Shown: piece after piece, positions 1-64,000 of the stretch
How positions within the stretch are numbered: position 1 is the stretch's first letter
How the letters are laid out: the number at the start of each line of letters is the position of its first letter
NCBI GenBank assembly: GCA_048882325.1
Contig: JBHLRS010000009.1
Location: forward strand, 1 to 64,000
DNA length: 64,000 nucleotides
Source of the DNA: Candidatus Thorarchaeota archaeon
Lineage (GTDB): Archaea; Asgardarchaeota; Thorarchaeia; Thorarchaeales; Thorarchaeaceae
Direction: 5' to 3'
Notes under the pieces: generated by a model
What the model saw: only the letters and a program-made list of their open reading frames with translations
Databases searched by the model: none
Told to the model about the DNA's origin: nothing
Translations under genes and position numbers: made by a program

Positions 1-14
1 ACGTAACAATTGTT

Positions 15-238
15 AAGCCACTCAAGAGGCGCCAGATGACAACGTCTGGGCATTCTGTGTTGAGCGAGGTCATGAACTCAACCAACGTTGACCTAGCGAC
101 AAACACAACACAGAAGCAGGTTGACAAACGGATGGGCTGAGTGTCGGACTAGCAGTTCGATTATATAAGACATGACAAAGACAGCCCCTTCAGATGAGAG
201 AAATCGGACTATTGTCGTATCTGAGACTTGAGTGGCTT
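15..238 (+). ncRNA. candidate structured non-coding RNA (or IR-bounded MITE-like element), family unknown
   Basis: Nested helices 15-26/227-238 (12 bp perfect), 33-42/212-223, 44-48/205-209, 53-62/106-115 (10 bp perfect), 67-72/89-94, 134-139/182-187; G-U pairs fit the + strand. Confidence 0.5.
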
Positions 239-340
239 GCCTGCGTTTTGGACATAGTGACTTTTTGATTAAGACTTGCAATTCTTTTCGGAAGTCATTT
301 AGTGTGGATTGATTGGTAGTATTCCAAGGTGTAATTCATC

Positions 341-940
341 TTGATTGGTTCAGACAGACTACAACAACAGCTCTCGTTTCTCACAGAGATTGATGATCTC
401 AAGCAGGTCTTTAGACAGACTGTTCTCCTGAATGATCTCAGACAGGAGAATGATGCGGAACACTCTTGGCATTTAGCGATGATGGTTGTGCTTCTGTCAA
501 AATACTCGAATGACCACAGCATTGATGTCCTTCGAACTCTCAAGATGGTCTTAATTCATGACATTGTGGAGATTGACGCTGGAGATACATACTGTTATGG
601 AACTCACGACCGTGAAGAGAAAAGACTGAGAGAGAGTGATGCTGCTAACCGTATCTTTGGGATGCTGCCTGATGACCAAGCAAATGAGTTTAGACTCCTG
701 TGGGAAGAGTTTGAAGAGATGGAAACACCTGAGGCACGCTTTGCTGCATCAGTTGACAGATTGCAGCCACTACTTCTGAATTTCAATACAAGAGGACATG
801 CGTGGCGAAAACATGGAGTCACAAGGAGCCAGGTCATTGAACGTAATGAACCCATAGCAAAGGGTTCTGATGTGTTGTGGGAATTTGCTCAGCAGTTGAT
901 TGATGAGTCTGTCCAGAAAGGATACTTGTTGGATGGCTGA
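341..940 (+). CDS. HD-domain hydrolase, HDDC2/YfbR-like 5'-deoxynucleotidase family
   Basis: ENDAEHSWH, IHDIVEIDAGD, DRLQP motifs; TTG start. Confidence 0.85.
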   Translation: MIGSDRLQQQLSFLTEIDDLKQVFRQTVLLNDLRQENDAEHSWHLAMMVVLLSKYSNDHSIDVLRTLKMVLIHDIVEIDAGDTYCYGTHDREEKRLRESDAANRIFGMLPDDQANEFRLLWEEFEEMETPEARFAASVDRLQPLLLNFNTRGHAWRKHGVTRSQVIERNEPIAKGSDVLWEFAQQLIDESVQKGYLLDG

Positions 941-947
941 AATCAAG

Positions 948-1316
948 TTAGATGAGTTCTTCAGCATCTGGTTGCCACTCTGGGTAGACGATGCAGAGAA
1001 ACTCGAGGTCAGACTGGCCTGTATTCTCAATGTATTGCATTGCTTGGGGTGGAATGTAGATAGTGTCCCCAGGACCAACCTTCTCAGCTTCATTGTCTAT
1101 GTACATTATTCCGTTTCCATTGAGGATGTAGTACACCTCAGACGCAGTCTTGAACCGATGTGGAAGAGATGTCTTCTTTGGTGGAAGTGTGGCGTGAGCC
1201 AGGCTATAACCTAGATGAAGAGGTGTTTTGTCATGCCTGGGATTCAGCATCTCCCTGATTGTTGTGTTATCAAGTGCAATGATCTTCTTGAGGTCCTTCA
1301 GTTTTTTCACAATCAC
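948..1316 (-). CDS. cupin domain protein
   Basis: PHRFKTASEVYYILNGNG and GPGDTIYIPP cupin motifs. Confidence 0.85.
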   Translation of the reverse strand: MIVKKLKDLKKIIALDNTTIREMLNPRHDKTPLHLGYSLAHATLPPKKTSLPHRFKTASEVYYILNGNGIMYIDNEAEKVGPGDTIYIPPQAMQYIENTGQSDLEFLCIVYPEWQPDAEELI

Positions 1317-1327
1317 CTGAGGTCCTC

Positions 1328-2527
1328 CTAGAATTCAGGTGCCTTCTCATTGTACCACTTTGGTATCTTATCCATGGCGGGTTCGTAGCCACTAAGAACA
1401 TGGCGCCCAAGAATGAGTCGTTGGACCTCGCTGGTTCCCTCATAGATTTGATAGAGTTTAGCATCTCTAAAGAGCTTCTCAAGAGGATATTGGTCAATGT
1501 ACCCGTATCCTCCATGGATTTGAAGAGCTTCACTTGCTGTTTCCATGGCCACATCAGTTGCGAAGGCTTTGGCTACGCTTGCAGGAACTGTGGCATCACC
1601 AACATTGTCAGTGGTCCATGCGGCCTTCAGATACAAAGCTCTTGACGCCTCGATTTTCATGTACATCTCAGCCAGTTTGAACTGGATTACCTCAAACTCT
1701 CGTAGTTTCTGGTTGAAGACTTCTCGTTTGCTGACATAGTCCCTTGCGTACTCCATTGCAGCTCGAGCGAGTCCTGTAGCAAAGGCTGCAATTGAGGGTC
1801 GGGTCATGGCAAAGGTCTTCATTGCTATTCCAAAGCCCTTGCCTTCAGCGCCAAGAAGGTTCTCCTCGGGAACCTTTGCATCTCGAAACATCACAGAGGA
1901 TGTCGTCGAGGCTTTGTGCCCCATCTTTTCGACAGGACGACCTGTTTTGACACCAGCAGTGTCAGCATCCACAATGAAGCCACAGAGCGCTTTGTGGCGC
2001 TTGCTTGGGTCAAGACTGGCAAAGACTGTGAAATAGTCAGCATGGGGCGCGTTTGTGATCCAGAACTTCGATCCATTCAGAATGTAGTGATTTCCTTCTT
2101 TCTTCACTCGGGTCTGAATTCCGGCGACATCTGAACCCATTCCAGGTTCGGAGCAGGCAAAGCTCACAAACTTGAGGTCCTCTGTGAGGGGGCGTAGATA
2201 CTTCTCTTTCTGTTCGTCAGTCCCAGCTATCAGGATTGGTTCAGCACCTAGTGTGTTCACATAGATGCTGGTGGTCATTCCAGCACATCCTGCCGCCATT
2301 TCTTCAACGGTGATACATTGTTCAATGGACCCTAGACCAGGACCGCCATACTCTTTCGGGATAGAGAGGTTCATGAGTCCTTCCTCCCAACATTTCTGGA
2401 TTATCGGTCGTGGAAACTCTCCCGTTTTATCATAATAGTGCGCGTAAGGAAGCATATACTCCTGCGCAAACTTTCTTGCTCTGCTTTGAAGCTCTTTCTG
2501 ATCATCTGTTAGTCTGAAATCAACCAT
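1328..2527 (-). CDS. acyl-CoA dehydrogenase
   Basis: SEPGMGSD, LNGSKFWITNA, QIHGGYGY, YQIYEGTSEVQR. Confidence 0.95.
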   Translation of the reverse strand: MVDFRLTDDQKELQSRARKFAQEYMLPYAHYYDKTGEFPRPIIQKCWEEGLMNLSIPKEYGGPGLGSIEQCITVEEMAAGCAGMTTSIYVNTLGAEPILIAGTDEQKEKYLRPLTEDLKFVSFACSEPGMGSDVAGIQTRVKKEGNHYILNGSKFWITNAPHADYFTVFASLDPSKRHKALCGFIVDADTAGVKTGRPVEKMGHKASTTSSVMFRDAKVPEENLLGAEGKGFGIAMKTFAMTRPSIAAFATGLARAAMEYARDYVSKREVFNQKLREFEVIQFKLAEMYMKIEASRALYLKAAWTTDNVGDATVPASVAKAFATDVAMETASEALQIHGGYGYIDQYPLEKLFRDAKLYQIYEGTSEVQRLILGRHVLSGYEPAMDKIPKWYNEKAPEF

Positions 2528-2598
2528 AGCGCTCCCTCAAAGTAATGTTTCTGACCTTTTGTCAAGTAGTATAAGTCAGTTGCTAAAGGACAATGGCG

Positions 2599-4866
2599 CT
2601 ACTCTGAGGATGAAGTGATATGCTTCACCACTTCAGGTAGGTTCCATTTCAGCTCAAGCTCAAGTGCTCCAGTGTCAGGACCTGGACAACGCCGCACACA
2701 GGTGCGACAAGCAACACACAGCCAGAGGTCCACCTCAACAGAGCCAAAGCCTGGTGCTTCTTTCTCAAGAACGATGTCTTTTGCGGGTTTAACGGTGGCA
2801 AGATTCTGAACAGTTTTGTAGAACAATGAGCGGCTGGAAGGCAATTTTGAGATAATTTCATCTGAAATCTCGAAGAATTTGGGTATCTCGATCCTCTGTT
2901 TCAGCTCGATTGCATCCTCTGGACACGAAAGCTCGCACGACTTACAACCAAGACACTTTGATTGATCCCATTCAATGGTACCAAAACCAAGCAGAGGAGC
3001 ATAGCCCATCTGATTTCTGTATTCATCAAGTACGGAAGGTACATCAACATCAGCCAAGTCCTTTAGTGTGACCTTTGGTCTTGTACTGGGAATCTTCGCA
3101 CGTGTGCGGTATGCAAGTAGGACTGCTGACCTAATCTTCTCTTCGACCTCGGTCAACGTTGTTTCATCAATCACAATACCGTTGACATGGATCGATGCGA
3201 GTTTGTCACGAGCCTTGGAAAAGACTTCCAGTGAGTTGGCGAGATTGCCAATGTCAGGCGCCTTCAGGTCAGCCAGTATCCGTTGAAGCTCAGTCTTAGC
3301 CTCTGAGAGCTGGAGAGCAATGGAGCTTGTAGTCTGTATTGTGATCTCAACCTCAGATGGTGTTCGTGGTACATCATAGAGAACATATCCATGACTTTCT
3401 CCAGCTATTGTGAGGAGTTCGTCACGTTTCATTCTGAGCAAATGTCTGAGAATCCTATCCTGAGGGATGTTTGTTCTTTCAGCTAGGTTCTCTGCTGTTA
3501 GAGCTCCCAGCTCCCTTATCAGTATCAGAATAGTACCTCTCTCGAGCTCATTATCGAGATAGGTGTCCATCATTGTTTGGTATACTTCAGGGTCTAGTTT
3601 CTCTCCATAGGCATTGGTTCCAGAAACAAGGTTTGGGCCCTTTTCCAGTGTGATTTTCAGGCGAAAACGTGCAAAGGCCTCAAGTCCAGCAGAAACAAGG
3701 AGTTTGAGGTTCTCTGCGTCATCTGATGTCTGAGAAGTGAGAACAGCTTCAGTAGCACTATCAACAGCTTGTCGGAGTTTGTTCACTGATTCGGAGATTG
3801 CAGATTCATCATAGGTCCCCAATTTTTGAAAGCGCTCAAGAAGTGTCTGTAGCTTGCCAAGAGACTCATTAGTAGTGTCAACAAACTCATCTTCGAGTGA
3901 CTTGACCATCCCACGAACCTGTTGTACTATTCTCTTTAGAACAAGTGTTGAGTTGGGAGTTTCTGTGAGGACCTTCGAGAAGACTGGAGCATCGCCCTCC
4001 AAGCCAATCATCTCGACTTCGCCCCTCTGCATCATAGTTACAAGAGCATTCTGGATCAGTTGTGGTGATGTTTGCATGAGTTCTCCAATCTGAACCACTG
4101 TTTTTGAGCCCATTTTTCCGAGAATGAACATGATCACTCCGCGATTAGCTTCGATGAGCATGTTCTGCAGAACTAGACTGCGAAAACGAGCGTCGTCGAT
4201 TCGACCGTCACGTTTTCCTCGCTTTACCTGGGCTGTCGCTCTCAATCCCGGACCATATCGTGTTTTTGTCCCAAGTTGTTGGATTTCATCCAGTGCAGCC
4301 TCAGGTTCTGTTTCAGCCTTTATCGTGGCCCCGTTGAGGGTTTCTACCAAAGTCACAAGTTCTTCTTTAGCATCTTCTGCTTCTGATTCAGCAGATTTCT
4401 CAAATTCATCTGTGGTTGATTCTATTTCGGAGATTAAACTTGATATCGTTGAGAGCGTGGTGGTTATGTCTACTGCAAAGGCGGCCTCTGGAGCCTCCTC
4501 AATCTTTGTCATTTTATCAAGAGTGTCAGTGAGTAGGTCATTCATTCCCTTCAGCGACTCAGACTCACTCTTCGTAAGTGCCTCCCCGAGATTAGTGATA
4601 GCCTCCTGGAGGATTCCCTTGTCACTAACCTCGGTGACCATCTTACTCTTTTCTATAGCCTGAAGAAACTTCTCGTAATATGAGTCTGGAAATGCCAATA
4701 TGGAATCGGTAAGGGGTGCGAGCTCTTCTTTGAGACGCTCAATCTCTTCCTTTACCTTGCTGAGTGGAATCGCGGACTCTTCCTTGAGACCACCAAGAGC
4801 CAAAATCATATCCAGCATACGTTGTCTCTTGGGAGCAATGGCTTTCTCAGGTGTGGACTGACTCAT
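2599..4866 (-). CDS. uncharacterised Hdr-cluster protein: helical/coiled-coil, two winged-HTH-like modules, C-terminal 2x[4Fe-4S] ferredoxin
   Basis: CLGCKSCELSCP and CVACRTCVRRCP; wHTH-like segments; start overlaps the hdrA-mvhD stop. Confidence 0.7.
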   Translation of the reverse strand: MSQSTPEKAIAPKRQRMLDMILALGGLKEESAIPLSKVKEEIERLKEELAPLTDSILAFPDSYYEKFLQAIEKSKMVTEVSDKGILQEAITNLGEALTKSESESLKGMNDLLTDTLDKMTKIEEAPEAAFAVDITTTLSTISSLISEIESTTDEFEKSAESEAEDAKEELVTLVETLNGATIKAETEPEAALDEIQQLGTKTRYGPGLRATAQVKRGKRDGRIDDARFRSLVLQNMLIEANRGVIMFILGKMGSKTVVQIGELMQTSPQLIQNALVTMMQRGEVEMIGLEGDAPVFSKVLTETPNSTLVLKRIVQQVRGMVKSLEDEFVDTTNESLGKLQTLLERFQKLGTYDESAISESVNKLRQAVDSATEAVLTSQTSDDAENLKLLVSAGLEAFARFRLKITLEKGPNLVSGTNAYGEKLDPEVYQTMMDTYLDNELERGTILILIRELGALTAENLAERTNIPQDRILRHLLRMKRDELLTIAGESHGYVLYDVPRTPSEVEITIQTTSSIALQLSEAKTELQRILADLKAPDIGNLANSLEVFSKARDKLASIHVNGIVIDETTLTEVEEKIRSAVLLAYRTRAKIPSTRPKVTLKDLADVDVPSVLDEYRNQMGYAPLLGFGTIEWDQSKCLGCKSCELSCPEDAIELKQRIEIPKFFEISDEIISKLPSSRSLFYKTVQNLATVKPAKDIVLEKEAPGFGSVEVDLWLCVACRTCVRRCPGPDTGALELELKWNLPEVVKHITSSSE

Positions 4867-7028
4867 TTGGCCACCTCCATCCACTTTCCAGCAGTGCCTT
4901 CATGAACAGGGGTTGGTCCTAGTTTCTTTGCGCGTTTCACCATTTCATTCGCTGCATTGATGAATCGATCTGGTTCTGCACTGAACATTCTGAACATGTC
5001 AACACGTTCGCCTTTCCAGCCAATAGCATTCAATATGTCTTGAGCGACATCAACTTGCACCTGTGCTATCTCATTGCCAGTTCCTCCGATATGACAACGA
5101 TCCGTTTCACAAGCCGCAATCATGACAGTGCTAGCTCCTTGTTCCAAAGCCTTGAGGATGTCTATGATGCTTACGCGACCAGCACAGGGAACCGGTATGA
5201 GTCGTATGCTTGCAGGGTATTCCATCTTTCTTGTTCCAACAATATCGATAGTTGATACGGAACACTCCTCGCAGTAGAAACAGAGTGTGATTGGATATTC
5301 TGAGCCTGTACCTTCAAGTGTGGCTTCTATCTCTGACCATAGTTGATCATTTGATAGGAAATTGAGTTGTGTTGCACCAGAGGGACATAGACTCTGACAG
5401 ACTCCACATGAGTGACAGTTCATCGTATCAATCGTGGCCTTGAAGAGAATCTTTTGTTCTTCATCGTCCTCCTCTTCTGTCTGTTCAATCATCAAAGGAA
5501 CTCCACGGGGGCATTGTTGAGCGCAGAGACTGCATCCAACGCAGTCATCGACATTTAATACAGCTCCTCGTGAGATGGACTCAATCTTACCACCCTGTAG
5601 TTCGTTATGGATGACCAGCGCTCCAGCCTGAGCATCTGTCACGGCCTCAAACACAAATTGAGGACGTGTGACTCCACCTACTGCAACTATTCCACGTCTG
5701 CGAGTTTCATTCCGTCTCAGTTTCCCATAGAGCTCTTTTACATGGCCATTATCTTCAATGGCGTAACCAGCAGTTTCTGAGAGCTCGAAGGTCCCATCAG
5801 GGGGTAGAACAGCAGAAGAGAGAACAAGCAAATCTACTTCTGTTTCCAAATACTTGTCAAGTAGTGAGTCATAGACTCGTACATGGGTGGAACCATCTTG
5901 TTCCCAAGTCATGCTGACTCGACCCCGTATGTAGTCAACCCCTTTTTCACGTGACTCCTTGTATATCATCTCATTTTCGAAGGGGACTCTGATGTCCATG
6001 TAGACGATTCGGACATTGGCATCTGGTGCTCTCTCAAGAATTTCCAATGAGTTGTCAATTGCAAATGTGCAGCATAGTTTGCTGCAGTCCTTCTTGTAGT
6101 CTTCAGACCTACTACCAACACATTGTACCATGACTACTTCTTTCACAGGTTTTCCATCAGATGGCCGGACAAGTTCACCTTCAGTGAGCATGGATGAGAG
6201 TTCGAACTGTGTGATGACATCTGGATTCTTTCCGTAGTGATATTCATTCATGCCTATAGGTTTGAACTCCTTGAATCCAGTTGCTAAGACAATAGCAGAG
6301 GTTTTCATCGTCCTCTCTTCTTCATCACCCTCGACTGAATAGTGGATACTGAAATTCCCCATCTCTCCGGTGACATATCTGATCTGGGTCTTGGTCATTA
6401 TTGATATCTTATCATCAGTCTTGATTGCATTCAATCGACTAGAGAGTATCTCCTTTCCTGATTTGCCTGTGGGAGCGACTATTGGTAGACTCTTGACATG
6501 TCCTCCTAATTCATCAGTGATCTCTAGTAAGGAAACGTCGTAACCAAGATTGGAGAGGCTTAGTGCAGACTCTATCCCAGCAATCCCACCACCGATTACT
6601 GTGACGTGTGTTAAGACCTCCTTTTGCTCTTTCGACCGCTTAGTTGATTTTGCTGAACGCGCTAATGTGCCGCGAATCATATCCAGGGTCTTCTTACTTG
6701 CTTCATCAACATCATTGTGAACCCATGCTGAGTGTTCTCTGAGATTCACGTACTGGATTTGAGAACTGCTAATCCCTTTTGTTTCAAGATACTGGTCAAT
6801 TCGTGGTTGTATCTTCTGACTTGAGCAAGCAGCAATCACGAGATGTTCGTCACTAGATTTGAGAAGCTCAGCAATTTTTTCCAGACCTTCATCCTGACAG
6901 ACAAGATCGTGAACGGTCACTGAAGATGCCAAATCCATCTTCTGGACTTGAGTGGATAGGAAGTCGAACCCCAACTGAAGCTGTTTGCCGCATGTGCAGA
7001 TGAGTACTGCTGATTTGTTATCATCCAT
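4863..7028 (-). CDS. hdrA: heterodisulfide reductase subunit A-like fused to C-terminal MvhD
   Basis: N-terminal CTCG..AACS..NLREH, GGGIAG, QCVGSR..CSKLCC, two ferredoxin motifs, MvhD-type FYCEEC..VPCAGRV..ACETDRCH. Confidence 0.9.
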   Translation of the reverse strand: MDDNKSAVLICTCGKQLQLGFDFLSTQVQKMDLASSVTVHDLVCQDEGLEKIAELLKSSDEHLVIAACSSQKIQPRIDQYLETKGISSSQIQYVNLREHSAWVHNDVDEASKKTLDMIRGTLARSAKSTKRSKEQKEVLTHVTVIGGGIAGIESALSLSNLGYDVSLLEITDELGGHVKSLPIVAPTGKSGKEILSSRLNAIKTDDKISIMTKTQIRYVTGEMGNFSIHYSVEGDEEERTMKTSAIVLATGFKEFKPIGMNEYHYGKNPDVITQFELSSMLTEGELVRPSDGKPVKEVVMVQCVGSRSEDYKKDCSKLCCTFAIDNSLEILERAPDANVRIVYMDIRVPFENEMIYKESREKGVDYIRGRVSMTWEQDGSTHVRVYDSLLDKYLETEVDLLVLSSAVLPPDGTFELSETAGYAIEDNGHVKELYGKLRRNETRRRGIVAVGGVTRPQFVFEAVTDAQAGALVIHNELQGGKIESISRGAVLNVDDCVGCSLCAQQCPRGVPLMIEQTEEEDDEEQKILFKATIDTMNCHSCGVCQSLCPSGATQLNFLSNDQLWSEIEATLEGTGSEYPITLCFYCEECSVSTIDIVGTRKMEYPASIRLIPVPCAGRVSIIDILKALEQGASTVMIAACETDRCHIGGTGNEIAQVQVDVAQDILNAIGWKGERVDMFRMFSAEPDRFINAANEMVKRAKKLGPTPVHEGTAGKWMEVAK

Positions 7029-7037
7029 CTATCAGTT

Positions 7038-8288
7038 TCACTTCCTACTCTGGAGTATTTTAGACACTACTGCACGAGCTTGTGTCACACTCTCAGGAAC
7101 TTCCGCAGGCCCCAAAGCTGTACCACAAGCATAGACATGGTCGCCAACGACGACTTCATTCTCTGATACTGGATCTGCGATTCCAACAAATCCACTAGCA
7201 GAATTCATTCCAAGTGTTTCAATGAGTTTGTCAGTACCCTTGGGAGGCTCTAGGGCTGACGAGAGGACAAAGAGGTCAACTGAGTACTTGAGATATTTGT
7301 TCAAAAGCGAGTCATAGACAGTTATGTCTAATGCTCCATCTTTTTGGGGCTCAATCAGAGATACTCTGCCTCGGATAAACTCCACTCCTGAATCTCGAGA
7401 CTCACGATAATACCGTTCGTACCTATCATACGTGCGGATATCCATGTATACTACACTGACTTTGACATCATCCCGTTCTTGAACCAGAATGTTGGCATGT
7501 TTGAGAGCGAAGATGCAACAAATCTTGGAGCAATAAGGATAGTAGTTTTCGTCCCTGCTCCCTACACACTGAACCATCATCACTCGTTTAGCAGGTTTTC
7601 CATCAGAGGGCTTTACAAGAACTCCTCTCGACTCTCCATTCGGGTCAATTATCTTTGCTAGTTCAAGCTGAGTTATGATGTTAGGGTGCGTTCCGTAGTA
7701 ATACTCATTCACGTTGATTGGTTGCAGCTCATGATAACCTGTTGCAATGATGATGTCTGAAATCTGGACTGTTTCTTCACTGGGTTGAGCCTTCAAATTG
7801 ATCGCTTTTGTAGGGCACTCTTGTTCAGCCTGTTTAGCACCATCATCTGCTTTTGTTGGATCGTAAACCACGGCCTGAGGTTGACATTGGGGTGACAGTA
7901 AGCGAAACGCCTGTGACTTTTCAAGACAGAGTCCACACATCGTACACTTCTTTGGGTGGACATATGCAGGGCCTACTTTGATCTTTGCCATGAACTGACC
8001 AGGGGTTCCTGAGATGTCTTCTATTTCACTGTTCATCTTCAGAGTTATATTCGGTTGGTCGATCAGTGCGCTTCTGTAGAAGCACTTTCGAATTCCAGGA
8101 CGCCAGCGGTTTCCTTCAAAACAATAGAAGCAATCATCTGTAGGGAATGCCTTGTAGAGATTCAGAGCGTTACCACCAACAGTTTTTTGGCGCTCAACAA
8201 GGATCGACTCAATCCCTGAGTCCGCCAGTTCCACGGCAGCAGTCATGCCTGCTACCCCTGCTCCGATGATGAGGACCGGATTAGACAC
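7038..8288 (-). CDS. hdrA: heterodisulfide reductase subunit A-like (short; lacks N-terminal domain)
   Basis: GAGVAG, FPTDDCFYC, QCVGSRD..YCSKICC; GTG start after GAGGTG. Confidence 0.85.
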   Translation of the reverse strand: MSNPVLIIGAGVAGMTAAVELADSGIESILVERQKTVGGNALNLYKAFPTDDCFYCFEGNRWRPGIRKCFYRSALIDQPNITLKMNSEIEDISGTPGQFMAKIKVGPAYVHPKKCTMCGLCLEKSQAFRLLSPQCQPQAVVYDPTKADDGAKQAEQECPTKAINLKAQPSEETVQISDIIIATGYHELQPINVNEYYYGTHPNIITQLELAKIIDPNGESRGVLVKPSDGKPAKRVMMVQCVGSRDENYYPYCSKICCIFALKHANILVQERDDVKVSVVYMDIRTYDRYERYYRESRDSGVEFIRGRVSLIEPQKDGALDITVYDSLLNKYLKYSVDLFVLSSALEPPKGTDKLIETLGMNSASGFVGIADPVSENEVVVGDHVYACGTALGPAEVPESVTQARAVVSKILQSRK

Positions 8289-8299
8289 TCTTACACACC

Positions 8300-9175
8300 T
8301 CATCCAGTCACGTGGTCGAGAATGGGGTCTGCTGGGACCCTGTTCATACTTAGTCCTACCTCTTCTTCACCCATTCCCAGAGCCAGACCGAGGATTTGAG
8401 GATAGAAGATTACTGGCAAGTTGTATTCTTCACCATATGATTCCTTCAGACCGAGTTGCTGAAGATCAAGCTGGTTGCCACATGCAGGACAGACTACTGT
8501 AATGAAGACCGCACCGAATTCTTTCATTGATTTGAGTTTGTCTCGAGCTAACCGAATTCCTAGATTCTCATCAACAGGGAGAACTGTGGCACCACAACAT
8601 TGTTTCCAGAGAGGATAGTCCACTACTGAGGCGCCAGTGGCTTGGACTAACTCATTCAGATACTCGGGCTTGAATTCAGTCACATCCACTGGTCGAAGGA
8701 GATGGCATCCATAGTGAATCGCGATTCCTACCCCATCTAGTGGTTTTGTGACCCTAGCCTTGATCTCTTCGACACCAATATCGTTGTACAGAGCTTCGAC
8801 AAAATGGCGAGGAGTTGCTGTACCCTTGAATTCAAGACTCTCCTTCTTTAAGGTGGCATTGACCTTCTTCCTGTAGCCTTCATCATGTTTGAGAAAGTGG
8901 TATGCGTCTTTTAGTGACGCAAAACAACCATTGCATGGAGTAACTATGTCGTGACCGTTCTTCTCCGCAATCGCTAAGGTTCTTGCATTGACAGTGAGCC
9001 AGCCCATGTAGTCTATGGAACGAAGATTGGGACTTCCACAGCATGCAACTCCCTCCATGTACTCTAACTGCATGTCAAAAGCTTCAGCGACCTTTTGCAT
9101 GGCAGTTTCGTAATTTGGATAGTTTGCAGGCACACTGCACCCCATGTATAGATTATATACTGGCACCTTACTCAT
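8300..9175 (-). CDS. hdrB: heterodisulfide reductase subunit B
   Basis: Two CCG domains (ACCG..TPCNGC; HYGCH..QCCG..VCPAC). Confidence 0.93.
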   Translation of the reverse strand: MSKVPVYNLYMGCSVPANYPNYETAMQKVAEAFDMQLEYMEGVACCGSPNLRSIDYMGWLTVNARTLAIAEKNGHDIVTPCNGCFASLKDAYHFLKHDEGYRKKVNATLKKESLEFKGTATPRHFVEALYNDIGVEEIKARVTKPLDGVGIAIHYGCHLLRPVDVTEFKPEYLNELVQATGASVVDYPLWKQCCGATVLPVDENLGIRLARDKLKSMKEFGAVFITVVCPACGNQLDLQQLGLKESYGEEYNLPVIFYPQILGLALGMGEEEVGLSMNRVPADPILDHVTG

Positions 9176-9710
9176 CACCATCCACTATTTTACTCGTTCG
9201 AGTTTCTTTCAGGATGTTCTTCATACCATCAACTGATAGACCAGGTACCTCTGGTTCAAGACCCATGTCTTCACGCTCCCAGTCAGCTGTGACCGTATAG
9301 AGCTGACCCTTGTCAAGGAGTTCTTTGGCCAAGCCAACAATGTTTGCTGGAATCTTGCCCTCTTCAGCAGCTAGGTTCTTGCAATCAAAGAAGATATCAG
9401 TGACTCGAACTTTTTGAGGACATCGTTCTTGACACTGAAAACAGGTCAGACAGAGCCATATTTCGTTAGAGGAGAGGACCTCATCACGCATTCCAAGAAG
9501 TATCATCCGAATCAACTGATGTGGTTTATACTCCCAGATGTTAGCAATGGGACATGCTGCTGTGCATGTCGAGCAGGCAAAGCAAGCAGATAGTTCCTCT
9601 GCGTTTGGCATGCTATGAATCTCTTCTCGAAACTTCGGATCTAGCTTTGACATGTCAATAGGGTCAATCAGTGTGGTTGGAGGGCCACCTGAGTCTTCCG
9701 TTTCAGCCAT
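9168..9710 (-). CDS. hdrC: heterodisulfide reductase subunit C
   Basis: CFACSTCTAACP and IWLCLTCFQCQERCP. Confidence 0.93.
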   Translation of the reverse strand: MAETEDSGGPPTTLIDPIDMSKLDPKFREEIHSMPNAEELSACFACSTCTAACPIANIWEYKPHQLIRMILLGMRDEVLSSNEIWLCLTCFQCQERCPQKVRVTDIFFDCKNLAAEEGKIPANIVGLAKELLDKGQLYTVTADWEREDMGLEPEVPGLSVDGMKNILKETRTSKIVDGDE

Positions 9711-9816
9711 GGATACTCACCACTAATGTTCAGGCTAATTCGCCAGTTGGAAGAGCAAATTGGTTGCCTATATTAAAAGTTTGCAGGAATGACGAATATT
9801 TGTTGTGCTGTGAAAT

Positions 9817-10026
9817 TTACCCCGTTAATCCTCTCGTATATATCACGCGAAGAATACCAATTGTGCACAGGATTATCAGAGATACATAGATAATGGGGCC
9901 AATAGTGATCCATTGGGTTTCTCCTGCATCGATGAGAATATCCTGATACATTATTCCACCTACAACTGCAAGTGAAATACATACAAGGGCAGCTAGGATG
10001 AAGAGCCATTTCCTGTGCAGTGACAT
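9817..10026 (-). CDS. small membrane protein (2 TM)
   Basis: Two hydrophobic stretches; co-oriented with neighbours. Confidence 0.55.
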   Translation of the reverse strand: MSLHRKWLFILAALVCISLAVVGGIMYQDILIDAGETQWITIGPIIYVSLIILCTIGILRVIYTRGLTG

Positions 10027-10066
10027 GAGTCTTTCAGTGTTTAAGGGACTCTTAGGACTTTCTATC

Positions 10067-10351
10067 CTAAGATTGGACTAGAGCACGTATCCTTTCAACT
10101 CTGACTCTCAGTTCTTTAAGAGGATCTAAAAATGCTTGACGAGTTTCACTGCTTGTTCTGATGAGGTATGCCTTGAGATTTCCCACATCTCCCTTCATCT
10201 TGTCTAACATCGGACTACGCTCATCTAATAATCTTAGAGTGTTGGTGAGCGCGATTTGAAATTTCTCATGTTCTTGAGAGATGTTAACACGGGTTTGATC
10301 TATGAGCTCAAGAAGTGAAGTTATCTCAGCAAGTATCTCCTCATTGTTCAT
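10067..10351 (-). CDS. hypothetical helical protein
   Basis: 94 aa amphipathic; ATG overlaps the GINS stop. Confidence 0.65.
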   Translation of the reverse strand: MNNEEILAEITSLLELIDQTRVNISQEHEKFQIALTNTLRLLDERSPMLDKMKGDVGNLKAYLIRTSSETRQAFLDPLKELRVRVERIRALVQS

Positions 10352-10956
10352 TCAGAGAGGTCCTCCTCTGCAACTATTCGAACAACAGTGCCATCTCGAA
10401 TCCAAGTTCTTGCATTAGCTGCAGGAATCATAGCAATGTCCTCTTTCTTGAACGGTCCATATGTTTTCTCATCCAGACCCAAGAAGGCATCACTAATTGT
10501 GCGTAGAAAGCGTACGGTCACATACTCGACTTCATCATCTTCAAGGAAATCTTCAGATGTGTCATCACTAGGTTTCCTCTTTGGTTTGGAGCCGGCCAAT
10601 GAGTCCTTGACAAACTCTGTGTGTCCATCAAAAGCTCGTTGTACTCTATTGTATAATTCCTCCTCTGCGAGTGTCATGTCACCCCTTGGTCGGTGTCCTG
10701 AGAGAATCGCTTTGATGATCTTCTGTCTTCGCATGTTCAACAAGTCTTCTATCATAAACTCTAGATTGAGTGCTTCCTGTGTCAGAATGTCAGCTTGGAC
10801 TCGTTTGTCAGCATCAGTGGATGCGAGAGACAGTCGAACACTAGAGAGATAGGCAATCATCTTACTGAGACGAAGATCACCCAGGTCCTGCAGACCTTCA
10901 TTATCAATTTCCATCTCCCATGCAGATTTGATGTCATCATATCCCAGGTCACTCAA
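10348..10956 (-). CDS. DNA replication complex GINS subunit (Gins51-type)
   Basis: RRQKII, MTLAEEELY, GLDEKTYGPFKKEDIAMIPAANA; in the conserved pcna-priS-gins order; TTG start inferred. Confidence 0.85.
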   Translation of the reverse strand: MSDLGYDDIKSAWEMEIDNEGLQDLGDLRLSKMIAYLSSVRLSLASTDADKRVQADILTQEALNLEFMIEDLLNMRRQKIIKAILSGHRPRGDMTLAEEELYNRVQRAFDGHTEFVKDSLAGSKPKRKPSDDTSEDFLEDDEVEYVTVRFLRTISDAFLGLDEKTYGPFKKEDIAMIPAANARTWIRDGTVVRIVAEEDLSE

Positions 10957-12337
10957 TGATAGCAACTCCTTTGCATAGTACGAACATCGCTGCAGCAGTT
11001 GGTAGGTCCACAGACTCTCCATGGTATGGTCCAAAGGATTCGTCACCCATTCTAAAACGCGGAACACCAGGAGATTTGTGAAGGAATTTTACCTTCATCC
11101 TACCTTCATTAAAAGCAATTGCATCACAAAAAGGATCAAAGTCATCAAGCACATCTCGAGTGATTTCCTTGACGATAAAGCCTGTCTTTCCATTCAAGCT
11201 CCCTATCAGACGAATGACTCTATGGATATCATGAGTGACAGGACGGTCTATCTCTCCCCCATATACCTCAGCTGCTCTTTCCGCGATCTCCTGCCATGAT
11301 TTCAGACCGATATCCTTTGCTTCCTTGCTCAGTACTGGTGGATCTCTCAATAGTCCATCTATAGCTGCTACTTTTCCCTTTCTGAGCGGTTTCACCCATC
11401 TTTCGGAGCCCTCATATGAATCGATGTTTCGTATGAGCTCAATCATGGCATCAGCGGTTTTACCAGCCCAGCCTGGAAAGGACCGATCTAATATCCGATT
11501 CACTCTACCTTGAGAAACAATGACTTTCTCAGTATTTAGACCAAGACCCATGATGTAATGTACAATCTGAATGCGACTACTTGAATCCAGTGAAAAGACC
11601 TTGGGGTCGCGAACACGAAGGTGATACCCCCTATGACCACTATAATTGAGTTGGACCGTTTCCGGATCAAATCCAAAGTCATTCACTATGAAGTCATCAT
11701 AGAGCTTCACTGTATGCTTCTTCGCTTCTGCTAAACACTTCTCACATACCCACTTTCTTATACTGAAGCTCTTGCCATCACAATCAGGACAAGTCTCAGG
11801 ATGTATACCTGTTCCAGTCTTATGGCAACCCTCCGTATTGCATCTCCATGCATCATGGTCCTTAGCGCACTTCAGGTCAAGATGGTCTGCATCAATATCA
11901 AAGACAAGTTCAGCTCCAAACCACTCTTTCTCATCCATGTGACGGGCCACAGGAACTCTGTAAAAGGCTGCTGAGTGATAGATACTATGAGGGGCAACAG
12001 CTGCGAGATCTCGTACAAGTTCATCCCTGTTCAGATATCCAACATGTCTCCTCCAGGTTGTTGTCTGGATATCGCTTGAACCACATTTTGGGCACTCTTT
12101 GATGCTTGCGAACGAAGTTCCTGATTCTCCGCATCCAGTCGTGATGTCACGTCCAGACTCATCTCGACCCTTTCTCTTAGGACAGAACCAGTTGTGTTCC
12201 CAGCTCTGGATACCGAACTCTCGATTATGTACCTTATCTGGAACATCAATGGTTTCAGGATTTGCCTTGTAATGTTCATGGAACATGAATCGTAGTTTCA
12301 AAACAGTGCTTGTGAAACCTTGATTCTGATTCGGCAT
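10949..12337 (-). CDS. priS: DNA primase catalytic subunit with Cys-rich insertions
   Basis: ELVFDIDAD, YSGHRGYH, IDRPVTHDIHRVIRL. Confidence 0.93.
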   Translation of the reverse strand: MPNQNQGFTSTVLKLRFMFHEHYKANPETIDVPDKVHNREFGIQSWEHNWFCPKRKGRDESGRDITTGCGESGTSFASIKECPKCGSSDIQTTTWRRHVGYLNRDELVRDLAAVAPHSIYHSAAFYRVPVARHMDEKEWFGAELVFDIDADHLDLKCAKDHDAWRCNTEGCHKTGTGIHPETCPDCDGKSFSIRKWVCEKCLAEAKKHTVKLYDDFIVNDFGFDPETVQLNYSGHRGYHLRVRDPKVFSLDSSSRIQIVHYIMGLGLNTEKVIVSQGRVNRILDRSFPGWAGKTADAMIELIRNIDSYEGSERWVKPLRKGKVAAIDGLLRDPPVLSKEAKDIGLKSWQEIAERAAEVYGGEIDRPVTHDIHRVIRLIGSLNGKTGFIVKEITRDVLDDFDPFCDAIAFNEGRMKVKFLHKSPGVPRFRMGDESFGPYHGESVDLPTAAAMFVLCKGVAIIE

Positions 12338-12388
12338 GCACTAGAACTCCATCAATTGGTACCGATGTATTCGGGACCTCTTGTCTTT

Positions 12389-13138
12389 CTACCTACGTTC
12401 TACACGTGGTGCTAGAACGAAGCTTATGCTTCCAGCCTCTGCTATTGGGAATTCTAGCATCATTGGTTTACTGGAAGTGAATTGAAGCATTAAGCTGTCA
12501 CTAGCGATTGCTTTTGAAATCTCCGTCAAATAATTCAATGCATACATGGCCATTGCCTTGCCTGACACTTTCAGCTGGAAAAGCGCAGGTGCATCACCTT
12601 TCGTTGTCAGTGCAACATTGGCTTCACCTGTATCACCTTCACCAGCAAAAATCAGCTGTTCAGGCTCTGCGCTGATTTTCACATGACTGGACACAACTCC
12701 GATGTCCTTGATTGCTTGCTTGAATGTGTCAGCCAACAATTCTGCCTTTACATCGAAATCTATACCGGGCTTTTTTGTCTGATCGTCGGGGGGTGTCAGA
12801 AGTTGTAGTTTGAACACTCGATTTGCTTGTCCTAGCATCTTTATTTCGAAACGGTTGTCATCCAAGTTGAACTCAAGATGTTCATCTCCAGCCATTCGTT
12901 TACTCACCTTGACGAGCTCGTCAATACCCAAGCAGATGTCGTGCTCGCCCTTGCATGAATACTCCTGAAAAATGCCAGAAGGGAGGGTTAAATCAATCAT
13001 CGCCGCTTTAGACGAGTCAAGCTGACGTAGTGATATTCCAGATTCAGATACGCGAAAATGCGCCTCTGTGAGTAGAGTTGCTAATGCGTCTACAATTTGT
13101 TTCCATGTCTTGGTACTGTCGAGAGTCGCGTGAAACAT
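12389..13138 (-). CDS. pcn: PCNA sliding clamp
   Basis: QLDSSKAAMIDL, C-terminal FVLAPRVE, 249 aa. Confidence 0.95.
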   Translation of the reverse strand: MFHATLDSTKTWKQIVDALATLLTEAHFRVSESGISLRQLDSSKAAMIDLTLPSGIFQEYSCKGEHDICLGIDELVKVSKRMAGDEHLEFNLDDNRFEIKMLGQANRVFKLQLLTPPDDQTKKPGIDFDVKAELLADTFKQAIKDIGVVSSHVKISAEPEQLIFAGEGDTGEANVALTTKGDAPALFQLKVSGKAMAMYALNYLTEISKAIASDSLMLQFTSSKPMMLEFPIAEAGSISFVLAPRVERR

Positions 13139-13147
13139 GCCGTTATC

Positions 13148-13258
13148 TCCAACTGTCTATTGATGTGCGAACTAACACTCCTTTCCAAACCCGGATGATG
13201 GTCATCATCAAAGGAGTCAGTATCGCTCTTTATCTTTGAACAAGATTCTCAAGTTGGA
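13148..13258 (-). promoter_or_regulatory. structured 5' leader of pcna (SD-sequestering multi-stem)
   Basis: Stems 13148-54/13252-58, 13167-76/13216-26, 13177-84/13210-17, hairpin 13194-13209. Confidence 0.45.
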
Positions 13259-13337
13259 TTTCACATTTTAAGTGTACTTCTCAATGGAAATGATGTGCTC
13301 TTTATAGATATGACAGAAAAGAAGACCGTCTGAATAC

Positions 13338-13712
13338 CTACTCACTCATTGTTCGTGTCACTTTTTCTTCTAGATCCTGGACTTCTTTGTAGAGTTCGAT
13401 GTCCAATGAATCGATGTCATGGGAAATTGACGCATTCAGTCTCAGTTCTTTCCCACCGTCAGTTTTCTTCTCGGTCACTTCTCCGATGAACAAGTATTTC
13501 TTGCTGAGTTCAAGGGATCCTTCAACACTGACCTGAATCTTTCCTGCTTTTTTCACATCATCGTCATACACATCTTGGACTACTGCGAGGCCGGGGCTGG
13601 CGTCGACCACAATCCCCATTATTCGGACTGGACCCGTTGTATCTGCAGATAGGTTTCGTATAGTGGTCAGTTTAGAGGGTTTTCGCCGGGCAAAACTCTT
13701 CTCTTCAGTCAT
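13338..13712 (-). CDS. small OB-fold protein, RPA3/RPA14-like
   Basis: PVRIMGIVV..KYLFIGEV..LDIELYKEV pattern, 124 aa, replication gene context. Confidence 0.7.
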   Translation of the reverse strand: MTEEKSFARRKPSKLTTIRNLSADTTGPVRIMGIVVDASPGLAVVQDVYDDDVKKAGKIQVSVEGSLELSKKYLFIGEVTEKKTDGGKELRLNASISHDIDSLDIELYKEVQDLEEKVTRTMSE

Positions 13713-13789
13713 AGTCGCAGCTCCAAAATTCTCTTAGCAGAATTGGACAAGTAGGTTGCAACATCTTGAGGGCTATAAATCTGTCAGTC

Positions 13790-14119
13790 TTATCCACCAT
13801 AATTCCGCCAAGTGTGCTTGCATTTGGTGCATCTATAGAACTCTGTTGCACCTTCATCTCCTCTTCTTGTCTGGAGTGTCCAATAGTAGGCTTCTGTATT
13901 GTCACACTTCGGACATGAGGCTTTCGTCACAGGCATTGGAATTGAGTCGTCTTCTACCACGATTATTTTGTCACGTGGTGATTTCTCCAAGTTTTGTGAA
14001 ACTGTCAGTCTTCCCTTGATACCTTTAGTATGTCCACAGCTTCTGCACTTCAGGACTCTGGAGCCGTCCTCCTCTGTAGTTGGCACCATCATTGCACCGC
14101 ACTTCTTGCAGAATTCCAT
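13790..14119 (-). CDS. tfs: transcription factor S
   Basis: Two Zn ribbons; QTRRGDEGATEFYRCTKC. Confidence 0.93.
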   Translation of the reverse strand: MEFCKKCGAMMVPTTEEDGSRVLKCRSCGHTKGIKGRLTVSQNLEKSPRDKIIVVEDDSIPMPVTKASCPKCDNTEAYYWTLQTRRGDEGATEFYRCTKCKHTWRNYGG

Positions 14120-14187
14120 GGAACATTCACTTCTCCGCTGCAGCGTTTAGAGTTCAATTAAGCATTACGACAGCGTACATTTGGAAC

Positions 14188-14613
14188 TCAAGGTAACGAC
14201 TGGATGTGTTTCTCTAGAAGATACTGAAAAGAGAGAGCTGCAATCTCGCCTTCTTTCTTTCTGTTAGTCGTGAAATCTATGTTTAGTGTTTCGACAAGTG
14301 TATCAACAAGTTCAGGCACCGTGACCACACCCTTCATCCATAAGTAGGCTATGATGGCTTCATATGCATCAGCTGCTCGGCCTGAGTCGGTTCTTCGGGA
14401 AATATGTCTATAGACTTCAGTGGCGCGTATTGCTCGAGCAAGAACACTATCTCTGACCTTCTCGCCTGTGGCTTGACCAAGGACTCTGGATTTTGCGAGA
14501 GAATAACAGAGGTTCACTATACCGTCACCAACTTTTGCGAGTCCTTTGTCATTCATGATTTCTTCGACAGATTCGTGTTGGACAAAGGTTTCCCACATGT
14601 GACGGGCCACCAT
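14188..14613 (-). CDS. archaeal ribonuclease III-like (mini-III) domain protein
   Basis: LAKVGDGIVNL and ADAYEAIIAYLW. Confidence 0.75.
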   Translation of the reverse strand: MVARHMWETFVQHESVEEIMNDKGLAKVGDGIVNLCYSLAKSRVLGQATGEKVRDSVLARAIRATEVYRHISRRTDSGRAADAYEAIIAYLWMKGVVTVPELVDTLVETLNIDFTTNRKKEGEIAALSFQYLLEKHIQSLP

Positions 14614-14621
14614 GAGTCAGT

Positions 14622-14912
14622 TTAGTCAATATTGTGATCTGAAACAGCTTGTTTGAATTTCTTTCGAAACTCTTCAGTCCTAGCAAGCATCTTCTCAAGA
14701 GCCTCTCTCAGGACAACATTAGCCTGTCGCCTCTTTGTCCTCAGGGTCAAGATTGGACTAGCTAGAAGTGGGTGCTCGATGTTGTATCCAGCAAACTCCA
14801 CTGAAGGTTCCTCCAAGAGTGTCTTTCGAAGCAAATTGGGAAAGGAGTGTCCCTCTCCACCAATCTCAAACTTGATTTCGAGTCTCTCATGTTCAATGGT
14901 TCTTGGCTTCAC
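14622..14912 (-). CDS. rpoL: RNA polymerase subunit Rpo11 (L)
   Basis: GEGHSFPNLLR, FAGYNIEHPL. Confidence 0.92.
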   Translation of the reverse strand: MKPRTIEHERLEIKFEIGGEGHSFPNLLRKTLLEEPSVEFAGYNIEHPLLASPILTLRTKRRQANVVLREALEKMLARTEEFRKKFKQAVSDHNID

Positions 14913-14914
14913 AT

Positions 14915-15664
14915 CTATCTTCTCCTGCTTTCTCTACCACGATCACTCCCTCTTCTCCCACGTCTGTCGCCTCCTCGTCCGCGTTGACCATCAAAGCGTC
15001 TACCTCCACGACCACCACGATCGTCTCGGTCGTACTGCCTACGGTCATAGGATCGTCGACGGGGTGCCAGGTCTGGTCGTGCCTCAAGACCAAATCGCTG
15101 TCCATAGTCGTTGGCCACTTCGCGGGTTTCTCGATTCTCACATCGAAGGCAAAACATATTGTTATGTGTTGTGAGGGTCAATGCATTTCCACATCTTGTA
15201 CAGACTCCAAACACAACTCCAAGATCAGGACCTACAAGGGTCAGTTGGACAGGAATTTCGTGTGTGTTCAGAGCTGCTGCACGAACAATGTCGTTCTGTT
15301 TGAGCACATCCTGCATACTCTTCACATATCTTCGGGTCACGTTGCTTATGTGCAGTTCACCAACGAGACCCCTGTGATAATCTTCATCGTTAATTCGTAC
15401 TATCCTGACCTCAGCACGCTGGTCAAACACAAGAGTGGCCTCACCCATCAGGATATCTCCCTTCACAGGAAGGGACAGTTTTAATCCACCCTCAGGACTG
15501 ATGATTCTGATACTTCGTTCTTTAAGGTCCATATCAACTTGCCCTGGAGCTGCGGCATACACAATACCATCCTTCTCATAAGTACCAAAGCTTGGCATCA
15601 GCTCTTCAATGACGCATAGCTGATCACCGGGTACTACGATATCGCCGCTCTTCACATCTGCCAT
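14915..15664 (-). CDS. csl4: exosome RNA-binding subunit Csl4 with RG-rich tail
   Basis: VVPGD, S1 domain, DLGVVFGVCTRC..CLRC..ETREVA. Confidence 0.92.
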   Translation of the reverse strand: MADVKSGDIVVPGDQLCVIEELMPSFGTYEKDGIVYAAAPGQVDMDLKERSIRIISPEGGLKLSLPVKGDILMGEATLVFDQRAEVRIVRINDEDYHRGLVGELHISNVTRRYVKSMQDVLKQNDIVRAAALNTHEIPVQLTLVGPDLGVVFGVCTRCGNALTLTTHNNMFCLRCENRETREVANDYGQRFGLEARPDLAPRRRSYDRRQYDRDDRGGRGGRRFDGQRGRGGDRRGRRGSDRGRESRRR

Positions 15665-15665
15665 T

Positions 15666-16304
15666 CTATTCACGCTCTTTGTATATACGATACAGGTCTA
15701 CATCCACCAAGTGCTTCGGCTTTCTGTGGTGTTCGAACAGCCGACCGATTGGAAACTGAAATGTTTCAAGTTGTGTCACTGTGGCACCTAGTTTCTCAAT
15801 CTCTTTGCTCAGGAACGTCCTGTTCTTGTCACCCGCCAGGTGCATGCTGTATATCACTTCAGCAACAGAGATTGCCTTCTTCAGGAATCTAAGGTCAGCA
15901 CCGCGGTTTTTCACTCCGAACGGAGGATTACTCACCACTGTATCTACTGGACAACATAGCTGTAGGGAGAAAACATCTCCCAGAACCCAGTCTACGGTGT
16001 CATCTATTCTGAGCAATCTCGAGTTCTTTTGAGACGCCTTTAAGGCTTTGCTTTGCACATCAATTCCAATCACTCTCCTCGCCCCCAACAGTCCGGCTCC
16101 GATCGCGAAGATTCCATCCCCGCATCCCAGATCGCACACGATTTTATCCGTGATATCCCCATGTTCCATTTGGGCAGCATACAAGACTGTTGCTGCGATT
16201 GAGGCTGGAGTTGGATATTGTTCTAATGACTCACTAAACTCATCTATCCTCTCCATTGATTCAAGTGCGATTTCCAAGTCTCTTAAACGCAAGAACTCCA
16301 CCAA
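15666..16304 (-). CDS. METTL5-family rRNA adenine-N6 methyltransferase
   Basis: LEQYPTP, DLGCGDG, NPPFG. Confidence 0.9.
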   Translation of the reverse strand: MVEFLRLRDLEIALESMERIDEFSESLEQYPTPASIAATVLYAAQMEHGDITDKIVCDLGCGDGIFAIGAGLLGARRVIGIDVQSKALKASQKNSRLLRIDDTVDWVLGDVFSLQLCCPVDTVVSNPPFGVKNRGADLRFLKKAISVAEVIYSMHLAGDKNRTFLSKEIEKLGATVTQLETFQFPIGRLFEHHRKPKHLVDVDLYRIYKERE

Positions 16305-16384
16305 TCTCAGATTTTGACCAATGAGAATCCCCAGGTCTGTCTTGATGAATTATATTGTTTGTACTAATGACAGCCCCGGGTAAC

Positions 16385-16476
16385 ACCCACTCTTATCAGT
16401 TCCATATGTTCCACAGGTTCCAGTCGAAGTCCACTGGAACTTGCCTCAAGTTCTAATGGAAGTGTTTAAGTTCAAG
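16385..16476. promoter_or_regulatory. cluster of ORB/mini-ORB-like repeats, candidate oriC
   Basis: GTTCCA at 16399, 16408, 16417; GTCCACTGGAAC 16429-40 (reverse GTTCCAGTGGAC); GTTCTAATGGAA 16450-61; directly upstream of cdc6. Confidence 0.65.
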
Positions 16477-16520
16477 GTAGCTCTTGTACTTAACATTCTC
16501 TGCTGGGAGTAGATGATAAG

Positions 16521-17768
16521 TTGGAGAAACCGCTCGATAAATTGTTTGACAAGTTCTTACAGGGTCAGGCTATCTTCAGGGACAGAACAGCTCTGAGACC
16601 CACTTATGTACCCGATAGTCTTCCTTACAGAGACGACCAGATGAGTAGGATTGGGTCCATTCTAGGGCCCGCGCTCAGAGGTGCTCCACCATCCAATATT
16701 CTTTGTTATGGAAAAACGGGCACTGGTAAGACTGTTGTAGCAAGATATGTATTAGACATGCTTGTGAGCAAGGCTAAGGACAGTGGAATTACCGCTCCAT
16801 TGACGGCTTTTGTGAACTGCAGGATAGTAGGCACTAATTACAGAGTCTTGAAGAAATTATGTGACCAGGTTAAAGCAACAATGCCTGATGGATCTGAAGT
16901 CCCCTTCACCGGACTTCCCACAGATGAGATTCGAGAAGTCCTGAAGAACGAACTAGATTCTGATTCAAATATCCTTACAGTGGTGCTTGATGAGGTGGAT
17001 AGTTTATTGAAACGCGATGCTGGACAAGGTAATGATATTCTCTATGGATTGACTAGAATGAATGGAGAGCTGGAAAACAGCAGGATATCAATTATAGGAA
17101 TAAGCAATGATCTGAAATTCAAGGAGATGCTTGATCCTAGGGTTCTGTCAACTTTAGGTGAGGAGGAGGTCATATTCTCGCCTTACAATGCTGTAGAGTT
17201 GAAAGGAATTTTGAATCAAAGGGTTGAACTGGCTTTTAACAAAACAGCTATTGGGGACGAAGGTGTGATTAATTTGGTAGGAGCTCTGGCTGCACAGGAG
17301 CATGGAGATGCACGTAGAGCTCTCGATCTTTTGAGGACTGCAGGGGAGCTGGCTGAGAGAAGAGGAGATAGTACTGTTACTCAAGAACATGTTCGCGAGG
17401 CACAGAAAGTCATTGAACGAGACACAATAACTGAAACAGTGAAAACTCTCCCAATGCAGTCGAAAGCTGTTTTGTTTGCGGTCTATGTCTTGGCTAGTAA
17501 AGGTCAACGCGACATTTTCACAGGTGAGTGTTATAACATCTATTCGGAGATTGCAAAGGCACTCTCTATAGACACATTGACTCAGAGACGTGTTTCTGAT
17601 TTGATTTCTGAATTAGATATGTTGGGGCTGATTAATACTACAGTGATATCCAAGGGGCGATATGGACGGACTAAAAAGATCAAGCTAGCTGTGAGTAAGA
17701 AACAGATTGGTGTCATCCTAGATGATGACACTCGTCTGAGCAAGGTCGCCCAAGAGATACTTGACTGA
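16521..17768 (+). CDS. cdc6: Orc1/Cdc6 replication initiator (origin-associated type)
   Basis: YGKTGTGKT, VLDEVD, HGDARRALDLLR, SKGRYGRTK wing. Confidence 0.95.
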   Translation: MEKPLDKLFDKFLQGQAIFRDRTALRPTYVPDSLPYRDDQMSRIGSILGPALRGAPPSNILCYGKTGTGKTVVARYVLDMLVSKAKDSGITAPLTAFVNCRIVGTNYRVLKKLCDQVKATMPDGSEVPFTGLPTDEIREVLKNELDSDSNILTVVLDEVDSLLKRDAGQGNDILYGLTRMNGELENSRISIIGISNDLKFKEMLDPRVLSTLGEEEVIFSPYNAVELKGILNQRVELAFNKTAIGDEGVINLVGALAAQEHGDARRALDLLRTAGELAERRGDSTVTQEHVREAQKVIERDTITETVKTLPMQSKAVLFAVYVLASKGQRDIFTGECYNIYSEIAKALSIDTLTQRRVSDLISELDMLGLINTTVISKGRYGRTKKIKLAVSKKQIGVILDDDTRLSKVAQEILD

Positions 17769-17784
17769 TGAAACCGAGTCCCGA

Positions 17785-19407
17785 TTATTGCATTGATGAA
17801 ACATCATAGAAGAATCTCACTTCAGGAGCCCCAGTTTGGAGGTTTAGAAGCGTCACAATGCCAGGAGTGGGTACAATACCCTGTTTGCGCATGAAGTCTG
17901 TCTGGGCTTGGAATGTCCCAGAATTGATGATTTGTACTCCCCGATAGTTATCGACTGCGTTGTGGTGACAGTGACCAAAGTGGACGACATCAGGAGGAGT
18001 ATCAATCACCATCCAGTCTCTATGGAGTGGAGCGAGTTCCGTCTTACCACCGTACATGGGAACGAGATGGCGTTTCTTGAGAAGTTCCATCATTGGTTTT
18101 GCAGGTTCGGTATATGAAGCTCCGGGAATGCTGGTCACCAAATCATCCATACTGTCACCATGGGTCAGTAACACATTCACGCCCTCAACAACCACCTGAC
18201 TCGGATCCCCCAACATTGTAATACGGTCTCCGAGATTGTATAGGGACTGTGCAAACTCCTCTGAGATAGGAGGTTTGGGAAGAGCCTGTCTGTTCGCATC
18301 GTGATTGCCAGGGATACAGAATATCTTGATGCTCTTTGGAAGTTTCTTCAACTTGCTTGATAGAAGTTCGTACTGTTCATAGATGCTCTCGATTCTGAGG
18401 TCATCTCTCTGTGTTGGATAGACACTGATCCCATCCACCATATCACCAGCAATGAATAGATATCGTGTCTTTCTTGTAATTTCTTTGTCCTCTGCATCAA
18501 CATCCCGACCATTCATCCATCCGATGAACTTGTCAAACTCATCTTCGAGGAATTCCTTGCTTCCACAATGAATATCGGAGATGAACGCAGCATAGACGTC
18601 TCGCTTGGCTCGACCCACTTCTCGAGCAGTTGGGATGTCAGGGAAGATTACATCGTCGGCAATCATCCTCGCATCTTCATCAACAAACCCTGAAATGCAG
18701 GTGACCTCGTCAAGAAGTAAGGAGTTCGCTTTTTCTGATAGCTGTTGTCCCTTCAAGTCTTCTCTTGTGGCAGGGATTATGCAGATTATCGACTCATCTT
18801 CGTCTTCTAGTTCAATGATTACATTGCGTGACTGAGATATACTTCTGTTCTTCACAATTCCAAGAACGGTCTGGGTCGTACGTTTTGTTGTACGTATGCC
18901 CTTTTTGGTCAGTTCCTTTCTCTGTTTTGCAGAATCTTTTCTGAGCTTGGCAACCTGCGGTGAAACTGCACTCTGTGTATCAATTCTACTCATGTATATT
19001 CGCTTAATCCGATCGAATCGGTCTCTGAAGAGCGCTAGGAAGTCTTCTACGGTTCCCTCAGAGCCTACTTGGTCAGGGTTCTTCTCTATACGATAAATCC
19101 AGCCGGTTTCTTCATCAGAAACAACGATCGGTTCTACTGCTTCACTCAAAACCTGTACAGGTTGAGCAATAGGAATCAATTCCTCTTCCTCGACTATATG
19201 GTCAGGTTTCCTTCCTTCAATCAATGATTCTACGTAGGGACGGGAAAGTACAGAAGGGTGGTTTTCTATCGATTTTGTAATGAGAACTGACTTGACAGTT
19301 TCAAGAGGCGTGTCAAGTAGTAAGATGTATTCTAAGGCTTCAGGTGCCACTTGGAGTCCCGACTCAATCAGCAGTTTGAGTATACTACGTCGGATCGAGG
19401 AAGTCAC
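17785..19407 (-). CDS. polB: DNA polymerase D small (proofreading) subunit DP1
   Basis: FISDIHCGS, AGDMVDG, PGNHD, HFGHCH, NSGTFQAQT; start uncertain (to 19452). Confidence 0.93.
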   Translation of the reverse strand: MTSSIRRSILKLLIESGLQVAPEALEYILLLDTPLETVKSVLITKSIENHPSVLSRPYVESLIEGRKPDHIVEEEELIPIAQPVQVLSEAVEPIVVSDEETGWIYRIEKNPDQVGSEGTVEDFLALFRDRFDRIKRIYMSRIDTQSAVSPQVAKLRKDSAKQRKELTKKGIRTTKRTTQTVLGIVKNRSISQSRNVIIELEDEDESIICIIPATREDLKGQQLSEKANSLLLDEVTCISGFVDEDARMIADDVIFPDIPTAREVGRAKRDVYAAFISDIHCGSKEFLEDEFDKFIGWMNGRDVDAEDKEITRKTRYLFIAGDMVDGISVYPTQRDDLRIESIYEQYELLSSKLKKLPKSIKIFCIPGNHDANRQALPKPPISEEFAQSLYNLGDRITMLGDPSQVVVEGVNVLLTHGDSMDDLVTSIPGASYTEPAKPMMELLKKRHLVPMYGGKTELAPLHRDWMVIDTPPDVVHFGHCHHNAVDNYRGVQIINSGTFQAQTDFMRKQGIVPTPGIVTLLNLQTGAPEVRFFYDVSSMQ

Positions 19408-19554
19408 AGTGCCACCAACTAGGGTGATACAAGTTCCTTGTTTTAACATCATCCATCGAGGATGAAACCTTCATCAGAAACGCTGTGTGGGAAATGTAAT
19501 AAACCGTCTACTCAGATTTCAATTGGCGCCGACCTTTGTCAGGTGAGATAAAAA

Positions 19555-20532
19555 ATGGTCAACATCAGGAGACTCCAACAAACTGGTGGGAAGAATGGAA
19601 GTTCCTTTCTGATTATACTACCAAAGGACTGGGTGATCAGACAGAAGTTGAGTAAAGGAGACCCTGTGGTGGTTGCTGAGCGTGAGGATGGTTGTCTGAT
19701 TGTAGACCCACGTCTTCCAAAAGCAGGTGAGCACAAAACCACTACCGCTAAGATGGAACAGAATCTGAGATGGGAGATTACCAGTAGATACCTGCTTGGT
19801 TTTGATGAGATTCGGATTGTCAGTGAGGAACCTATAACGAACACCCAGAGAGATGACCTAAAACGGATAATCAAACGATTTGTGGCGCTGGAAGTAACTG
19901 AGGAGGACGACCATCAGATAGTGGTTCGATGTCTTGTGGACCCGGCGACTCTACCAGTGAATACTGCAATGCGCAGGATGCACCTCATCACTTCTAGAAT
20001 GATTAGCGATTCCTTGTCTGCATACTTTGAAGGAAACAAGGAAGTGGCTGAAGATGTGGTGCAGCGAGATGAGGAGGTCGATCGTTTATTCTTCTTGATT
20101 GTCAGAGAATTACGGTCTGCAATCCAATACCCTCGAATGAGTGAAATGATGAGTATCACACCGGTTGAAGCACTAGATTTCAGACTTGCGGCACAATACA
20201 TTGAACGCATTGCAGACTTAGCTGTCGATATTGCTCGAAGAGTAGCGGACCCCATTGATGCTTCATTGAAGAAGAGGTTCAGTCCAATCGTGGAAAAAGT
20301 GAGCAAGATGTTCACAGACTCTTTCAATAACTTATTCAAGTTTAATCCGAAGAAGGTTCAGGCTGTGATAGAAGCTGAGGATGATTTGATTGCCGACACT
20401 GGAAAGCTCAGGCAACATATTGTAGCTACTCGAAACGGACAACCTCAGACGCAGGTCTTGGTTGTTGATAGCTTGTTGAGAATGGGAGAAGCTGCAAAGG
20501 ACATTGTAGACTTGGCTCTACCTTATAGCTAG
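19555..20532 (+). CDS. phosphate uptake regulator PhoU with N-terminal AbrB domain
   Basis: RRLQQTGG..IILPKDW, DEEVDRL, ERIADLA. Confidence 0.88.
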   Translation: MVNIRRLQQTGGKNGSSFLIILPKDWVIRQKLSKGDPVVVAEREDGCLIVDPRLPKAGEHKTTTAKMEQNLRWEITSRYLLGFDEIRIVSEEPITNTQRDDLKRIIKRFVALEVTEEDDHQIVVRCLVDPATLPVNTAMRRMHLITSRMISDSLSAYFEGNKEVAEDVVQRDEEVDRLFFLIVRELRSAIQYPRMSEMMSITPVEALDFRLAAQYIERIADLAVDIARRVADPIDASLKKRFSPIVEKVSKMFTDSFNNLFKFNPKKVQAVIEAEDDLIADTGKLRQHIVATRNGQPQTQVLVVDSLLRMGEAAKDIVDLALPYS

Positions 20533-20543
20533 AGGAATGATAG

Positions 20544-21926
20544 ATGATTCAGAAAATATTTGGCACATCAGGCATCAGGGGATCTATTATCGATAAATCA
20601 ACTCCTGACCTAGCACTTGGTCTTGGACGAGCACTTGGCTCATTCCTCGATGGGAAAGGGATTGTGGGGGTGGGTATCGATGCACGGACCTCGAGAGAGA
20701 TGTTGAAGAGTGCTTTCATCGGAGGAGTACTATCAACCGGTACAGATGTGGTGGATCTAGGAATAACGCCAATGCCGACTGTGGCTTCATATAGTACTGT
20801 TGAGGGGATCTCAGCCTCCATTATCATAACAGCCAGTCATAACCCCCCAGGGGACAACGGTTTCAAGTTCTTCAATTCAGGACGTGAGTTTGTCAGACCA
20901 GAGGAGGAGTTCTTGGAACATTCTGTGTTCAACAAGGAGTATAAGGTTGCTTCATGGGACAAGATAGGACAACTGTCTAGGAGAAACATCAAGGTAGACT
21001 ATCTAGCCAGGGTGAAGAAGTTCTTGTCAAGTAGGGGAGGGTTGAGTAAAGGTACCAAGGTCCTTGTCGACCTTGCAAACGGAGCAGCTACAGAGTACAC
21101 ACCTGAACTTCTTGGGGACCTTGGCTTCTCTGTCACCACCATGAACTCTCATCAGGATGGTCACTTTCCAGGCAGACCAGCTGAACCATCACCGCGAAAT
21201 CTTGGAGATGCTATGAGGATCTCTGCGGCATCCGATTTTGCAGTGACGATGTGTCACGATGGTGATGGCGATAGATTGGCTGTGATTGATGAAGAAGGTG
21301 AGTTCATAGACCAGAACCGTGTCATCGCTGTATTTGCAAGAGATGAAGTCGAGAGAAGTGGTGGAGGAATAGTTCTCGTTTCGATTGATACATCGAGCGT
21401 GATTGATGAGATTGTAAACTCTGCAGGAGGGGCTGTGGTCAGGATGCCTTTAGGGTCTCTACAGGAGTATCTAGCGGGTGACAAGGGCAAGAATGTAGTA
21501 TTTGCATCAGAGCCCTGGAAACCAATATTCACGGAATTAGGCGAATGGATGGATGGGATCACTGGAGCTGGTCGCTTTGCTCAGTTGGTGGATGAGTTAG
21601 GCGACGGAAGCTGCATGAATTTGATGAACACTGTTCCCAAGTATCCTATGCTGAGAGATTTCGTACCCTGTCCAGATAATATCAAACAGCAATTCTTACC
21701 ACGTGTCAAGGAACTGCTCGTCCCTGAGATTAGTGGCGTGGAACAGGTTCTTGAGGTGGATGGTGTTCGAATAGAGAACAAGGATGGGTCCTATGTACTG
21801 GTTAGAGTGTCAGGAACTGAACCAAAAGCCAGAGTGTACGTTGGTGGGAAGACTCAGGAAACAGTGGACAAACTCTCTGAGATCGCCAAGAAGATAATGA
21901 CACGGGTCCTAGATGAATTACAATAG
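20544..21926 (+). CDS. alpha-D-phosphohexomutase (GlmM/PMM-PGM family)
   Basis: FGTSGIRG, TASHNP, DGDGDR, RVSGTEP. Confidence 0.92.
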   Translation: MIQKIFGTSGIRGSIIDKSTPDLALGLGRALGSFLDGKGIVGVGIDARTSREMLKSAFIGGVLSTGTDVVDLGITPMPTVASYSTVEGISASIIITASHNPPGDNGFKFFNSGREFVRPEEEFLEHSVFNKEYKVASWDKIGQLSRRNIKVDYLARVKKFLSSRGGLSKGTKVLVDLANGAATEYTPELLGDLGFSVTTMNSHQDGHFPGRPAEPSPRNLGDAMRISAASDFAVTMCHDGDGDRLAVIDEEGEFIDQNRVIAVFARDEVERSGGGIVLVSIDTSSVIDEIVNSAGGAVVRMPLGSLQEYLAGDKGKNVVFASEPWKPIFTELGEWMDGITGAGRFAQLVDELGDGSCMNLMNTVPKYPMLRDFVPCPDNIKQQFLPRVKELLVPEISGVEQVLEVDGVRIENKDGSYVLVRVSGTEPKARVYVGGKTQETVDKLSEIAKKIMTRVLDELQ

Positions 21927-21929
21927 AAG

Positions 21930-22046
21930 TGGCGCCGGGGATGAGATTTGAACTCGTGTCCTGTGTCATAATATACACAGAATCTCACGCGCCACAAAGG
22001 GCAGCGGTTTTCGAGACCGCCTCCATAGCCACTAGGAGACCCCGGC
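21930..22046 (-). tRNA. tRNA-Ser(CGA) with 31-nt intron at 53/54 (21953-21983)
   Basis: Acceptor GCCGGGG/CCCCGGC, anticodon arm GCGGT-CTCGAAA-ACCGC, long variable arm, encoded CCA, HBh' motif. Confidence 0.9.
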
Positions 22047-22213
22047 TCAGTCTGTTTCCATAATTCTGGAGATATAATGTTAATTGTCTGTAATTAGAAC
22101 CATAAATCGAGCGTCAAAATTCACTAAATTTAGAGGTTCTCTCTGATTTTCCTAAAGCCATAATACTCAATACATACAGTGATTCTAAATTCAGAGTTGG
22201 AGAGTCTACGTCA

Positions 22214-22627
22214 ATGTCAGTTGAACAAGTTGAAAAATGGTTGAAGTCGCTCGAAGTGTCTTTCGAGCTGGTGAAGGACATCAACACATTCAAGCTAACA
22301 TGGGATGTTGATGGAACACCATTCGAGATTAGGGTAGCAATTCGTGCTGACAGATGGATTCATGTCGCAGTACTGCTTCTTAAACCAGAGGAGATTCCAC
22401 AGGAGTACAGGGAAGAACTGTATGGTCTTTTACTTCGAGAGAACTGGATGCTTGATGACGTAACTTACTCCATGGACGAAAATGGGAATCTGTACTCTGA
22501 GAACGATATTCCTGAACTGACAAACCTTGAGAACTTCAAAAGCGAGCTTGACGCTGTCATTTTCGGTCTTGAACGCTTCTTTACGATTGTGTCTAGTCGA
22601 TTTGGAATCGAACCAAGAGGCACATAG
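22214..22627 (+). CDS. YbjN/T3SS-chaperone-like domain protein
   Basis: LYGLLLRENW..YSMDENGNLY pattern. Confidence 0.65.
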   Translation: MSVEQVEKWLKSLEVSFELVKDINTFKLTWDVDGTPFEIRVAIRADRWIHVAVLLLKPEEIPQEYREELYGLLLRENWMLDDVTYSMDENGNLYSENDIPELTNLENFKSELDAVIFGLERFFTIVSSRFGIEPRGT

Positions 22628-22700
22628 TTCGTGATCAGAAAGTGAGAAGAGAGTATAGTGAAACGCGAAAATAACTAGATAATGAGGCTTACTGAGAAAG

Positions 22701-22817
22701 TGGTGCGGAGGGCGAGATTCGAACTCGCGGACTTCTACAAGATTACCCCGGTGCCGCAAGCGCGACTCCGTCAGGATCCTAAGTCCTGCGCCTTTAACCT
22801 GGCTTGGCTACCTCCGC
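22701..22817 (-). tRNA. tRNA-Leu(TAG) with 29-nt intron at 43/44 (22743-22771)
   Basis: GCGGAGG/CCTCCGC, CAGGA-CTTAGGA-TCCTG, TTCGAAT, CCA; full hBHBh'. Confidence 0.92.
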
Positions 22818-22867
22818 GTGAGTGAGAGAAGGTTGAGAACAGGCCAGTTTTAACCGTTTTGCATTCT

Positions 22868-23014
22868 TTAGTCATCAACAGTTTCCCATATATGACTACA
22901 GCGCGGGCAACGCCACTTCTTTCGGTACTTGCCGCCCCCAAACATCTCTTTTCGGACCAGGGCGACCTCATTGAACCCGCATCTTGAGCATGTTATTTCG
23001 TCCATGTGACGCAT
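22868..23014 (-). CDS. 48-aa zinc-ribbon protein resembling the TFS C-terminal ribbon (below the ORF-track cutoff)
   Basis: MRHMDEITCSRCGFNEVALVRKEMFGGGKYRKKWRCPRCSHIWETVDD; GAGGT upstream. Confidence 0.75.
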   Translation of the reverse strand: MRHMDEITCSRCGFNEVALVRKEMFGGGKYRKKWRCPRCSHIWETVDD

Positions 23015-23178
23015 CTCAAACCTCAAAGAACATGAATATCATATCTAGTTTTGCCAGCTGTATCGGGACATGTCGCAATGTTTTTATTAGACTCGTAAGA
23101 TGTCGGCGCGTTTCTGTGGTTAACCGCCATAGAGCGGTTCATGACTTCTGGAGTTTCCAGTAAGAGTGTGATATTCAG

Positions 23179-23832
23179 ATGTCCTCAAAAAGTAGACAAG
23201 CAGCGGCAAGGACCAGGGATAAGTGGCGAGAGAAGATCTGGTATCAGATCCTTGCTCCGGACTATTTCGAAAACAAAGATATAGGCAAGACGCCAGCAGT
23301 CGCTCCTGAGCAGCTGATTGGAAGAACTGTTCAGCCTACATTGTATGATATAACTGGGGACTTCGATCGGATACATGTTAAACTTCGATTTAAAATAATG
23401 GAAGTTGCAGGACAACAAGCAAAGACTGTGTTCTATGGACATGAATGGAGTTCTGATTACCTCAGAGGACTAGTTCGAAGAGGAACTTCTAGGATTGACT
23501 GGATTGGCCCGATTCTGACCAAGGACGACTATTTGATGCGCATATCAGTCATTGTCTTCACAACCACCCGTGCGAAGACAAGCCAGGAACATGCAGTCAG
23601 AAGAGCAACAGAGAAGGTCATTCGTGCACATGCAAAGAAGCATGTCTTTGATGAGCTTGTTCAGAAAGTGATTCTCGGCGATCTTGCTTCAGAGGTACAC
23701 GAAGAGGTCAAGAAGATTATCCCAATTCGTGAGTGTGAGATTAGAAAAAGCAAGGTACTGAAGGGACCTGAGGAAGTCAAAATCAGAAGAGCTAGACTTC
23801 GCAGAGGCACTGAGAAAGAAAAGGAAACCTAG
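23179..23832 (+). CDS. rps3ae: ribosomal protein eS1 (S3Ae)
   Basis: DKWREKIWY, YLRGLVRRGTSRID, IIPIRECEIRKSKVL. Confidence 0.95.
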   Translation: MSSKSRQAAARTRDKWREKIWYQILAPDYFENKDIGKTPAVAPEQLIGRTVQPTLYDITGDFDRIHVKLRFKIMEVAGQQAKTVFYGHEWSSDYLRGLVRRGTSRIDWIGPILTKDDYLMRISVIVFTTTRAKTSQEHAVRRATEKVIRAHAKKHVFDELVQKVILGDLASEVHEEVKKIIPIRECEIRKSKVLKGPEEVKIRRARLRRGTEKEKET

Positions 23833-23839
23833 AGGGTTT

Positions 23840-24202
23840 CTATGCACTCATACTCTCAAGCTTGTGAAGAGCTTGTAGCAGAAGTACCATTAGGTTTGCT
23901 AGCTTAGTGAGGGCTTCAGTGTCTGTTTCATTATCGACAACCTCATTGAGAGCTTTCAGTTTGTTGATCAGGGTTTCTCTGAGTCCTGGGATTAATATCT
24001 TGACAGCTTGCACTTCTACTTCCTCATCTGACTGTGCGTATACTATCCGTCTATCACACTTGGCACAGTAGATGTCATCTTTCACCTTGAATAGAGGAGA
24101 GCCACACTGAGGACATGCATCAGCTAGCATTGTTGCTCCCTGTCGCAAGAGTTCAGCCATTCGTTTTACAGAAGTGTCATCATTGTCACTCATTGTGCTC
24201 AC
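23840..24202 (-). CDS. SSSCA1/UPF0148 zinc-ribbon protein
   Basis: MAELLRQGATMLADACPQCGSPLF..YCAKC. Confidence 0.88.
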   Translation of the reverse strand: MSTMSDNDDTSVKRMAELLRQGATMLADACPQCGSPLFKVKDDIYCAKCDRRIVYAQSDEEVEVQAVKILIPGLRETLINKLKALNEVVDNETDTEALTKLANLMVLLLQALHKLESMSA

Positions 24203-24381
24203 TTGTAAACAGGGGTTTGTTGAGATATAAGAGAAGCTGCATTACTATGGTGTCATCTGCGGGCTGAATATATACTCACAAACCGTTAGGTGTGATGAAA
24301 ACGTTGATATGGTTAACTCGATGATTTGCAATTGTTGTTCGCACTCCGTTTGTGCGTAAAGACCATTCAGAGGTGAGTCCT

Positions 24382-24645
24382 TTGGACCCCGAAATACAGA
24401 AGAGCATAGACCAGTCTAAACACCTCCTAAAACAGATATCGGAGGATTCCTCTGTTCCCAGGAACATTAGGCGCGCAGCAAATGAAGCAATTACTGTTCT
24501 TGAGAATGAAACAGACTCTCCAGCTGTGAGAGCGCAGAATGCGATATCAATCTTGGATGAGCCAAGCCAAGACCCGAACTGTCCAAACCATGCTCGGACT
24601 AAGATTTGGCATGTTTCCAGCCTGCTGGAGCCAATTCGTGACTAG
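24382..24645 (+). CDS. UPF0147 family protein
   Basis: DSSVPRNIRRAA, DPNCPNHARTKIW; start inferred. Confidence 0.88.
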   Translation: MDPEIQKSIDQSKHLLKQISEDSSVPRNIRRAANEAITVLENETDSPAVRAQNAISILDEPSQDPNCPNHARTKIWHVSSLLEPIRD

Positions 24646-24737
24646 CTCTGTTTGGGACGTAGTGGTGATTCAACAAGACCAACCAGAACCTAGCAAGGTA
24701 TTGGAAAGGTACCCATTCCCCGGGCCAGTGTTTGCTC

Positions 24738-26207
24738 ATGATAAAGGCGAGGATAAGAGGCATCTATTCGCAATCGTTGACGCAGATTATGCTGCAAAAT
24801 CACTTTGACATAGTGCAGCCCACTCCGGAGGTGGCAAGAAGATTTGGTCTCCCTTATCGGAGTGATATTCCAGATGTGGACATTTGGGATAGGAGTGATC
24901 TTCAGGGAATTGTGGCGATTGCATATGAGTCAGTTTTAACTCGTCTTACTGATGTATTACGTAGGAGACTTGGCGGTGTCATAACAAGGACTCCAAGGGT
25001 CGCTAAGAGCTCGGTCTATAGAGGAATTGTCCTTGGAAAAGATGAAAGAACGGGACAAACAAAGGTTGACTTAGGTACAATCTCTGGACTTCTGCCAGAC
25101 AGGGGACTTAAGAGAGGTCAACAAATCATGGTCCAGATACGTGCCCATGATTATGGACGGAAAGCTCCAGTTCTATCATCAAGCATTACCATCCCTGGAC
25201 AAGCCGCTGTTCTGCTTCCTGAGCCGGTCGTTAGACTCAGCACCAAGATAAAGGATCAGGAGTCTCGCAGGAATCTGCTAACTCTTGGTCGGAAAATTCG
25301 CGAACACACGGAGAACTGGGGAGTGCTGTGGAGAACAGCTGCGGAGCGGCTGACTGAGGAAGAGCTACGTGAAGAGGTCGATGACCTTCTTGACACTGCA
25401 CAACAGGTGTACAACAAGTATAATGAACTGGAAACCGCAGGAATTCTGTTCGAGGGTACTAGTAATGCCGATATTGAGTTCCCTTTAGAAGTGAAAGATG
25501 CGCTCGATAAGACGCGCGCAAAGATCAAACCAACACTCGCACGACATCATTTTTACAAAAGCGCTGGTTATGCATCACTTGTTGACCTAGCAGAGATGAT
25601 TATCGAGGACCGTCCCGAGGAGCGAAGCTATGTCACTTCCAAGCTAGAGAAGGTGGTTTCACGAGACCTACCCAGAATCGATGACTCAATCAACATCGAA
25701 CATGTGAAACTGGATGGAAGGAATATTGTGCTTGCACGAGGACGGGTAGCTGAAACTACATCTAAGGGATTCATTATCAGAAGACAGTTCAGACACACAA
25801 ATCGGAAACTGAAGATGAACCAAGATACTCACGAGAGTGTTGATGTGGTCAGTAGTGAGGGTGATTATGCCCTGACTCAAGTAGTGCCAGCTGCGCTTTC
25901 ACTAGTAACCAACTATTATTCCCGTGATGGACATCTCAAGGGTACTTATGTCAATATCAATACAGGTGTTGAGGTGTACCCGAGTAATGGTAACAGTCCT
26001 GGTAGAATACGATATGTGGATTTGGAGATAGATGTGGTTAAGGCACCAATCACTGAAAACCCACGTATTATAGACCAGCATCTTCTGAAAAGAGCAGTCC
26101 AAAGAGGATTCATCACTGAGGAAATGGCTGAGGCATCACGTTCGAAGGCGCAAGCAATCTGCGACGAGTTGATGGTGTCGAGAGAACTCAGTACAGAAGC
26201 AATGTGA
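24738..26207 (+). CDS. fau-1: RNA-binding protein/ribonuclease FAU-1 (RNase E/G-like + DUF402)
   Basis: ARIRGIYSQSLT, YVNINTGVE..RYVDLEIDVV. Confidence 0.87.
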   Translation: MIKARIRGIYSQSLTQIMLQNHFDIVQPTPEVARRFGLPYRSDIPDVDIWDRSDLQGIVAIAYESVLTRLTDVLRRRLGGVITRTPRVAKSSVYRGIVLGKDERTGQTKVDLGTISGLLPDRGLKRGQQIMVQIRAHDYGRKAPVLSSSITIPGQAAVLLPEPVVRLSTKIKDQESRRNLLTLGRKIREHTENWGVLWRTAAERLTEEELREEVDDLLDTAQQVYNKYNELETAGILFEGTSNADIEFPLEVKDALDKTRAKIKPTLARHHFYKSAGYASLVDLAEMIIEDRPEERSYVTSKLEKVVSRDLPRIDDSINIEHVKLDGRNIVLARGRVAETTSKGFIIRRQFRHTNRKLKMNQDTHESVDVVSSEGDYALTQVVPAALSLVTNYYSRDGHLKGTYVNINTGVEVYPSNGNSPGRIRYVDLEIDVVKAPITENPRIIDQHLLKRAVQRGFITEEMAEASRSKAQAICDELMVSRELSTEAM

Positions 26208-26221
26208 ATCAAACAAGTGGT

Positions 26222-26461
26222 TTAATCGACAGAATCAGAGGTTCTCAATGACAGATCTATTGCGCTCATTATGTCCTCAAGAGTTGCAGCCAAACTCTCT
26301 AAAGAACGTGAAGAACGGATTATGACATTCACTTTTCGATCATCCAATGAGCATTCAATGTCAAGACCTTCTGGCAACGGAGTATTGTCAGGAGAGACTG
26401 CTGAGAGTGTCCTTCTTGCTTCTTCATCAGACTCAAATTCCAATTGAATGTGTGCAATCAA
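26222..26461 (-). CDS. pcc1: KEOPS subunit Pcc1
   Basis: AVSPDN, SLAATLEDIM; rps15-recJ-pcc1 context. Confidence 0.82.
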   Translation of the reverse strand: MIAHIQLEFESDEEARRTLSAVSPDNTPLPEGLDIECSLDDRKVNVIIRSSRSLESLAATLEDIMSAIDLSLRTSDSVD

Positions 26462-27807
26462 GAGGAGGCCCCCTTCTTTGTTTTGGGACCTACTGATTTG
26501 AGTACATCTTCTTTAGATTCTGGTGCAAGTCCTTTGAGCATGAGGGACTTTGGTGATGTTAGAACTGGTTCTAGATTCATCTTCTGCAATGATTGAATTA
26601 CATGATTAGTATCTATGTCCTGAGACGTCCAGATGACAACTGATGATTCATCGCTACTCATTAGGAGTGGACGTTCCTGACTGACAATACCGCTCTGAAG
26701 AACAACTCGGCCTACATCTGTCAGAAGTTCACACTGGACACCCGCAATCTCAATCGATGTGCTTGTTTCAGTAGATGTCCCCTTCAATTTCGTTTCCAGT
26801 CGTTCGATTGTTGAAATGACATCCTTATGATGATTCAGATAGGTATCAATCATATTTCGTAATGCTCTTCCGCGGTCTCCTATCCAGACACTCATAGCGG
26901 CACCTTGTTCTTGTCGGGCCCAAGCAGTCGCAGCTATGGCTTCAAGTCCTGATAGATATCGAAGTGGACTGGTTTCATTTTCCAGGGTGAGAATGTAGTC
27001 AGTCCCAAGAATATGCGGGATGATGCTTGGCCCGATTGTGTTGAGGAGTTTTGATGTTAGATGTTGTGTGAAATTCTGAGCCTCTGAATTGCTCAATGTA
27101 CTCATTGGAGAACGCAGCTTGGTGATAGGGATTTCCGACTCGTTGAGCAATGTGTCGCATGCCTTTTGGTTTCCGCTTATACCTCTGATGAATGGACGCG
27201 TGCTATAGAGCAGCAATTCATCGAGTGGTAAGAAACCAAATCCAAATATTCTGACCCCTTTGCGTTCCTCAATCAAGTTCCTCTCTTTGGCTTGTTTAAC
27301 CAAATCCTTGTTCGCTTTAGGGGTTAATTTGGAAAATTCAGTATGGAGTAAGGTTGCCGCAGCTGCAATCTGTAATTCATAGTCATAGGAGGAGAAACAT
27401 TCTTCTAAAAATGCAAAGACGGCAGCAGCTATTGTGTTACGAGTACCAAGTGTAAATGATTCAACCTGTTCTGATTCCGTCGTCCCCCCTATAAAAAGAG
27501 GGTAGCCCTCACCTTTCCGGATTTTCTTTTTTCCAACAGTATCGATTCCAACAAGAATGATAGACATTGATTCATACTTTGTTCTCAACTCATTTACTGC
27601 GTCCAAACTCATGAGTGGGGACTCATATGAAATATGAAATGCTCCACCTGACCTCATGATTGCTCTAGATAGTAGGGCAGTGGCTAAAGTGGAGATTGGA
27701 TCAAGAGAAGACACAAGGAGTACTTGTTTGTCATCTCTGAATTGGATTTCAGCACACTGCTTTTTCAACGACTTGAGCGACAGCGAGCCACGTGTTTTTT
27801 TACTCAT
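26458..27807 (-). CDS. degenerate RecJ/DHH-family protein (catalytic motifs lost)
   Basis: Position between rps15 and pcc1; FGFGFLPLDELLLYSTRPFIRGISGN region; no DHH motif. Confidence 0.65.
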   Translation of the reverse strand: MSKKTRGSLSLKSLKKQCAEIQFRDDKQVLLVSSLDPISTLATALLSRAIMRSGGAFHISYESPLMSLDAVNELRTKYESMSIILVGIDTVGKKKIRKGEGYPLFIGGTTESEQVESFTLGTRNTIAAAVFAFLEECFSSYDYELQIAAAATLLHTEFSKLTPKANKDLVKQAKERNLIEERKGVRIFGFGFLPLDELLLYSTRPFIRGISGNQKACDTLLNESEIPITKLRSPMSTLSNSEAQNFTQHLTSKLLNTIGPSIIPHILGTDYILTLENETSPLRYLSGLEAIAATAWARQEQGAAMSVWIGDRGRALRNMIDTYLNHHKDVISTIERLETKLKGTSTETSTSIEIAGVQCELLTDVGRVVLQSGIVSQERPLLMSSDESSVVIWTSQDIDTNHVIQSLQKMNLEPVLTSPKSLMLKGLAPESKEDVLKSVGPKTKKGASS

Positions 27808-27840
27808 TTCATGAGAACGGGGTGGTTGTTTATGATAAAA

Positions 27841-28302
27841 CTATCTCAAAAGTACAGCAGCCTGATCAGGACTGTATCTCCAATCTGCAGGAAGTATTTT
27901 CTTTTTACGGTAGTACTTTGAGAGTCGATGGATTTTACTTTCTACTAGTTGAAGACCTCGTTTGGAGACATAGTCTTTCTTGTTCTCTTCCAAGTGTCTT
28001 CGAATTGTGACCGCCTTTGTGATCATATTCCGAAGGTCTTCAGGTACACGTTTCTGAAGATCATTCTCACGAAGAATGTCCATGACTCTTTTACCAGCAA
28101 TTACTCGAACTAGAGGTACACCATATTGATCCCGAAGAATCTTACCTATCATGGATGGCGTGTTTCCACCTTTGGCAAGTTCTATTACTTTTGCTTCTAC
28201 CCACTGGGCGTCTTTCTCTTTATCCATCCACTCAGGGATTCTCAATGTGGAGGGGCGTTTGCTGCCAGATTGACCTTTGCGCCTTGTGTGCATTCTTGCC
28301 AT
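27841..28302 (-). CDS. rps15: ribosomal protein uS15
   Basis: MARMHTRRKGQSGS, ESKIHRLSKYYR. Confidence 0.96.
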   Translation of the reverse strand: MARMHTRRKGQSGSKRPSTLRIPEWMDKEKDAQWVEAKVIELAKGGNTPSMIGKILRDQYGVPLVRVIAGKRVMDILRENDLQKRVPEDLRNMITKAVTIRRHLEENKKDYVSKRGLQLVESKIHRLSKYYRKKKILPADWRYSPDQAAVLLR

Positions 28303-28396
28303 TGGAACTACCTCTAAGTCCAGTGATACCCTCAGAAACCGGGTCTGCCCCTCCGCCTAAGGCTGTGGATATAAAGATTACCTTGTGGCGAGTCTG

Positions 28397-29038
28397 CTAG
28401 TGATATCTGCCCCGCTCACGGATTTCGCTCATTCTTGACAAAACTGGTTCTGCTGCAGCTCCTAGAACGTCAACATAGCCCTCAATTGTTGCATCTAACA
28501 TGGTTTCCTGAAGATCCCAGTGAGTCGTTTCTAATGCTCTATGGATTAGATGAAGATCAACACCCTTCATCTCGACTGTTGCGTTCATCTCGGAAAGTCC
28601 GAAGTCTACAATCCACAGACGTGATTTTTCATCTACAATGATGTTACTGGTAGTTGGGTCTCCATGGACTACATTTCCTTCATGAAGAAAAGCAATTAGT
28701 CTACCAAAATTGTTACTAAATGCAGTTAGGTTCGATTGAGATACTTGTCCAGCCAACTGCTTGAGCTGAGTTCCCGGTATAAAGTCCATCAGAATAGTGT
28801 ATTTCTCAAGATTCACAGAGTATATCGCTGGAGTTGGTACACCAAGCGTTCGCGAAACTGTCATCATTTTGCATTCTCTACTAGTTCTTATCTTTCTAAG
28901 ATATGCATCTATTTCTTGAAGAAGATACGACTTCCCTTGACGCCATTTTAGTGCATAGGTAGACCCCCATTGTTCCACCTTGTAGATGACCGATTCTGCG
29001 CCTAAAGCCAAAACTTGTTTCATCAAGTCTACCTCCAT
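28397..29038 (-). CDS. bud32: KEOPS kinase Bud32
   Basis: GAES, VHGDPTTSN, VDFGLS, VDLHL, IRERGRY. Confidence 0.93.
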   Translation of the reverse strand: MEVDLMKQVLALGAESVIYKVEQWGSTYALKWRQGKSYLLQEIDAYLRKIRTSRECKMMTVSRTLGVPTPAIYSVNLEKYTILMDFIPGTQLKQLAGQVSQSNLTAFSNNFGRLIAFLHEGNVVHGDPTTSNIIVDEKSRLWIVDFGLSEMNATVEMKGVDLHLIHRALETTHWDLQETMLDATIEGYVDVLGAAAEPVLSRMSEIRERGRYH

Positions 29039-30015
29039 AATATATCTTGGTCATCTGTACGCCATTTTGGTAGCACATGTGAGTTCTCCACTTCTACTTG
29101 TTGACCTGCGTTATACTGAAGAATTCCATTCCAAGCAATCATTGCACCTTGGTCACCAGCTAATGACGGAGACACACGATGAAATGCAGCCTCATGTCTT
29201 TTGGCGACACCGTCCAGGATTTCGGTGAGACGATTATTACGCGCTACGCCGCCTGTCAAAAGAAGTTCATTTTTCTTGGTGTGTGCTATTGCACGTTCAG
29301 CTATCTCTGCAATCATCCCAAACGCTGTTTCTTGGACACTGTAGCAGATATCCGGTATAGAAACGCTCTCTGTCCGAAGTCTTTTTGCAGCAGTCAACAT
29401 TCCTGAATAACTCAGGTCCATCCCCTTCACGGAGTACGGAAGATTATGGTAGGTTTCTCCGTTCTTGGCTTCTCTTTCAACGATAGGACCAGCTGGAAAA
29501 TCCATTCCCAGCTCACGACCAAGCACATCTAGCATATTTCCAATTGCGATGTCCAAAGTTTCACCAAAAGTTCTGAACCTTTTCCCTGCAAATGCAATGA
29601 CTTGCGTGTTACCTCCAGAAACATACACTGTCACTGGATCAGTGAAGTTGGACTCCAAACAACCGATTTCAATATGAGCAACACAGTGGTTTACATCTAC
29701 GAGAGGAGTCTCTAGTTTGAGGGCTAATGTCCTAGCAATCGTTGCAGTGGTTCTCAAGCAAGGACCAAGACCAGGGCCTCGAGAGAAAGCAATGAGGTCT
29801 ATGTCTTGAAATCTGATGCCAGCCTTTCGGATGGCTTCTTTGATTATGCCAGGCCCAAGCTCTGAATGATGACGACTGGCTTCACGCGGGTGGATTCCGC
29901 CTTGAGATGGTTTGAGCATGTCCCACTCATTTGAAAGAACCTTTCCTTCACTTGTCACAACTCCAGCACCGAACGAGTGAGCGGTTCCTTCGATTCCAAG
30001 ACAGGTCATCGTCAT
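29029..30015 (-). CDS. kae1: KEOPS t6A synthase Kae1
   Basis: GIEGTAH, NHCVAHIE, VSGGNTQ, WRTD. Confidence 0.95.
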   Translation of the reverse strand: MTMTCLGIEGTAHSFGAGVVTSEGKVLSNEWDMLKPSQGGIHPREASRHHSELGPGIIKEAIRKAGIRFQDIDLIAFSRGPGLGPCLRTTATIARTLALKLETPLVDVNHCVAHIEIGCLESNFTDPVTVYVSGGNTQVIAFAGKRFRTFGETLDIAIGNMLDVLGRELGMDFPAGPIVEREAKNGETYHNLPYSVKGMDLSYSGMLTAAKRLRTESVSIPDICYSVQETAFGMIAEIAERAIAHTKKNELLLTGGVARNNRLTEILDGVAKRHEAAFHRVSPSLAGDQGAMIAWNGILQYNAGQQVEVENSHVLPKWRTDDQDILWR

Positions 30016-30159
30016 CTTTCATTAATCCTGAGAGATATTATGGTAGATTTGTGATATCATCTTAAGTTGACTCTTACGCTTGGACCATATTGAAATGTAT
30101 CTTCATCTAGCAAAGGCTTTATAATGCACTTAGAAGGCCACTCTTGAGAGGTGTCCTGA

Positions 30160-30387
30160 GTGTCAGAGAAGATGCCAATAAAAGCCTTAGAACAGCAACT
30201 CAATGATATTGTTTCAATCAAACTTAAAGACCAGAGAATATTCCGAGGGCGCTTAACAAGATGCGACATGTATATGAATCTCACACTCGCGGATGCGGAA
30301 GAGGTTGAGGAAGATCAGACCAAAGCAAAATACGGTCAGGTGCTGGTAAGAGGAAACAATATTCTGTGGATTCAGATTCCTGAGTAG
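30160..30387 (+). CDS. Sm/Lsm family RNA-binding protein
   Basis: GRLTRCDMYMNLTLADAEE, VLVRGNNI. Confidence 0.92.
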   Translation: MSEKMPIKALEQQLNDIVSIKLKDQRIFRGRLTRCDMYMNLTLADAEEVEEDQTKAKYGQVLVRGNNILWIQIPE

Positions 30388-30407
30388 GTCATGGGATTCC
30401 ACAAGTT

Positions 30408-32432
30408 CTACCGCTCAATCTCGCGGCGATACCGTTCAACTAGCTCTACCAGCTGATCCTCTCCCTTCTGCCTAGCTTCTTCACGTACATTTCTAATGAA
30501 TGTCTGTAGCTGCTGGTTGAACTTGCCACGGCTTATGAAAGCAAATTCATCCACTCGTTGGAGTTCAACTTCTTTAGCGTCAATGACAGGAATAAGTGCC
30601 TTAATCAGCTCTTCCCGTGGGAGATGGGAGAGTGGTGTATCCACAACAACCGCCCTAATCTCACGATCTATTAGTATCCCAGCAGTCTGAGGTCCTCCTC
30701 CTGAAGCGTCTTCGAAGAGAACCACATCTCCACTTTTCAGACCTACTTTACCTACAAAATCCTCTATGCTCTCTCGAGTGAAGTGTGGGATGACTTTAAC
30801 TGCAAGCATATCTCCGCGCATTTCCAGTCGTTTCACACCCTTTAGATGTTCGAGACGTTTGCTTAGTGTGTCCACTTGTTTCTTTAACGAAGTTGACTCT
30901 CGTCGCGACTTTTTCAAAGTTGACTTGATTTTCTCAATCTCACGGTCTCGCTTAATCTTCCAGTGATTTTCTCGATTTACTATCTCAAGACTCTCTGTTA
31001 GCTCGCTTTCCCTAAACTTGAGGAATTCAATGAACCGCTGCATATCCTCAATTTTCTCCAACAGAACCTTGTTTTCGGAGTCAAGATGTTCAGTCTTTAG
31101 CTTCAAAGCCTCAAACCGTTCAGGAGTAAGTGGTTCCTCCTGTTCGACAGGTGGTTGCTCTGGAACACTCTCGATGGGTTCTGTTATTTCGCTCTCAATC
31201 TTTGCTAGAGCCTCATTGATTGAAGAGCCTTTTATCACGAGAGCCTTGAGGTAGTTGCGGTCAACAGATAACTGTTCATCCCGTATCATTCTGTCAATCT
31301 GCTGCAACTTTGGAAGAAGACTCCTGTATGCATAGACAGCAGCTGTTAATGCATCACGTTCATGGGCATTTCTGATCTTCATCTCACTCCCATATTCTCG
31401 GGCCAATTCCTGCTTGTCTGAAACAGCAATAGGTTTCTTAGGGGTGAAAATGGTCGCATTCACTGTGTGGGCTATTTTCTCAACAAAGTGAGGAACTTGT
31501 GGAACATCTGAGGCTACAACTGCAGGAATGCCTTTCTCGTACACTTCTCGTATGATGTCTGCTCTGGTGAGTCCCTTCTTACTTCTCAGGACTCGGATTT
31601 TACCATTCAGTGATAGAAGGCAATATGCTGCTGTCGTGCCTGGATCAATTCCTAGGATGTAATACTTGGGTTTCAGGTCCGATGCCATAGGTCGAGGTTC
31701 AAGGGAGAGAAACTCTACTCTTTTACGAACTGGTGAGATAATGATATTGAAATCCCCACCTCTCTTTGATTCAACAAGACTACGAATTGCTGGTAAAGGA
31801 GCATAAGTGATAAGTCTTGAACTCGCATACCCGAAATCAGATGTACGGACGTCAAGATCATATTCTATCTCAGCAGCCTTCAATTGTGATTCTATGAAGC
31901 GAGTCATCTGTTGAATTTCTGAGTGTACCCTACGACGATATCTATTTGCGCTTTGTCCGCCTCGTCCAGGTTTACGACCTCTGGTCACTTTGATTTCGGT
32001 CTGTTCTCCAAAGCATTCCAGTGAATAACCGACCCCTCTTGATGCCAACAGTGCTGCAATACGTGCGGATTCCAGTGGTGTGGGTTTGCCTCTGGAAATC
32101 AGCCCGTGACGTTTTGCTAGTATCTTCAGAGGAGTTTGACGAGGTGGGACTCCAGTAACCTGTACGATTCTGGTTTCCGTTGGAATCCTATCAACAAGAT
32201 GAAAGAGTGATTTTGTGTCAGGGACTATCTCGAAGATATTATCTGTACAGAGCCACTTGGGTTTGACTTCACGAACCAGTTTCAGTAATGCACCTCTGGA
32301 TATCTCTGGATATTCATTCAGGACAATCTCATCTCTAGTAATCACACAAGCGAATTTTGGCGCTCTCTTTGAATTTGCACTGTATGAAGGAAGTATGTCA
32401 AAACCTATGATGAATACACCATCGTCGCCCAT
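30408..32432 (-). CDS. DUF460 family RNase H-fold/coiled-coil protein
   Basis: GGQSANRYRR, ILGIDPGTT, HERDALTAA, long coiled coil. Confidence 0.85.
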   Translation of the reverse strand: MGDDGVFIIGFDILPSYSANSKRAPKFACVITRDEIVLNEYPEISRGALLKLVREVKPKWLCTDNIFEIVPDTKSLFHLVDRIPTETRIVQVTGVPPRQTPLKILAKRHGLISRGKPTPLESARIAALLASRGVGYSLECFGEQTEIKVTRGRKPGRGGQSANRYRRRVHSEIQQMTRFIESQLKAAEIEYDLDVRTSDFGYASSRLITYAPLPAIRSLVESKRGGDFNIIISPVRKRVEFLSLEPRPMASDLKPKYYILGIDPGTTAAYCLLSLNGKIRVLRSKKGLTRADIIREVYEKGIPAVVASDVPQVPHFVEKIAHTVNATIFTPKKPIAVSDKQELAREYGSEMKIRNAHERDALTAAVYAYRSLLPKLQQIDRMIRDEQLSVDRNYLKALVIKGSSINEALAKIESEITEPIESVPEQPPVEQEEPLTPERFEALKLKTEHLDSENKVLLEKIEDMQRFIEFLKFRESELTESLEIVNRENHWKIKRDREIEKIKSTLKKSRRESTSLKKQVDTLSKRLEHLKGVKRLEMRGDMLAVKVIPHFTRESIEDFVGKVGLKSGDVVLFEDASGGGPQTAGILIDREIRAVVVDTPLSHLPREELIKALIPVIDAKEVELQRVDEFAFISRGKFNQQLQTFIRNVREEARQKGEDQLVELVERYRREIER

Positions 32433-32574
32433 TGCAGTACTACAAACTACATAGTGGTATTGAACCTATTTATTCTCTCAATATTGAACAAATGACGAAA
32501 TTGGTCATCCTCAAACAACAACTATAATAAAGCCGGGTTTGAGCAACGACCAATACTCATTCGAGGTGTAACAA

Positions 32575-32856
32575 CTGTCCGAAACACTTGAAATCAACAA
32601 TGACGATGCAATTTTGCGAATTGGACGCGCCCTTTCATCAGGAACTCGGCTGAAAATTTTGAAGATTCTACTTCAGGGAGAGAAAGACGTAACACGAGTG
32701 GCTAGACACCTCGGCGGGACCGAAGCTAATGCCAGTGCTCAGATTAAGATTTTGAAGGATGCTGATTTACTGGATTGTAGATACGAACCCGGTCAGCATG
32801 GTCTCAAGAAAATATCATGGACCAAGATTAAACGCATCATCATTGACTTGGAATGA
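32575..32856 (+). CDS. ArsR-family HTH regulator
   Basis: ALSSGTRLKIL, ANASAQIKILKDADL; CTG start inferred from the SD (track start 32614). Confidence 0.8.
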   Translation: MSETLEINNDDAILRIGRALSSGTRLKILKILLQGEKDVTRVARHLGGTEANASAQIKILKDADLLDCRYEPGQHGLKKISWTKIKRIIIDLE

Positions 32857-32906
32857 TTCTCTCTTCCAGATAAGATTGACAAACACTAGTCTGTTGGAGA
32901 GCCGAA

Positions 32907-33509
32907 CTAAGCAGCTAAATGTGCTTTCCAACGGCGAATTCTTTTCAGTATATTATCACGTTCGTCAGGACGAATAGTTTTCTTTCCGCGAGCTTCAAGG
33001 AAGTTTAGAACTATATCCATATCTCTTCCTACCTTCCCCTTTTTGGATTCAGTATCATCATCAATAAGGTATTCTCTCGCAGCTTGTAGATATTCATAGA
33101 TTATCTCTGCGGGTGCTTCTCCTGTACGAAGCTCGTGTGCAATCGGATCAAGAACTCTATTCACTTTCGCACTGTTATTGGTTTCTGGATCTTCGGGTAC
33201 AGGTGTTTCAAAAGTAGGTTCATTTGGAGGTTTAGAATCGTCAATTTCTGAAGGTGGTGCTGGTGTTGCTTCTTGAGACTCTGAGTTTGGTGTCTTTATT
33301 TCAGAGAAGAGTGGGAGAATTGATGGAGATGTTTCTGACGCTGTACTGGAAACAAGGTTTAGACGGCTGCGTAGTTCACGGAGTTGGTCAAAAAGCTCTA
33401 CAAGACCAGATTGCATTGAATCAATCAGTTGTTTAATCTCGTTTAGGTCGTCTTCAGTCAATTGATAGGTAACCCCGATTGTTTTTGTCGTATCCGAGAG
33501 AAACTCCAT
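32907..33509 (-). CDS. hypothetical protein (coiled coil - P/E/T linker - helical domain)
   Basis: 200-aa ORF directly downstream of herA. Confidence 0.7.
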   Translation of the reverse strand: MEFLSDTTKTIGVTYQLTEDDLNEIKQLIDSMQSGLVELFDQLRELRSRLNLVSSTASETSPSILPLFSEIKTPNSESQEATPAPPSEIDDSKPPNEPTFETPVPEDPETNNSAKVNRVLDPIAHELRTGEAPAEIIYEYLQAAREYLIDDDTESKKGKVGRDMDIVLNFLEARGKKTIRPDERDNILKRIRRWKAHLAA

Positions 33510-33542
33510 TCTTTCATCTTATCAGGATTGTGGGGAGGGACA

Positions 33543-35057
33543 CTATTTGTCAGATTTCTTCACAGCATCGGACAGGCTTTTGATTATACCAGTTGGTTCA
33601 AATTTCCGCTGACGTATTTTGACAAATGTGGGAACTGCTACCGTTTCGCCAACAAAAAGCGATTCACCAATTTCAAGAGTAGTGATCGAGTCCAATGAAG
33701 AGCGATCGATACCCTCACTTGACTTACCAATATGGTCCAGATCGTATGGATTTGTGCATCTGAAGATGGCTTGATTGCTACATTGACTTAGAACTGTCGT
33801 GGAGAGTTTCACCGGTCTTTGAGAGATTAAGCAGAGAAGTGCGTAGAACTTTCTACCTTCTCGTGCAATTGTTTCAATACGACTCTTTGGTAAGGCGAGC
33901 TCGTGTCGGCTCTCAGGACAAAACTGGTGAGCCTCCTCAAGAACTAGTAAGAACGGTGGAATCTGCTCACGTCGCCTTAGATGGAGAAGTTCACTAGCCA
34001 AGTGGGAAACGATGATTTGCTTCTTCTTAAGACTAATAAAATCGCTTAGGTCAATCAAGGTGATTTTCCCTGGCCTCACTACTGTATTGATGTTTGGAAC
34101 AGCCTCTTTCCCGAAAAGTCCGGTTTCATCAAGATTGATCAACCAGCCAGAAAGTGCCTCACGTGTGTTCTTGCTGATTTTTTCATCACTCTGGACATAC
34201 TCTACAACATCTGCTAACGTGTATCCCTCTCTCAGTGAGCTCTTCATCTCTGACACAACTCTGCGCAAGTCTCTGACTTGAATTGAACTCATGTCTGATA
34301 CAAGAGACCCTATCGCTTCTGCAGAAAGCGTTTGGACAGGTATCTGAAAATGTGAACCTCTGATATGCTCAATCTCAAATTGTCCTTTCGGTAATCCAAG
34401 GGCTTCAGGAGTGATATCCTGCAGATATGTGTATTCACCATGTACATCTACGACAACCACCGAAAGTCGACCTCTTTCCTTAAGCCGGGAGAGTAGCTCC
34501 TCCAGAAGAACTGACACAAAATAGGACTTGCCAGCACCGCTCATTGCTAGTATTGCTAGATGTTTGGAAAGTAAACGGTCAAGTGATGGGGCAAACTCCA
34601 GATTTTGATATGCTAACCGACCAAGATGAAGACCTTTTTCCAAGTCTAGTTTCAGAAAGGAGGCAAGAATATCTTCGTCAACTCTTCTAACAACAGCTCC
34701 TGGAGACACTGCAAAGTACGGTCGAACGGTTCGACCTTCACTCCATAGACCCAAAACCCTTGCCATAGCAATTGTGTACTGCCATCGGTCTGTTGGAAAG
34801 ATCGATCGCAGTGGTTCGCCCCTTGATTGGTATTCGCGAACTGCTTCTGCATGTTGGTAATATCGGTTTGTACGTATTAAATCTTGAACCCTCGCTATCA
34901 CTGTACCTGCATCAGTGACAACTGAAATGAATTCCCCACGGCGTGCAACAATTTCTTTAGGTCCACCTTCGAGCACAAATGAAAATTCCATTACACTTGG
35001 ACCAGCATCAGTTGAAACAACGGTTCCAAGTCGTGTGGTTGATGAAAATTCAGCCAT
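33543..35057 (-). CDS. herA: HerA helicase/translocase
   Basis: HAS barrel, AMSGAGKS, DVHGEY, LEEAHQF, AREGRK, SQRP; adjacent to nurA. Confidence 0.92.
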   Translation of the reverse strand: MAEFSSTTRLGTVVSTDAGPSVMEFSFVLEGGPKEIVARRGEFISVVTDAGTVIARVQDLIRTNRYYQHAEAVREYQSRGEPLRSIFPTDRWQYTIAMARVLGLWSEGRTVRPYFAVSPGAVVRRVDEDILASFLKLDLEKGLHLGRLAYQNLEFAPSLDRLLSKHLAILAMSGAGKSYFVSVLLEELLSRLKERGRLSVVVVDVHGEYTYLQDITPEALGLPKGQFEIEHIRGSHFQIPVQTLSAEAIGSLVSDMSSIQVRDLRRVVSEMKSSLREGYTLADVVEYVQSDEKISKNTREALSGWLINLDETGLFGKEAVPNINTVVRPGKITLIDLSDFISLKKKQIIVSHLASELLHLRRREQIPPFLLVLEEAHQFCPESRHELALPKSRIETIAREGRKFYALLCLISQRPVKLSTTVLSQCSNQAIFRCTNPYDLDHIGKSSEGIDRSSLDSITTLEIGESLFVGETVAVPTFVKIRQRKFEPTGIIKSLSDAVKKSDK

Positions 35058-35060
35058 TTG

Positions 35061-36224
35061 TTAGCCTCCAAAAGGATTTCTTGAACGTCTTTTCTCAAGT
35101 GTCAAATAGGTGAGCCCAGATAAAGCCATGAGACGGTCGATGATTAATCGTGTTTCATTGGTAGTAATCTTTGCCCTTGCATCAGCCTCAAGAATTGGAG
35201 TAGGCACTCCGTACTCAGGATGCTGTGAAGCTAAGGGGAGTATCGCAGAAAGAGCTTTATCCAGTTTGTCTGTGACTGCATCATCGTCCTCAGCTGAAAG
35301 ATACTCCACTCTTATTGGTAAATCATCTCTTGCAGTCTTCAGATATGTGACCCAGATTGATGATGCCCAGGCAGACAAATCATCACTCGGAGAATTTGTA
35401 TTAAGAACAAGCTCTGATGAGTATCGAAATGCAAAGGACCTTTCTCCTTCCTCCAAGAATGTATCAAGGAGATCACAGTCTCGAGATATTTTGAGTAACC
35501 ATCTATAGTCAACTCCTTGCATCATTTCGAAGATTTCTGGTTTTCGAACAATGTGAGGAAGAATTTCACCCATTATCGTAGCTACACGTGTTGATCTACT
35601 ATCTTTGACAATACCGATCAACGTTGTACCTTTCTTCCGGGCTTTGTGATAGAGTTGTTTGTAAAGAGATAGAACCTCTTGGAATTTCTCATATACAATA
35701 GAACCGGTTTGGGGACGGTCTCGAGGGTGATAGAATAAGGATCCATCCAATAGTATCAAATCCGTGTGATACTCTTCAAGAACTGATAGTGTGACTCTGA
35801 GTTCTGCTGCAATTCGTTCTAGTGATGCAAACTGGTCCAATTCAATACTAGACAATGTTAACATTAGTGGACTTATTTTTGGTTCAGGAAATGCATCAGG
35901 ATAGAAATCAACAATTGGACCATCTTCTGGTCCAAATTGGAAAATAACAGCAACCCCCCGCGTCAAGACCAAGTCCATCGATCTAAATCGTTTTCTGACC
36001 AAACCCCCATCAATCCCCGCAATTCTGAGACCTGATAGATTTGTAGGTTCTATCTTCGTGTAGAACTGTTTGTCAACAATATTCGACGCAACCGCTGGGA
36101 ATTTGCCTAGGTCAATTTTACTTCTGACATTTCTGAGGACATCGCCAAAGCGTTCTCTTGTCACCTCGATATGCTCAATCTCCTCAACCAATTTTGATAG
36201 TAACTTATCGAGGTTTCTTTCCAC
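35061..36224 (-). CDS. nurA: NurA nuclease
   Basis: AGIDGG, LLDGSL, GIVKDS, YGVPTPI. Confidence 0.88.
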   Translation of the reverse strand: MERNLDKLLSKLVEEIEHIEVTRERFGDVLRNVRSKIDLGKFPAVASNIVDKQFYTKIEPTNLSGLRIAGIDGGLVRKRFRSMDLVLTRGVAVIFQFGPEDGPIVDFYPDAFPEPKISPLMLTLSSIELDQFASLERIAAELRVTLSVLEEYHTDLILLDGSLFYHPRDRPQTGSIVYEKFQEVLSLYKQLYHKARKKGTTLIGIVKDSRSTRVATIMGEILPHIVRKPEIFEMMQGVDYRWLLKISRDCDLLDTFLEEGERSFAFRYSSELVLNTNSPSDDLSAWASSIWVTYLKTARDDLPIRVEYLSAEDDDAVTDKLDKALSAILPLASQHPEYGVPTPILEADARAKITTNETRLIIDRLMALSGLTYLTLEKRRSRNPFGG

Positions 36225-37906
36225 TACTTCTTCACTCTCACCTTTCTGTATTCCAGAGCAGCCTTAATTAATCCCAAGTAGAGTGGATGGGGCTTGTCGG
36301 GACGAGACTTGAACTCCGGGTGGTATTGTACTCCAATCCAGAAGGGGTGGTCGACCAGCTCAATTGCGTTGATGATTCGACCAGTTGAGTCGAAAGCAGA
36401 AACTCGTAGACCCTGTTCATCCATTTTATTCAAATACCGATCAATCAGGTGATACCTGTGACGAAATCTCTCATGTACCTTGTCGGTACCATAGAGTTTG
36501 TGTAAACGAGTGCCTTCAACAATGTGAACATCATGGCCACCAAGACGCATTGTTCCACCCTTATCATCAATGCTTTTCTGTTCATCCAACAAGTCAACCA
36601 CAGGATAAAGGCTGTCAATATCTACCTCTGTGGTATGAGCTCCTTTCCAATCCATCACGTTCCTAGCAAATGCTATTGTAGAGAGCTGAGCACCATAACA
36701 AATGCCTAGGAGTGGTATCTTTGAAGTTAATGCAACAGAAGCAGCACATATCATTCCTTCGACACCACGTTCTCCAAAACCAGGAGTTAGAAGAACACCA
36801 TCTACTTCTGACAAATCTTCATTAAGAAACTCCTCAGTGCATCGTTCTTCAGTTTCAACCCATCGTATCTCAATCTTAGCACCGCATGCAGCTGCTGCAT
36901 GAACTAAAGCTTGGTTGATGCTCTTATACGAATCTCCAAGTGTCGTGTATTTGCCTGGCATTGCAATTACGACAGATTCCGTAGCAGTTTGATAGGACTC
37001 TACCATTTTGGACCAGGTTTCGGTGTTGGGTGTCTGTGATTTCATCCCGAAGTGTTCAACGAGAATGTTTCCAAGACCTTCCTCCTCGAATAAGAGTGGG
37101 AGTTGGTAAATCACAGGAATATCTGGGTTTGAAATAACCCTCTCTGTGGGAATGTTACAGAATAAGGCTATCTTCTCCTTTGCAGCGTCTGGAAGTTTGC
37201 TCTCTGCTCTGCAGATTGTTACATCTGGCTGGAGTCCTAAACTCTGAAGTGTTCTGACACTGTGCTGTGTTGGTTTGGTCTTGAACTCTCCAACTGATTT
37301 TATGTAAGGTACAAGAGTGACATGTACAACAGCGGTACGAGACCTCCCCAACTCGCGTACAATCTGTCGCACAGCCTCGAGAAATGGCATTGCCTCAATA
37401 TCGCCTACCGTACCACCTATTTCTACAAGAAGAACATCAGGAATGGGTTCTTTTTCTATAACATCCCATATTCTTTGTTTTATTCTCTCAGTAATGTGAG
37501 GAATGATTTGAACTGTCCGCCCAAGAAAGCCACCTTTTCGTTCCTCCAGAATCACTGAGATGTAAATTTGCCCTGATGTGATATTCTGAGAGGGGTGTAC
37601 CTCCATTCCAGTAAATCGTTCATAGGTTCCAAAGTCCAAGTCAATCTCTGAGATTGTAAATTCAAAACCTTCGACCGGTTGAAATGTCCAAGTCTGATCT
37701 GTCACAAAGACCTCTCCATGTTCTATTGGATTCAGAGTACCAGGGTCAATGTTCAGATATGGGTCAATCTTGATTATTCGAATACTATATCCTCTGAACT
37801 GAAACAGTTTTGCAATAGATGCAGTGGTGACTCCCTTTCCAATACCTGAGAGAACTCCACCTGTAATGAACACAAAATTTGGTCTTTCTCGCATAGAATC
37901 CAACAT
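36224..37906 (-). CDS. pyrG: CTP synthase
   Basis: TGGVLSGIGKG, KTKPTQHSV, GICYG, QYHPE. Confidence 0.96.
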   Translation of the reverse strand: MLDSMRERPNFVFITGGVLSGIGKGVTTASIAKLFQFRGYSIRIIKIDPYLNIDPGTLNPIEHGEVFVTDQTWTFQPVEGFEFTISEIDLDFGTYERFTGMEVHPSQNITSGQIYISVILEERKGGFLGRTVQIIPHITERIKQRIWDVIEKEPIPDVLLVEIGGTVGDIEAMPFLEAVRQIVRELGRSRTAVVHVTLVPYIKSVGEFKTKPTQHSVRTLQSLGLQPDVTICRAESKLPDAAKEKIALFCNIPTERVISNPDIPVIYQLPLLFEEEGLGNILVEHFGMKSQTPNTETWSKMVESYQTATESVVIAMPGKYTTLGDSYKSINQALVHAAAACGAKIEIRWVETEERCTEEFLNEDLSEVDGVLLTPGFGERGVEGMICAASVALTSKIPLLGICYGAQLSTIAFARNVMDWKGAHTTEVDIDSLYPVVDLLDEQKSIDDKGGTMRLGGHDVHIVEGTRLHKLYGTDKVHERFRHRYHLIDRYLNKMDEQGLRVSAFDSTGRIINAIELVDHPFWIGVQYHPEFKSRPDKPHPLYLGLIKAALEYRKVRVKK

Positions 37907-38026
37907 AAGTGACCTCAGAAATAGTTTTGGGACAGTACCTATTGCCTAGGTCTAATTATGTGACTGCGGTCACATCGGGTCGTATAAATGGTTTGCCAGA
38001 TGTTTCTGTGATTGAGCATTTCGCGC

Positions 38027-38608
38027 TCATGAAACTGGTTGAGCAAGTATACTTGCACGCATAGCACTCTGAAAGAGATACTGAAATGCTTCCATAATGT
38101 TATGACCCTCTCTAGCGACGCTCCTGAAGACAGGCACAGATGATGGAATTCTCAAGTGTGACCTAAGCTGTTCTTCTTGTATGGCACTTGGGAGATCTTG
38201 TTTGTTGAGACACACGATTAACGGCAGAGGTCGCTCCTCCTCTTCAATCATTGACATTAACTCATTCCAACTTGCCAGATTTTCATCAAGGAGATGTTCT
38301 TGAGAGTCTGCAACAAAAATCACTCCATCGGCCCCGACCAGCACGACTTCACGTGTAGACCTATAGAAGTCTTGACCTGTGGCAGACCAAACATGTGCAT
38401 TGATTGTCCAACTATTACTCAGTGAAAAAGGAATAGTGCCAAAATCACAAAACATTGTTCTTCCAACAGTGTTCTCAATTGATGTCAGTTTCTCAGCATA
38501 GTCTAATGAAGAAAACAGCCAACGAATCGAGGTTGTTTTTCCACTCATTGCAGGTCCAAAGAAGACTATCTTGAGTCCCACCGTACGATTGCCATAGTCG
38601 ATTATCAC
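38027..38608 (-). CDS. small Ras-superfamily GTPase, MglA-like
   Basis: GPAMSGKTT, GRTMFCDF, SATGQ, NKQD, SVA. Confidence 0.9.
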   Translation of the reverse strand: MIIDYGNRTVGLKIVFFGPAMSGKTTSIRWLFSSLDYAEKLTSIENTVGRTMFCDFGTIPFSLSNSWTINAHVWSATGQDFYRSTREVVLVGADGVIFVADSQEHLLDENLASWNELMSMIEEEERPLPLIVCLNKQDLPSAIQEEQLRSHLRIPSSVPVFRSVAREGHNIMEAFQYLFQSAMRASILAQPVS

Positions 38609-38623
38609 TTATCTGACCCCCAG

Positions 38624-39544
38624 TCATGTTCCCCACATGCTGTCTACCCACGCTCCGAGTCCCGACAAAGCTCCGCTTTTTACACAATCAGAGAAATCTT
38701 CATGCCATTCAGCTCTTATGAATTGAATCAAATCAGGAAGCTCTCCTCCATCCCATCCAATGGCTTCATAGAGGTTTCTCTCTGTCAATGTTGTGGATGC
38801 GCCAAGTTCCCTAGCTAGACGAATTCTTGACAATAGAGTGACTGCTCTACGGGCTGCATGAACATAGTTGTTTATCTCTTCTTCAAACACATCTTGTGTG
38901 AGTTTCTCTGACTCGTCATCTAGTTTCAGAACAGCATTGAGAATGTGCTCTGAAACTTTGAGTCCACGAAGTGACTTAGTGAGGAGTCGTCTGATACGTT
39001 CTAGAGATTGTTTCTTTCTCACCAGGATCTTGTTCACAATTTTCTTCTCAACCTCAAGACTGCTATTTGATGGTCTAACAAGTGAGAAAGTAATGGATGA
39101 TGGTGAACTCACTCTTAATATTCCACAGTTGCCTGAATTTTTGAGAATATGAGCGGTTACATCTTGGAGCGTACTTTCAGTTACTTGTACACCTAGCACT
39201 GTGAAACCGAGAGGTACAGCAAGGATCCAACCTGCAAAGTGTGAGATTCTATCCATTGCTAGTCGAAGATTCCCTGAGAGACCACAAACAATAGTCCTAC
39301 TCACCTCATAGTTGTGTTTTTCCTCCTCCCATACTGCGAGAATCTCGGATTCGGAAGTGAAATCACGCCAGAACACAAGTTTGTGTCGATGAGGACAGAG
39401 AGTAGTCAGACTCTCTGTGATATCATCTACTAGTTCGATATCCTCACCTGCGACAATCACTGGCATCCGTTCCAGTAATGCATTCAATAGAAGAGGAAAT
39501 TGGTCGCCCATCAACTCGATTAATTTCATGATTGAGTATGTCAT
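38624..39544 (-). CDS. putative DENN/folliculin-like domain protein
   Basis: ALLERMPVIVAGEDIELVDDITESLTTLCP resembles the cDENN core; lies between roadblock and GTPase genes. Confidence 0.55.
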   Translation of the reverse strand: MTYSIMKLIELMGDQFPLLLNALLERMPVIVAGEDIELVDDITESLTTLCPHRHKLVFWRDFTSESEILAVWEEEKHNYEVSRTIVCGLSGNLRLAMDRISHFAGWILAVPLGFTVLGVQVTESTLQDVTAHILKNSGNCGILRVSSPSSITFSLVRPSNSSLEVEKKIVNKILVRKKQSLERIRRLLTKSLRGLKVSEHILNAVLKLDDESEKLTQDVFEEEINNYVHAARRAVTLLSRIRLARELGASTTLTERNLYEAIGWDGGELPDLIQFIRAEWHEDFSDCVKSGALSGLGAWVDSMWGT

Positions 39545-40488
39545 GGTTCTCTCCTCGTTAACATTAAGCCACCATCAGAACCTCCTGACAGCAGCAGCTC
39601 TTTCAGATCATCTGGAACTGCGGGTTTCACTGCAGAAGCGGCAGCTAAAACTCTTCGTATCTCCTCAATGTAGTGTTTCAGTAACAGTCTCATCAAACCG
39701 AGTTTCTGGCTATCTTTATCCACCCACAGGCTAAACACGCCATTTGGAACAGCATAGATGAAATGGCGAGTTTCAGCTGTTTCACAGAGAACGGTCTGTA
39801 ATGAGCTGTTCCGGAGTGTTCGTACTACTCGTTCTGACGCATCATGAAGTGCAAAAGACATTGCAGCCAATCGGTCGTTAGTAAACCCTTCTAATGAAAC
39901 TCGGACTCCACCACTTAATGAAAGAAACACGGATCCAATATTAGGAATGCAGTCATGTACTTGGCGTAAAAGAGCTCTGAGACTAAGTGCTTGTGAGCGA
40001 TCAAGGGAAATCATGGAGCGTGATACACCATAACTTGTATCACGACCCTCTGCCACAGCAAACCCTTGAAGTACTTTCTGAGTTTCGTCGATACTATAAG
40101 AACGGAGTGGAGGTAATCTTCCGTCTACATGTTCTCTCAGAAGAAAAGAAAGTCTAGATAGATTATCCTTCATCTCAATAAATAATGCAGCTAGATTAAC
40201 TCTGGGTGCTGTTGTTACTGTCAGAAAATAGTCTGGATCATTTGGCAACGAAGCAAGAAAGACCTTCGATGTATCAGACTCCATCAGTAGATAATTGAAA
40301 TCACCATGTATGAGTTTAGCCACTCCGAAGATTGCACAGGTCGATGATGCCACAGCAAAGACTTCATCCTTGCTGAACCATACTCCTGCGCTTGCAACGG
40401 GGAGTCCATCTTTTTGGATTAAAACGACATTCTCAACACCGGTGATGGCTTTTATGTTCTGGAGAGTTTCAGTCAATTCGTCGCTCAA
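39541..40488 (-). CDS. tandem roadblock/LC7 (MglB-like) domain protein
   Basis: GVENVVLIQKDGLPVAS..VNLAALF; second copy FLSLSGG..LAAMS..KLGLMRL. Confidence 0.82.
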   Translation of the reverse strand: MSDELTETLQNIKAITGVENVVLIQKDGLPVASAGVWFSKDEVFAVASSTCAIFGVAKLIHGDFNYLLMESDTSKVFLASLPNDPDYFLTVTTAPRVNLAALFIEMKDNLSRLSFLLREHVDGRLPPLRSYSIDETQKVLQGFAVAEGRDTSYGVSRSMISLDRSQALSLRALLRQVHDCIPNIGSVFLSLSGGVRVSLEGFTNDRLAAMSFALHDASERVVRTLRNSSLQTVLCETAETRHFIYAVPNGVFSLWVDKDSQKLGLMRLLLKHYIEEIRRVLAAASAVKPAVPDDLKELLLSGGSDGGLMLTRREP

Positions 40489-40623
40489 GTCCTCAGCTCC
40501 GGACGGAAAGTTGGGTTCAACTTAGAATCCTTCTCGCGACTATATAACCACCACACAGAATTGAAAATCAAACACTTTCTCTTTGCAAGTTCTTTAAGAT
40601 CGTGTATATGGACTGGAGCTTTA

Positions 40624-41919
40624 TTACATGTGTATCAAAGCTGCGTCAGGAACCTCCTGAAAGACCTCTCGTGCAGCTCGTCCCACTTTGGTTCGATTCT
40701 TTTCAATAGTGTATACACGAATGACATCAAGGTATGTCTTCATCATTTCTGCAATATTAGAGTATTCAGAGAGATTGTGAGGTACTCGTTTCCCATCAAC
40801 CATCTCAAAGATTCCTATTTCCATCGGATCAAGTTGGTGCGGATTATAAGGAACTGATGGCAGTGTTGGAACATCAACTATCACCTCTTCATGACTGACT
40901 CCAGCAAGAGCTGCAATTTCATCTTGTATACTCTCACGAACCTTGCTTTTGGTGAGGATTTTGGAAACAAATCGATCTTGTGTATGAAGGACCTTTTCAA
41001 ATACAGATTTGTAGAGAACACGTGAATCAAGAAGAGTAATCATCCGTATCGCCTCTTTAGCTTCCTCCGATTCGGTTGGATCAATGTTTCGAATTCTAGA
41101 TATGAGAAACATGTCATCCAGCTTCATGAATTCTTCAGGTGATGAGAAACTGGTAAGTTCCAGCACCTTGTCTGCTGCCTCAATCAACTTGACAAGCATC
41201 ACTTCGACACTACGTACGGTTTTATGATAATAGACATTGAGAAACATCTCGTACCGTGCAACAAGAAATGACTCTAATGCCCCTCTTGCGGCTATGTCAA
41301 ATTGCATCTCAAAGTCCTTTGATATTTCGATACTATCAATCAAGCGATGGATATCGACGAGTCCATAATTAACACCACAATAGAACGAATCCCGAATCAG
41401 ATAATCCATCTTGTCGGAATCTATCTGTCCAGCGACAATTCCAGCTATGATTTTGTCCTTCTTGGTCTTTTGTCGACCACGAACCAGGTCACCAATTCGT
41501 TTCTTTGAGATTCCATCATCTTCCAAAATATCACCTAGTTCACTCTTGAGGATTATCCACTCTGTCACATCTTCATGGTTCATTCGTCGTTTTTCAAGAA
41601 GCACTTCTTCAAAGACATGGCTGAAGGGCCCATGACCAATATCGTGAAGAAGACCAGCGATTCTTACTTCTTGCAGTTTTTTATCTCCAAGACCCATTTG
41701 ACTCAAAAGCCTTCGACCACTTAGTCCTGCTAAATACATGACCCCAACACAGTGACTAAAGCGTGTATGTTCAGCTGTAGGATAGACAAAGTGACCACCT
41801 GAAAGCTGTTTGATTCTTCGTAATCTTTGATATGGTTGTGAGTTGATGATTTTAGATTCAATTTCAGTTATACCTATGAAACCGTGAATTGGGTCATTTA
41901 TCTCTATAGCAAATTCCAT
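40624..41919 (-). CDS. HD phosphohydrolase, SAMHD1/dNTP triphosphohydrolase-like
   Basis: QRLRRIKQL, HTRFSHCVG, LLHDIGHGPFSH, DSDKMDYLIRD. Confidence 0.9.
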   Translation of the reverse strand: MEFAIEINDPIHGFIGITEIESKIINSQPYQRLRRIKQLSGGHFVYPTAEHTRFSHCVGVMYLAGLSGRRLLSQMGLGDKKLQEVRIAGLLHDIGHGPFSHVFEEVLLEKRRMNHEDVTEWIILKSELGDILEDDGISKKRIGDLVRGRQKTKKDKIIAGIVAGQIDSDKMDYLIRDSFYCGVNYGLVDIHRLIDSIEISKDFEMQFDIAARGALESFLVARYEMFLNVYYHKTVRSVEVMLVKLIEAADKVLELTSFSSPEEFMKLDDMFLISRIRNIDPTESEEAKEAIRMITLLDSRVLYKSVFEKVLHTQDRFVSKILTKSKVRESIQDEIAALAGVSHEEVIVDVPTLPSVPYNPHQLDPMEIGIFEMVDGKRVPHNLSEYSNIAEMMKTYLDVIRVYTIEKNRTKVGRAAREVFQEVPDAALIHM

Positions 41920-41945
41920 TGTTTGCTCACCATCTTGGAAGATTG

Positions 41946-42689
41946 TCACATCTGAGGGTCGAAAGATCGTATCTCTCGTACTAATTCCTCGGCAGAATCT
42001 ATTTTTGATATACATAAAGGTAGGTGTATGCTGTCAGCTATCTTTACAGCAAGTGGATCCAGCTCTTTCACACCTTGTAGAATCACCACTGCTGGTTTTA
42101 CAGCCACCGAGGTGCCAATCTGACTGGCTTTTATTGCCACCATTGGAGACCGGCCAGTGGTAACATTGGTGAGAACTGCTCCACGTTGAGTCGTTCCACC
42201 ATAAAGACGAAGTAGTTGCTGTGGAGTCAAACTGACAATAGCTTTGATACTATCAAGAACAGTATAACCATAGATGTCCCTATCGAGTAAGTTCCGGTGG
42301 GTCAAGATTTTACAGTCAAGATGATTCACAAGCAGACGTGATGGTATTGGAACCCCAAATTCACGGCTATCAAGGATTGCATCAGAAGAGATTTCGGGAG
42401 TGATAAGTTTCTCCAGGGCTATTGCTACCCTTCCACCCTCAGATGCATCCATCTCAATTAATCCTTCCACAAAACGTTTGATTGTTTCCACTCGGGGTGA
42501 TTTCCGTCTTCCACTCTCATAGTCACTAATTACTGAGGGTGAAACATTGAGATGTTTGGCGAGATTCTTCTGGGAGATGTGAAATCTTTCACGCCACCGT
42601 CGCATTACGGCGCCAGGATCGCTCTCTGCGAGGCAAATCTCACCAGCCATTGCTTCTGCAAGTCTCCGGAGCGCCTCACTATTGTCCAT
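41946..42689 (-). CDS. XRE-family HTH regulator, conserved archaeal type
   Basis: SPSVISDYESGRRKSP, TGRSPMVAI. Confidence 0.85.
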   Translation of the reverse strand: MDNSEALRRLAEAMAGEICLAESDPGAVMRRWRERFHISQKNLAKHLNVSPSVISDYESGRRKSPRVETIKRFVEGLIEMDASEGGRVAIALEKLITPEISSDAILDSREFGVPIPSRLLVNHLDCKILTHRNLLDRDIYGYTVLDSIKAIVSLTPQQLLRLYGGTTQRGAVLTNVTTGRSPMVAIKASQIGTSVAVKPAVVILQGVKELDPLAVKIADSIHLPLCISKIDSAEELVREIRSFDPQM

Positions 42690-42804
42690 AACCTGTTTGC
42701 TCTTGAGAATCGCTATAAGAGTTGTGCACTACTGGTTAGTGACTGGCGGGATTGTACCGAAGGACTCAAAGCAGTTGCTTGAGCTGTTCGGATTGGTTCT
42801 GCAT

Positions 42805-43569
42805 ATGTTTTTCACGTTCATTGTTGGTACTGCTGGGTCAGGAAAATCTCTACTCACTGCATCACTGGAGAAGTGGCTTGTTGGGTCGGATTTGAGTGTG
42901 GCTGTTGTCAATTTGGACCCTGGTGTTGACTCTCCACCGTATACAAGTAATGTCGATATCAGGGAATACGTAGACTACGGGGAAGTAATGAGTTCATTTG
43001 GCTTGGGTCCAAATGGGGCTCTTGTAGCTTCACTGGACATGGCAGTTAGTAGTGTAAACGATATGAGAGATGAGATTATTGATACCGATCGAGACTATGT
43101 TTTAGTAGACTGTCCTGGACAGATGGAGCTTTTTGCATATCGAAATTCCGGACCTTTGATGGTTTCTAGTCTCAGTGGTGATGATCCTTCACTCTCTCTA
43201 TATTTGCTTGATTCCAATATTGCTAGAACTCCTACTGGCTATCTCTCTTCAACTCTATTGGGAATCTCGATTAGTATACGATTCAGCTTGCCACAACTGA
43301 ATATCTTGAGTAAGCCAGATATCTTGACTGAGGAAGAGGTGGAAGAGATTGTAGGGTGGGGTTCAGAACCATATTTGCTTGAGGAGGCACTAGAATCATC
43401 TTCAGAAGGACTGCGAAGAGAGTACTCGAGGTCGATTATGGAGATGCTCGAATCTCTAGACACTGCAATTGGTAGTGTACCGGTTTCAGCTAAAGAAATG
43501 ACTGGGATTGATTTGTTGTACGGGGAAATGCAACGTATTTTTGCAGGTGGAGACAATCTATACGAGTGA
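42805..43569 (+). CDS. GPN-loop GTPase
   Basis: GTAGSGKS, NLDPG, GLGPNGAL, DCPGQMELF; ATG at 42805. Confidence 0.93.
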   Translation: MFFTFIVGTAGSGKSLLTASLEKWLVGSDLSVAVVNLDPGVDSPPYTSNVDIREYVDYGEVMSSFGLGPNGALVASLDMAVSSVNDMRDEIIDTDRDYVLVDCPGQMELFAYRNSGPLMVSSLSGDDPSLSLYLLDSNIARTPTGYLSSTLLGISISIRFSLPQLNILSKPDILTEEEVEEIVGWGSEPYLLEEALESSSEGLRREYSRSIMEMLESLDTAIGSVPVSAKEMTGIDLLYGEMQRIFAGGDNLYE

Positions 43570-43576
43570 TGGGTAT

Positions 43577-44602
43577 TTGACCAAATATTTCGTCTATATC
43601 TCTGGTGAAGCTGTTGAGGTGGCAAAAGCAGAGGTAGATGTATTGATTCGTCTATCGGAGATTGATAAACATGTCAATTGGGATGGACGTATAGGTCTAG
43701 TGGACTCGCATGATGATCCAACCCCTTTCTTTCTTGAACGAGCTGCTCTGATCAAAGAGGCGGGAATAGTCTTGGCTGAAGCAGACTCACAGGATGAATT
43801 GCTCAGTGACCTATCAGATGATGTGTTAATGGATGCTATTGGAATTGAACACACCTTTTCTGTAAGAACAGTATCTGAGAATGGAAGTGTTTCTATCCGT
43901 GATAAGCGTGATTTTGAAACCAAGCTTGGTGCATACATCAAACATGCTGTTAGTGCGAAAGTGGACTTAGATTATCCTCAAGCACGTATTCTTGCTATTT
44001 TCACAGCGGGACAAATTCGAGTATGCAAATCTATAGCTTCAAAACTAAGACCAATGTTGAGAGAGAGAGAACCCGGTCGAAAACCATTCTTTCATCCTAG
44101 TATGATGAATGCCTTTCTAGCAAGAGTAATGTGTAATCTTGCAGGAGTTATGCCAAATGAAACAGTACTCGACCCATTTTGTGGAGGTGGAGGAATTCTT
44201 TGCGAGGTTTCACACATTGGCGCAAGATCAATTGGAGTTGATTTGAACTGGCGACTCCTATCGGGAAGTGTGGAAAATCTCTCTTCAGTTGGCCAAAATT
44301 ATAGCGTCATTCAGGGCGATGCTCGGTATATGCCAATTCTAGAATGTGACTGTATTGTGACAGATCCACCCTATGGGAGAGCAAGTTCGACTAGGGGAGC
44401 TCAGGCTATAGGACTCGTGGAGTCACTCTTTGGTAGAGTTGACATGATTCTTCGTCGTCGATATGACAGTGTTTGTATATGTGGGAGCGACAAAATGAAC
44501 CTAAAGGACTTGGCTGAGAGAATGGGTCTTACGGTGAGTCGAATCCTACAAATCAGAGTTCATAGTGGATTGGTTAGAGAGTTACTGGTGCTTGGGGTTT
44601 AG
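43577..44602 (+). CDS. tRNA m2G10 methyltransferase (Trm11/TrmG10-like)
   Basis: KPFFHPSMM, LDPFCGGG, TDPPYGR; start uncertain. Confidence 0.82.
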   Translation: MTKYFVYISGEAVEVAKAEVDVLIRLSEIDKHVNWDGRIGLVDSHDDPTPFFLERAALIKEAGIVLAEADSQDELLSDLSDDVLMDAIGIEHTFSVRTVSENGSVSIRDKRDFETKLGAYIKHAVSAKVDLDYPQARILAIFTAGQIRVCKSIASKLRPMLREREPGRKPFFHPSMMNAFLARVMCNLAGVMPNETVLDPFCGGGGILCEVSHIGARSIGVDLNWRLLSGSVENLSSVGQNYSVIQGDARYMPILECDCIVTDPPYGRASSTRGAQAIGLVESLFGRVDMILRRRYDSVCICGSDKMNLKDLAERMGLTVSRILQIRVHSGLVRELLVLGV

Positions 44603-45024
44603 TTGTGAACAATCCTGCCGTCTTTGGTCGGAGGAGTGAACCACTTCACAAATTGATCATATTCTTGTTCTGAAGAAAAGACAAGGACAATTTCTATACA
44701 GCCTAGAGGAGGCAATTCTTGGTTGTCATCAATTATTCGGGTTTTCTTAGCTAGTGCAGCTTGCTTGTCAAAGTAAATCTTGGTCGATGTTCCATTCCAG
44801 TTCGATTCTAATCGTTTCCGAGCTGCATCGATGATTCTTGTTTCATGAATTGCTTGCCGCACGTGATTCATGACATCGCGGTTCTTGAAGGTTCCAGAGA
44901 TATCTGATACTTCACTGCCCTTCGTGATTACAAACTCAAGTCCACCCAGAAGATTATCAAGTGCCTTTCCAACTTTCGTGGTGTCTTCGGTGGGGTTTAC
45001 TGGACATGAAACGAGAACTTCCAT
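44599..45024 (-). CDS. UPF0201/DUF54 RNA-binding protein
   Basis: VNPTEDTTKV, DKQAA, PLGCI, PTKDG. Confidence 0.85.
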   Translation of the reverse strand: MEVLVSCPVNPTEDTTKVGKALDNLLGGLEFVITKGSEVSDISGTFKNRDVMNHVRQAIHETRIIDAARKRLESNWNGTSTKIYFDKQAALAKKTRIIDDNQELPPLGCIEIVLVFSSEQEYDQFVKWFTPPTKDGRIVHN

Positions 45025-45025
45025 C

Positions 45026-45565
45026 TCAGACCAGCCTCTTTACCAATTTCTTGGACTGATCTTGAAATTCATCGAGTGAGCCTTCATTTACAATCATAAT
45101 GTCACTTAGGGCTATTACTCCTCCTAGACCCACCGAAATTTCTCTGATGTCACGTTCTCTGAAAACTTCCCAACTAGAAGGTGCATCCTCACGGTTTCGT
45201 TCACAAAGTCGTCTGTAGCGTTCCTTTGGGGAAGTATGGACACAGATGATGACAACAGAATCAGCGCAATCATCAAAGACATCGATCTCAGCAATGCTTC
45301 TACAACCCTCGATGACGACGATGTCTGAATTAAGTTCTTTCAGTTCATCTACACAGAAACTTGCGACTGCTCCAGGACCGTTCTTTTCTCGAAGTTCTAG
45401 CATGACTTTCTTGGTATTTTCTAGGTTTGGCTCAAGTCCGCGCCTTCGAGTTTCATTGCGTATCACATCGCCCATCACAATCACTGGAATACCAGCATCA
45501 TGAAATGCTTGAGCGACACCACTCTTTCCCGCACCTGGCATACCAGTCACTATTATCAGTTTCAT
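45026..45565 (-). CDS. UPF0200 P-loop nucleotide kinase (dephospho-CoA kinase-like)
   Basis: TGMPGAGKS, MGDVIR, RDIREISVGLG. Confidence 0.85.
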   Translation of the reverse strand: MKLIIVTGMPGAGKSGVAQAFHDAGIPVIVMGDVIRNETRRRGLEPNLENTKKVMLELREKNGPGAVASFCVDELKELNSDIVVIEGCRSIAEIDVFDDCADSVVIICVHTSPKERYRRLCERNREDAPSSWEVFRERDIREISVGLGGVIALSDIMIVNEGSLDEFQDQSKKLVKRLV

Positions 45566-45688
45566 TGTTCCCACCTGAAACCTCTCGCCTTCGTCTTGTG
45601 ATTGTCCTTTAAGAATTCCCTTAGAGCCAACTAGCGTCACTGTAATATCGTGGATGTGCATTATTTAATCGTCAATAGAGGTGTTTGT

Positions 45689-46258
45689 GTGACTGATGAA
45701 GTCAGATCTTTTCTTAGTATAGATATCGAAGACCAATCATTGTTGTCACAGATTCTGAATATTCAGGGAAGGTTAGACCAGAGTGCAGCAAAGATGAAGA
45801 TTGTCAAGAGTGAGAACATTCACTTCACACTGCGGTTCTTCGGTGATACGCCTTTGACAAAGTTGGACCAAATCAAGACGCGTCTTGATGAATTAGACTT
45901 CGACCCATTTGAGATTGAAATCGCAGGTGTTGGTGCGTTCCCAAACAAGAAACGACCCAGAGTAATTTGGATTGGAGTTACACAAAATGCATCTGAAGTT
46001 GTGAAACTCAAGGCCAAGATCGATTCTTCATTAATCGATATTGGTTATCAACCTGAGCAAAGAAAGTATACACCTCATGCAACAATTGCCAGGGTTCGTC
46101 ATGTTAAGAATGCGAAAAGAATTGCTGACAATCTGGAATATCTGTCTGGTGAAATTATTGGTAGAATGAGAGTCGTGCGACTAACTATGATGAAGAGTAC
46201 CCTCACTCCCTCAGGACCAATTTATGAACCCCTATGGGAGGTCGGTAATGAATCCTGA
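45689..46258 (+). CDS. thpR: RNA 2',3'-cyclic phosphodiesterase (2H family)
   Basis: HFTL and PHAT motifs, STLTPSGPIY. Confidence 0.92.
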   Translation: MTDEVRSFLSIDIEDQSLLSQILNIQGRLDQSAAKMKIVKSENIHFTLRFFGDTPLTKLDQIKTRLDELDFDPFEIEIAGVGAFPNKKRPRVIWIGVTQNASEVVKLKAKIDSSLIDIGYQPEQRKYTPHATIARVRHVKNAKRIADNLEYLSGEIIGRMRVVRLTMMKSTLTPSGPIYEPLWEVGNES

Positions 46259-46264
46259 AAGAAG

Positions 46265-46401
46265 TGGTGGGCCGGGGGAGACTTGTTCCGATGGGGGAAG
46301 TCCCGAATCGTTTGAACTCCCGATCTCTTGCATTCTGTGACTTGAGGCGTAAATCCTCAGCCGCCCCAAGCAAGAATCATACCAAGCTAGACTACCGACC
46401 C
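46265..46401 (-). tRNA. tRNA-Pro(GGG) with two introns: 37/38 (46333-46363) and 58/59 (46283-46311)
   Basis: GGGTCGG/CCGGCCC, CTTGC/GCAAG stem, GGGAG/CTCCC T-stem, CCA; 77 nt after splicing. Confidence 0.88.
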
Positions 46402-46601
46402 GTGCTGCATGAGTCTTTTGAGATACTCATGACTGAATTGCCGTGTCTCGAACTTAAGATAAACATTACCACTCTTTCGAGTGTTCAAAGAAGTTTGGAA
46501 CACATGTTCTAATAGCTCTCGTAATTGCATGAAAAGATTCAGACTTATCAGTATCTTCACTATCCACCATAGATTGTAGCTCAAACAAGAGATGGCTTAG
46601 G

Positions 46602-47651
46602 ATGGTTACAGATCTAGTATACCACGATATCTTCGTTGAACACGTGATGTCTAGAGGACATCCTGAAGGTCCTGAAAGACTGAGAAGTGCGATGAGTTCT
46701 ATCGGTGGTGCAGGTCTACTGAATGATCAGAAAGTGAATCTATTAACTCCAGAGAAAGCCATTTTGGATGAGGTGTACCAAATTCATGGGAAAGCGTATC
46801 TTGAAGGTATAAGAGCAAAATCGGAGAAAGGAGGTGGTATATACACAATGGACACCTCTGTCAACTCATTCACATATGATGCTGCATTGTTTGCAGCTGG
46901 CGGAGGGATAAAGGCAGTTGATCGGGTCATGTCGGAAGATTCAGAGAATGGCTTTCTGCTGTGCAGACCCCCAGGTCATCATGCGGAGTTTGAACGTGCT
47001 TTTGGTTTCTGTTTTATCAACAACATTGCAGTTGCTGCTAAACATCTCTTGGAAAAACATGATGTTGAACGCGTAATGATAGTTGATTATGACGCGCATC
47101 ATGGAAATGGAACGCAGCGAAGTTTCTATTCCTCGAAGGATGTACTTTATGTTGGACTACATCAGGATGGAAGAACTCTATTCCCAGGATCTGGATTTGC
47201 TAGTGAAATTGGAGTTGGAGAAGGTGAAGGTTACACAGTAAATCTGGCAATGTACCCAGGAGCTGGAGATAGGTCGTATGACTTGGCTTTTACCAAAGTT
47301 CTCGATCCCATTGCTAAATCGTTCAACCCTGACTTCATACTTGTTTCTGTTGGCTACGACGGACATTTCATGGATCCGTTGACAAACCTCGGACTGACTA
47401 CTGCAGGCTTTGCAATGATGAATTCCCGTCTAAAACGGATGGCTGAGAGTCATGCTGATGGGAAGATAGTAGCCTTTCTAGAAGGTGGGTATAATCTTGA
47501 TGTGATGGGTATGTGTGCCTTGAACCTTGTTCAAGAATTTGCTGGTTTGAAAGTTACAAGGTTTGATGATGAGAACACAGAGAGCACAATTGCAACCGAG
47601 TATACCGAGAAACTGATTGAGAAGATCGTAACAGATTCACCCCTGGTTTAG
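46602..47651 (+). CDS. histone deacetylase-family (Zn-dependent) deacylase
   Basis: HPEGPER, RPPGHH, GFCFINN, DAHHGNGTQ, LEGGY. Confidence 0.93.
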   Translation: MVTDLVYHDIFVEHVMSRGHPEGPERLRSAMSSIGGAGLLNDQKVNLLTPEKAILDEVYQIHGKAYLEGIRAKSEKGGGIYTMDTSVNSFTYDAALFAAGGGIKAVDRVMSEDSENGFLLCRPPGHHAEFERAFGFCFINNIAVAAKHLLEKHDVERVMIVDYDAHHGNGTQRSFYSSKDVLYVGLHQDGRTLFPGSGFASEIGVGEGEGYTVNLAMYPGAGDRSYDLAFTKVLDPIAKSFNPDFILVSVGYDGHFMDPLTNLGLTTAGFAMMNSRLKRMAESHADGKIVAFLEGGYNLDVMGMCALNLVQEFAGLKVTRFDDENTESTIATEYTEKLIEKIVTDSPLV

Positions 47652-47672
47652 ATTGAGATTCGATGACTAGAT

Positions 47673-50600
47673 TCACATCACAAAAGCGGAAACATTGTCA
47701 TCCATTGTTTTTACTATTAGATTTCTTGGAGTGGTTTCACTTTCTTCAAGGTACTCAGACGCAGTGAGAACGCATACCACTTTGCTAGATTTGCATGTTC
47801 TACAGGCTATTTCACTATGTAAATTGAGAAGTGTATTCAGTTGCTGCTGATTTGGAAATATAACATAAGAAGTATCACCAACACAAAGGTCATAGTATCC
47901 ATGATTTTTGGACACTTTGGAATGATGTTTCTTCAGCTCTTCCTCAATGGAGGTGATTGCCTTTTCCTTTAGATGCTTCAAGACTGATGAATTAACTAGC
48001 CAGAGTCCTTCTGTGAGCTCCATGAATTGTGATTCGCCGTTGACACGGAGGGCAATTAAGACCTCATCAGCTAACAGTTCTGTCAGAGCACGCTTCCCTT
48101 CCTCTATGTTTAGTGGAGCGGACCTGCCCTTCAATGACTGAAGAGCTGTAGTTTCTATGAACTCAAGTAGCTCTTCCCATTTGACTTGTCCATTTGATAT
48201 GTCAACTAGGTCTTGAATCAGACCAAACCATAGCCGAATCTGAATCGCTCTATTGGTTGCGGATCCTACACCATGCATAGCTCCAATCAAATCTACTTTT
48301 TCATGTGATTCCTCCTCCACATCCTCTGCTAGCTGAGTCTGGACAATGGAAGCCTCTGACTGACCTGATTTACTCGCTAGTCCATCAATAATTGAATCTA
48401 AGGATCGTGGAAATGCAGAAACGACACTGACCTCATTGAATTCCTCAGATGAGTCCATCAGTTCCCTTAGTTTTGCAGCTGCAACGCTACCTCGTACAAC
48501 CACAATTAGCTCACTTACCCCATTCTGTAGTTTACTCATCTGTCCTCGAATTCTGTCTAGTGTTGAACCGATTGATGATGCTCGTAAGTGTTCAGGAATA
48601 ACTATCACTGCTCTGTCTTCAAGGACTATGTCCGGCCAATCCAGATTGGCTGACATTGAGGAGGTATTGTATTCTATCCCGAGTTTCTCATAGATATATT
48701 CAACAATCACCCGTCTTACAGCACCTAGGGCTTTTCCTGGTAGAGCAAAAACAAATCCTCCATCTACAAGTGCTAATGCTTCTCTTTCAACACTACCCAA
48801 TGATACTAGATTTCGAATCGCTTCTGAAATGTCATCATCCACAACATTAGAGTCAAGTACAGAGAGAAGATTTCGGATTTCACTCTCTGTCGCCCAGCCC
48901 TCTGATGCAAGGAATGCAACAACGTGATTTCCAAGTCTATCTATTCTGTTAAAGACAAGCGTCTGTGCTTTGATATCTTCAACCGCTTCAGTATTATCCA
49001 AGTCACTAGTAATTGCCCCCTCATCCGATACAGTGGATTCGATAACAGAATCGATTTCACTTTCAGTAATGTCATTAGACGGTTGTTCGCTTTGACCCAA
49101 TGTGTCTGGAAATCGTTGAGTGACAATTTCAAAAGTTTCAGTGTCAGGTATACTCATCAAGGCTCTCCCACGTTGTAGACTTCGGAGATACTGTTCTTGA
49201 TCGCTACTCAATGAAAGAAATCTTCCTCCAACATGACTGTCATAGGGTAAGCGAAACACTACCTTGGTAGATGTGTTTGCTAGGATGTTTGTAGAGATGT
49301 TGGGTCTAGTTGAAACTACAATAACACCTTGTCCTGTAGCCCGTTGTAGCATCACCATAGATTCACCAGTAGTTACATCAGCTGCAGAGTGTCTTGTATA
49401 ACTCTCAGGAACAAGATTGCTTGCTTCTTCTAATACAACAACATGATGTAGACCTTCTGTGATACCTCGCTTCATGGCACTGTCGAAGATACGCTTCGCA
49501 ACAAGATTGTAAAGCAATCGAGCAGAATCCATTCCACCAACACGTGCAACATGAGAAAGATCAAGAATTACGCGTTTAGCAAGTAATTCTGAGAACTGAA
49601 CTGATTCACCCTCTTTACCAAGGATTGATCCTAATGGTTCTCTGGTCAAAATCTCCAGACGGTTGATTAAAGCGTCTCTTGTCATATTCCCAGTCCGATC
49701 GTTACCTGATAATTCGTTAATTGCTGATATTAATGATTGAACCGAGTTTCCATGATTTAACGTTTCTGCGACTCGCATCACAGAGTCTCTGAGTAGTTTT
49801 TCCATTGCTGGAGAGAGTTCAGATGAATCACCTCTTTCATTCAATAACTCCTTCAAAATAACAAATGTTGAATGAGCGTGATTCTCATCATCAGCCATCT
49901 CAGGGTCAATAAGGTTAATGGAGAATGAAGTGTCAAGACCAGGTTTCAATACAAGAACTTCTGTTTCACTATGATTGACCAGACCATGATATTCAGACCC
50001 CTTTACGTCAAATATCCACCAAGGTATAGAAGTCTTCATGCTCAGCTGAGCCATAAGATGCTTGACAAGTGTAGTCTTTCCACTGCCAGTTGCTCCTAAG
50101 ATTGCAATATGTTCTCTTAACCAATTCACCTTCAAGCCAACATCAGATAATCGTCGACCTCCGAACACAGTTTTACCAATAACTAGTTCATTGTCCACTA
50201 ACTCTTTTGTGGGGACTGGAAAAACGGGAGCATGTTTCGGAGTGATTACAGGTAGCTGTTGAATTGGTGTATTCACAAGGGACGACAATTTTGCAATGTG
50301 AATTCGCTGACGTTTCAAATGGCGGCGAGTCAGTATTTTGAAGACATTCCGTTTTGAGTACTTATGATATTTCAGCTTGATGGAGTTTCCACCACCCCAT
50401 ATCGAGTGGATCAACCCTATTACTCCATCCATATCCACATCCATGCGGCTGTTTTTGGTCGGGCTTACTTTGAAATATACTGTAGAGTCAAACCATCCAG
50501 CTCCATCCTGAATTTCTTCATAACGGGTCACCAATCTTTTCTTTGCTGCATGGTCTTGTAATGACTCCTCTTTTCGCTTCTCTTTTGATTGAATGCTCCT

Positions 50601-51473
50601 CCATTGATTTTCAAGTGAACGCTTTTCTTTTCCAGGTTTAGCTGAAGAGAATACACAGGTCATACTTGTGGTATATCCCTGTTTAAGAGATGTCGAAAGG
50701 TATGTTCCAATCTGAGAAGCTTCTAGAGTTGGGAATACCCGTGGTTGTCCTTGCAGAGCTAGGAATCCCAGTAAGTCATTCCCATGCTTGATTTTCAGTT
50801 CTCTCGATTCGAGGCAAATCCCATTTATGTGAGTAAGAGCAACAGATTCGAGAGAGTCACCCTCTAGAAGCTTTAATTCCACATTATTGAGAGATGACAA
50901 AAGAATTGCTTCAGTCCGGGTTGCCTCTCTTCTCAATATCTCCTGTATCTGTTTTGACGTGTGACCGGTTGCTGTGATAAAGATACGTAGGAATGGCTCT
51001 CCATTTGTAACTCCAACCTCAAAAGCCATTGTTATTGATTTGTCCATTCCTGCTCTCATCGCAAGTAACATAGTTTCATTGTATCTCGGTTTTCCATTCT
51101 CATCTAGATACACCGAACCAGAAACTGACATAATATCAAGACAACATGTCCCAATCACAAAGTCATCGAGCTGAACAAGTAGTGTGCTGTCCTGAATCGA
51201 TACTGAAGGATTCTGAAGACGAACTTTCTTCATAGTCAGGTAAGACCCAGTTATAACTGGTATAAGACACACAATCACTTCAACCATTATTTTTTGAGGG
51301 ATAAAGGGTTGACTGAACAGTCCAATCAATGGTAGGAGGTAGACTAGTAGTAGATACAATCCCGATGCTATTGTACTAAACACCCAGACTATAGCTAACC
51401 ATGATTTTGGTCGTCTATGCAAATCATGAGAAGCCACAGCTGTGTTCTCTCGTAGGGAAATACGAAATGGCAT
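47673..51473 (-). CDS. membrane-anchored VirB4/HerA-FtsK family ATPase with long C-terminal extension
   Basis: Two N-terminal TMs, HIAILGATGSGKT, FDVKGSEY, VVLEEA, STRP. Confidence 0.82.
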   Translation of the reverse strand: MPFRISLRENTAVASHDLHRRPKSWLAIVWVFSTIASGLYLLLVYLLPLIGLFSQPFIPQKIMVEVIVCLIPVITGSYLTMKKVRLQNPSVSIQDSTLLVQLDDFVIGTCCLDIMSVSGSVYLDENGKPRYNETMLLAMRAGMDKSITMAFEVGVTNGEPFLRIFITATGHTSKQIQEILRREATRTEAILLSSLNNVELKLLEGDSLESVALTHINGICLESRELKIKHGNDLLGFLALQGQPRVFPTLEASQIGTYLSTSLKQGYTTSMTCVFSSAKPGKEKRSLENQWRSIQSKEKRKEESLQDHAAKKRLVTRYEEIQDGAGWFDSTVYFKVSPTKNSRMDVDMDGVIGLIHSIWGGGNSIKLKYHKYSKRNVFKILTRRHLKRQRIHIAKLSSLVNTPIQQLPVITPKHAPVFPVPTKELVDNELVIGKTVFGGRRLSDVGLKVNWLREHIAILGATGSGKTTLVKHLMAQLSMKTSIPWWIFDVKGSEYHGLVNHSETEVLVLKPGLDTSFSINLIDPEMADDENHAHSTFVILKELLNERGDSSELSPAMEKLLRDSVMRVAETLNHGNSVQSLISAINELSGNDRTGNMTRDALINRLEILTREPLGSILGKEGESVQFSELLAKRVILDLSHVARVGGMDSARLLYNLVAKRIFDSAMKRGITEGLHHVVVLEEASNLVPESYTRHSAADVTTGESMVMLQRATGQGVIVVSTRPNISTNILANTSTKVVFRLPYDSHVGGRFLSLSSDQEQYLRSLQRGRALMSIPDTETFEIVTQRFPDTLGQSEQPSNDITESEIDSVIESTVSDEGAITSDLDNTEAVEDIKAQTLVFNRIDRLGNHVVAFLASEGWATESEIRNLLSVLDSNVVDDDISEAIRNLVSLGSVEREALALVDGGFVFALPGKALGAVRRVIVEYIYEKLGIEYNTSSMSANLDWPDIVLEDRAVIVIPEHLRASSIGSTLDRIRGQMSKLQNGVSELIVVVRGSVAAAKLRELMDSSEEFNEVSVVSAFPRSLDSIIDGLASKSGQSEASIVQTQLAEDVEEESHEKVDLIGAMHGVGSATNRAIQIRLWFGLIQDLVDISNGQVKWEELLEFIETTALQSLKGRSAPLNIEEGKRALTELLADEVLIALRVNGESQFMELTEGLWLVNSSVLKHLKEKAITSIEEELKKHHSKVSKNHGYYDLCVGDTSYVIFPNQQQLNTLLNLHSEIACRTCKSSKVVCVLTASEYLEESETTPRNLIVKTMDDNVSAFVM

Positions 51474-51721
51474 CTACATCTTCCTCATCATACTAACTCT
51501 AGACCAAGAGAGATTGTTTTTGGAGTTGAACCATCGTACCTTTGTTGAGCATATGAACACCCCTAAACAAATCATCCAATACTATGCACTCTATAGGAGA
51601 ATAAAAACCCAGAAACAGAATGATGAACTGGTGACGAAACCCTAGAAGAGTGATTTCGGTACCTACCTCTCAAAATCCCTAGGGGGTATAGACAATCAAG
51701 AAATCAGACTGGTTCCCAATA

Positions 51722-53662
51722 ATGTTGCTTGTTCTACTCTTGATATCACTAACTACGTTGACGACTGAACCAATATCTGCAGAGGGCGAGATTGTGGTTG
51801 TTCGAGGAAACACTATCTTAATCACCGTCACACTTCTTCAGAATGGTAGCTTCGGAGAACCAGTACCAGACCAGTGGATACATTTCTTTGACCAGAGCTA
51901 TAACTCGTTCTTAGGTTCTGAAAAGACAGATGCAAACGGTATCGCTTCACTTTCATGGGGCATTCCCATTGATCATGCACTTGGAATGACAACCATCAAT
52001 GCAACATTTTTGGGTAATGAGTCACTGTCACTAGCTCCGTCATATCAATGGAGTGTCTTGACAGTAGTTTCCTCTACAACTATCGAGATTGACCAGGTGC
52101 CTGATTCACTCGCCCCAGGAGATTTCTTATCATTCTTAGTTCACCTGACTGATGACACAGATAGTCCAATTGAGAACGCCTCTGTGAAAGTGTTTAAGGA
52201 TTATACACCTATTGCTGTTGCTAAGACCAACTCATCAGGAGATATTCACTTCAAGATTGATTGCAACAGCACATGGATAACACTAGGAAACAATGACATA
52301 AGAGTTGTATTTGAACAAGATTTGGCAAAGCACCTCAATGGATCTGAGTTTACGTTCATTGTCGATATATCAAAAATACCTACGTTTCTGCTTCCTCATG
52401 GTTGGTATCCAACTAATGTCACTCTTGGTGAATTTGTTGATTTGTATATTGAGCTCTCTGAAACAGCTAATCCCATGCCGAATGAGGCTATCCAAGTCCT
52501 CCTAGATGATTCTCCTCTAGTTCTTGTTACCTCTAACAATTCTGGAATCGCCCGTGCTCTGTTGGATATCGATGAACGATTCACTCTTGGGGTTCATATC
52601 CTGCAATTTTTGTACAATGGTACATCGAGGTACTCTGTATCAAATTACGAATATCCTTTATCTATAACCAGCCCAGCACAGTTGAGCATTGAAGTTCCGG
52701 AATCTGCTTCGATAGGCTCAATCGTCGATCTTGAAATTGCAATTTCGGATTCATTAGGTCGTCCGATTCCTGATTCGCTTATCACACTAGTTGACACTAC
52801 ATCTGATCAGACCTTTACGGTTCCTTCGAGCTCAACTAAAACAGTTATCAATTTTCAATATGTGGTGCAAGGTCCTACCGGCACCCACATTCTCAATGTA
52901 GAAGTGTCAGAGAATCTATTTGTGACGAACGGAAATTGCAGTGCTACCTTTGTTGCATGGTCCAAGCCTGTTATGTTCATTCTCAACGTCAATGTGGATC
53001 ACTATGCCTCTCCCAATCAAGAGATCTTTTTTGAATTACAGATGACTGATTGGAATGGAAATTGTTCCTATAGACCTCTCTATCTTATGTTAGATGGCCA
53101 GGTCTATCTATCAAGAACGACAGGCATAGATGGGAAACTTACTCTTGCTCTTACTGCTCCACTGATTGAAAAGGTGTACAATATATCAATGGTCTATGAG
53201 GGAAATAATACACTCTTTGAAAGTCCAACAAAGCTCGATTATGACCTTCATGTGACTAGTCAAATGCCTGTGCGACTTGAACTCGATTCCTATGAGGTTA
53301 ATGCTGCACGACATGAACTAGATATACGTCTAATATTGAAAGCATTCAATGGCTCTACACTACAAGGAGTGAATGTGAATTTTGTCTGGTTAGATTCACA
53401 CTTCGACTCCCAAACAAGCGATGGGGGATTGGTTATTCTTCATCTTAGAGTTCCTGCAATAAATGGTATCTATGTCTTATACTATGAAATTGAGGACGCA
53501 GCATCAATAGTTCCAACAAATGGAACATACCTGATTGAGATTACGATTTCTGATGTAATGTCACTACAGGGAATTGGTGTTGTTGGTCTAGCAATAGCTC
53601 TTTTTGCTTCAGTTGGAATCTCAGCCGTACCAATCCTAAGACGAAGATATCTTGTAGGATAA
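51722..53662 (+). CDS. exported Ig-like repeat protein with C-terminal TM anchor
   Basis: Signal-like N-terminus, repeated TD.NG.A beta modules, many NxS/T sites, C-terminal TM + RRR. Confidence 0.8.
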   Translation: MLLVLLLISLTTLTTEPISAEGEIVVVRGNTILITVTLLQNGSFGEPVPDQWIHFFDQSYNSFLGSEKTDANGIASLSWGIPIDHALGMTTINATFLGNESLSLAPSYQWSVLTVVSSTTIEIDQVPDSLAPGDFLSFLVHLTDDTDSPIENASVKVFKDYTPIAVAKTNSSGDIHFKIDCNSTWITLGNNDIRVVFEQDLAKHLNGSEFTFIVDISKIPTFLLPHGWYPTNVTLGEFVDLYIELSETANPMPNEAIQVLLDDSPLVLVTSNNSGIARALLDIDERFTLGVHILQFLYNGTSRYSVSNYEYPLSITSPAQLSIEVPESASIGSIVDLEIAISDSLGRPIPDSLITLVDTTSDQTFTVPSSSTKTVINFQYVVQGPTGTHILNVEVSENLFVTNGNCSATFVAWSKPVMFILNVNVDHYASPNQEIFFELQMTDWNGNCSYRPLYLMLDGQVYLSRTTGIDGKLTLALTAPLIEKVYNISMVYEGNNTLFESPTKLDYDLHVTSQMPVRLELDSYEVNAARHELDIRLILKAFNGSTLQGVNVNFVWLDSHFDSQTSDGGLVILHLRVPAINGIYVLYYEIEDAASIVPTNGTYLIEITISDVMSLQGIGVVGLAIALFASVGISAVPILRRRYLVG

Positions 53663-53672
53663 AGACAAGAAG

Positions 53673-53781
53673 TGGTGCTCCGGCCGGGATTCGAACCCGG
53701 GTCGGGGGATCGAGAGTCCCCCATGCTGGGCCGGACTACAGTCGGTATCATTGTAAGGAATATACAATGCTCTACCGGAGC
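53673..53781 (-). tRNA. tRNA-Glu(CTC) with 31-nt intron at 10/11 (53741-53771)
   Basis: GCTCCGG/CCGGAGC, GGGGA-CTCTCGA-TCCCC, TTCGAAT, CCA; D-stem restored on intron removal. Confidence 0.88.
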
Positions 53782-53869
53782 CGTGAATGGATTGCCAGTC
53801 CGGAGCGCGAGAAGGCTCGTTTGGAATTATGCAAATAAGCCTTTCCCCGCAACATGAGGACTAAAGAAT

Positions 53870-54079
53870 CTAAGGTGCACTGAATAATTGAGTTAGACTA
53901 CTCCAACTATCCTGTAATAACTGCAGTAATCCTCCCACAACATCTTGTGCCCACCCTGTGGCTTGAAGGATGACCGCAATAACAATAGAAACTGTGACAA
54001 CTGCAAGCCCAAGGAGCAGACTCTCCTCAACTAGCGGTCCTCCCTGTTCATTACGAATTAAACCATCATCCTTTGTCAA
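53870..54079 (-). CDS. Flp/Tad-like pilin with class III signal peptide
   Basis: IRNEQG|GPLVEE (E at +5) then a hydrophobic helix; TTG start after AAGGTGG; downstream of pilus ATPase. Confidence 0.65.
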   Translation of the reverse strand: MTKDDGLIRNEQGGPLVEESLLLGLAVVTVSIVIAVILQATGWAQDVVGGLLQLLQDSWSSLTQLFSAP

Positions 54080-54144
54080 AGATATCCACCTTGAACTGAT
54101 GTTTTGCTGGTTCCTTTTAAGGTCCCCAAAAGATCTGGACCACT

Positions 54145-55839
54145 CTATGCTTCTGACTTGATGAATTTCATCGGGTGTCCCTTTGACCACATCTCTTCGC
54201 TTATTGTGTGAAAACTCATGGGATTGCTATTTAGGCGGATGATTTCAGTCAGATTCCTTAGAGCTGGAATATGGCTTTTGACCCCGGACTCTCTTGCATG
54301 GTTTAGAAAAGCTCCATCATCTGCCCAGTCCTCATTAATACCTTCGATGGAATCATAGATTTTATTGAGACCTGAGAATACAACTAATCCGTTTACCACC
54401 CTTCGTCGTATTTCTGAGATTTCGCTCACGATTCGTTTAGACTCCCCTGGTTTCGGTCTTTCTAAAGTAACAATGATATCCAAGAGCGCAATGTTGTCTT
54501 CTTGAATTCTATGGCCGAGTTTCCACCTAGAAATAAGACTGGACGCCGACTCGCTGTGACATGTTTGAATAGTACGAAGACCTGCTATAATAGCCTGAAA
54601 AAGGGCGTTGCTGTGTTCTGCAGTCTGAATCTCTCCTAGAATGAGATAGTCTGGCGACCGATGGAGACATTTGATTATTTCATCACTTTTGTTAAATTTC
54701 GTCAATTGCTCATCCATGGGGTCAACTCTGAAACGTACCTGATGGTGATCTTTCTGTGGTCTGCTTTCAATGGCATCTTCAATGTAGATTTTTCTCCACC
54801 ACTTTGGTGTAGTCATATCCAAGGCATTCAACAAAGTTGTTTTTCCAGTACCTGGACCTCCAGTTATAGTAATGTTGAACCTGCATGAAACAGCGAAGAC
54901 TAGAATTGCTGCAACATCAGATGTCATAGTTTCATTCTCTATCAATTCACTAATAGTAAACGGATTGTTCCTCGCTCGACGAATTTCGAGATGTAGTCCA
55001 TCTGGACTTAATGGTGGCATACTTGCAGAGAAACGAAGTGCGGCATCTTGAATACGTATATCCATTTTGAGAGAGGGGTTGCTTCTATCTAGGTGGAGAT
55101 TGCTTTCAGCGCGAATTAGAGTGATAATTTTTGAAACATCCTGCTTATAAAAAGTGAAATCTGTTATACATCTACCATATCGTTGATGATCAAAATAGAT
55201 TGGTACTCCAGGACTATCAAGGTATATTTCCTCTACCCAATCATCATGGATAAGGGGCATAAGTACGCCAAGGATGTTTCGACGATGAGCGACGATCTCA
55301 GCGAGTCGCATCCGAGTTGCTTCATTCATCTCAGGAATTAAGTCCAAGATGTGAATGGAAATATCCTTGATTGCCTGATTTAATTTCTGTGTTATTCCCA
55401 CCTTCAAAGAGTTAGTTCTGTTTCCAGATTGGAAAGGTTTCTCAATCAAATCTTCAACAAGTGAGTTTTCTAGTGCGGTTCTGACCAATGGAACAGTTGT
55501 GTATCGTGCTTGATTATTTTCTGTCTGATGAAAAACAGATAGATGAGAGCCCACTTTGTAAATTGCTAAGATATCGTCTAACATGTCAACTAGGTGCATG
55601 TTAGAACCAATAAAGACAGTTTCCCAACCCTCAGTTCGCCATGATGGTTCAGGTAATTTCAGACTCTTCAGAGTACAGAAGTGAAACAAACCTCTTCCAG
55701 TTTCAACTATGATAATCTGTGATTTTTCGTTTCCAGATTCCTTGATATGGTTGAGCCTCTGACAACCAAAATCACTCCTCTGAGAACACTTTTCACAACG
55801 TCCAACAGGACATTGGACAACATGGATATCTGAATTCAA
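54145..55839 (-). CDS. type II/IV secretion (TadA/CpaF/VirB11-family) ATPase
   Basis: GGPGTGKTT, IEDAIE, LHRSPDYLILGEI, TCHS. Confidence 0.9.
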   Translation of the reverse strand: MNSDIHVVQCPVGRCEKCSQRSDFGCQRLNHIKESGNEKSQIIIVETGRGLFHFCTLKSLKLPEPSWRTEGWETVFIGSNMHLVDMLDDILAIYKVGSHLSVFHQTENNQARYTTVPLVRTALENSLVEDLIEKPFQSGNRTNSLKVGITQKLNQAIKDISIHILDLIPEMNEATRMRLAEIVAHRRNILGVLMPLIHDDWVEEIYLDSPGVPIYFDHQRYGRCITDFTFYKQDVSKIITLIRAESNLHLDRSNPSLKMDIRIQDAALRFSASMPPLSPDGLHLEIRRARNNPFTISELIENETMTSDVAAILVFAVSCRFNITITGGPGTGKTTLLNALDMTTPKWWRKIYIEDAIESRPQKDHHQVRFRVDPMDEQLTKFNKSDEIIKCLHRSPDYLILGEIQTAEHSNALFQAIIAGLRTIQTCHSESASSLISRWKLGHRIQEDNIALLDIIVTLERPKPGESKRIVSEISEIRRRVVNGLVVFSGLNKIYDSIEGINEDWADDGAFLNHARESGVKSHIPALRNLTEIIRLNSNPMSFHTISEEMWSKGHPMKFIKSEA

Positions 55840-55908
55840 CTAGTAGAGCACCTCATGATTTCTACATCTTATTCAGACAAATCCTACATAATCTCCTAGA
55901 CATTCAAG

Positions 55909-56946
55909 TCACTGGGCTTGTGATACTTCGATGACCTTTTTCATCATTCCAAAGTGATCTCTGATACTATACTCGGCCACCTCGGTTGCAATTGAAGCAA
56001 GCTTTTGTGTTAGCACGGCTCTCCTTCCATATTGTATCGCAATCAGTCGGTCACTCGCATAGGCAGCTGAAACTGTAAATATGAACGGATTTCTTCCGCC
56101 GCGTTTTGAAGCAGGTATTATTTTGAGAACTTCGAGTATCTTGTTTCTAAGAGCGTTCTCATAGTCCTTTGGTTCCCAACCTCGTGATTGAACCTTACTG
56201 ACTACTCTTGGGTTGTTCATCAACATTGAAAGCACTCTTGGAACATAGTCCTCTGGTTTTCGGATTTCCGGTGAGTAGCCTGTGAGCGACTTGAGCCTGA
56301 GTGCTTCTCGCACAATTGCTCTCACATTGACTCGGTGTCCGCATTTTTCAAACACATCAGCTATTTCATCAAGTGTTATCGGAGCCTCCTCTTTGAACTC
56401 CCTTACAGCCATGAGAAGACACACAGCAATCAACAGTATGTTATTACTGACGTTTCCTGCTGCTTCATTCACCACTTTCTTGTATAGATACGCAGTCCGA
56501 TCGCGAACTTGCTCATTGATCATGAGTAGCTTTGACACATGATTGAGAGTTCTAAGAGCTCTGTATTTTGCCTCATTCTTGCCAATTCTGATTCTGGTGC
56601 TGTATATTGTTTTCAGCCGCTTGAATTTCTTCTGCATTCTTCCTGAGAGTGCCTGTCCTTGTGCATCTTGAAAATACCGATCTTTATGGAAGCCAATGTA
56701 GCTGCCAAGACCGTCCACAATATGCATTCGGTTTCCTAATGATACATACATAGTTGCATCAGGGGAATCGCCAGTGGGTCGTTCGCCCATCTGATATGTA
56801 GGCAAAACGTATTCTCTAGAAAGCACCAAACCGCATTCAGCACATACTATGTGTCCCTGACTAGTGACCAAAAAACCACTACAGTCAGGACAGGATTTTG
56901 AATTCGTTAAACGAGATTCACATGTTCCATCAGTCAAAAACCACAC
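55909..56946 (-). CDS. divergent TFB/TFIIB paralogue
   Basis: CPDC..CAECGLV Zn ribbon, GLGSYI, two cyclin-like repeats ending LTQK..VAEYSIR. Confidence 0.8.
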   Translation of the reverse strand: MWFLTDGTCESRLTNSKSCPDCSGFLVTSQGHIVCAECGLVLSREYVLPTYQMGERPTGDSPDATMYVSLGNRMHIVDGLGSYIGFHKDRYFQDAQGQALSGRMQKKFKRLKTIYSTRIRIGKNEAKYRALRTLNHVSKLLMINEQVRDRTAYLYKKVVNEAAGNVSNNILLIAVCLLMAVREFKEEAPITLDEIADVFEKCGHRVNVRAIVREALRLKSLTGYSPEIRKPEDYVPRVLSMLMNNPRVVSKVQSRGWEPKDYENALRNKILEVLKIIPASKRGGRNPFIFTVSAAYASDRLIAIQYGRRAVLTQKLASIATEVAEYSIRDHFGMMKKVIEVSQAQ

Positions 56947-57103
56947 CCATTAGAGATGTGCACAATCATTCCTAACTAAGTTTCAGATACCAATTATACA
57001 TTCACAGAGAATAACAATCTGTTCAAGTAGACTTTGACTGATATTGAGCGGTCTTTGTCGGTCTGGTCAGAAAGAGAGGTGACCGAAAGTAATCTTAATG
57101 GGA

Positions 57104-57469
57104 TTACATAAAAGCCAGAAAGAACTTCTCTGAGTTGAAAACGTTACTCTGACTTGGAGTTGGTTTTCCTAGTGTGAAGACTAGTCGCAATCCACCTACG
57201 GATCCAATTACTTCAAGACCATTTTTCTCAGTCTTTTTGAAGACGCCACTCTCTACATAGAGCTTTGCTTGTTCACCTTTTGTAATTGGCTTAGAATCGA
57301 TGATAACAGTGATTGAATCATTAGCATTCAGTGTGTCACAAAGTGCATCCGGAAGCTCGAGTGAGAGTGTTGCTCCATCACTTTTCGAGGAAACCTTCAA
57401 TAACTTCAATCTTCTCGTTTCCGTTTCCTCAACAGAGTCAATGACTGCAGTCTTAAGCCTAATTACCAT
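57104..57469 (-). CDS. rpoG: RNA polymerase subunit Rpo8 (G / Rpb8 homologue)
   Basis: OB-fold pattern with GSVGGLRL (SxGGL motif), 121 aa. Confidence 0.7.
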   Translation of the reverse strand: MVIRLKTAVIDSVEETETRRLKLLKVSSKSDGATLSLELPDALCDTLNANDSITVIIDSKPITKGEQAKLYVESGVFKKTEKNGLEVIGSVGGLRLVFTLGKPTPSQSNVFNSEKFFLAFM

Positions 57470-57591
57470 AAATGATCCACCTCTATATGCTAGAGTCTAT
57501 TTTTCACGGCATGCCTTTGCGAATTAAACCTACCGTTGAAACCATGTGCCGTTTTTTAGGAAGCATAATGACGATTTTCTGGTGTAGCTAA

Positions 57592-59382
57592 GTGAATCGG
57601 AAAGTGGTAGCACTCGCCCCCCTCTCTTTGCTTCTAGTCACATGTCTTGTTGTTCCAGTTTCAGCATTCTACTTTGACTTTCAGTCCTTCGAAACTGACA
57701 AGTTGGTATATGAAGTTGGAGAAACGATTAACATGGTCGCAAAGTTAATCGCAGATTTCAGTGACGAGGGGTGGTGCAACGTATCATTTGGAGTTGTTAC
57801 AGATCTTGGTCCTTCTTTTGCGGAAGGATACTCTATTCCTCCATCTCCATTGGTCCGTTACCTAAATTCGTCATATACAATTCTTCCAGAGCATACTTCG
57901 CCCACTGAAACAGGTGTACAAGCTTTTGTCATCTTTACTGTTCAGATTTTCGATGTAGGAGAACAAAGTGAGGGTGATAACATCCTAATCACAATTAACA
58001 GAGGACATCTCAATGCTTTTCCACAAATTCCTCTCATTGCGCAGTATGGATTGAATACATCACTCCCATTGAAAATTGCTAGTATTCATAATAGTGATGT
58101 TGTCTACTCTGGCGAGTCTGTTACATTGCATGTGGAGAATTCAACTTCACATACTGTGTTACATACTAATGTAACCACAACTTCCGAAGGAATGGTACAC
58201 CTCAATTGGAGTGACTCGTTTGGTGCTCCTGGTCTGTATAATCTGACTGTTTCCAGCGATGGAAATGAAGACTTTCTACCACTAGCTGATTCATTCGAAC
58301 TAACAGTTCTTCCAGCGCCTTCAAATTTAACCGCAATCTCTACACCCGGCACAGTATATTGTCAAGCACCTGATGGTAGTCATGTTCAACTTGCTGAGAT
58401 TATAGTTGAGCATACGGATGTAGATTCAATCCCTATCAATGATAGTCTAGTACGATGGACTGCAAGCTTTGGATCTGGTTCGTTGGCCAAATTGGGTGCT
58501 GGTCTGTATTCTGGTATGATTCCCTTCAATACAAGTCCAGGGTCTTATACCATCAATATCACATCCACTAATCCTCAATATCAGAGTAGTGGAACTGAAG
58601 TCATTGTGGATGTCCTAGCAAATATATTGCAATTCACTCCAGTACAGTCATCTTGGAATGTGACAAGAGGTGACAATGTGACTGTTGAGTTCCTTCTGGA
58701 ATCAACCCTTGATTGGAATCAATCAATACAACTAGATTTCATAGATGAAAAAACGCAGTTCTCAGTAACATCAAGTGTCCTGCCGGGCATTCCTAAGTTT
58801 CAACAAATCCCAATCTGGCACAACATCTCTGTAGGACAACATATCGTTGATATTTCCTCAACAAGTGAGTACTATGAGTTTACTACTACTCCTCAAATTG
58901 AATTGGTTGCTATTGGGACAATGAATGTTTCAATGTTGATACAAACTGTATACTATAGTGAAACATTAGATTTCAATCTAGATATCGTTGATGATGATAA
59001 TCAACTGGTTTCAAATGCTGAGGTTTCTATTTTCTGTGATGAGGATATCACGTCTTTTGCGACCACCGGTTATGTCAATACGAGTGCAAACCAAACTGTA
59101 GGATTGCCGTTATGGATTCAACTAGGCATACACAATCTTACCTTTATTGTCAACAGTCAATACTATGAGTCGATTATCTATATCGTAACCATCAAAGTCT
59201 GGATGCGGACTAACCTCACCATTGTTATATCAAGTGATTCGAATTCAATTGCTGAAGATACTCAGTTTGACATCACACTAAGTATCTCATCTGGATTAAT
59301 CATGAGTCCTCCACCAATTTTGTGTAATGGAGTTACCTCTACAATACCTTTCACAGCTCGACTCACTTCATTTGACAATTGA
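57592..59382 (+). CDS. exported Ig-like repeat protein
   Basis: Signal peptide MNRK..PVSA, TDKLVYEVGE motif, beta-rich, NxS/T sites. Confidence 0.78.
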   Translation: MNRKVVALAPLSLLLVTCLVVPVSAFYFDFQSFETDKLVYEVGETINMVAKLIADFSDEGWCNVSFGVVTDLGPSFAEGYSIPPSPLVRYLNSSYTILPEHTSPTETGVQAFVIFTVQIFDVGEQSEGDNILITINRGHLNAFPQIPLIAQYGLNTSLPLKIASIHNSDVVYSGESVTLHVENSTSHTVLHTNVTTTSEGMVHLNWSDSFGAPGLYNLTVSSDGNEDFLPLADSFELTVLPAPSNLTAISTPGTVYCQAPDGSHVQLAEIIVEHTDVDSIPINDSLVRWTASFGSGSLAKLGAGLYSGMIPFNTSPGSYTINITSTNPQYQSSGTEVIVDVLANILQFTPVQSSWNVTRGDNVTVEFLLESTLDWNQSIQLDFIDEKTQFSVTSSVLPGIPKFQQIPIWHNISVGQHIVDISSTSEYYEFTTTPQIELVAIGTMNVSMLIQTVYYSETLDFNLDIVDDDNQLVSNAEVSIFCDEDITSFATTGYVNTSANQTVGLPLWIQLGIHNLTFIVNSQYYESIIYIVTIKVWMRTNLTIVISSDSNSIAEDTQFDITLSISSGLIMSPPPILCNGVTSTIPFTARLTSFDN

Positions 59383-60389
59383 CCAAGACTGAGTTCAGGG
59401 ACTAACAACTTGTCCACTGATTTTGCGAATTTCCTTATCGCATCATCTGGGAAAGGCCAAAGTGTCTTCAGTCTCATGGACCGGATGGTGGGTTCTGAGG
59501 TCAACTCCATTAGTTCTTCCACTGATCTCGAAGTAGAACCGTATGAAATTATACCCCATGTAGCAATGTCTGGTCCTGTAATTTCATAATCCTCAAGGAT
59601 ATGAGCCGCATTCTGAATCTTTGCAGATAGTCGCCGAATCAATTTGTCATGAACTTCTGGGTCTGCAGTCTTTCTAAGTCCTAGCTCATTATGAGTTGAT
59701 CCAGTAATGAGTAAGTCATGCCCGTCACCAAATCTAGGCATCAATGCATGTCCATCATCATCAGTACTCCCATAAGGTGTTGCTCCCACTGATGCAAACC
59801 GCCTCTTCACTGTAGTGTCACGAGTTACATCAATCACCACCTTTTCCCGGGAATGAGCTACAATTTCATCTGAGAGTAAAATAACTGGATGCCTCAGCCT
59901 TTCAGACAACTCAAAGGCCCTCAAAGTTAGTTCGTAGGTTTCTTGTGCAGAGTTAGGAGCGAGTACAACGCTTTCATGATCTCCATGAGTTCCCCATCGT
60001 GCTTGCATGAAATCTCCTTGAGCAGCTTTTGTTGCCTGCCCTGTGCTTGGACCAGCTCTCTGAACATCAACAATGACACAAGGAGTTTCCGTCATTATTG
60101 CATATCCGATATTCTCTTGCATCAGACTGAATCCTGGACCTGATGTTGCAGTCATAGACAATGCTCCACCCCAAGAACTCCCAATGATTGCAGATATGGC
60201 TGCAATTTCGTCCTCCATCTGAACATATACCCCTCCGATTTTCGGAAGTCTAGCTGACATAATCTCAGCAATCTCAGAAGCAGGAGTAATAGGATATCCA
60301 GCAAAGAATTTACAACCTGCAGCAATTGCAGCTTCAGCGCAGGCTTGATTTCCCTGCCAGAATTCGACTGATTGATTTTTGGCAGACAT
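59262..60389 (-). CDS. korA: 2-oxoacid:ferredoxin oxidoreductase alpha subunit
   Basis: GYPITPASE, QMEDEI, TATSGPGFSLMQE, QRAGPSTG. Confidence 0.9.
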   Translation of the reverse strand: MSAKNQSVEFWQGNQACAEAAIAAGCKFFAGYPITPASEIAEIMSARLPKIGGVYVQMEDEIAAISAIIGSSWGGALSMTATSGPGFSLMQENIGYAIMTETPCVIVDVQRAGPSTGQATKAAQGDFMQARWGTHGDHESVVLAPNSAQETYELTLRAFELSERLRHPVILLSDEIVAHSREKVVIDVTRDTTVKRRFASVGATPYGSTDDDGHALMPRFGDGHDLLITGSTHNELGLRKTADPEVHDKLIRRLSAKIQNAAHILEDYEITGPDIATWGIISYGSTSRSVEELMELTSEPTIRSMRLKTLWPFPDDAIRKFAKSVDKLLVPELSLGQLSNEVSRAVKGIVEVTPLHKIGGGLMINPDEILSVMSN

Positions 60390-60499
60390 AGTTACGACTC
60401 CAATTTGTCGTTGGTCAACATGGTCAAGATAAGCATACTCTTACAGCAGTACTAAATTGCCGATAGTCTTTTATCAAATTTAACTTGGTGAGTCACGAA

Positions 60500-60576
60500 G
60501 CGACCGTGGTCTAGCCTGGTTAGGACGGAAGCCTCCCAAGCTTCCAAGCCGGGTTCAAATCCCGGCGGTCGCACCA
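60500..60576 (+). tRNA. tRNA-Gly(CCC), intronless
   Basis: GCGACCG/CGGTCGC, GAAGC-CTCCCAA-GCTTC, TTCAAAT, CCA. Confidence 0.95.
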
Positions 60577-60787
60577 CTGATTTTCGTCAGATTTAAGGGA
60601 GGATAATTAATTATATTCTTGGCGAGCGATGATTGCGATGACCCCTATGAGTCAGAATTGACGATGATATGGATCTTGAGTTAGGAGCTCGCCATTACTT
60701 TCGGTAACCTCCCCTTTTATCATACATTTAATCGTACGCTCCGCAAATGCTTTTAAGGTGCCTCAGCGAAATTGCATTTGGACTGTC

Positions 60788-61999
60788 ATGCCGCACGACT
60801 ATGTTGAAGATGAACTCAGTAGGCGTAGTGTCTTCAAATCTGAACAATTCCTATCGATAGACTATGTGCCAGAGAGTCTTCCCCATCGACAGTCCGAGAT
60901 TAGAACACTTGTTCAAAGTTTCAAGACTTTGATCAGTTCACCGGGGCGCACTAGTCACAAGTTCATCATTGAAGGTCCTGTGGGAACAGGGAAGACAGCG
61001 GTGGCTAAGCGGTTTTCTGAACAGATGATTCAAGCTGCAAAGCGGAGAAATATCAGACTCCACAGTATCCATATTAACTGCCGTGTTAACAAGACCGCAT
61101 ATCTCGTTTTTCTTAGAGCTCTAAGGGAGTTCAAACCGAAATTTCCTAGACGTGGTCATTCTCCTGACGAGTTACTACAGATGCTAGTTGAAGTCCTTGA
61201 TGAGGAGGATCGCTATCTCCTTCTGATTCTTGACGAACTTGATTACTTCATTAGGCAAAGGGGATCAGACATTCTCTATGACCTCACAAGACTAATGGAT
61301 GACCGACTAAATGCCACACAGCGCCTCTCAATAATAGGAATTGGTCGTAAGATTCCTCTTGATGATGAAATTCTGGATTCTAGTACACGTAGTACGCTCC
61401 AGCGTAATGTCCTCCGTTTCTCGAGGTATAATCGCGATGCGCTTTCTGACATCCTCACCGACCGTGTAGATATGGCATTTGAGAGTAAGGCAGTCATGGA
61501 TGAAACGATTCAAGTAATCTGTGATATTGCAGCTGAACATGGTGATGCACGATATGCAATTGAACTCCTCTGGCGTGCAGGAAAACGTGCAGATCGTGAC
61601 CGAGTAGATGTTGTAATTCCTGACTATGCCCGTCGTGCAAAAGCTGACACACATCCAGAACTCAGAAAAGAGATTTTTGCTGCATTGCCAACACAACACA
61701 AACTTCTGCTCCTAGCTGCAGCAAGACAGCTTAGGGAAATTCGTAGTGCCTATGTCACCATAGGCGAAGTCGAAGAGATGTATCGTACAATTTGTGAAGA
61801 GTATTATGAAGAACCTAGAGCTCATACTCAGATTTGGGAATGGGTACAAGATCTTCACTCTCATGGTATAATTGATACGAAAAAATCAGGGACAGGACAA
61901 AGAGGACAGACAACTCTCATAGGCTTTTCAGACGTTCCAGCTGAGATGTTGGAGCAATTTCTCTCAGGATTACTTGATACATCTAAGGAGGCTGTGTGA
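60788..61999 (+). CDS. cdc6: second Orc1/Cdc6 paralogue
   Basis: GPVGTGKT, ILDELD, HGDARYAIELL, SGTGQRGQTT wing. Confidence 0.93.
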   Translation: MPHDYVEDELSRRSVFKSEQFLSIDYVPESLPHRQSEIRTLVQSFKTLISSPGRTSHKFIIEGPVGTGKTAVAKRFSEQMIQAAKRRNIRLHSIHINCRVNKTAYLVFLRALREFKPKFPRRGHSPDELLQMLVEVLDEEDRYLLLILDELDYFIRQRGSDILYDLTRLMDDRLNATQRLSIIGIGRKIPLDDEILDSSTRSTLQRNVLRFSRYNRDALSDILTDRVDMAFESKAVMDETIQVICDIAAEHGDARYAIELLWRAGKRADRDRVDVVIPDYARRAKADTHPELRKEIFAALPTQHKLLLLAAARQLREIRSAYVTIGEVEEMYRTICEEYYEEPRAHTQIWEWVQDLHSHGIIDTKKSGTGQRGQTTLIGFSDVPAEMLEQFLSGLLDTSKEAV

Positions 62000-62005
62000 A
62001 AATAG

Positions 62006-62290
62006 ATGAACGACGATAATGTGTCAAAGATTCCTATAGAGGAGATATTCTCGTCAAGAGGTCGAATCAAAATTCTCAAGGAACTGGCTGCTTCAAATGA
62101 GCTGAATATCTCAGAATTATGTAGGAGAGTAGATCTCAATCATAGCTCTACTAAATCACATCTAGAAGTGTTGTTGAGTTCGGGTCTGATAGAAGAAAAG
62201 AAATTTGGCAGAATCAAAATTTACCGATACAAGATTGAGGACCTCAGAGCACGTTCATTAAGAAGTTTGTTTAATCTTTGGGAGTCATGA
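62006..62290 (+). CDS. winged-HTH protein
   Basis: IFSSRGRIKIL, LNISELCRR, EKKFGRIKIY. Confidence 0.85.
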   Translation: MNDDNVSKIPIEEIFSSRGRIKILKELAASNELNISELCRRVDLNHSSTKSHLEVLLSSGLIEEKKFGRIKIYRYKIEDLRARSLRSLFNLWES

Positions 62291-62304
62291 GAGGGTTCCA
62301 GAAT

Positions 62305-63180
62305 ATGGTTAGCTATCTCTCTCGCCTATTCTATCTTGGTGACAACTATTATGGCTCACAATACCAACCAGGACTTACCACTGTCCAAGGAGAACTAATT
62401 GATGCACTTTCAGATTGGAGTGGAGAGCATCATTCCACCCAAACAGTTCAGATCTCCGGTAGAACCGACAGAGGAGTTCACAGTATTGGTCAGTTAGTGA
62501 TGGTGTCCACGGAAAAACAGTTCAATATTGACAAAATAAATCGGTACCTCCCTGATGACATCATATTATGGGCTTTTACAGTTGCACCTTCTAATTTCGT
62601 GCCTCGCTATGATGTATTGATGCGACACTATCGATACTATCTTGATCAATCTTGGTCACAGGTGAATCTGACATCTGTTAAGAAGGCTGTATCACTTCTT
62701 GTTGGGTCAAATGATTTCAATCGCCTTGCAAAACCTGATGGTGATAGAAACACAGTCACAACAATTCTGAATATATCAATACATGAATTCAACGGATCAT
62801 ACTTTTTAGATATCTTTGGAACTCGATTTCTTTGGAAACTCATTCGTAAAATGATCACTCTGCTCACAGAAATTGGCAAAGAAAGAATCAGACTTGATGC
62901 AATTAATGACATTCTCTCAGGAAAACGAGTTCTTGCAAGTGGCGTTCAGCCAGCACCTCCAGAGAATTTGGTTCTTATGGAATCAGTTGTACCAATTAGG
63001 ATGACGACAAGCAAAAACGCAGTCAGACTAATTCGAACTATGTTGGCGGATCAACTTGGTAGATATAGACGCGCAATTACGACAATCGAAAATGTCAGTG
63101 GTTTCTTTTCTGAACCAAAGATGACTTTTCAACATTCAACCAAGCAGCAAAATCACTCAGACTCTTTGGATTTATCTTGA
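62305..63180 (+). CDS. truA: tRNA pseudouridine(38-40) synthase
   Basis: SGRTDRGVH, FLWKLIR, APPENLVL. Confidence 0.92.
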   Translation: MVSYLSRLFYLGDNYYGSQYQPGLTTVQGELIDALSDWSGEHHSTQTVQISGRTDRGVHSIGQLVMVSTEKQFNIDKINRYLPDDIILWAFTVAPSNFVPRYDVLMRHYRYYLDQSWSQVNLTSVKKAVSLLVGSNDFNRLAKPDGDRNTVTTILNISIHEFNGSYFLDIFGTRFLWKLIRKMITLLTEIGKERIRLDAINDILSGKRVLASGVQPAPPENLVLMESVVPIRMTTSKNAVRLIRTMLADQLGRYRRAITTIENVSGFFSEPKMTFQHSTKQQNHSDSLDLS

Positions 63181-64000
63181 TAATCTCATGAATAACATCA
63201 AGATGAGTACTTCTTACTCTCCTTTTTGAAACTCCTGTGAGAGAAGATAGGGCGCTACGAACCTCAGACTGTTTGTCGCGTTTTCTATTCCCTTGCCAAA
63301 CTAATAATGGCCATGTGGGTTGTGAATACTTAACTCGCCGGAATGGTGATTCAGATCGACTCATTGCCACTCCCAGTGAAAGGAAATCGTAAAAGTATGC
63401 AAGAAGTTTCCAGTTCTGGTCTCTCATAATTCTTCCAAGCGTCATATCAGCAAGAGAGAGCTGTTCAAACCCCTCATCCAGTTCTTTTGGAGTTAAAAGA
63501 TGAAGATGAAGGTTCTCTTCTAGCCATAGCACCAATGAATCGTGGTTAAGCTCAGATTCAGATACTGCTCTTTTTGCCATTTTAGAATCAGCTGATGCAA
63601 ACAGATGCCAGAGTGTTTCTTCTGTTCCTCTTTTTGAATCTCTAAAGACTGTCTCTATTGCTGAAGATGTCAAACCACTTCTTACATGTGACTCCAAATC
63701 AGAGATTGCAGCACGCAGGTCACCTCCAGAACCTTCGATAATCTCATCCAGAACGTCACTTGAAACATCCGCCTTGTTTTCAGATAATATGCGTTTCAAG
63801 ACCTTTTCCATGTCGTCGTTATCGATAAGACCGAAATTGAAGACTTGACATACCTTCATCAAGTCCTTGAGACGTGGACTGTTCGGATCATTTGCAGTCA
63901 TCACAATCGGATGAACTGTATCTTTGATCACCTTCAAGATTGCACCAACGCCACCTCTGTCGCTAGTCCCAGAGAGACCATCAACTTCATCAAGCAGTAT
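63095..64000 (-). CDS. rfcL: replication factor C large subunit (5' end outside window)
   Basis: Open to the edge: ILLDEVDGLSG..RGG, PIVMTAND, GDLRAAISDL, WKLLAY. Confidence 0.9.
   Translation of the reverse strand: MLLDEVDGLSGTSDRGGVGAILKVIKDTVHPIVMTANDPNSPRLKDLMKVCQVFNFGLIDNDDMEKVLKRILSENKADVSSDVLDEIIEGSGGDLRAAISDLESHVRSGLTSSAIETVFRDSKRGTEETLWHLFASADSKMAKRAVSESELNHDSLVLWLEENLHLHLLTPKELDEGFEQLSLADMTLGRIMRDQNWKLLAYFYDFLSLGVAMSRSESPFRRVKYSQPTWPLLVWQGNRKRDKQSEVRSALSSLTGVSKRRVRSTHLDVIHEIIKINPKSLSDFAAWLNVEKSSLVQKRNH

Follow-up and report, generated by a model that had tools for sequence, protein, structure and literature searches.

Organization of the three-gene locus

Three minus-strand ORFs follow one another in the window, a 64,000-nt stretch of the Thorarchaeota contig JBHLRS010000009.1, and encode, in this order, a tandem roadblock (RD-RD) protein, a predicted DENN-fold protein, and a small GTPase (Table 1). 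Genes 1 and 2 overlap by 4 bp at 39541–39544, and genes 2 and 3 are separated by a 15-bp gap at 38609–38623; the ORFs lie exactly as the initial annotation had placed them. Because of the overlap, the DENN-fold gene may be translationally coupled to the RD-RD gene. A Shine-Dalgarno-like run, GGAGCTGAGG, was read from the sequence immediately upstream of the start codon of gene 1. The locus is a three-gene operon composed of tandem roadblock, DENN/folliculin-fold, and MglA-type GTPase genes. A search for sequencing runs listed sediment metagenome DNA and no RNA.

Table 1. Positions of the genes, domains, and candidate promoter element in the window
Feature	Coordinates	Strand	Evidence
Gene 1: tandem roadblock (RD-RD) protein, 315 aa, TTG start	39541..40488	-	Pfam, AF2 model, Foldseek
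RD1 of gene 1, residues 1–120, better conserved unit	40129..40488	-	Model secondary structure, column conservation
RD2 of gene 1, residues 164–285, divergent unit, KLGLxRL motif	39634..39999	-	Pfam, model, alignment
Gene 2: predicted DENN-fold protein, 306 aa, without longin domain	38624..39544	-	AF2 model, Foldseek, VIA-align
Predicted cDENN alpha/beta domain of gene 2, residues ~1–160, without Walker A	39065..39544	-	Model strands, invariant residues
Predicted helical dDENN domain of gene 2, residues ~161–290	38675..39064	-	Model helices, DENN-family alignment extents
Gene 3: MglA-family small GTPase, 193 aa, GTG start	38027..38608	-	PDB phmmer, ortholog motifs
Candidate archaeal TATA box TTATATA, ~55 nt upstream of the gene 1 TTG start	40541..40547	-	Putative, read from the sequence

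Gene 1 encodes two roadblock units in one chain

The Roadblock/LC7 family (Robl_LC7, PF03259) was detected twice in the gene 1 protein, in two stretches with an E-value of 7e-10, and the C-terminal half by itself matched the same family with an E-value of 0.0073. No NCBIfam match was obtained for the gene 1 or gene 2 protein. The AF2 model of the gene 1 protein (pLDDT, 79.4; pTM, 0.77) consisted of two alpha-beta-beta-alpha-beta-beta-beta-alpha units, and the pTM value suggests that RD1 and RD2 are held in a fixed mutual arrangement. Foldseek matched the model to Thor-RB (7f8m), the MK-D1 roadblock protein (9jue), MglB (6h5b and 6hjm), and LAMTOR proteins (6ehr and 5yk3), each with a probability of 1.0 and a TM-score by target of 0.7–0.85; LAMTOR2/3 were among these matches. 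The tandem roadblock architecture proposed from the sequence was thus borne out by Pfam, the model, and the structural matches. The long-range Foldseek alignments with Mon1/Ccz1 had an rmsd of 16–18 Å.

In the roadblock-family alignment, 20 columns of RD1 were at least 90% conserved, compared with 5 columns of RD2, and G17, V18, Q25, D27, G28, P30, G35, W37, and E42 of RD1 were invariant. The beta1-beta2 hairpin of RD1 contained no invariant Arg in this alignment, the column after Q25 being occupied by K, R, Q, or V.

Gene 2 encodes a predicted DENN-fold protein without a longin domain

DENN and folliculin-type regulators were long considered to be restricted to eukaryotes. The gene 2 protein of the window had no Pfam match, DENN models included, and its homology to DENN proteins therefore rests on predicted structure. 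Among 37 members of the DENN-fold family, two matched Folliculin_C (best E-value, 4.8e-4) and one matched the DENN model with an E-value of 0.093; a search of PDB sequences with the family profile retrieved nothing relevant, its sole matches being spurious ones between ferritins and the helical part.

The AF2 model of the gene 2 protein (pLDDT, 89.5; pTM, 0.85) contained strands at residues 29–33, 54–58, 84–88, 106–111, and 141–155, followed by helices at residues 164–192, 199–205, 209–246, 255–262, and 269–280. The chain begins in the model with a helix before beta1 of cDENN, with no N-terminal longin (uDENN) domain. The five best Foldseek matches were all folliculin chains, four of them with probabilities of 0.99–1.0, at a modest E-value of 1.5e-3 and a whole-chain TM-score of 0.37–0.39. 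The best of these was the C-terminal DENN domain of folliculin (3v42; 6nzd and 6ulg for FLCN-FNIP2-Rag-Ragulator), with which the model aligned over cDENN and dDENN in VIA-align with Z-scores of 12.8–12.9 at approximately 13% identity. The highest VIA-align Z-score, 13.5, was obtained for DENND10/FAM45 (8p0v_M), a Commander subunit, followed by FLCN (12.9), C9orf72 (11.1), SMCR8 (10.8), and DENND1A (9.6). The DENN matches spanned model residues 1–285, and the DENN-family alignments extended to residues 282–289, so that they covered both cDENN and dDENN. The ESM Atlas neighbours of the model were DENND10, Avl9, SMCR8, DENND11, and DENND6, and carried the Pfam families Avl9, DENND11, SMCR8_C, and DENN. 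According to the model, the gene 2 protein has a cDENN-dDENN fold, with cDENN as a three-layer alpha/beta sandwich and the helical dDENN directly behind it, and has neither a longin domain nor a P-loop. The guess of the initial annotation, a DENN/folliculin-like protein lacking the longin N-terminus, was thus correct.

R26, P28, R53, and E75 were invariant in the family, and the full-length relatives were all approximately 290–310 aa long. None of 8000 scored candidates was a longer or fused form, a weak indication that such forms are absent.

We considered whether the gene 2 protein could instead be a decayed P-loop/RecA-like ATPase of the PilT/GspE/RuvB-like type with a helical tail, whose likeness to DENN reflects a shared alpha/beta sandwich only. 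ATPases were indeed found by VIA-align, namely an archaeal RuvB-like helicase (Z, 10.3), GspE (9.4), CpaF (9.4), HP0525 (9.3), and FlaI (9.3), and clamp loaders and DotB were listed by Foldseek with E-values of about 1e-2; the lack of a Pfam DENN match for the protein itself would also fit this explanation. However, nearly all of the ATPase matches were limited to residues ~1–159, and even the longest (PilB, GspE, and FlaI) reached only residues 226–268, whereas the five best matches were all DENN proteins aligned through dDENN. The Atlas neighbours and the Folliculin_C matches within the family also argue against a decayed ATPase, which we consider improbable. No Walker A or B motif was found in the protein, the beta1-alpha loop reading AGEDIEL rather than GxxxxGK[ST], and an active ATPase was rejected on this ground.

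Gene 3 encodes an MglA-type GTPase

In a phmmer search of PDB sequences, the gene 3 protein matched MglA (3t12) with an E-value of 8e-30 (107 bits), compared with 4e-9 (39.5 bits) for the best Arf and about 1e-8 for Rab proteins. Its Pfam matches were Arf, Ras, and Roc, with Gtr1_RagA (4.7e-5) far behind Arf. The segment GRTMFCDF aligned with ERTLFFDF of MglA, placing R50 at the position of the MglA switch-I arginine, and SATGQ (S75-A-T-G-Q79) aligned with TVPGQ of MglA in place of DxxGQ. The intrinsic switch-I arginine of M. xanthus MglA is Arg53. GPAMSGKT, G49-R50-T51, T77-G78-Q79, N135-K136-x-D138, and A165 were invariant in 16 orthologs, and the first position of G3 was S or T in all 16. 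The G1, G3, G4, and G5 motifs (GPAMSGKT, TGQ, NKQD, and S-V-A) are intact, each being invariant or nearly so in these orthologs.

The gene 3 protein resembles bacterial MglA (Thermus thermophilus 3t12/3t1q and Myxococcus xanthus 6h5b) in sequence, and as in MglA the switch-I Arg is intrinsic, the G3 Asp is replaced by Ser/Thr, and the catalytic Gln is present. Judged by its sequence, it is clearly an MglA-type GTPase and not "Rab-like", and the MglA signatures noted earlier were upheld. It consists of a G domain only and lacks the Rag-type C-terminal roadblock domain; membership of the Rag/Ragulator system was rejected on account of this absence and the MglA-type sequence.

Conservation of the gene order

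The DENN-fold family was found in 169 of 301 sampled Asgard genomes, almost always as a single copy. The order of roadblock, DENN-fold, and GTPase genes was the same in every one of 15 loci, drawn from at least nine Asgard families, which indicates that the three-gene arrangement is not due to chance. A gene order that varies was one of three outcomes by which the initial annotation would have been refuted; none of these that could be checked was observed. A comparison of orthologous loci revealed no fourth conserved neighbour around the triad, the flanking genes all being variable. A locus search with the GTPase-family alignment returned matches almost only from Thorarchaeota, and the members of the triad-family clusters include Baldrarchaeia and Promethearchaeota.

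It is conceivable that the three genes share a transcript but that their products neither form a complex nor act on one another. A three-chain complex prediction with the DENN-fold protein as partner gave a score of 0.01, which is no answer on interaction and counts neither way, and Asgard GTPase genes are mostly located outside operons with regulators (Tran et al., PMC10933270). Against mere co-transcription stand the tight spacing, including the 4-bp overlap of the first two genes, and the strict order amid varying flanks; moreover, roadblock proteins are established partners of MglA-type GTPases (PMC3521125). We therefore regard this explanation as very improbable.

Relationship to the MglA-MglB system and to the published operon

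Like bacterial MglA-MglB, the triad combines an MglA-type GTPase with a roadblock-fold partner encoded by an adjacent gene. It differs in that the regulator gene leads the order, a DENN-fold gene separates the two, the host is an Asgard archaeon, and the roadblock units are fused in one chain, whereas bacterial MglB is a homodimer. Since the same genome also carries a canonical mglA-mglB-like pair, the triad appears to be a paralogous, elaborated MglAB-type module.

Liu et al. (10.1101/2020.10.19.343400; also Nature 2021) had predicted a conserved Asgard operon in which a Roadblock protein is encoded together with a small GTPase and a DENN protein, and had already proposed the analogy to a folliculin-like module. 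The Thorarchaeota triad, matched by this description, is very probably the same operon: the three components are the same, and here they form one locus per genome, with the family present in 169 of the 301 Asgard genomes. The labels differ. In that paper the GTPase is called "Rab-like" and the roadblock protein "LAMTOR1-like", whereas here the GTPase is clearly MglA-type by sequence and two roadblock domains are fused in one protein. The locus is thus almost certainly a confirmed copy of an already described module, and the novelty implied by the initial annotation did not hold, as both the operon and the folliculin analogy had been published by Liu et al.

The joining of an Asgard DENN fold to a prokaryotic MglA/roadblock pair bears on the origin of eukaryotic GTPase regulation. 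This evolutionary point was already published in 2020/2021, and the locus itself adds no discovery to it. What is added here is independent structural support for the DENN assignment, the correction of the GTPase family to an MglA type with an intrinsic arginine finger, and the evidence that the triad is self-contained and strictly ordered and hence a compact system for biochemical work.

Possible function of the triad

Our preferred reading, to which we assign a probability of roughly 0.75, is that the locus is the Thorarchaeota copy of an Asgard-wide roadblock/DENN-fold/MglA-type operon, very probably that of Liu et al., and acts as a GTPase switch module. The triad GTPase would be the GDP/GTP switch, and the RD-RD chain would take the role of the MglB dimer as a single asymmetric platform binding one GTPase. 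It may speed hydrolysis by bringing the Arg and Gln of the GTPase itself into position, supplying no arginine finger, and the DENN-fold protein would join as a second regulator. With the RD-RD chain in the place of the absent longin domain, the two proteins would be akin to a DENN or folliculin module split over two genes. This second regulator could be either an exchange factor, as DENND1 is for Rab35 (DENND1A/B-Rab35; 6ekk and 3tw8), or a scaffold or co-GAP, as in FLCN-FNIP and C9orf72-SMCR8.

The catalytic arginine of folliculin (Arg164), NPRL2, and SMCR8 is located in the longin domain. Since the triad has no longin domain and no invariant Arg in the beta1-beta2 hairpin of RD1, a folliculin-type GAP mechanism is unlikely, and the intrinsic arginine of the MglA-type GTPase likewise argues against a folliculin-style arginine-finger GAP. 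Folliculin also acts in a roadblock-rich setting; unlike folliculin, the gene 2 protein has no equivalent of Arg164 and no FNIP-like partner, and the client GTPase of the triad is not a Rag. The GAP and GEF roles and the Rag/Ragulator link put forward in the initial annotation remain conjectural in view of the missing Rag-type roadblock domain, the missing longin with its catalytic Arg, and a complex prediction that gave no verdict.

The triad could alternatively be simply an MglAB switch for polarity or motility that steers, for instance, a pilus or another polar machine. The DENN-fold protein would then be neither a GEF nor a GAP but an effector or localisation factor specific to the lineage, and there would be no functional continuity with eukaryotic Rag/folliculin nutrient signalling or Rab trafficking. 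The wide margin by which the GTPase is MglA-type and the apparent paralogy with the canonical mglA-mglB pair are compatible with such a switch, and nothing was found directly against it. Recent work on Myxococcus has shown that proposed MglA GEFs can prove to be effectors (PMC13408092). On the other hand, no conserved motility neighbours lie beside the triad, and all characterised DENN modules regulate a small GTPase (Zhang and Aravind, PMC3521125), so that we consider a plain polarity switch rather unlikely.

Within the preferred reading of a GTPase switch module, a more specific arrangement may be tentatively proposed. DENND10 and DENND1, whose clients are Rab GTPases, contain an N-terminal longin (uDENN) domain within the one polypeptide, whereas the gene 2 protein has none. 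In DENN modules, the roadblock/longin fold has been described as the platform that ancestrally bound MglA, and a stepwise accretion of tripartite DENN regulators was proposed in 2012 (Zhang and Aravind, PMC3521125). It is possible, with odds well short of even, that the RD-RD and DENN-fold proteins form a stable complex in which the roadblock replaces the longin and which acts as a split DENN module on the MglA-type GTPase. If so, the triad would represent a surviving intermediate stage linking prokaryotic MglA-MglB to the tripartite DENN/folliculin regulators of eukaryotes, and cDENN-dDENN would have first arisen as a partner of MglA, not of Rab or Rag.

Gene arrangement and genomic context

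The three open reading frames, encoding a tandem roadblock protein (RD-RD), a protein with a predicted DENN fold, and an MglA-type GTPase, were co-oriented, with a 4-bp overlap between genes 1 and 2 and a 15-bp gap between genes 2 and 3. These boundaries and junctions matched those reported in the initial annotation exactly. The coordinates are listed in the table below.

Features of the operon and related elements
Feature	Position	Strand	Description
Gene 1, RD-RD protein	39541-40488	-	ORF, 315 aa
Gene 2, DENN-fold protein (predicted)	38624-39544	-	ORF, 306 aa
Gene 3, MglA-type GTPase	38027-38608	-	ORF, 193 aa
Candidate TATA box TTATATA	~55 nt upstream of gene 1 start codon		Read by eye
Candidate GGAG-type ribosome-binding site	Gene 1 start		Read by eye
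Candidate TATA-like element, separate	Upstream of pyrG, itself downstream of the triad		Read by eye
Weak DENN-profile matches (loci L051-L055; genome:contig)	G102:C3:86720-86917, G295:C188:3957-4160, G297:C34:24143-24292, G112:C56, G112:C50		

The window was archaeal, with NurA/HerA, a GPN-loop ATPase, CTP synthase, and an HD phosphohydrolase as neighbors in Pfam. Close homologs carry the label Candidatus Thorarchaeota, and Thorarchaeota AB_25 was the nearest of the named genomes by the GTPase. After the triad, pyrG (CTP synthase), nurA, and herA follow on the same strand (33543-37906, minus) with overlapping or abutting junctions. A search of sequencing runs yielded no RNA data sets.

Fold of the middle protein

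The gene 2 protein had no match in Pfam, NCBIfam, or the PDB sequences, and its family was small: a set of 1.84 billion proteins contained 65 representatives of it at 50% identity. The model built from an alignment of 37 sequences was confident (pLDDT 89.5, pTM 0.85) and consisted of an alpha/beta domain (residues ~1-160) followed by a helical domain (~161-290). In the Foldseek search of this model against the PDB, the best five matches were all folliculin chains, four of them with probabilities of 0.99-1.0 and E values of 1.5e-3 to 8.7e-3, and DENND1A/B and C9orf72 appeared lower in the list. Independent all-against-all structural alignment gave Z scores of 13.5 for DENND10, 12.9/12.8 for folliculin, 11.1 for C9orf72, 10.8 for SMCR8, and 9.6 for DENND1A, all spanning residues 1-285; PilT/GspE/RuvB-type ATPases reached Z scores of 8-10, nearly always over residues 1-159 only. 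The ESM Atlas neighbors were DENND10/FAM45, Avl9, SMCR8, DENND11, DENND6, and a Heimdallarchaeota cluster annotated in part as Folliculin. Among the 37 relatives, two matched Pfam Folliculin_C (best E value, 4.8e-4) and one matched DENN at 0.093. The gene 2 protein contained neither a Walker A motif nor a longin domain. Based on these results together, we accept a predicted cDENN+dDENN fold for this protein, as the initial annotation had anticipated in describing it as DENN/folliculin-like without a longin. The protein is likely to be a specific homolog of DENN modules, a conclusion that draws mainly on the predicted structure. R26, P28, R53, and E75 were invariant in the family and R83 and W106 nearly so, and all six lie at or just before the starts of beta-strands, along one edge of the sheet; this topological clustering suggests a conserved interaction surface.

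The GTPase and the tandem roadblock protein

Pfam assigned only generic Arf/Roc/Ras matches to gene 3. In the PDB sequence search, the top four matches were all MglA (Thermus 3t12, 8e-30; Myxococcus, ~2e-28), followed by Arf (4e-9). R50 aligned to the intrinsic arginine of MglA (GRTMFCDF vs ERTLFFDF) and S-A-T-G-Q79 to T-V-P-G-Q, which bears out the MglA signatures noted previously. Across 16 orthologs drawn from distantly related Asgard families, no variation was seen in the P-loop, G-R-T, T-G-Q, N-K-x-D, or the G5 alanine. Published work calls the operon GTPase "Rab-like", which is at variance with this sequence.

Pfam Robl_LC7 was found twice in gene 1 (7e-10 overall; N-terminal half, 5e-6; C-terminal half, 7e-3). 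AlphaFold2 modelling with 16 orthologs (pLDDT 79.4, pTM 0.77) yielded two complete roadblock units, RD1 (residues 2-120) and RD2 (residues 164-285), and between them a poorly modelled linker with an invariant Pro-Pro. Each unit matched Asgard roadblocks (7f8m, 9jue), MglB (6h5b, 6hjm, 1j3w), and LAMTOR2/3, with TM scores by target of 0.7-0.85. RD1 was far better conserved than RD2 (20 vs 5 columns at ≥90%), which is consistent with an asymmetric platform that would contact the GTPase mostly through one unit.

MglA receives no arginine finger from MglB, and the relevant hairpin of RD1 had no invariant arginine in the ortholog alignment. In the mechanism judged most likely (probability roughly 0.6-0.7), RD-RD would engage the GTPase in the manner of MglB on MglA and stimulate hydrolysis by way of R50 and Q79 of the GTPase itself. 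For the DENN-fold protein, an exchange-factor role and one as an RD-RD-bound scaffold or co-regulator appear about equally plausible, and an effector role would be less so.

Conservation across Asgard archaea

In a profile search of genomes sampled across the phylum, the DENN-fold family was present in 169 of 301 genomes, usually once per genome: in 74/76 of the window's own family and in 57/68, 15/19, 4/4, 4/4, and 5/7 of five others. The profile had no match in several families (0/28, 0/11, 0/11), which may reflect true absence or divergence. Thorarchaeota, Baldrarchaeia, and Promethearchaeota are among the named members. The closely spaced order RD-RD, DENN, GTPase, whose conservation the initial annotation had set as a check, was kept in all 15 loci compared, from at least nine families, and clustering of all flanking ORFs revealed no fourth conserved gene. 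Therefore, the triad is a self-contained unit held together by selection.

Within one Asgard family, f9, many genomes had the operon start only 1.4-2.3 kb from a contig end (e.g., G008:C15:1733, G049:C28:1558, G065:C83:1678, and G071:C49:1631), suggesting that assemblies recurrently break immediately upstream of the RD-RD gene, for instance at a repeat or mobile element. In two f9 genomes (L035:3700-4386 and L044:1160-1849), another small-GTPase gene, more distantly related (E ~1e-20 against the window GTPase), lay ~0.5 kb past the operon GTPase on the opposite strand.

Relation to previous work

The triad has very probably been published already, as a computational prediction. Among the papers searched, Liu et al. 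(10.1101/2020.10.19.343400) was the only one to link a DENN domain, archaea, and an operon, and none reported experiments on the roadblock/DENN/GTPase operon. Judged from gene content, the window triad is very probably the operon of Liu et al., because a genome usually has a single DENN locus and its neighbors are exactly these partners. Liu et al. describe an operon conserved in Asgard archaea that encodes a roadblock protein, a small GTPase, and a DENN-domain protein, state that its GTPase is not a Rag, and propose a folliculin-like exchange-factor module. The triad also fits the scenario of Zhang and Aravind (PMC3521125), in which MglB-like roadblock proteins that partnered MglA gave rise to the longin of the DENN module. 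Later studies, which do not address the triad, reported longin proteins of the folliculin/SMCR8 type from Asgard archaea (PMC12290439) and solved structures of roadblock and Rab-like proteins from Thorarchaeota (PMC10933270). The bridge to eukaryotic Rag/Ragulator/folliculin signalling proposed initially held for domain types only: the GTPase of that system is a Rag, whereas that of the triad is not, and folliculin has a longin domain with a catalytic arginine, whereas the triad lacks both. The triad is a good biochemical target.

Related genes and paralogs

The genome encodes three MglA-type GTPases. On contig C53 (L136:1694-2651, minus strand), a 190-aa MglA-type GTPase (PDB MglA, 3.5e-38) was followed after 13 nt by a 123-aa single Roadblock/LC7 gene (Pfam, 2.7e-16), the canonical mglA-mglB arrangement; given this pair in the same genome, the triad appears to be a paralogous, more elaborate version of the usual MglAB pair of archaea. 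Downstream of the C53 pair is a gene for undecaprenyl diphosphate synthase. The third paralog, on contig C13 (C13:16375-16899; L137:1355-2161, minus strand; profile E value, 4.1e-41), is a 268-aa ORF with an ~85-aa N-terminal extension and no adjoining roadblock gene, the nearest roadblock-like match being ~7 kb off (C13:24205-24552).

Promethearchaeota GCA_054681365.1 (BAAHGB010000007.1; L003:3052-4936) carried two DENN-fold paralogs in tandem (304 and 311 aa), each with an LLRAxLDRVPV core motif, with no GTPase gene downstream and no tandem-roadblock gene upstream; by analogy with FLCN-FNIP, they may form a DENN-DENN heterodimer. Weak matches to the DENN-fold profile (E values of 1e-6 to 2e-3), limited to its first 50-78 positions, were found in ORFs of 300-400 aa, and these are probably the divergent DENN paralog families mentioned by Liu et al. 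for other Asgard lineages.

Follow-up and report, generated by a model that had tools for sequence, protein, structure and literature searches.

In Sulfolobales, Ups pili and Ced DNA import are under the control of TFB3 (van Wolferen 2016; PMC6101594; PMC11823120; PMC11868833), and CedD is a DNA-import ATPase (PMC11823120). The uncharacterised subclade (or subsystem) 4D of Pyrobaculum and Thermoproteus combines an ATPase with a TFIIB homologue and RPB8 (Makarova, Koonin, Albers 2016, PMC4858521). 4D-specific components have also been listed in 17 Asgard genomes, where they were called scattered and unlikely to act together (PLoS Genet 2026, PMC13705601). The locus described here is compared with both of these systems, and with Tad/Flp and archaeal Epd-type pili. 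No known organisms are more closely related to eukaryotes than Asgard archaea, whose envelope machines and set of transcription factors are still little understood.

We analysed a 64-kb stretch of DNA from Candidatus Thorarchaeota archaeon (GCA_048882325.1, contig JBHLRS010000009.1, positions 1–64,000 of the forward strand), hereafter the window. A preliminary description had proposed that it contains an undescribed, TFB-controlled pilus and DNA-translocation system analogous to Ups/Ced. However, the rpo8-TFIIB-ATPase combination was reported in Thermoproteales in 2016 (PMC4858521). We consider, with moderate confidence, that the locus holds an Asgard-wide rpo8-TFB-ATPase-TadC-prepilin module, which in gene content is a form of 4D and encodes a probable filament with a dedicated TFB, beside HerA-type and surface protein genes that adjoin it only in Thorarchaeota.

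Results

Organisation of the locus

All seven ORFs listed in the preliminary description were found in place (7/7), and their identities largely held (Table 1). The rpo8 gene, the TFB paralogue, the pilus-type ATPase and the pilin candidate are indeed co-oriented, lying in this order on the minus strand from 57469 to 53870, and constitute the core module. A tRNA-Glu(CTC) gene between the prepilin ORF and the gene for surface protein 1 parts the core module from the neighbours found only in Thorarchaeota. A mobile-element origin of the block was rejected, as it is collinear in ~47 Thorarchaeota loci and its composition is unremarkable.

Table 1 Features of the locus, in window coordinates.
Feature	Coordinates	Strand	Basis
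HerA/FtsK-superfamily ATPase, membrane-anchored, 1266 aa	47673..51473	-	Pfam and TM prediction
Surface protein 1, 646 aa	51722..53662	+	Signal-like N-terminus, Big_3_5, C-terminal TM anchor
tRNA-Glu(CTC)	53677..53747	-	ARAGORN; weak Rfam tRNA match
Flp-like prepilin candidate, 69 aa	53870..54079	-	Motif and position
T4P-type secretion ATPase (T2SSE/VirB11 family), 564 aa	54145..55839	-	Pfam T2SSE
TFB/TFIIB paralogue, divergent but complete	55909..56946	-	Pfam and fold
Conserved hairpin-capable block just 3' of rpo8 stop	57058..57094	-	12 Thorarchaeota loci aligned
rpo8 (Rpo8/Rpb8), 121 aa	57104..57469	-	Fold
Conserved non-coding block upstream of rpo8	57521..57563	-	12 Thorarchaeota loci aligned
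Surface protein 2	57592..59382	+	Signal peptide; weak FlgD_ig match

Two non-coding blocks flanking rpo8 are near-invariant in 12 aligned Thorarchaeota loci. The upstream block, located between rpo8 and the divergent gene for surface protein 2, carries TTTAAT, a TATA-like box, and is a putative promoter, while the downstream block, which reads TCGGTCA...TGACCAGACCGA, is a candidate terminator or attenuator. Strongly conserved blocks occur in each of the four intergenic regions that we aligned. A promoter motif shared by the four genes had been anticipated, but inspection of the 12 loci by eye, a non-statistical comparison, revealed no BRE/TATA-like word common to these regions. The conserved spacer between the HerA-type ATPase and surface protein 1 genes gave no indication of a structured RNA (fold z-score +0.96; no Rfam match).

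Rpo8 and a divergent but complete TFB

Structure prediction identifies the 121-aa ORF as Rpo8. The best 50 PDB Foldseek matches of its AlphaFold model (pLDDT 93) are all Rpb8 or Sulfolobus Rpo8 (TM 0.73–0.78), and Schizosaccharomyces pombe Rpb8 was the sole PDB sequence match of its profile. One copy of rpo8 was found in the genome by tblastn.

The adjacent TFB paralogue matched Pfam TFIIB and Zn_Ribbon_TF and consists of a zinc ribbon, a linker with a conserved VDGLGSYI block and two cyclin folds. Among fold matches, its model (pLDDT 88.5) is closest to full-length TFIIB and to the core of Pyrococcus TFB (TMt 0.79); a Brf/Rrn7-like identity was rejected, since profile and fold both favour TFIIB/TFB. 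The genome encodes four canonical TFBs as well, which match the paralogue with only ~50 bits. The BRE-reading helix of the paralogue is SIRDHF, and that of canonical TFBs is TIRNRY. Some members of the family are long, bearing LRR or unknown regions; a TFB-ATPase fusion was sought among 150 family representatives and none was found.

The paralogue is near-universal and single-copy in the Asgard sample, being present in 41 of 42 high-quality genomes. Its identity across Thorarchaeota is 66–96%, compared with 44–70% for the T4P-type ATPase. This higher conservation and the near-universal, single-copy occurrence suit a part in core transcription no less well than one in pilus regulation.

A pilus-type ATPase, a candidate prepilin and their partners

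The T4P-type ATPase matches Pfam T2SSE (E 3e-21, 75.9 bits against a cut-off of 24.9; 76.2 bits in the genome-wide search), a cut-off that only one other ORF of the genome passes, weakly, on contig C76 (37.5 bits). Among NCBIfam models it scores best with the TadA family (104 bits), followed by FlaI (80 bits), both below cut-off; for the TadA/CpaF equivalog TIGR03819 the score of 104 bits compares with a cut-off of 373. The closest solved structures are afGspE (2OAP), FlaI and CpaF, and the Walker A, Walker B and His boxes are intact in the alignment. The protein has 564 residues here and 472–741 in other Asgard loci, and its N-terminal extensions vary among the Asgard orthologues, with an N-terminal Cys cluster that is conserved in Thorarchaeota and missing in several of the others. 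The gene lies 69 bp from that of the TFB paralogue. Shine-Dalgarno-like sites precede both the ATPase and the prepilin ORFs, as expected for internal genes of an operon.

The prepilin ORF lies within 53870–54190 (minus strand) and starts with TTG at 54079, behind a GGTGGA ribosome-binding site. It encodes a leader, MTKDDGLIRNEQG, followed by GPLVEESLLLGLAVV..., a single TM helix and a short C-terminal helix. The cleavage-type motif NEQG/GPLVEE (the slash marks the predicted cleavage position) precedes the hydrophobic helix. The pattern [KR]G/[SG]PL[VLM]EE[GSA]LL recurs 3' of the ATPase or TadC gene in other Asgard loci and, in a degenerate form, on a distant metagenome contig; within this genome a single ORF carries it. 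No Pfam pilin family, Flp_Fap included, matched the protein even at E 10. Motif and position make the 69-aa ORF a candidate Flp-like prepilin.

TadC, which had been counted among the missing pieces, is encoded elsewhere, on contig C10 (T2SSF, 39.7–44 bits, above cut-off), and is the sole recognisable TadC in the genome; the other missing piece, a CedA-like channel, was indeed not found in the 64-kb window. An A24 prepilin peptidase, short and without a methyltransferase domain, is encoded on contig C42 (Peptidase_A24, 32 bits, above cut-off). The genome therefore holds the ATPase, TadB/C platform and A24 peptidase that a Tad/Flp-type system requires. To judge from sequence, the Asgard module and the separately encoded peptidase would together supply the complete core set of a type IV filament machine.

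Conservation of the module across Asgard

Of the sampled Asgard genomes, 79 encode the TFB paralogue as well as the ATPase. They lie on one contig and at most 12.5 kb apart in 66 of these, and at most 3.5 kb apart in 50. The linked pairs span 15 of 19 Asgard families; families f7, f14 and f22 have the two genes apart. Several lineages have the ORFs of the pair overlapping or with 15–35 bp between them. Outside Thorarchaeota the ATPase gene is usually followed by TadC, often as two half-size ORFs, and by the same small prepilin, whereas the Thorarchaeota genes for TadC and the A24 peptidase lie away from the module. rpo8 adjoins the TFB paralogue in the Thorarchaeota family (f1) and in f3, f8 and f12, and does not adjoin it in f16 and f19. 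The protein homologue search returned Asgard sequences only, among the matches listed. A scan with a Nitrososphaerota-labelled family member as query recovered the distant metagenome contig, of unassigned taxon, in which the order is that of the Asgard loci, with TadC and prepilin 3' of the ATPase.

Of the gene set whose conservation had been predicted, TFB paralogue, ATPase and small pilin thus prove to be a real unit across Asgard, which Rpo8 joins in four families, while the HerA-type ATPase and the surface proteins lie beside it only in the Thorarchaeota family. The paralogue is linked to the ATPase and the small pilin well beyond this genome, and it can reasonably be read, as proposed, as a TFB dedicated to this module.

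Neighbours confined to Thorarchaeota

The 1266-aa ATPase has two N-terminal TM helices and a central domain matching Pfam DUF87/HerA (E 1e-15). Its best curated match is CedD, at 58.6 bits (cut-off 600); CedB reaches 28.7 bits (cut-off 700) and VirB4 31. Because these scores are low and the sole PDB sequence match is HerA (4D2I), the earlier label 'VirB4/CedB-like' stands at the level of the superfamily, but not as an identification with CedB or VirB4. A protein atlas search with the C-terminal ~480 residues gave nothing. A canonical HerA-NurA pair is located elsewhere in the window. The search for a multi-TM CedA/VirB6 homologue yielded no ORF with at least five TM helices in the 64-kb window, and no small two-TM ORF resembling VirB2 or CedA1 lies beside the HerA-type gene. 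Full-length orthologues of this ATPase occur only in the Thorarchaeota family. Other Asgard families have the core only, encoded on other contigs or 42–740 kb from the T4P-type ATPase, next to PGK, PPDK or ATP synthase genes, and no match was obtained in four sampled f3 genomes, although the pilus module is present there.

Surface protein 1 was confirmed as an anchored Ig-like protein divergent from the large ATPase. It has Ig-like repeats, matched by Big_3_5 (E 9e-16), TM helices at residues 1 and 607 and a basic C-terminal tail; its identity is 26–60% across Thorarchaeota loci, and it was not seen beside the module outside them. Surface protein 2, beta-rich and divergent from rpo8, was seen only in Thorarchaeota. 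Its signal peptide bears out the proposed export, while its description as Ig-like comes down to a weak FlgD_ig match (E 0.002).

In two Thorarchaeota genera, local inversions have left the HerA-type and Ig genes within ~17 kb of the module, so a functional link to the pilus module specific to this group may exist. The housekeeping flanks POR, Orc1/Cdc6 and TruA are equally syntenic in the family, however, and adjacency there therefore tells little. The seven-gene stretch is best read not as one system but as the core module and the Thorarchaeota-only genes lying side by side.

Discussion

In gene content as published, the Thorarchaeota module matches the 4D locus (ATPase arCOG05558, TFIIB homologue arCOG05559), of which it would be the Asgard form. 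In the reading that we favour, the A24 peptidase would cut the 13-residue leader after Gly, and the ATPase and TadC would build a thin filament or pseudopilus of the Tad/Flp kind from the remaining helical subunit of ~56 aa. The TFB paralogue would dock on RNA polymerase via its ribbon and on TBP/DNA via its two cyclin folds and, with its altered BRE-reading helix, could act as a dedicated initiation factor for the module and perhaps for a wider envelope regulon. The Thorarchaeota-only pair would comprise a membrane-anchored hexameric translocase of the HerA/FtsK type and the divergent anchored Ig-like protein, with surface protein 2 as an addition.

Makarova and colleagues have suggested that such T4P-like parts build no filament and serve, with the TFB paralogue and Rpo8, a transcription-related pathway; a membrane machine could, for example, hold the TFB paralogue and release it upon an envelope signal. 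The linkage of rpo8, TFB and ATPase in four Asgard families and in Thermoproteales (PMC4858521), the overlapping or nearly abutting TFB and ATPase ORFs, the strong conservation of the near-universal TFB paralogue and the variable ATPase N-termini, with their Cys cluster in Thorarchaeota, all suit this idea. We nevertheless regard it as unlikely, given that a recognisable TadC, a prepilin-like substrate with a class-III-type motif and an A24 peptidase are what a working filament machine needs, that no TFB-ATPase fusion occurs among the representatives and that rpo8 is not adjacent in f16 and f19.

A bolder reading, that Asgard and Thermoproteales share the rpo8-TFB-ATPase-TadC-prepilin module as an ancient unit in which a filament-type membrane machine is mechanistically coupled to a dedicated initiation factor, seems to us a distinctly long shot. 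If it held, the unit would possibly be an envelope- or contact-sensing device controlling an alternative TFB, and not merely a pilus with its regulator.

Inertia of gene order is very unlikely to account for the module. In this explanation two core transcription genes, rpo8 and that of the TFB paralogue, lie by chance and functionally uncoupled beside an ancient pilus operon near a replication-origin region. The linkage persists in 15 families while the flanking genes change, overlapping or closely spaced ORFs suggest co-transcription, and the combination recurs independently in Thermoproteales (PMC4858521). These observations have to be set against an Orc1/Cdc6 gene a few kb away in Thorarchaeota and several other Asgard loci, the unlinked genes of f7, f14 and f22, and the recurrence beside the TFB paralogue of an Sm-like gene and an ORF resembling tRNA-guanine transglycosylase (N-terminal sequence only), which suggests a conserved housekeeping neighbourhood.

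The least probable explanation is that the seven genes, adjacent in every Thorarchaeota locus examined (~47), kept within ~17 kb after the inversions and including a membrane-anchored ATPase with CedD as its best curated match, form one cell-contact and DNA-exchange apparatus in which the pilus joins cells, the HerA-type ATPase pumps DNA, the Ig-like proteins recognise partners and the TFB paralogue switches the whole on; the housekeeping flanks are just as syntenic, HerA-core relatives outside Thorarchaeota are never near the module, no match was obtained in the four sampled f3 genomes that carry it, CedD, CedB and VirB4 score about one-tenth of their cut-offs or less, and neither a CedA/VirB6 protein (window) nor a VirB2-like partner (beside the HerA-type gene) was found.

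In these genomes a complete, near-universal TFB paralogue is tied to the one pilus-type ATPase that scores clearly, which offers a testable case, in this lineage, of promoter-class specialisation within the TFIIB family. The DNA-exchange interpretation needs evidence before it is reused, the DNA-pump-like ATPase being a neighbour in Thorarchaeota only. Asgard '4D' components, treated as remnants in a recent survey (PMC13705601), are here contiguous and widespread and are accompanied by TadC and a prepilin candidate.

Comparison with known systems

The analogy with Ups/Ced holds in part. As under TFB3 in Sulfolobales, a TFB paralogue is tied to a type IV pilus, and a membrane HerA/FtsK-superfamily ATPase with CedD as its best curated match lies nearby. 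The Ced part is unsupported: no CedA homologue was found in the 64-kb window and no CedA1 or CedA2 homologue beside the HerA-type gene, CedB and CedD fall far short of their cut-offs and the HerA-type gene is joined to the module in Thorarchaeota only. Sulfolobus TFB3 is a truncated factor that lacks the DNA-binding core and acts with TFB1, whereas the Thorarchaeota paralogue is complete in its model, with ribbon, linker and two cyclin folds. The Ups pilins UpsA and UpsB bear globular heads; the Thorarchaeota candidate is Flp-sized. The support is partial because a channel is lacking, the HerA-type ATPase is confined to Thorarchaeota and the TFB is full-length.

With Tad/Flp and archaeal Epd-type pili the locus shares a TadA/CpaF-like ATPase (TadA as best NCBIfam match, CpaF among the closest structures), a platform of the TadC type, a very short pilin candidate in which Glu stands at +5 from a putative Gly cleavage site, and an A24 peptidase that is short and has no methyltransferase domain. 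It differs in that every family score of the ATPase is below the curated cut-offs, no Flp_Fap or class-III-signal Pfam family matches, TadE/F, secretin and other Tad accessory genes are absent, and the operon includes a TFB paralogue and rpo8.

The locus also resembles 4D, which likewise combines an ATPase of the VirB11/T2SSE family, Cys-rich towards its N-terminus (a cluster in Thorarchaeota), with a TFIIB homologue predicted to belong to its operon and an RPB8/Rpo8 gene within or beside that operon. The ATPase has 564 residues here, in contrast to the 335–343 of PAE2119-like proteins, which lack the C-terminal domain (PMC4858521 supplement). Asgard loci have a recognisable TadC (T2SSF) where 4D has an unassignable protein with 4–5 TM segments, a Flp-like prepilin candidate where 4D was described without a pilin or secreted protein, and two cyclin folds in the TFB paralogue where one was described for arCOG05559. 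Finally, where the 2026 account has 'scattered' components, Asgard genomes show a contiguous and near-universal set of genes.

Organization of the locus

An ORF check of contig C9 of this Thorarchaeota metagenome-assembled genome confirmed all seven ORFs named in the preliminary description, together with their positions. Four of them, grouped on the minus strand, are referred to as the module (rpo8, TFB paralogue, T4P-type ATPase and prepilin candidate); the others encode a HerA-type ATPase and two surface proteins. Surface protein 2, previously described as exported and Ig-like, is indeed exported, but its Ig-like nature is only weakly indicated. The flanking genes are housekeeping genes encoding a histone deacetylase, pyruvate:ferredoxin oxidoreductase (POR), Orc1/Cdc6 and TruA. 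The window has two Orc1/Cdc6 genes, the nearer ~4 kb away from the module. In several further Asgard families, too, a few kb at most separate an Orc1/Cdc6 homologue from the TFB paralogue (loci L109, L111, L112, L120 and L121).

Features of the locus and of compared loci; positions refer to the window unless a locus (L) is named, and identities are those of Thorarchaeota loci to the window's copy of each protein
Feature	Position	Strand	Properties	Identity
rpo8	57469-57104	-	121 aa	
Conserved block	57058-57094	-	37 nt	
TFB paralogue	56946-55909	-		66-96%
T2SSE-family (T4P-type) ATPase	55839-54145	-		44-70%
Small ORF, prepilin candidate	likely start TTG 54079	-	GGTGGA site ahead of start	
tRNA-Glu(CTC)	after small ORF in minus-strand order	-		
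Surface protein 1 (Ig1)		+	646 aa; signal peptide, Ig-like Big_3_5 domain, C-terminal anchor	26-60%
HerA-type/Ig1 spacer	51474-51721			
HerA-type ATPase	divergent from surface protein 1		1266 aa; two N-terminal TM helices, DUF87/HerA ATPase core	41-78%
Surface protein 2 (Ig2)	divergent from rpo8		596 aa, exported	32-68%
Canonical HerA and NurA pair	33543-36224	-	HerA (DUF87) 504 aa; NurA 387 aa	
Orc1/Cdc6	16521-17768	+		
Orc1/Cdc6	60758-61999	+		
Stretch with T2SSF (TadC) gene and its two neighbours, contig C10	L106 8211-11982			
Sm-like-looking gene	L109 14794-15225; L110 12880-13314; L113 13223-13672; L114 7570-8049; L115 3693-4127; L148 7343-7780		~145-160 aa	
TnpB-type-like ORF	L115 8107-9327		406 aa	

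Conservation within and outside Thorarchaeota

The whole block is kept in ~47 Thorarchaeota loci, but these loci keep POR, Orc1/Cdc6 and TruA equally, and gene adjacency within the family therefore says little. Local inversions shuffle the block in two Thorarchaeota genera (L150 from genome G042 and L151 from G080), so that the ATPase gene is no longer next to the prepilin candidate, nor rpo8 to the TFB gene. The seven genes still lie inside ~17 kb after these inversions; since the genes for Orc1/Cdc6 and TruA fall between them, this clustering does not decide whether the HerA-type ATPase and the surface proteins belong with the module.

The comparison outside the family is the informative one. 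Among 101 Asgard genomes, 42 of them of high quality, the T4P-type ATPase was present in all 42 high-quality genomes and the TFB paralogue in 41, mostly as a single copy. Both occurred in 79 genomes, and in 66 of these they were on the same contig and no more than 12.5 kb apart (≤3.5 kb in 50/79). Linkage extends to 15 of 19 families. The two genes are unlinked in families f7, f14 and f22; in several lineages their ORFs overlap or are 15-35 bp apart. Outside Thorarchaeota, the TFB paralogue is repeatedly adjoined by a gene whose product looks Sm-like from its N-terminal sequence; in L109, L113 and L148 an ORF follows whose N-terminal sequence resembles tRNA-guanine transglycosylase.

Transcription components of the module

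The rpo8 product had no Pfam match. A PDB search with a profile of 14 orthologues returned S. pombe Rpb8 as the sole match, and the top 50 fold matches of the model (pLDDT 93) were all Rpb8 or Sulfolobus Rpo8 chains. No second rpo8 was found in the genome. The gene adjoins the TFB paralogue in f1, the Thorarchaeota family, as well as in f3, f8 and f12; in f16 and f19 it does not. The near-invariant block immediately 3' of its stop codon could form alternative hairpins, with TCGGTC pairing to GACC/GACCGA, and may serve as a terminator or an attenuator in the rpo8-TFB spacer. The spacer between these genes is ~1.2 kb in one Thorarchaeota subgroup (L079-L082 and L084) instead of the usual ~160-180 bp, which suggests insertion of a gene or element.

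The TFB paralogue matches the four canonical TFBs of the genome at ~50 bits and its orthologues in other Asgard families at 180-266 bits. Its model (pLDDT 88.5) consists of a Zn ribbon, a linker and two cyclin folds, with full-length TFIIB in pre-initiation complexes and the Pyrococcus TFB core as best fold matches; the linker carries a conserved VDGLGSYI block specific to the paralogue family. Identity with Brf1/Brf2 was rejected, as the profile places TFIIB/TFB closer. The BRE-reading helix keeps its arginine (invariant R329) but is otherwise altered, reading SIRDHF against TIRNRY in canonical TFB, and we infer that promoter preference has probably changed. Leucine-rich repeats or long unassigned regions occur as fusions in some family members (proteins P0067, 850 aa; P0047, 2330 aa; and P0074, 1103 aa).

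Putative filament components

Alignment of the T2SSE-family ATPase revealed intact Walker A, Walker B and His boxes and a Thorarchaeota-specific N-terminal Cys cluster; its closest solved structures are afGspE, FlaI and CpaF. The small ORF encodes 69 aa, with the leader MTKDDGLIRNEQG and then residues beginning GPLVEESLLLGLAVV, and shares the motif [KR]G|[SG]PL[VLM]EE[GSA]LL with small proteins of other Asgard lineages, in which the small protein comes after the ATPase and a TadC that is frequently split into two half-size ORFs. In L115, one non-Thorarchaeota Asgard locus, an ORF resembling an IS200/IS605 TnpB-type protein separates the two TadC halves. The same gene order, with extra pilin-like N-terminal-TM proteins, occurs on a distant metagenome contig.

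TadC, listed as missing in the preliminary description, was never found within 10 kb of the module in Thorarchaeota, but the genome has a single T2SSF gene, on contig C10. Immediately downstream of Nre, this gene is flanked on one side by that of a further anchored surface protein of 469 aa, which has a signal peptide, a TM anchor at the C-terminus and an RRRR tail, and on the other by that of a polytopic protein of 223 aa. A 163-aa A24 peptidase is encoded on contig C42, and the genome has the full set of four core components for a type IV filament machine.

The HerA-type ATPase

The 1266-aa ATPase belongs to the HerA/FtsK superfamily, with HerA as its sole PDB sequence match and CedD as its best curated match, at a tenth of the cut-off. 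Because a canonical HerA-NurA pair is encoded elsewhere in the window, it is a membrane-anchored paralogue distinct from the repair helicase. Full-length orthologues are confined to the Thorarchaeota family. Outside it only the ATPase core matches (~residues 230-790, 26-37% identity), in membrane-anchored proteins of 590-1400 aa. Their genes neighbour PGK, PPDK, ATP synthase or transposase genes and either share no contig with the pilus ATPase or lie 42-740 kb away from it; four sampled f3 genomes had no HerA-type match, although the module is present there. No polytopic channel candidate was found among the window's ORFs, and no small two-TM partner beside the gene. In the spacer separating it from Ig1, ~130 nt including GGGTTTTTATTCTCCTATAGAGTG are strongly conserved in Thorarchaeota loci, with no Rfam match and no fold signal.

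Proposed function and comparison with known systems

What the analysis establishes is the module's parts, their linkage and the genome's complement of filament-machine core components. The small protein would be cleaved after Gly and assembled into a thin Flp-like filament, with the TFB paralogue as a putative dedicated initiation factor. That the filament-type machine is instead coupled to transcription itself seems rather unlikely, and the idea is kept in view because the TFB paralogue is highly conserved and near-universal.

The preliminary description had tentatively likened the locus, as a pilus and DNA-translocase system with a dedicated TFB, to Ups/Ced and TFB3. This analogy failed on its testable features: the TFB paralogue is a complete TFB, CedA-type partners were not found in the window, and CedB and CedD scores are far under cut-off.

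A closer counterpart of the pilus module is T4P-like subclade 4D, described in Pyrobaculum and Thermoproteus by Makarova, Koonin and Albers in 2016 (PMC4858521). Its components are a TFIIB homologue, a protein with 4-5 TM helices and an ATPase whose N-terminal region is Cys-rich, with RPB8 inside or next to the operon and no pilin, and its authors suggested a role related to transcription (PMC4858521). The module shares the distinctive rpo8-TFIIB-ATPase signature but differs in its long ATPase, recognisable TadC, prepilin candidate and two-cyclin TFB. Moreover, it is contiguous and near-universal in Asgard, whereas a 2026 survey read 4D-specific components in 17 Asgard genomes as scattered remnants (PMC13705601). 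We therefore class the module, by gene combination and published description, as a variant of 4D and not as a member.
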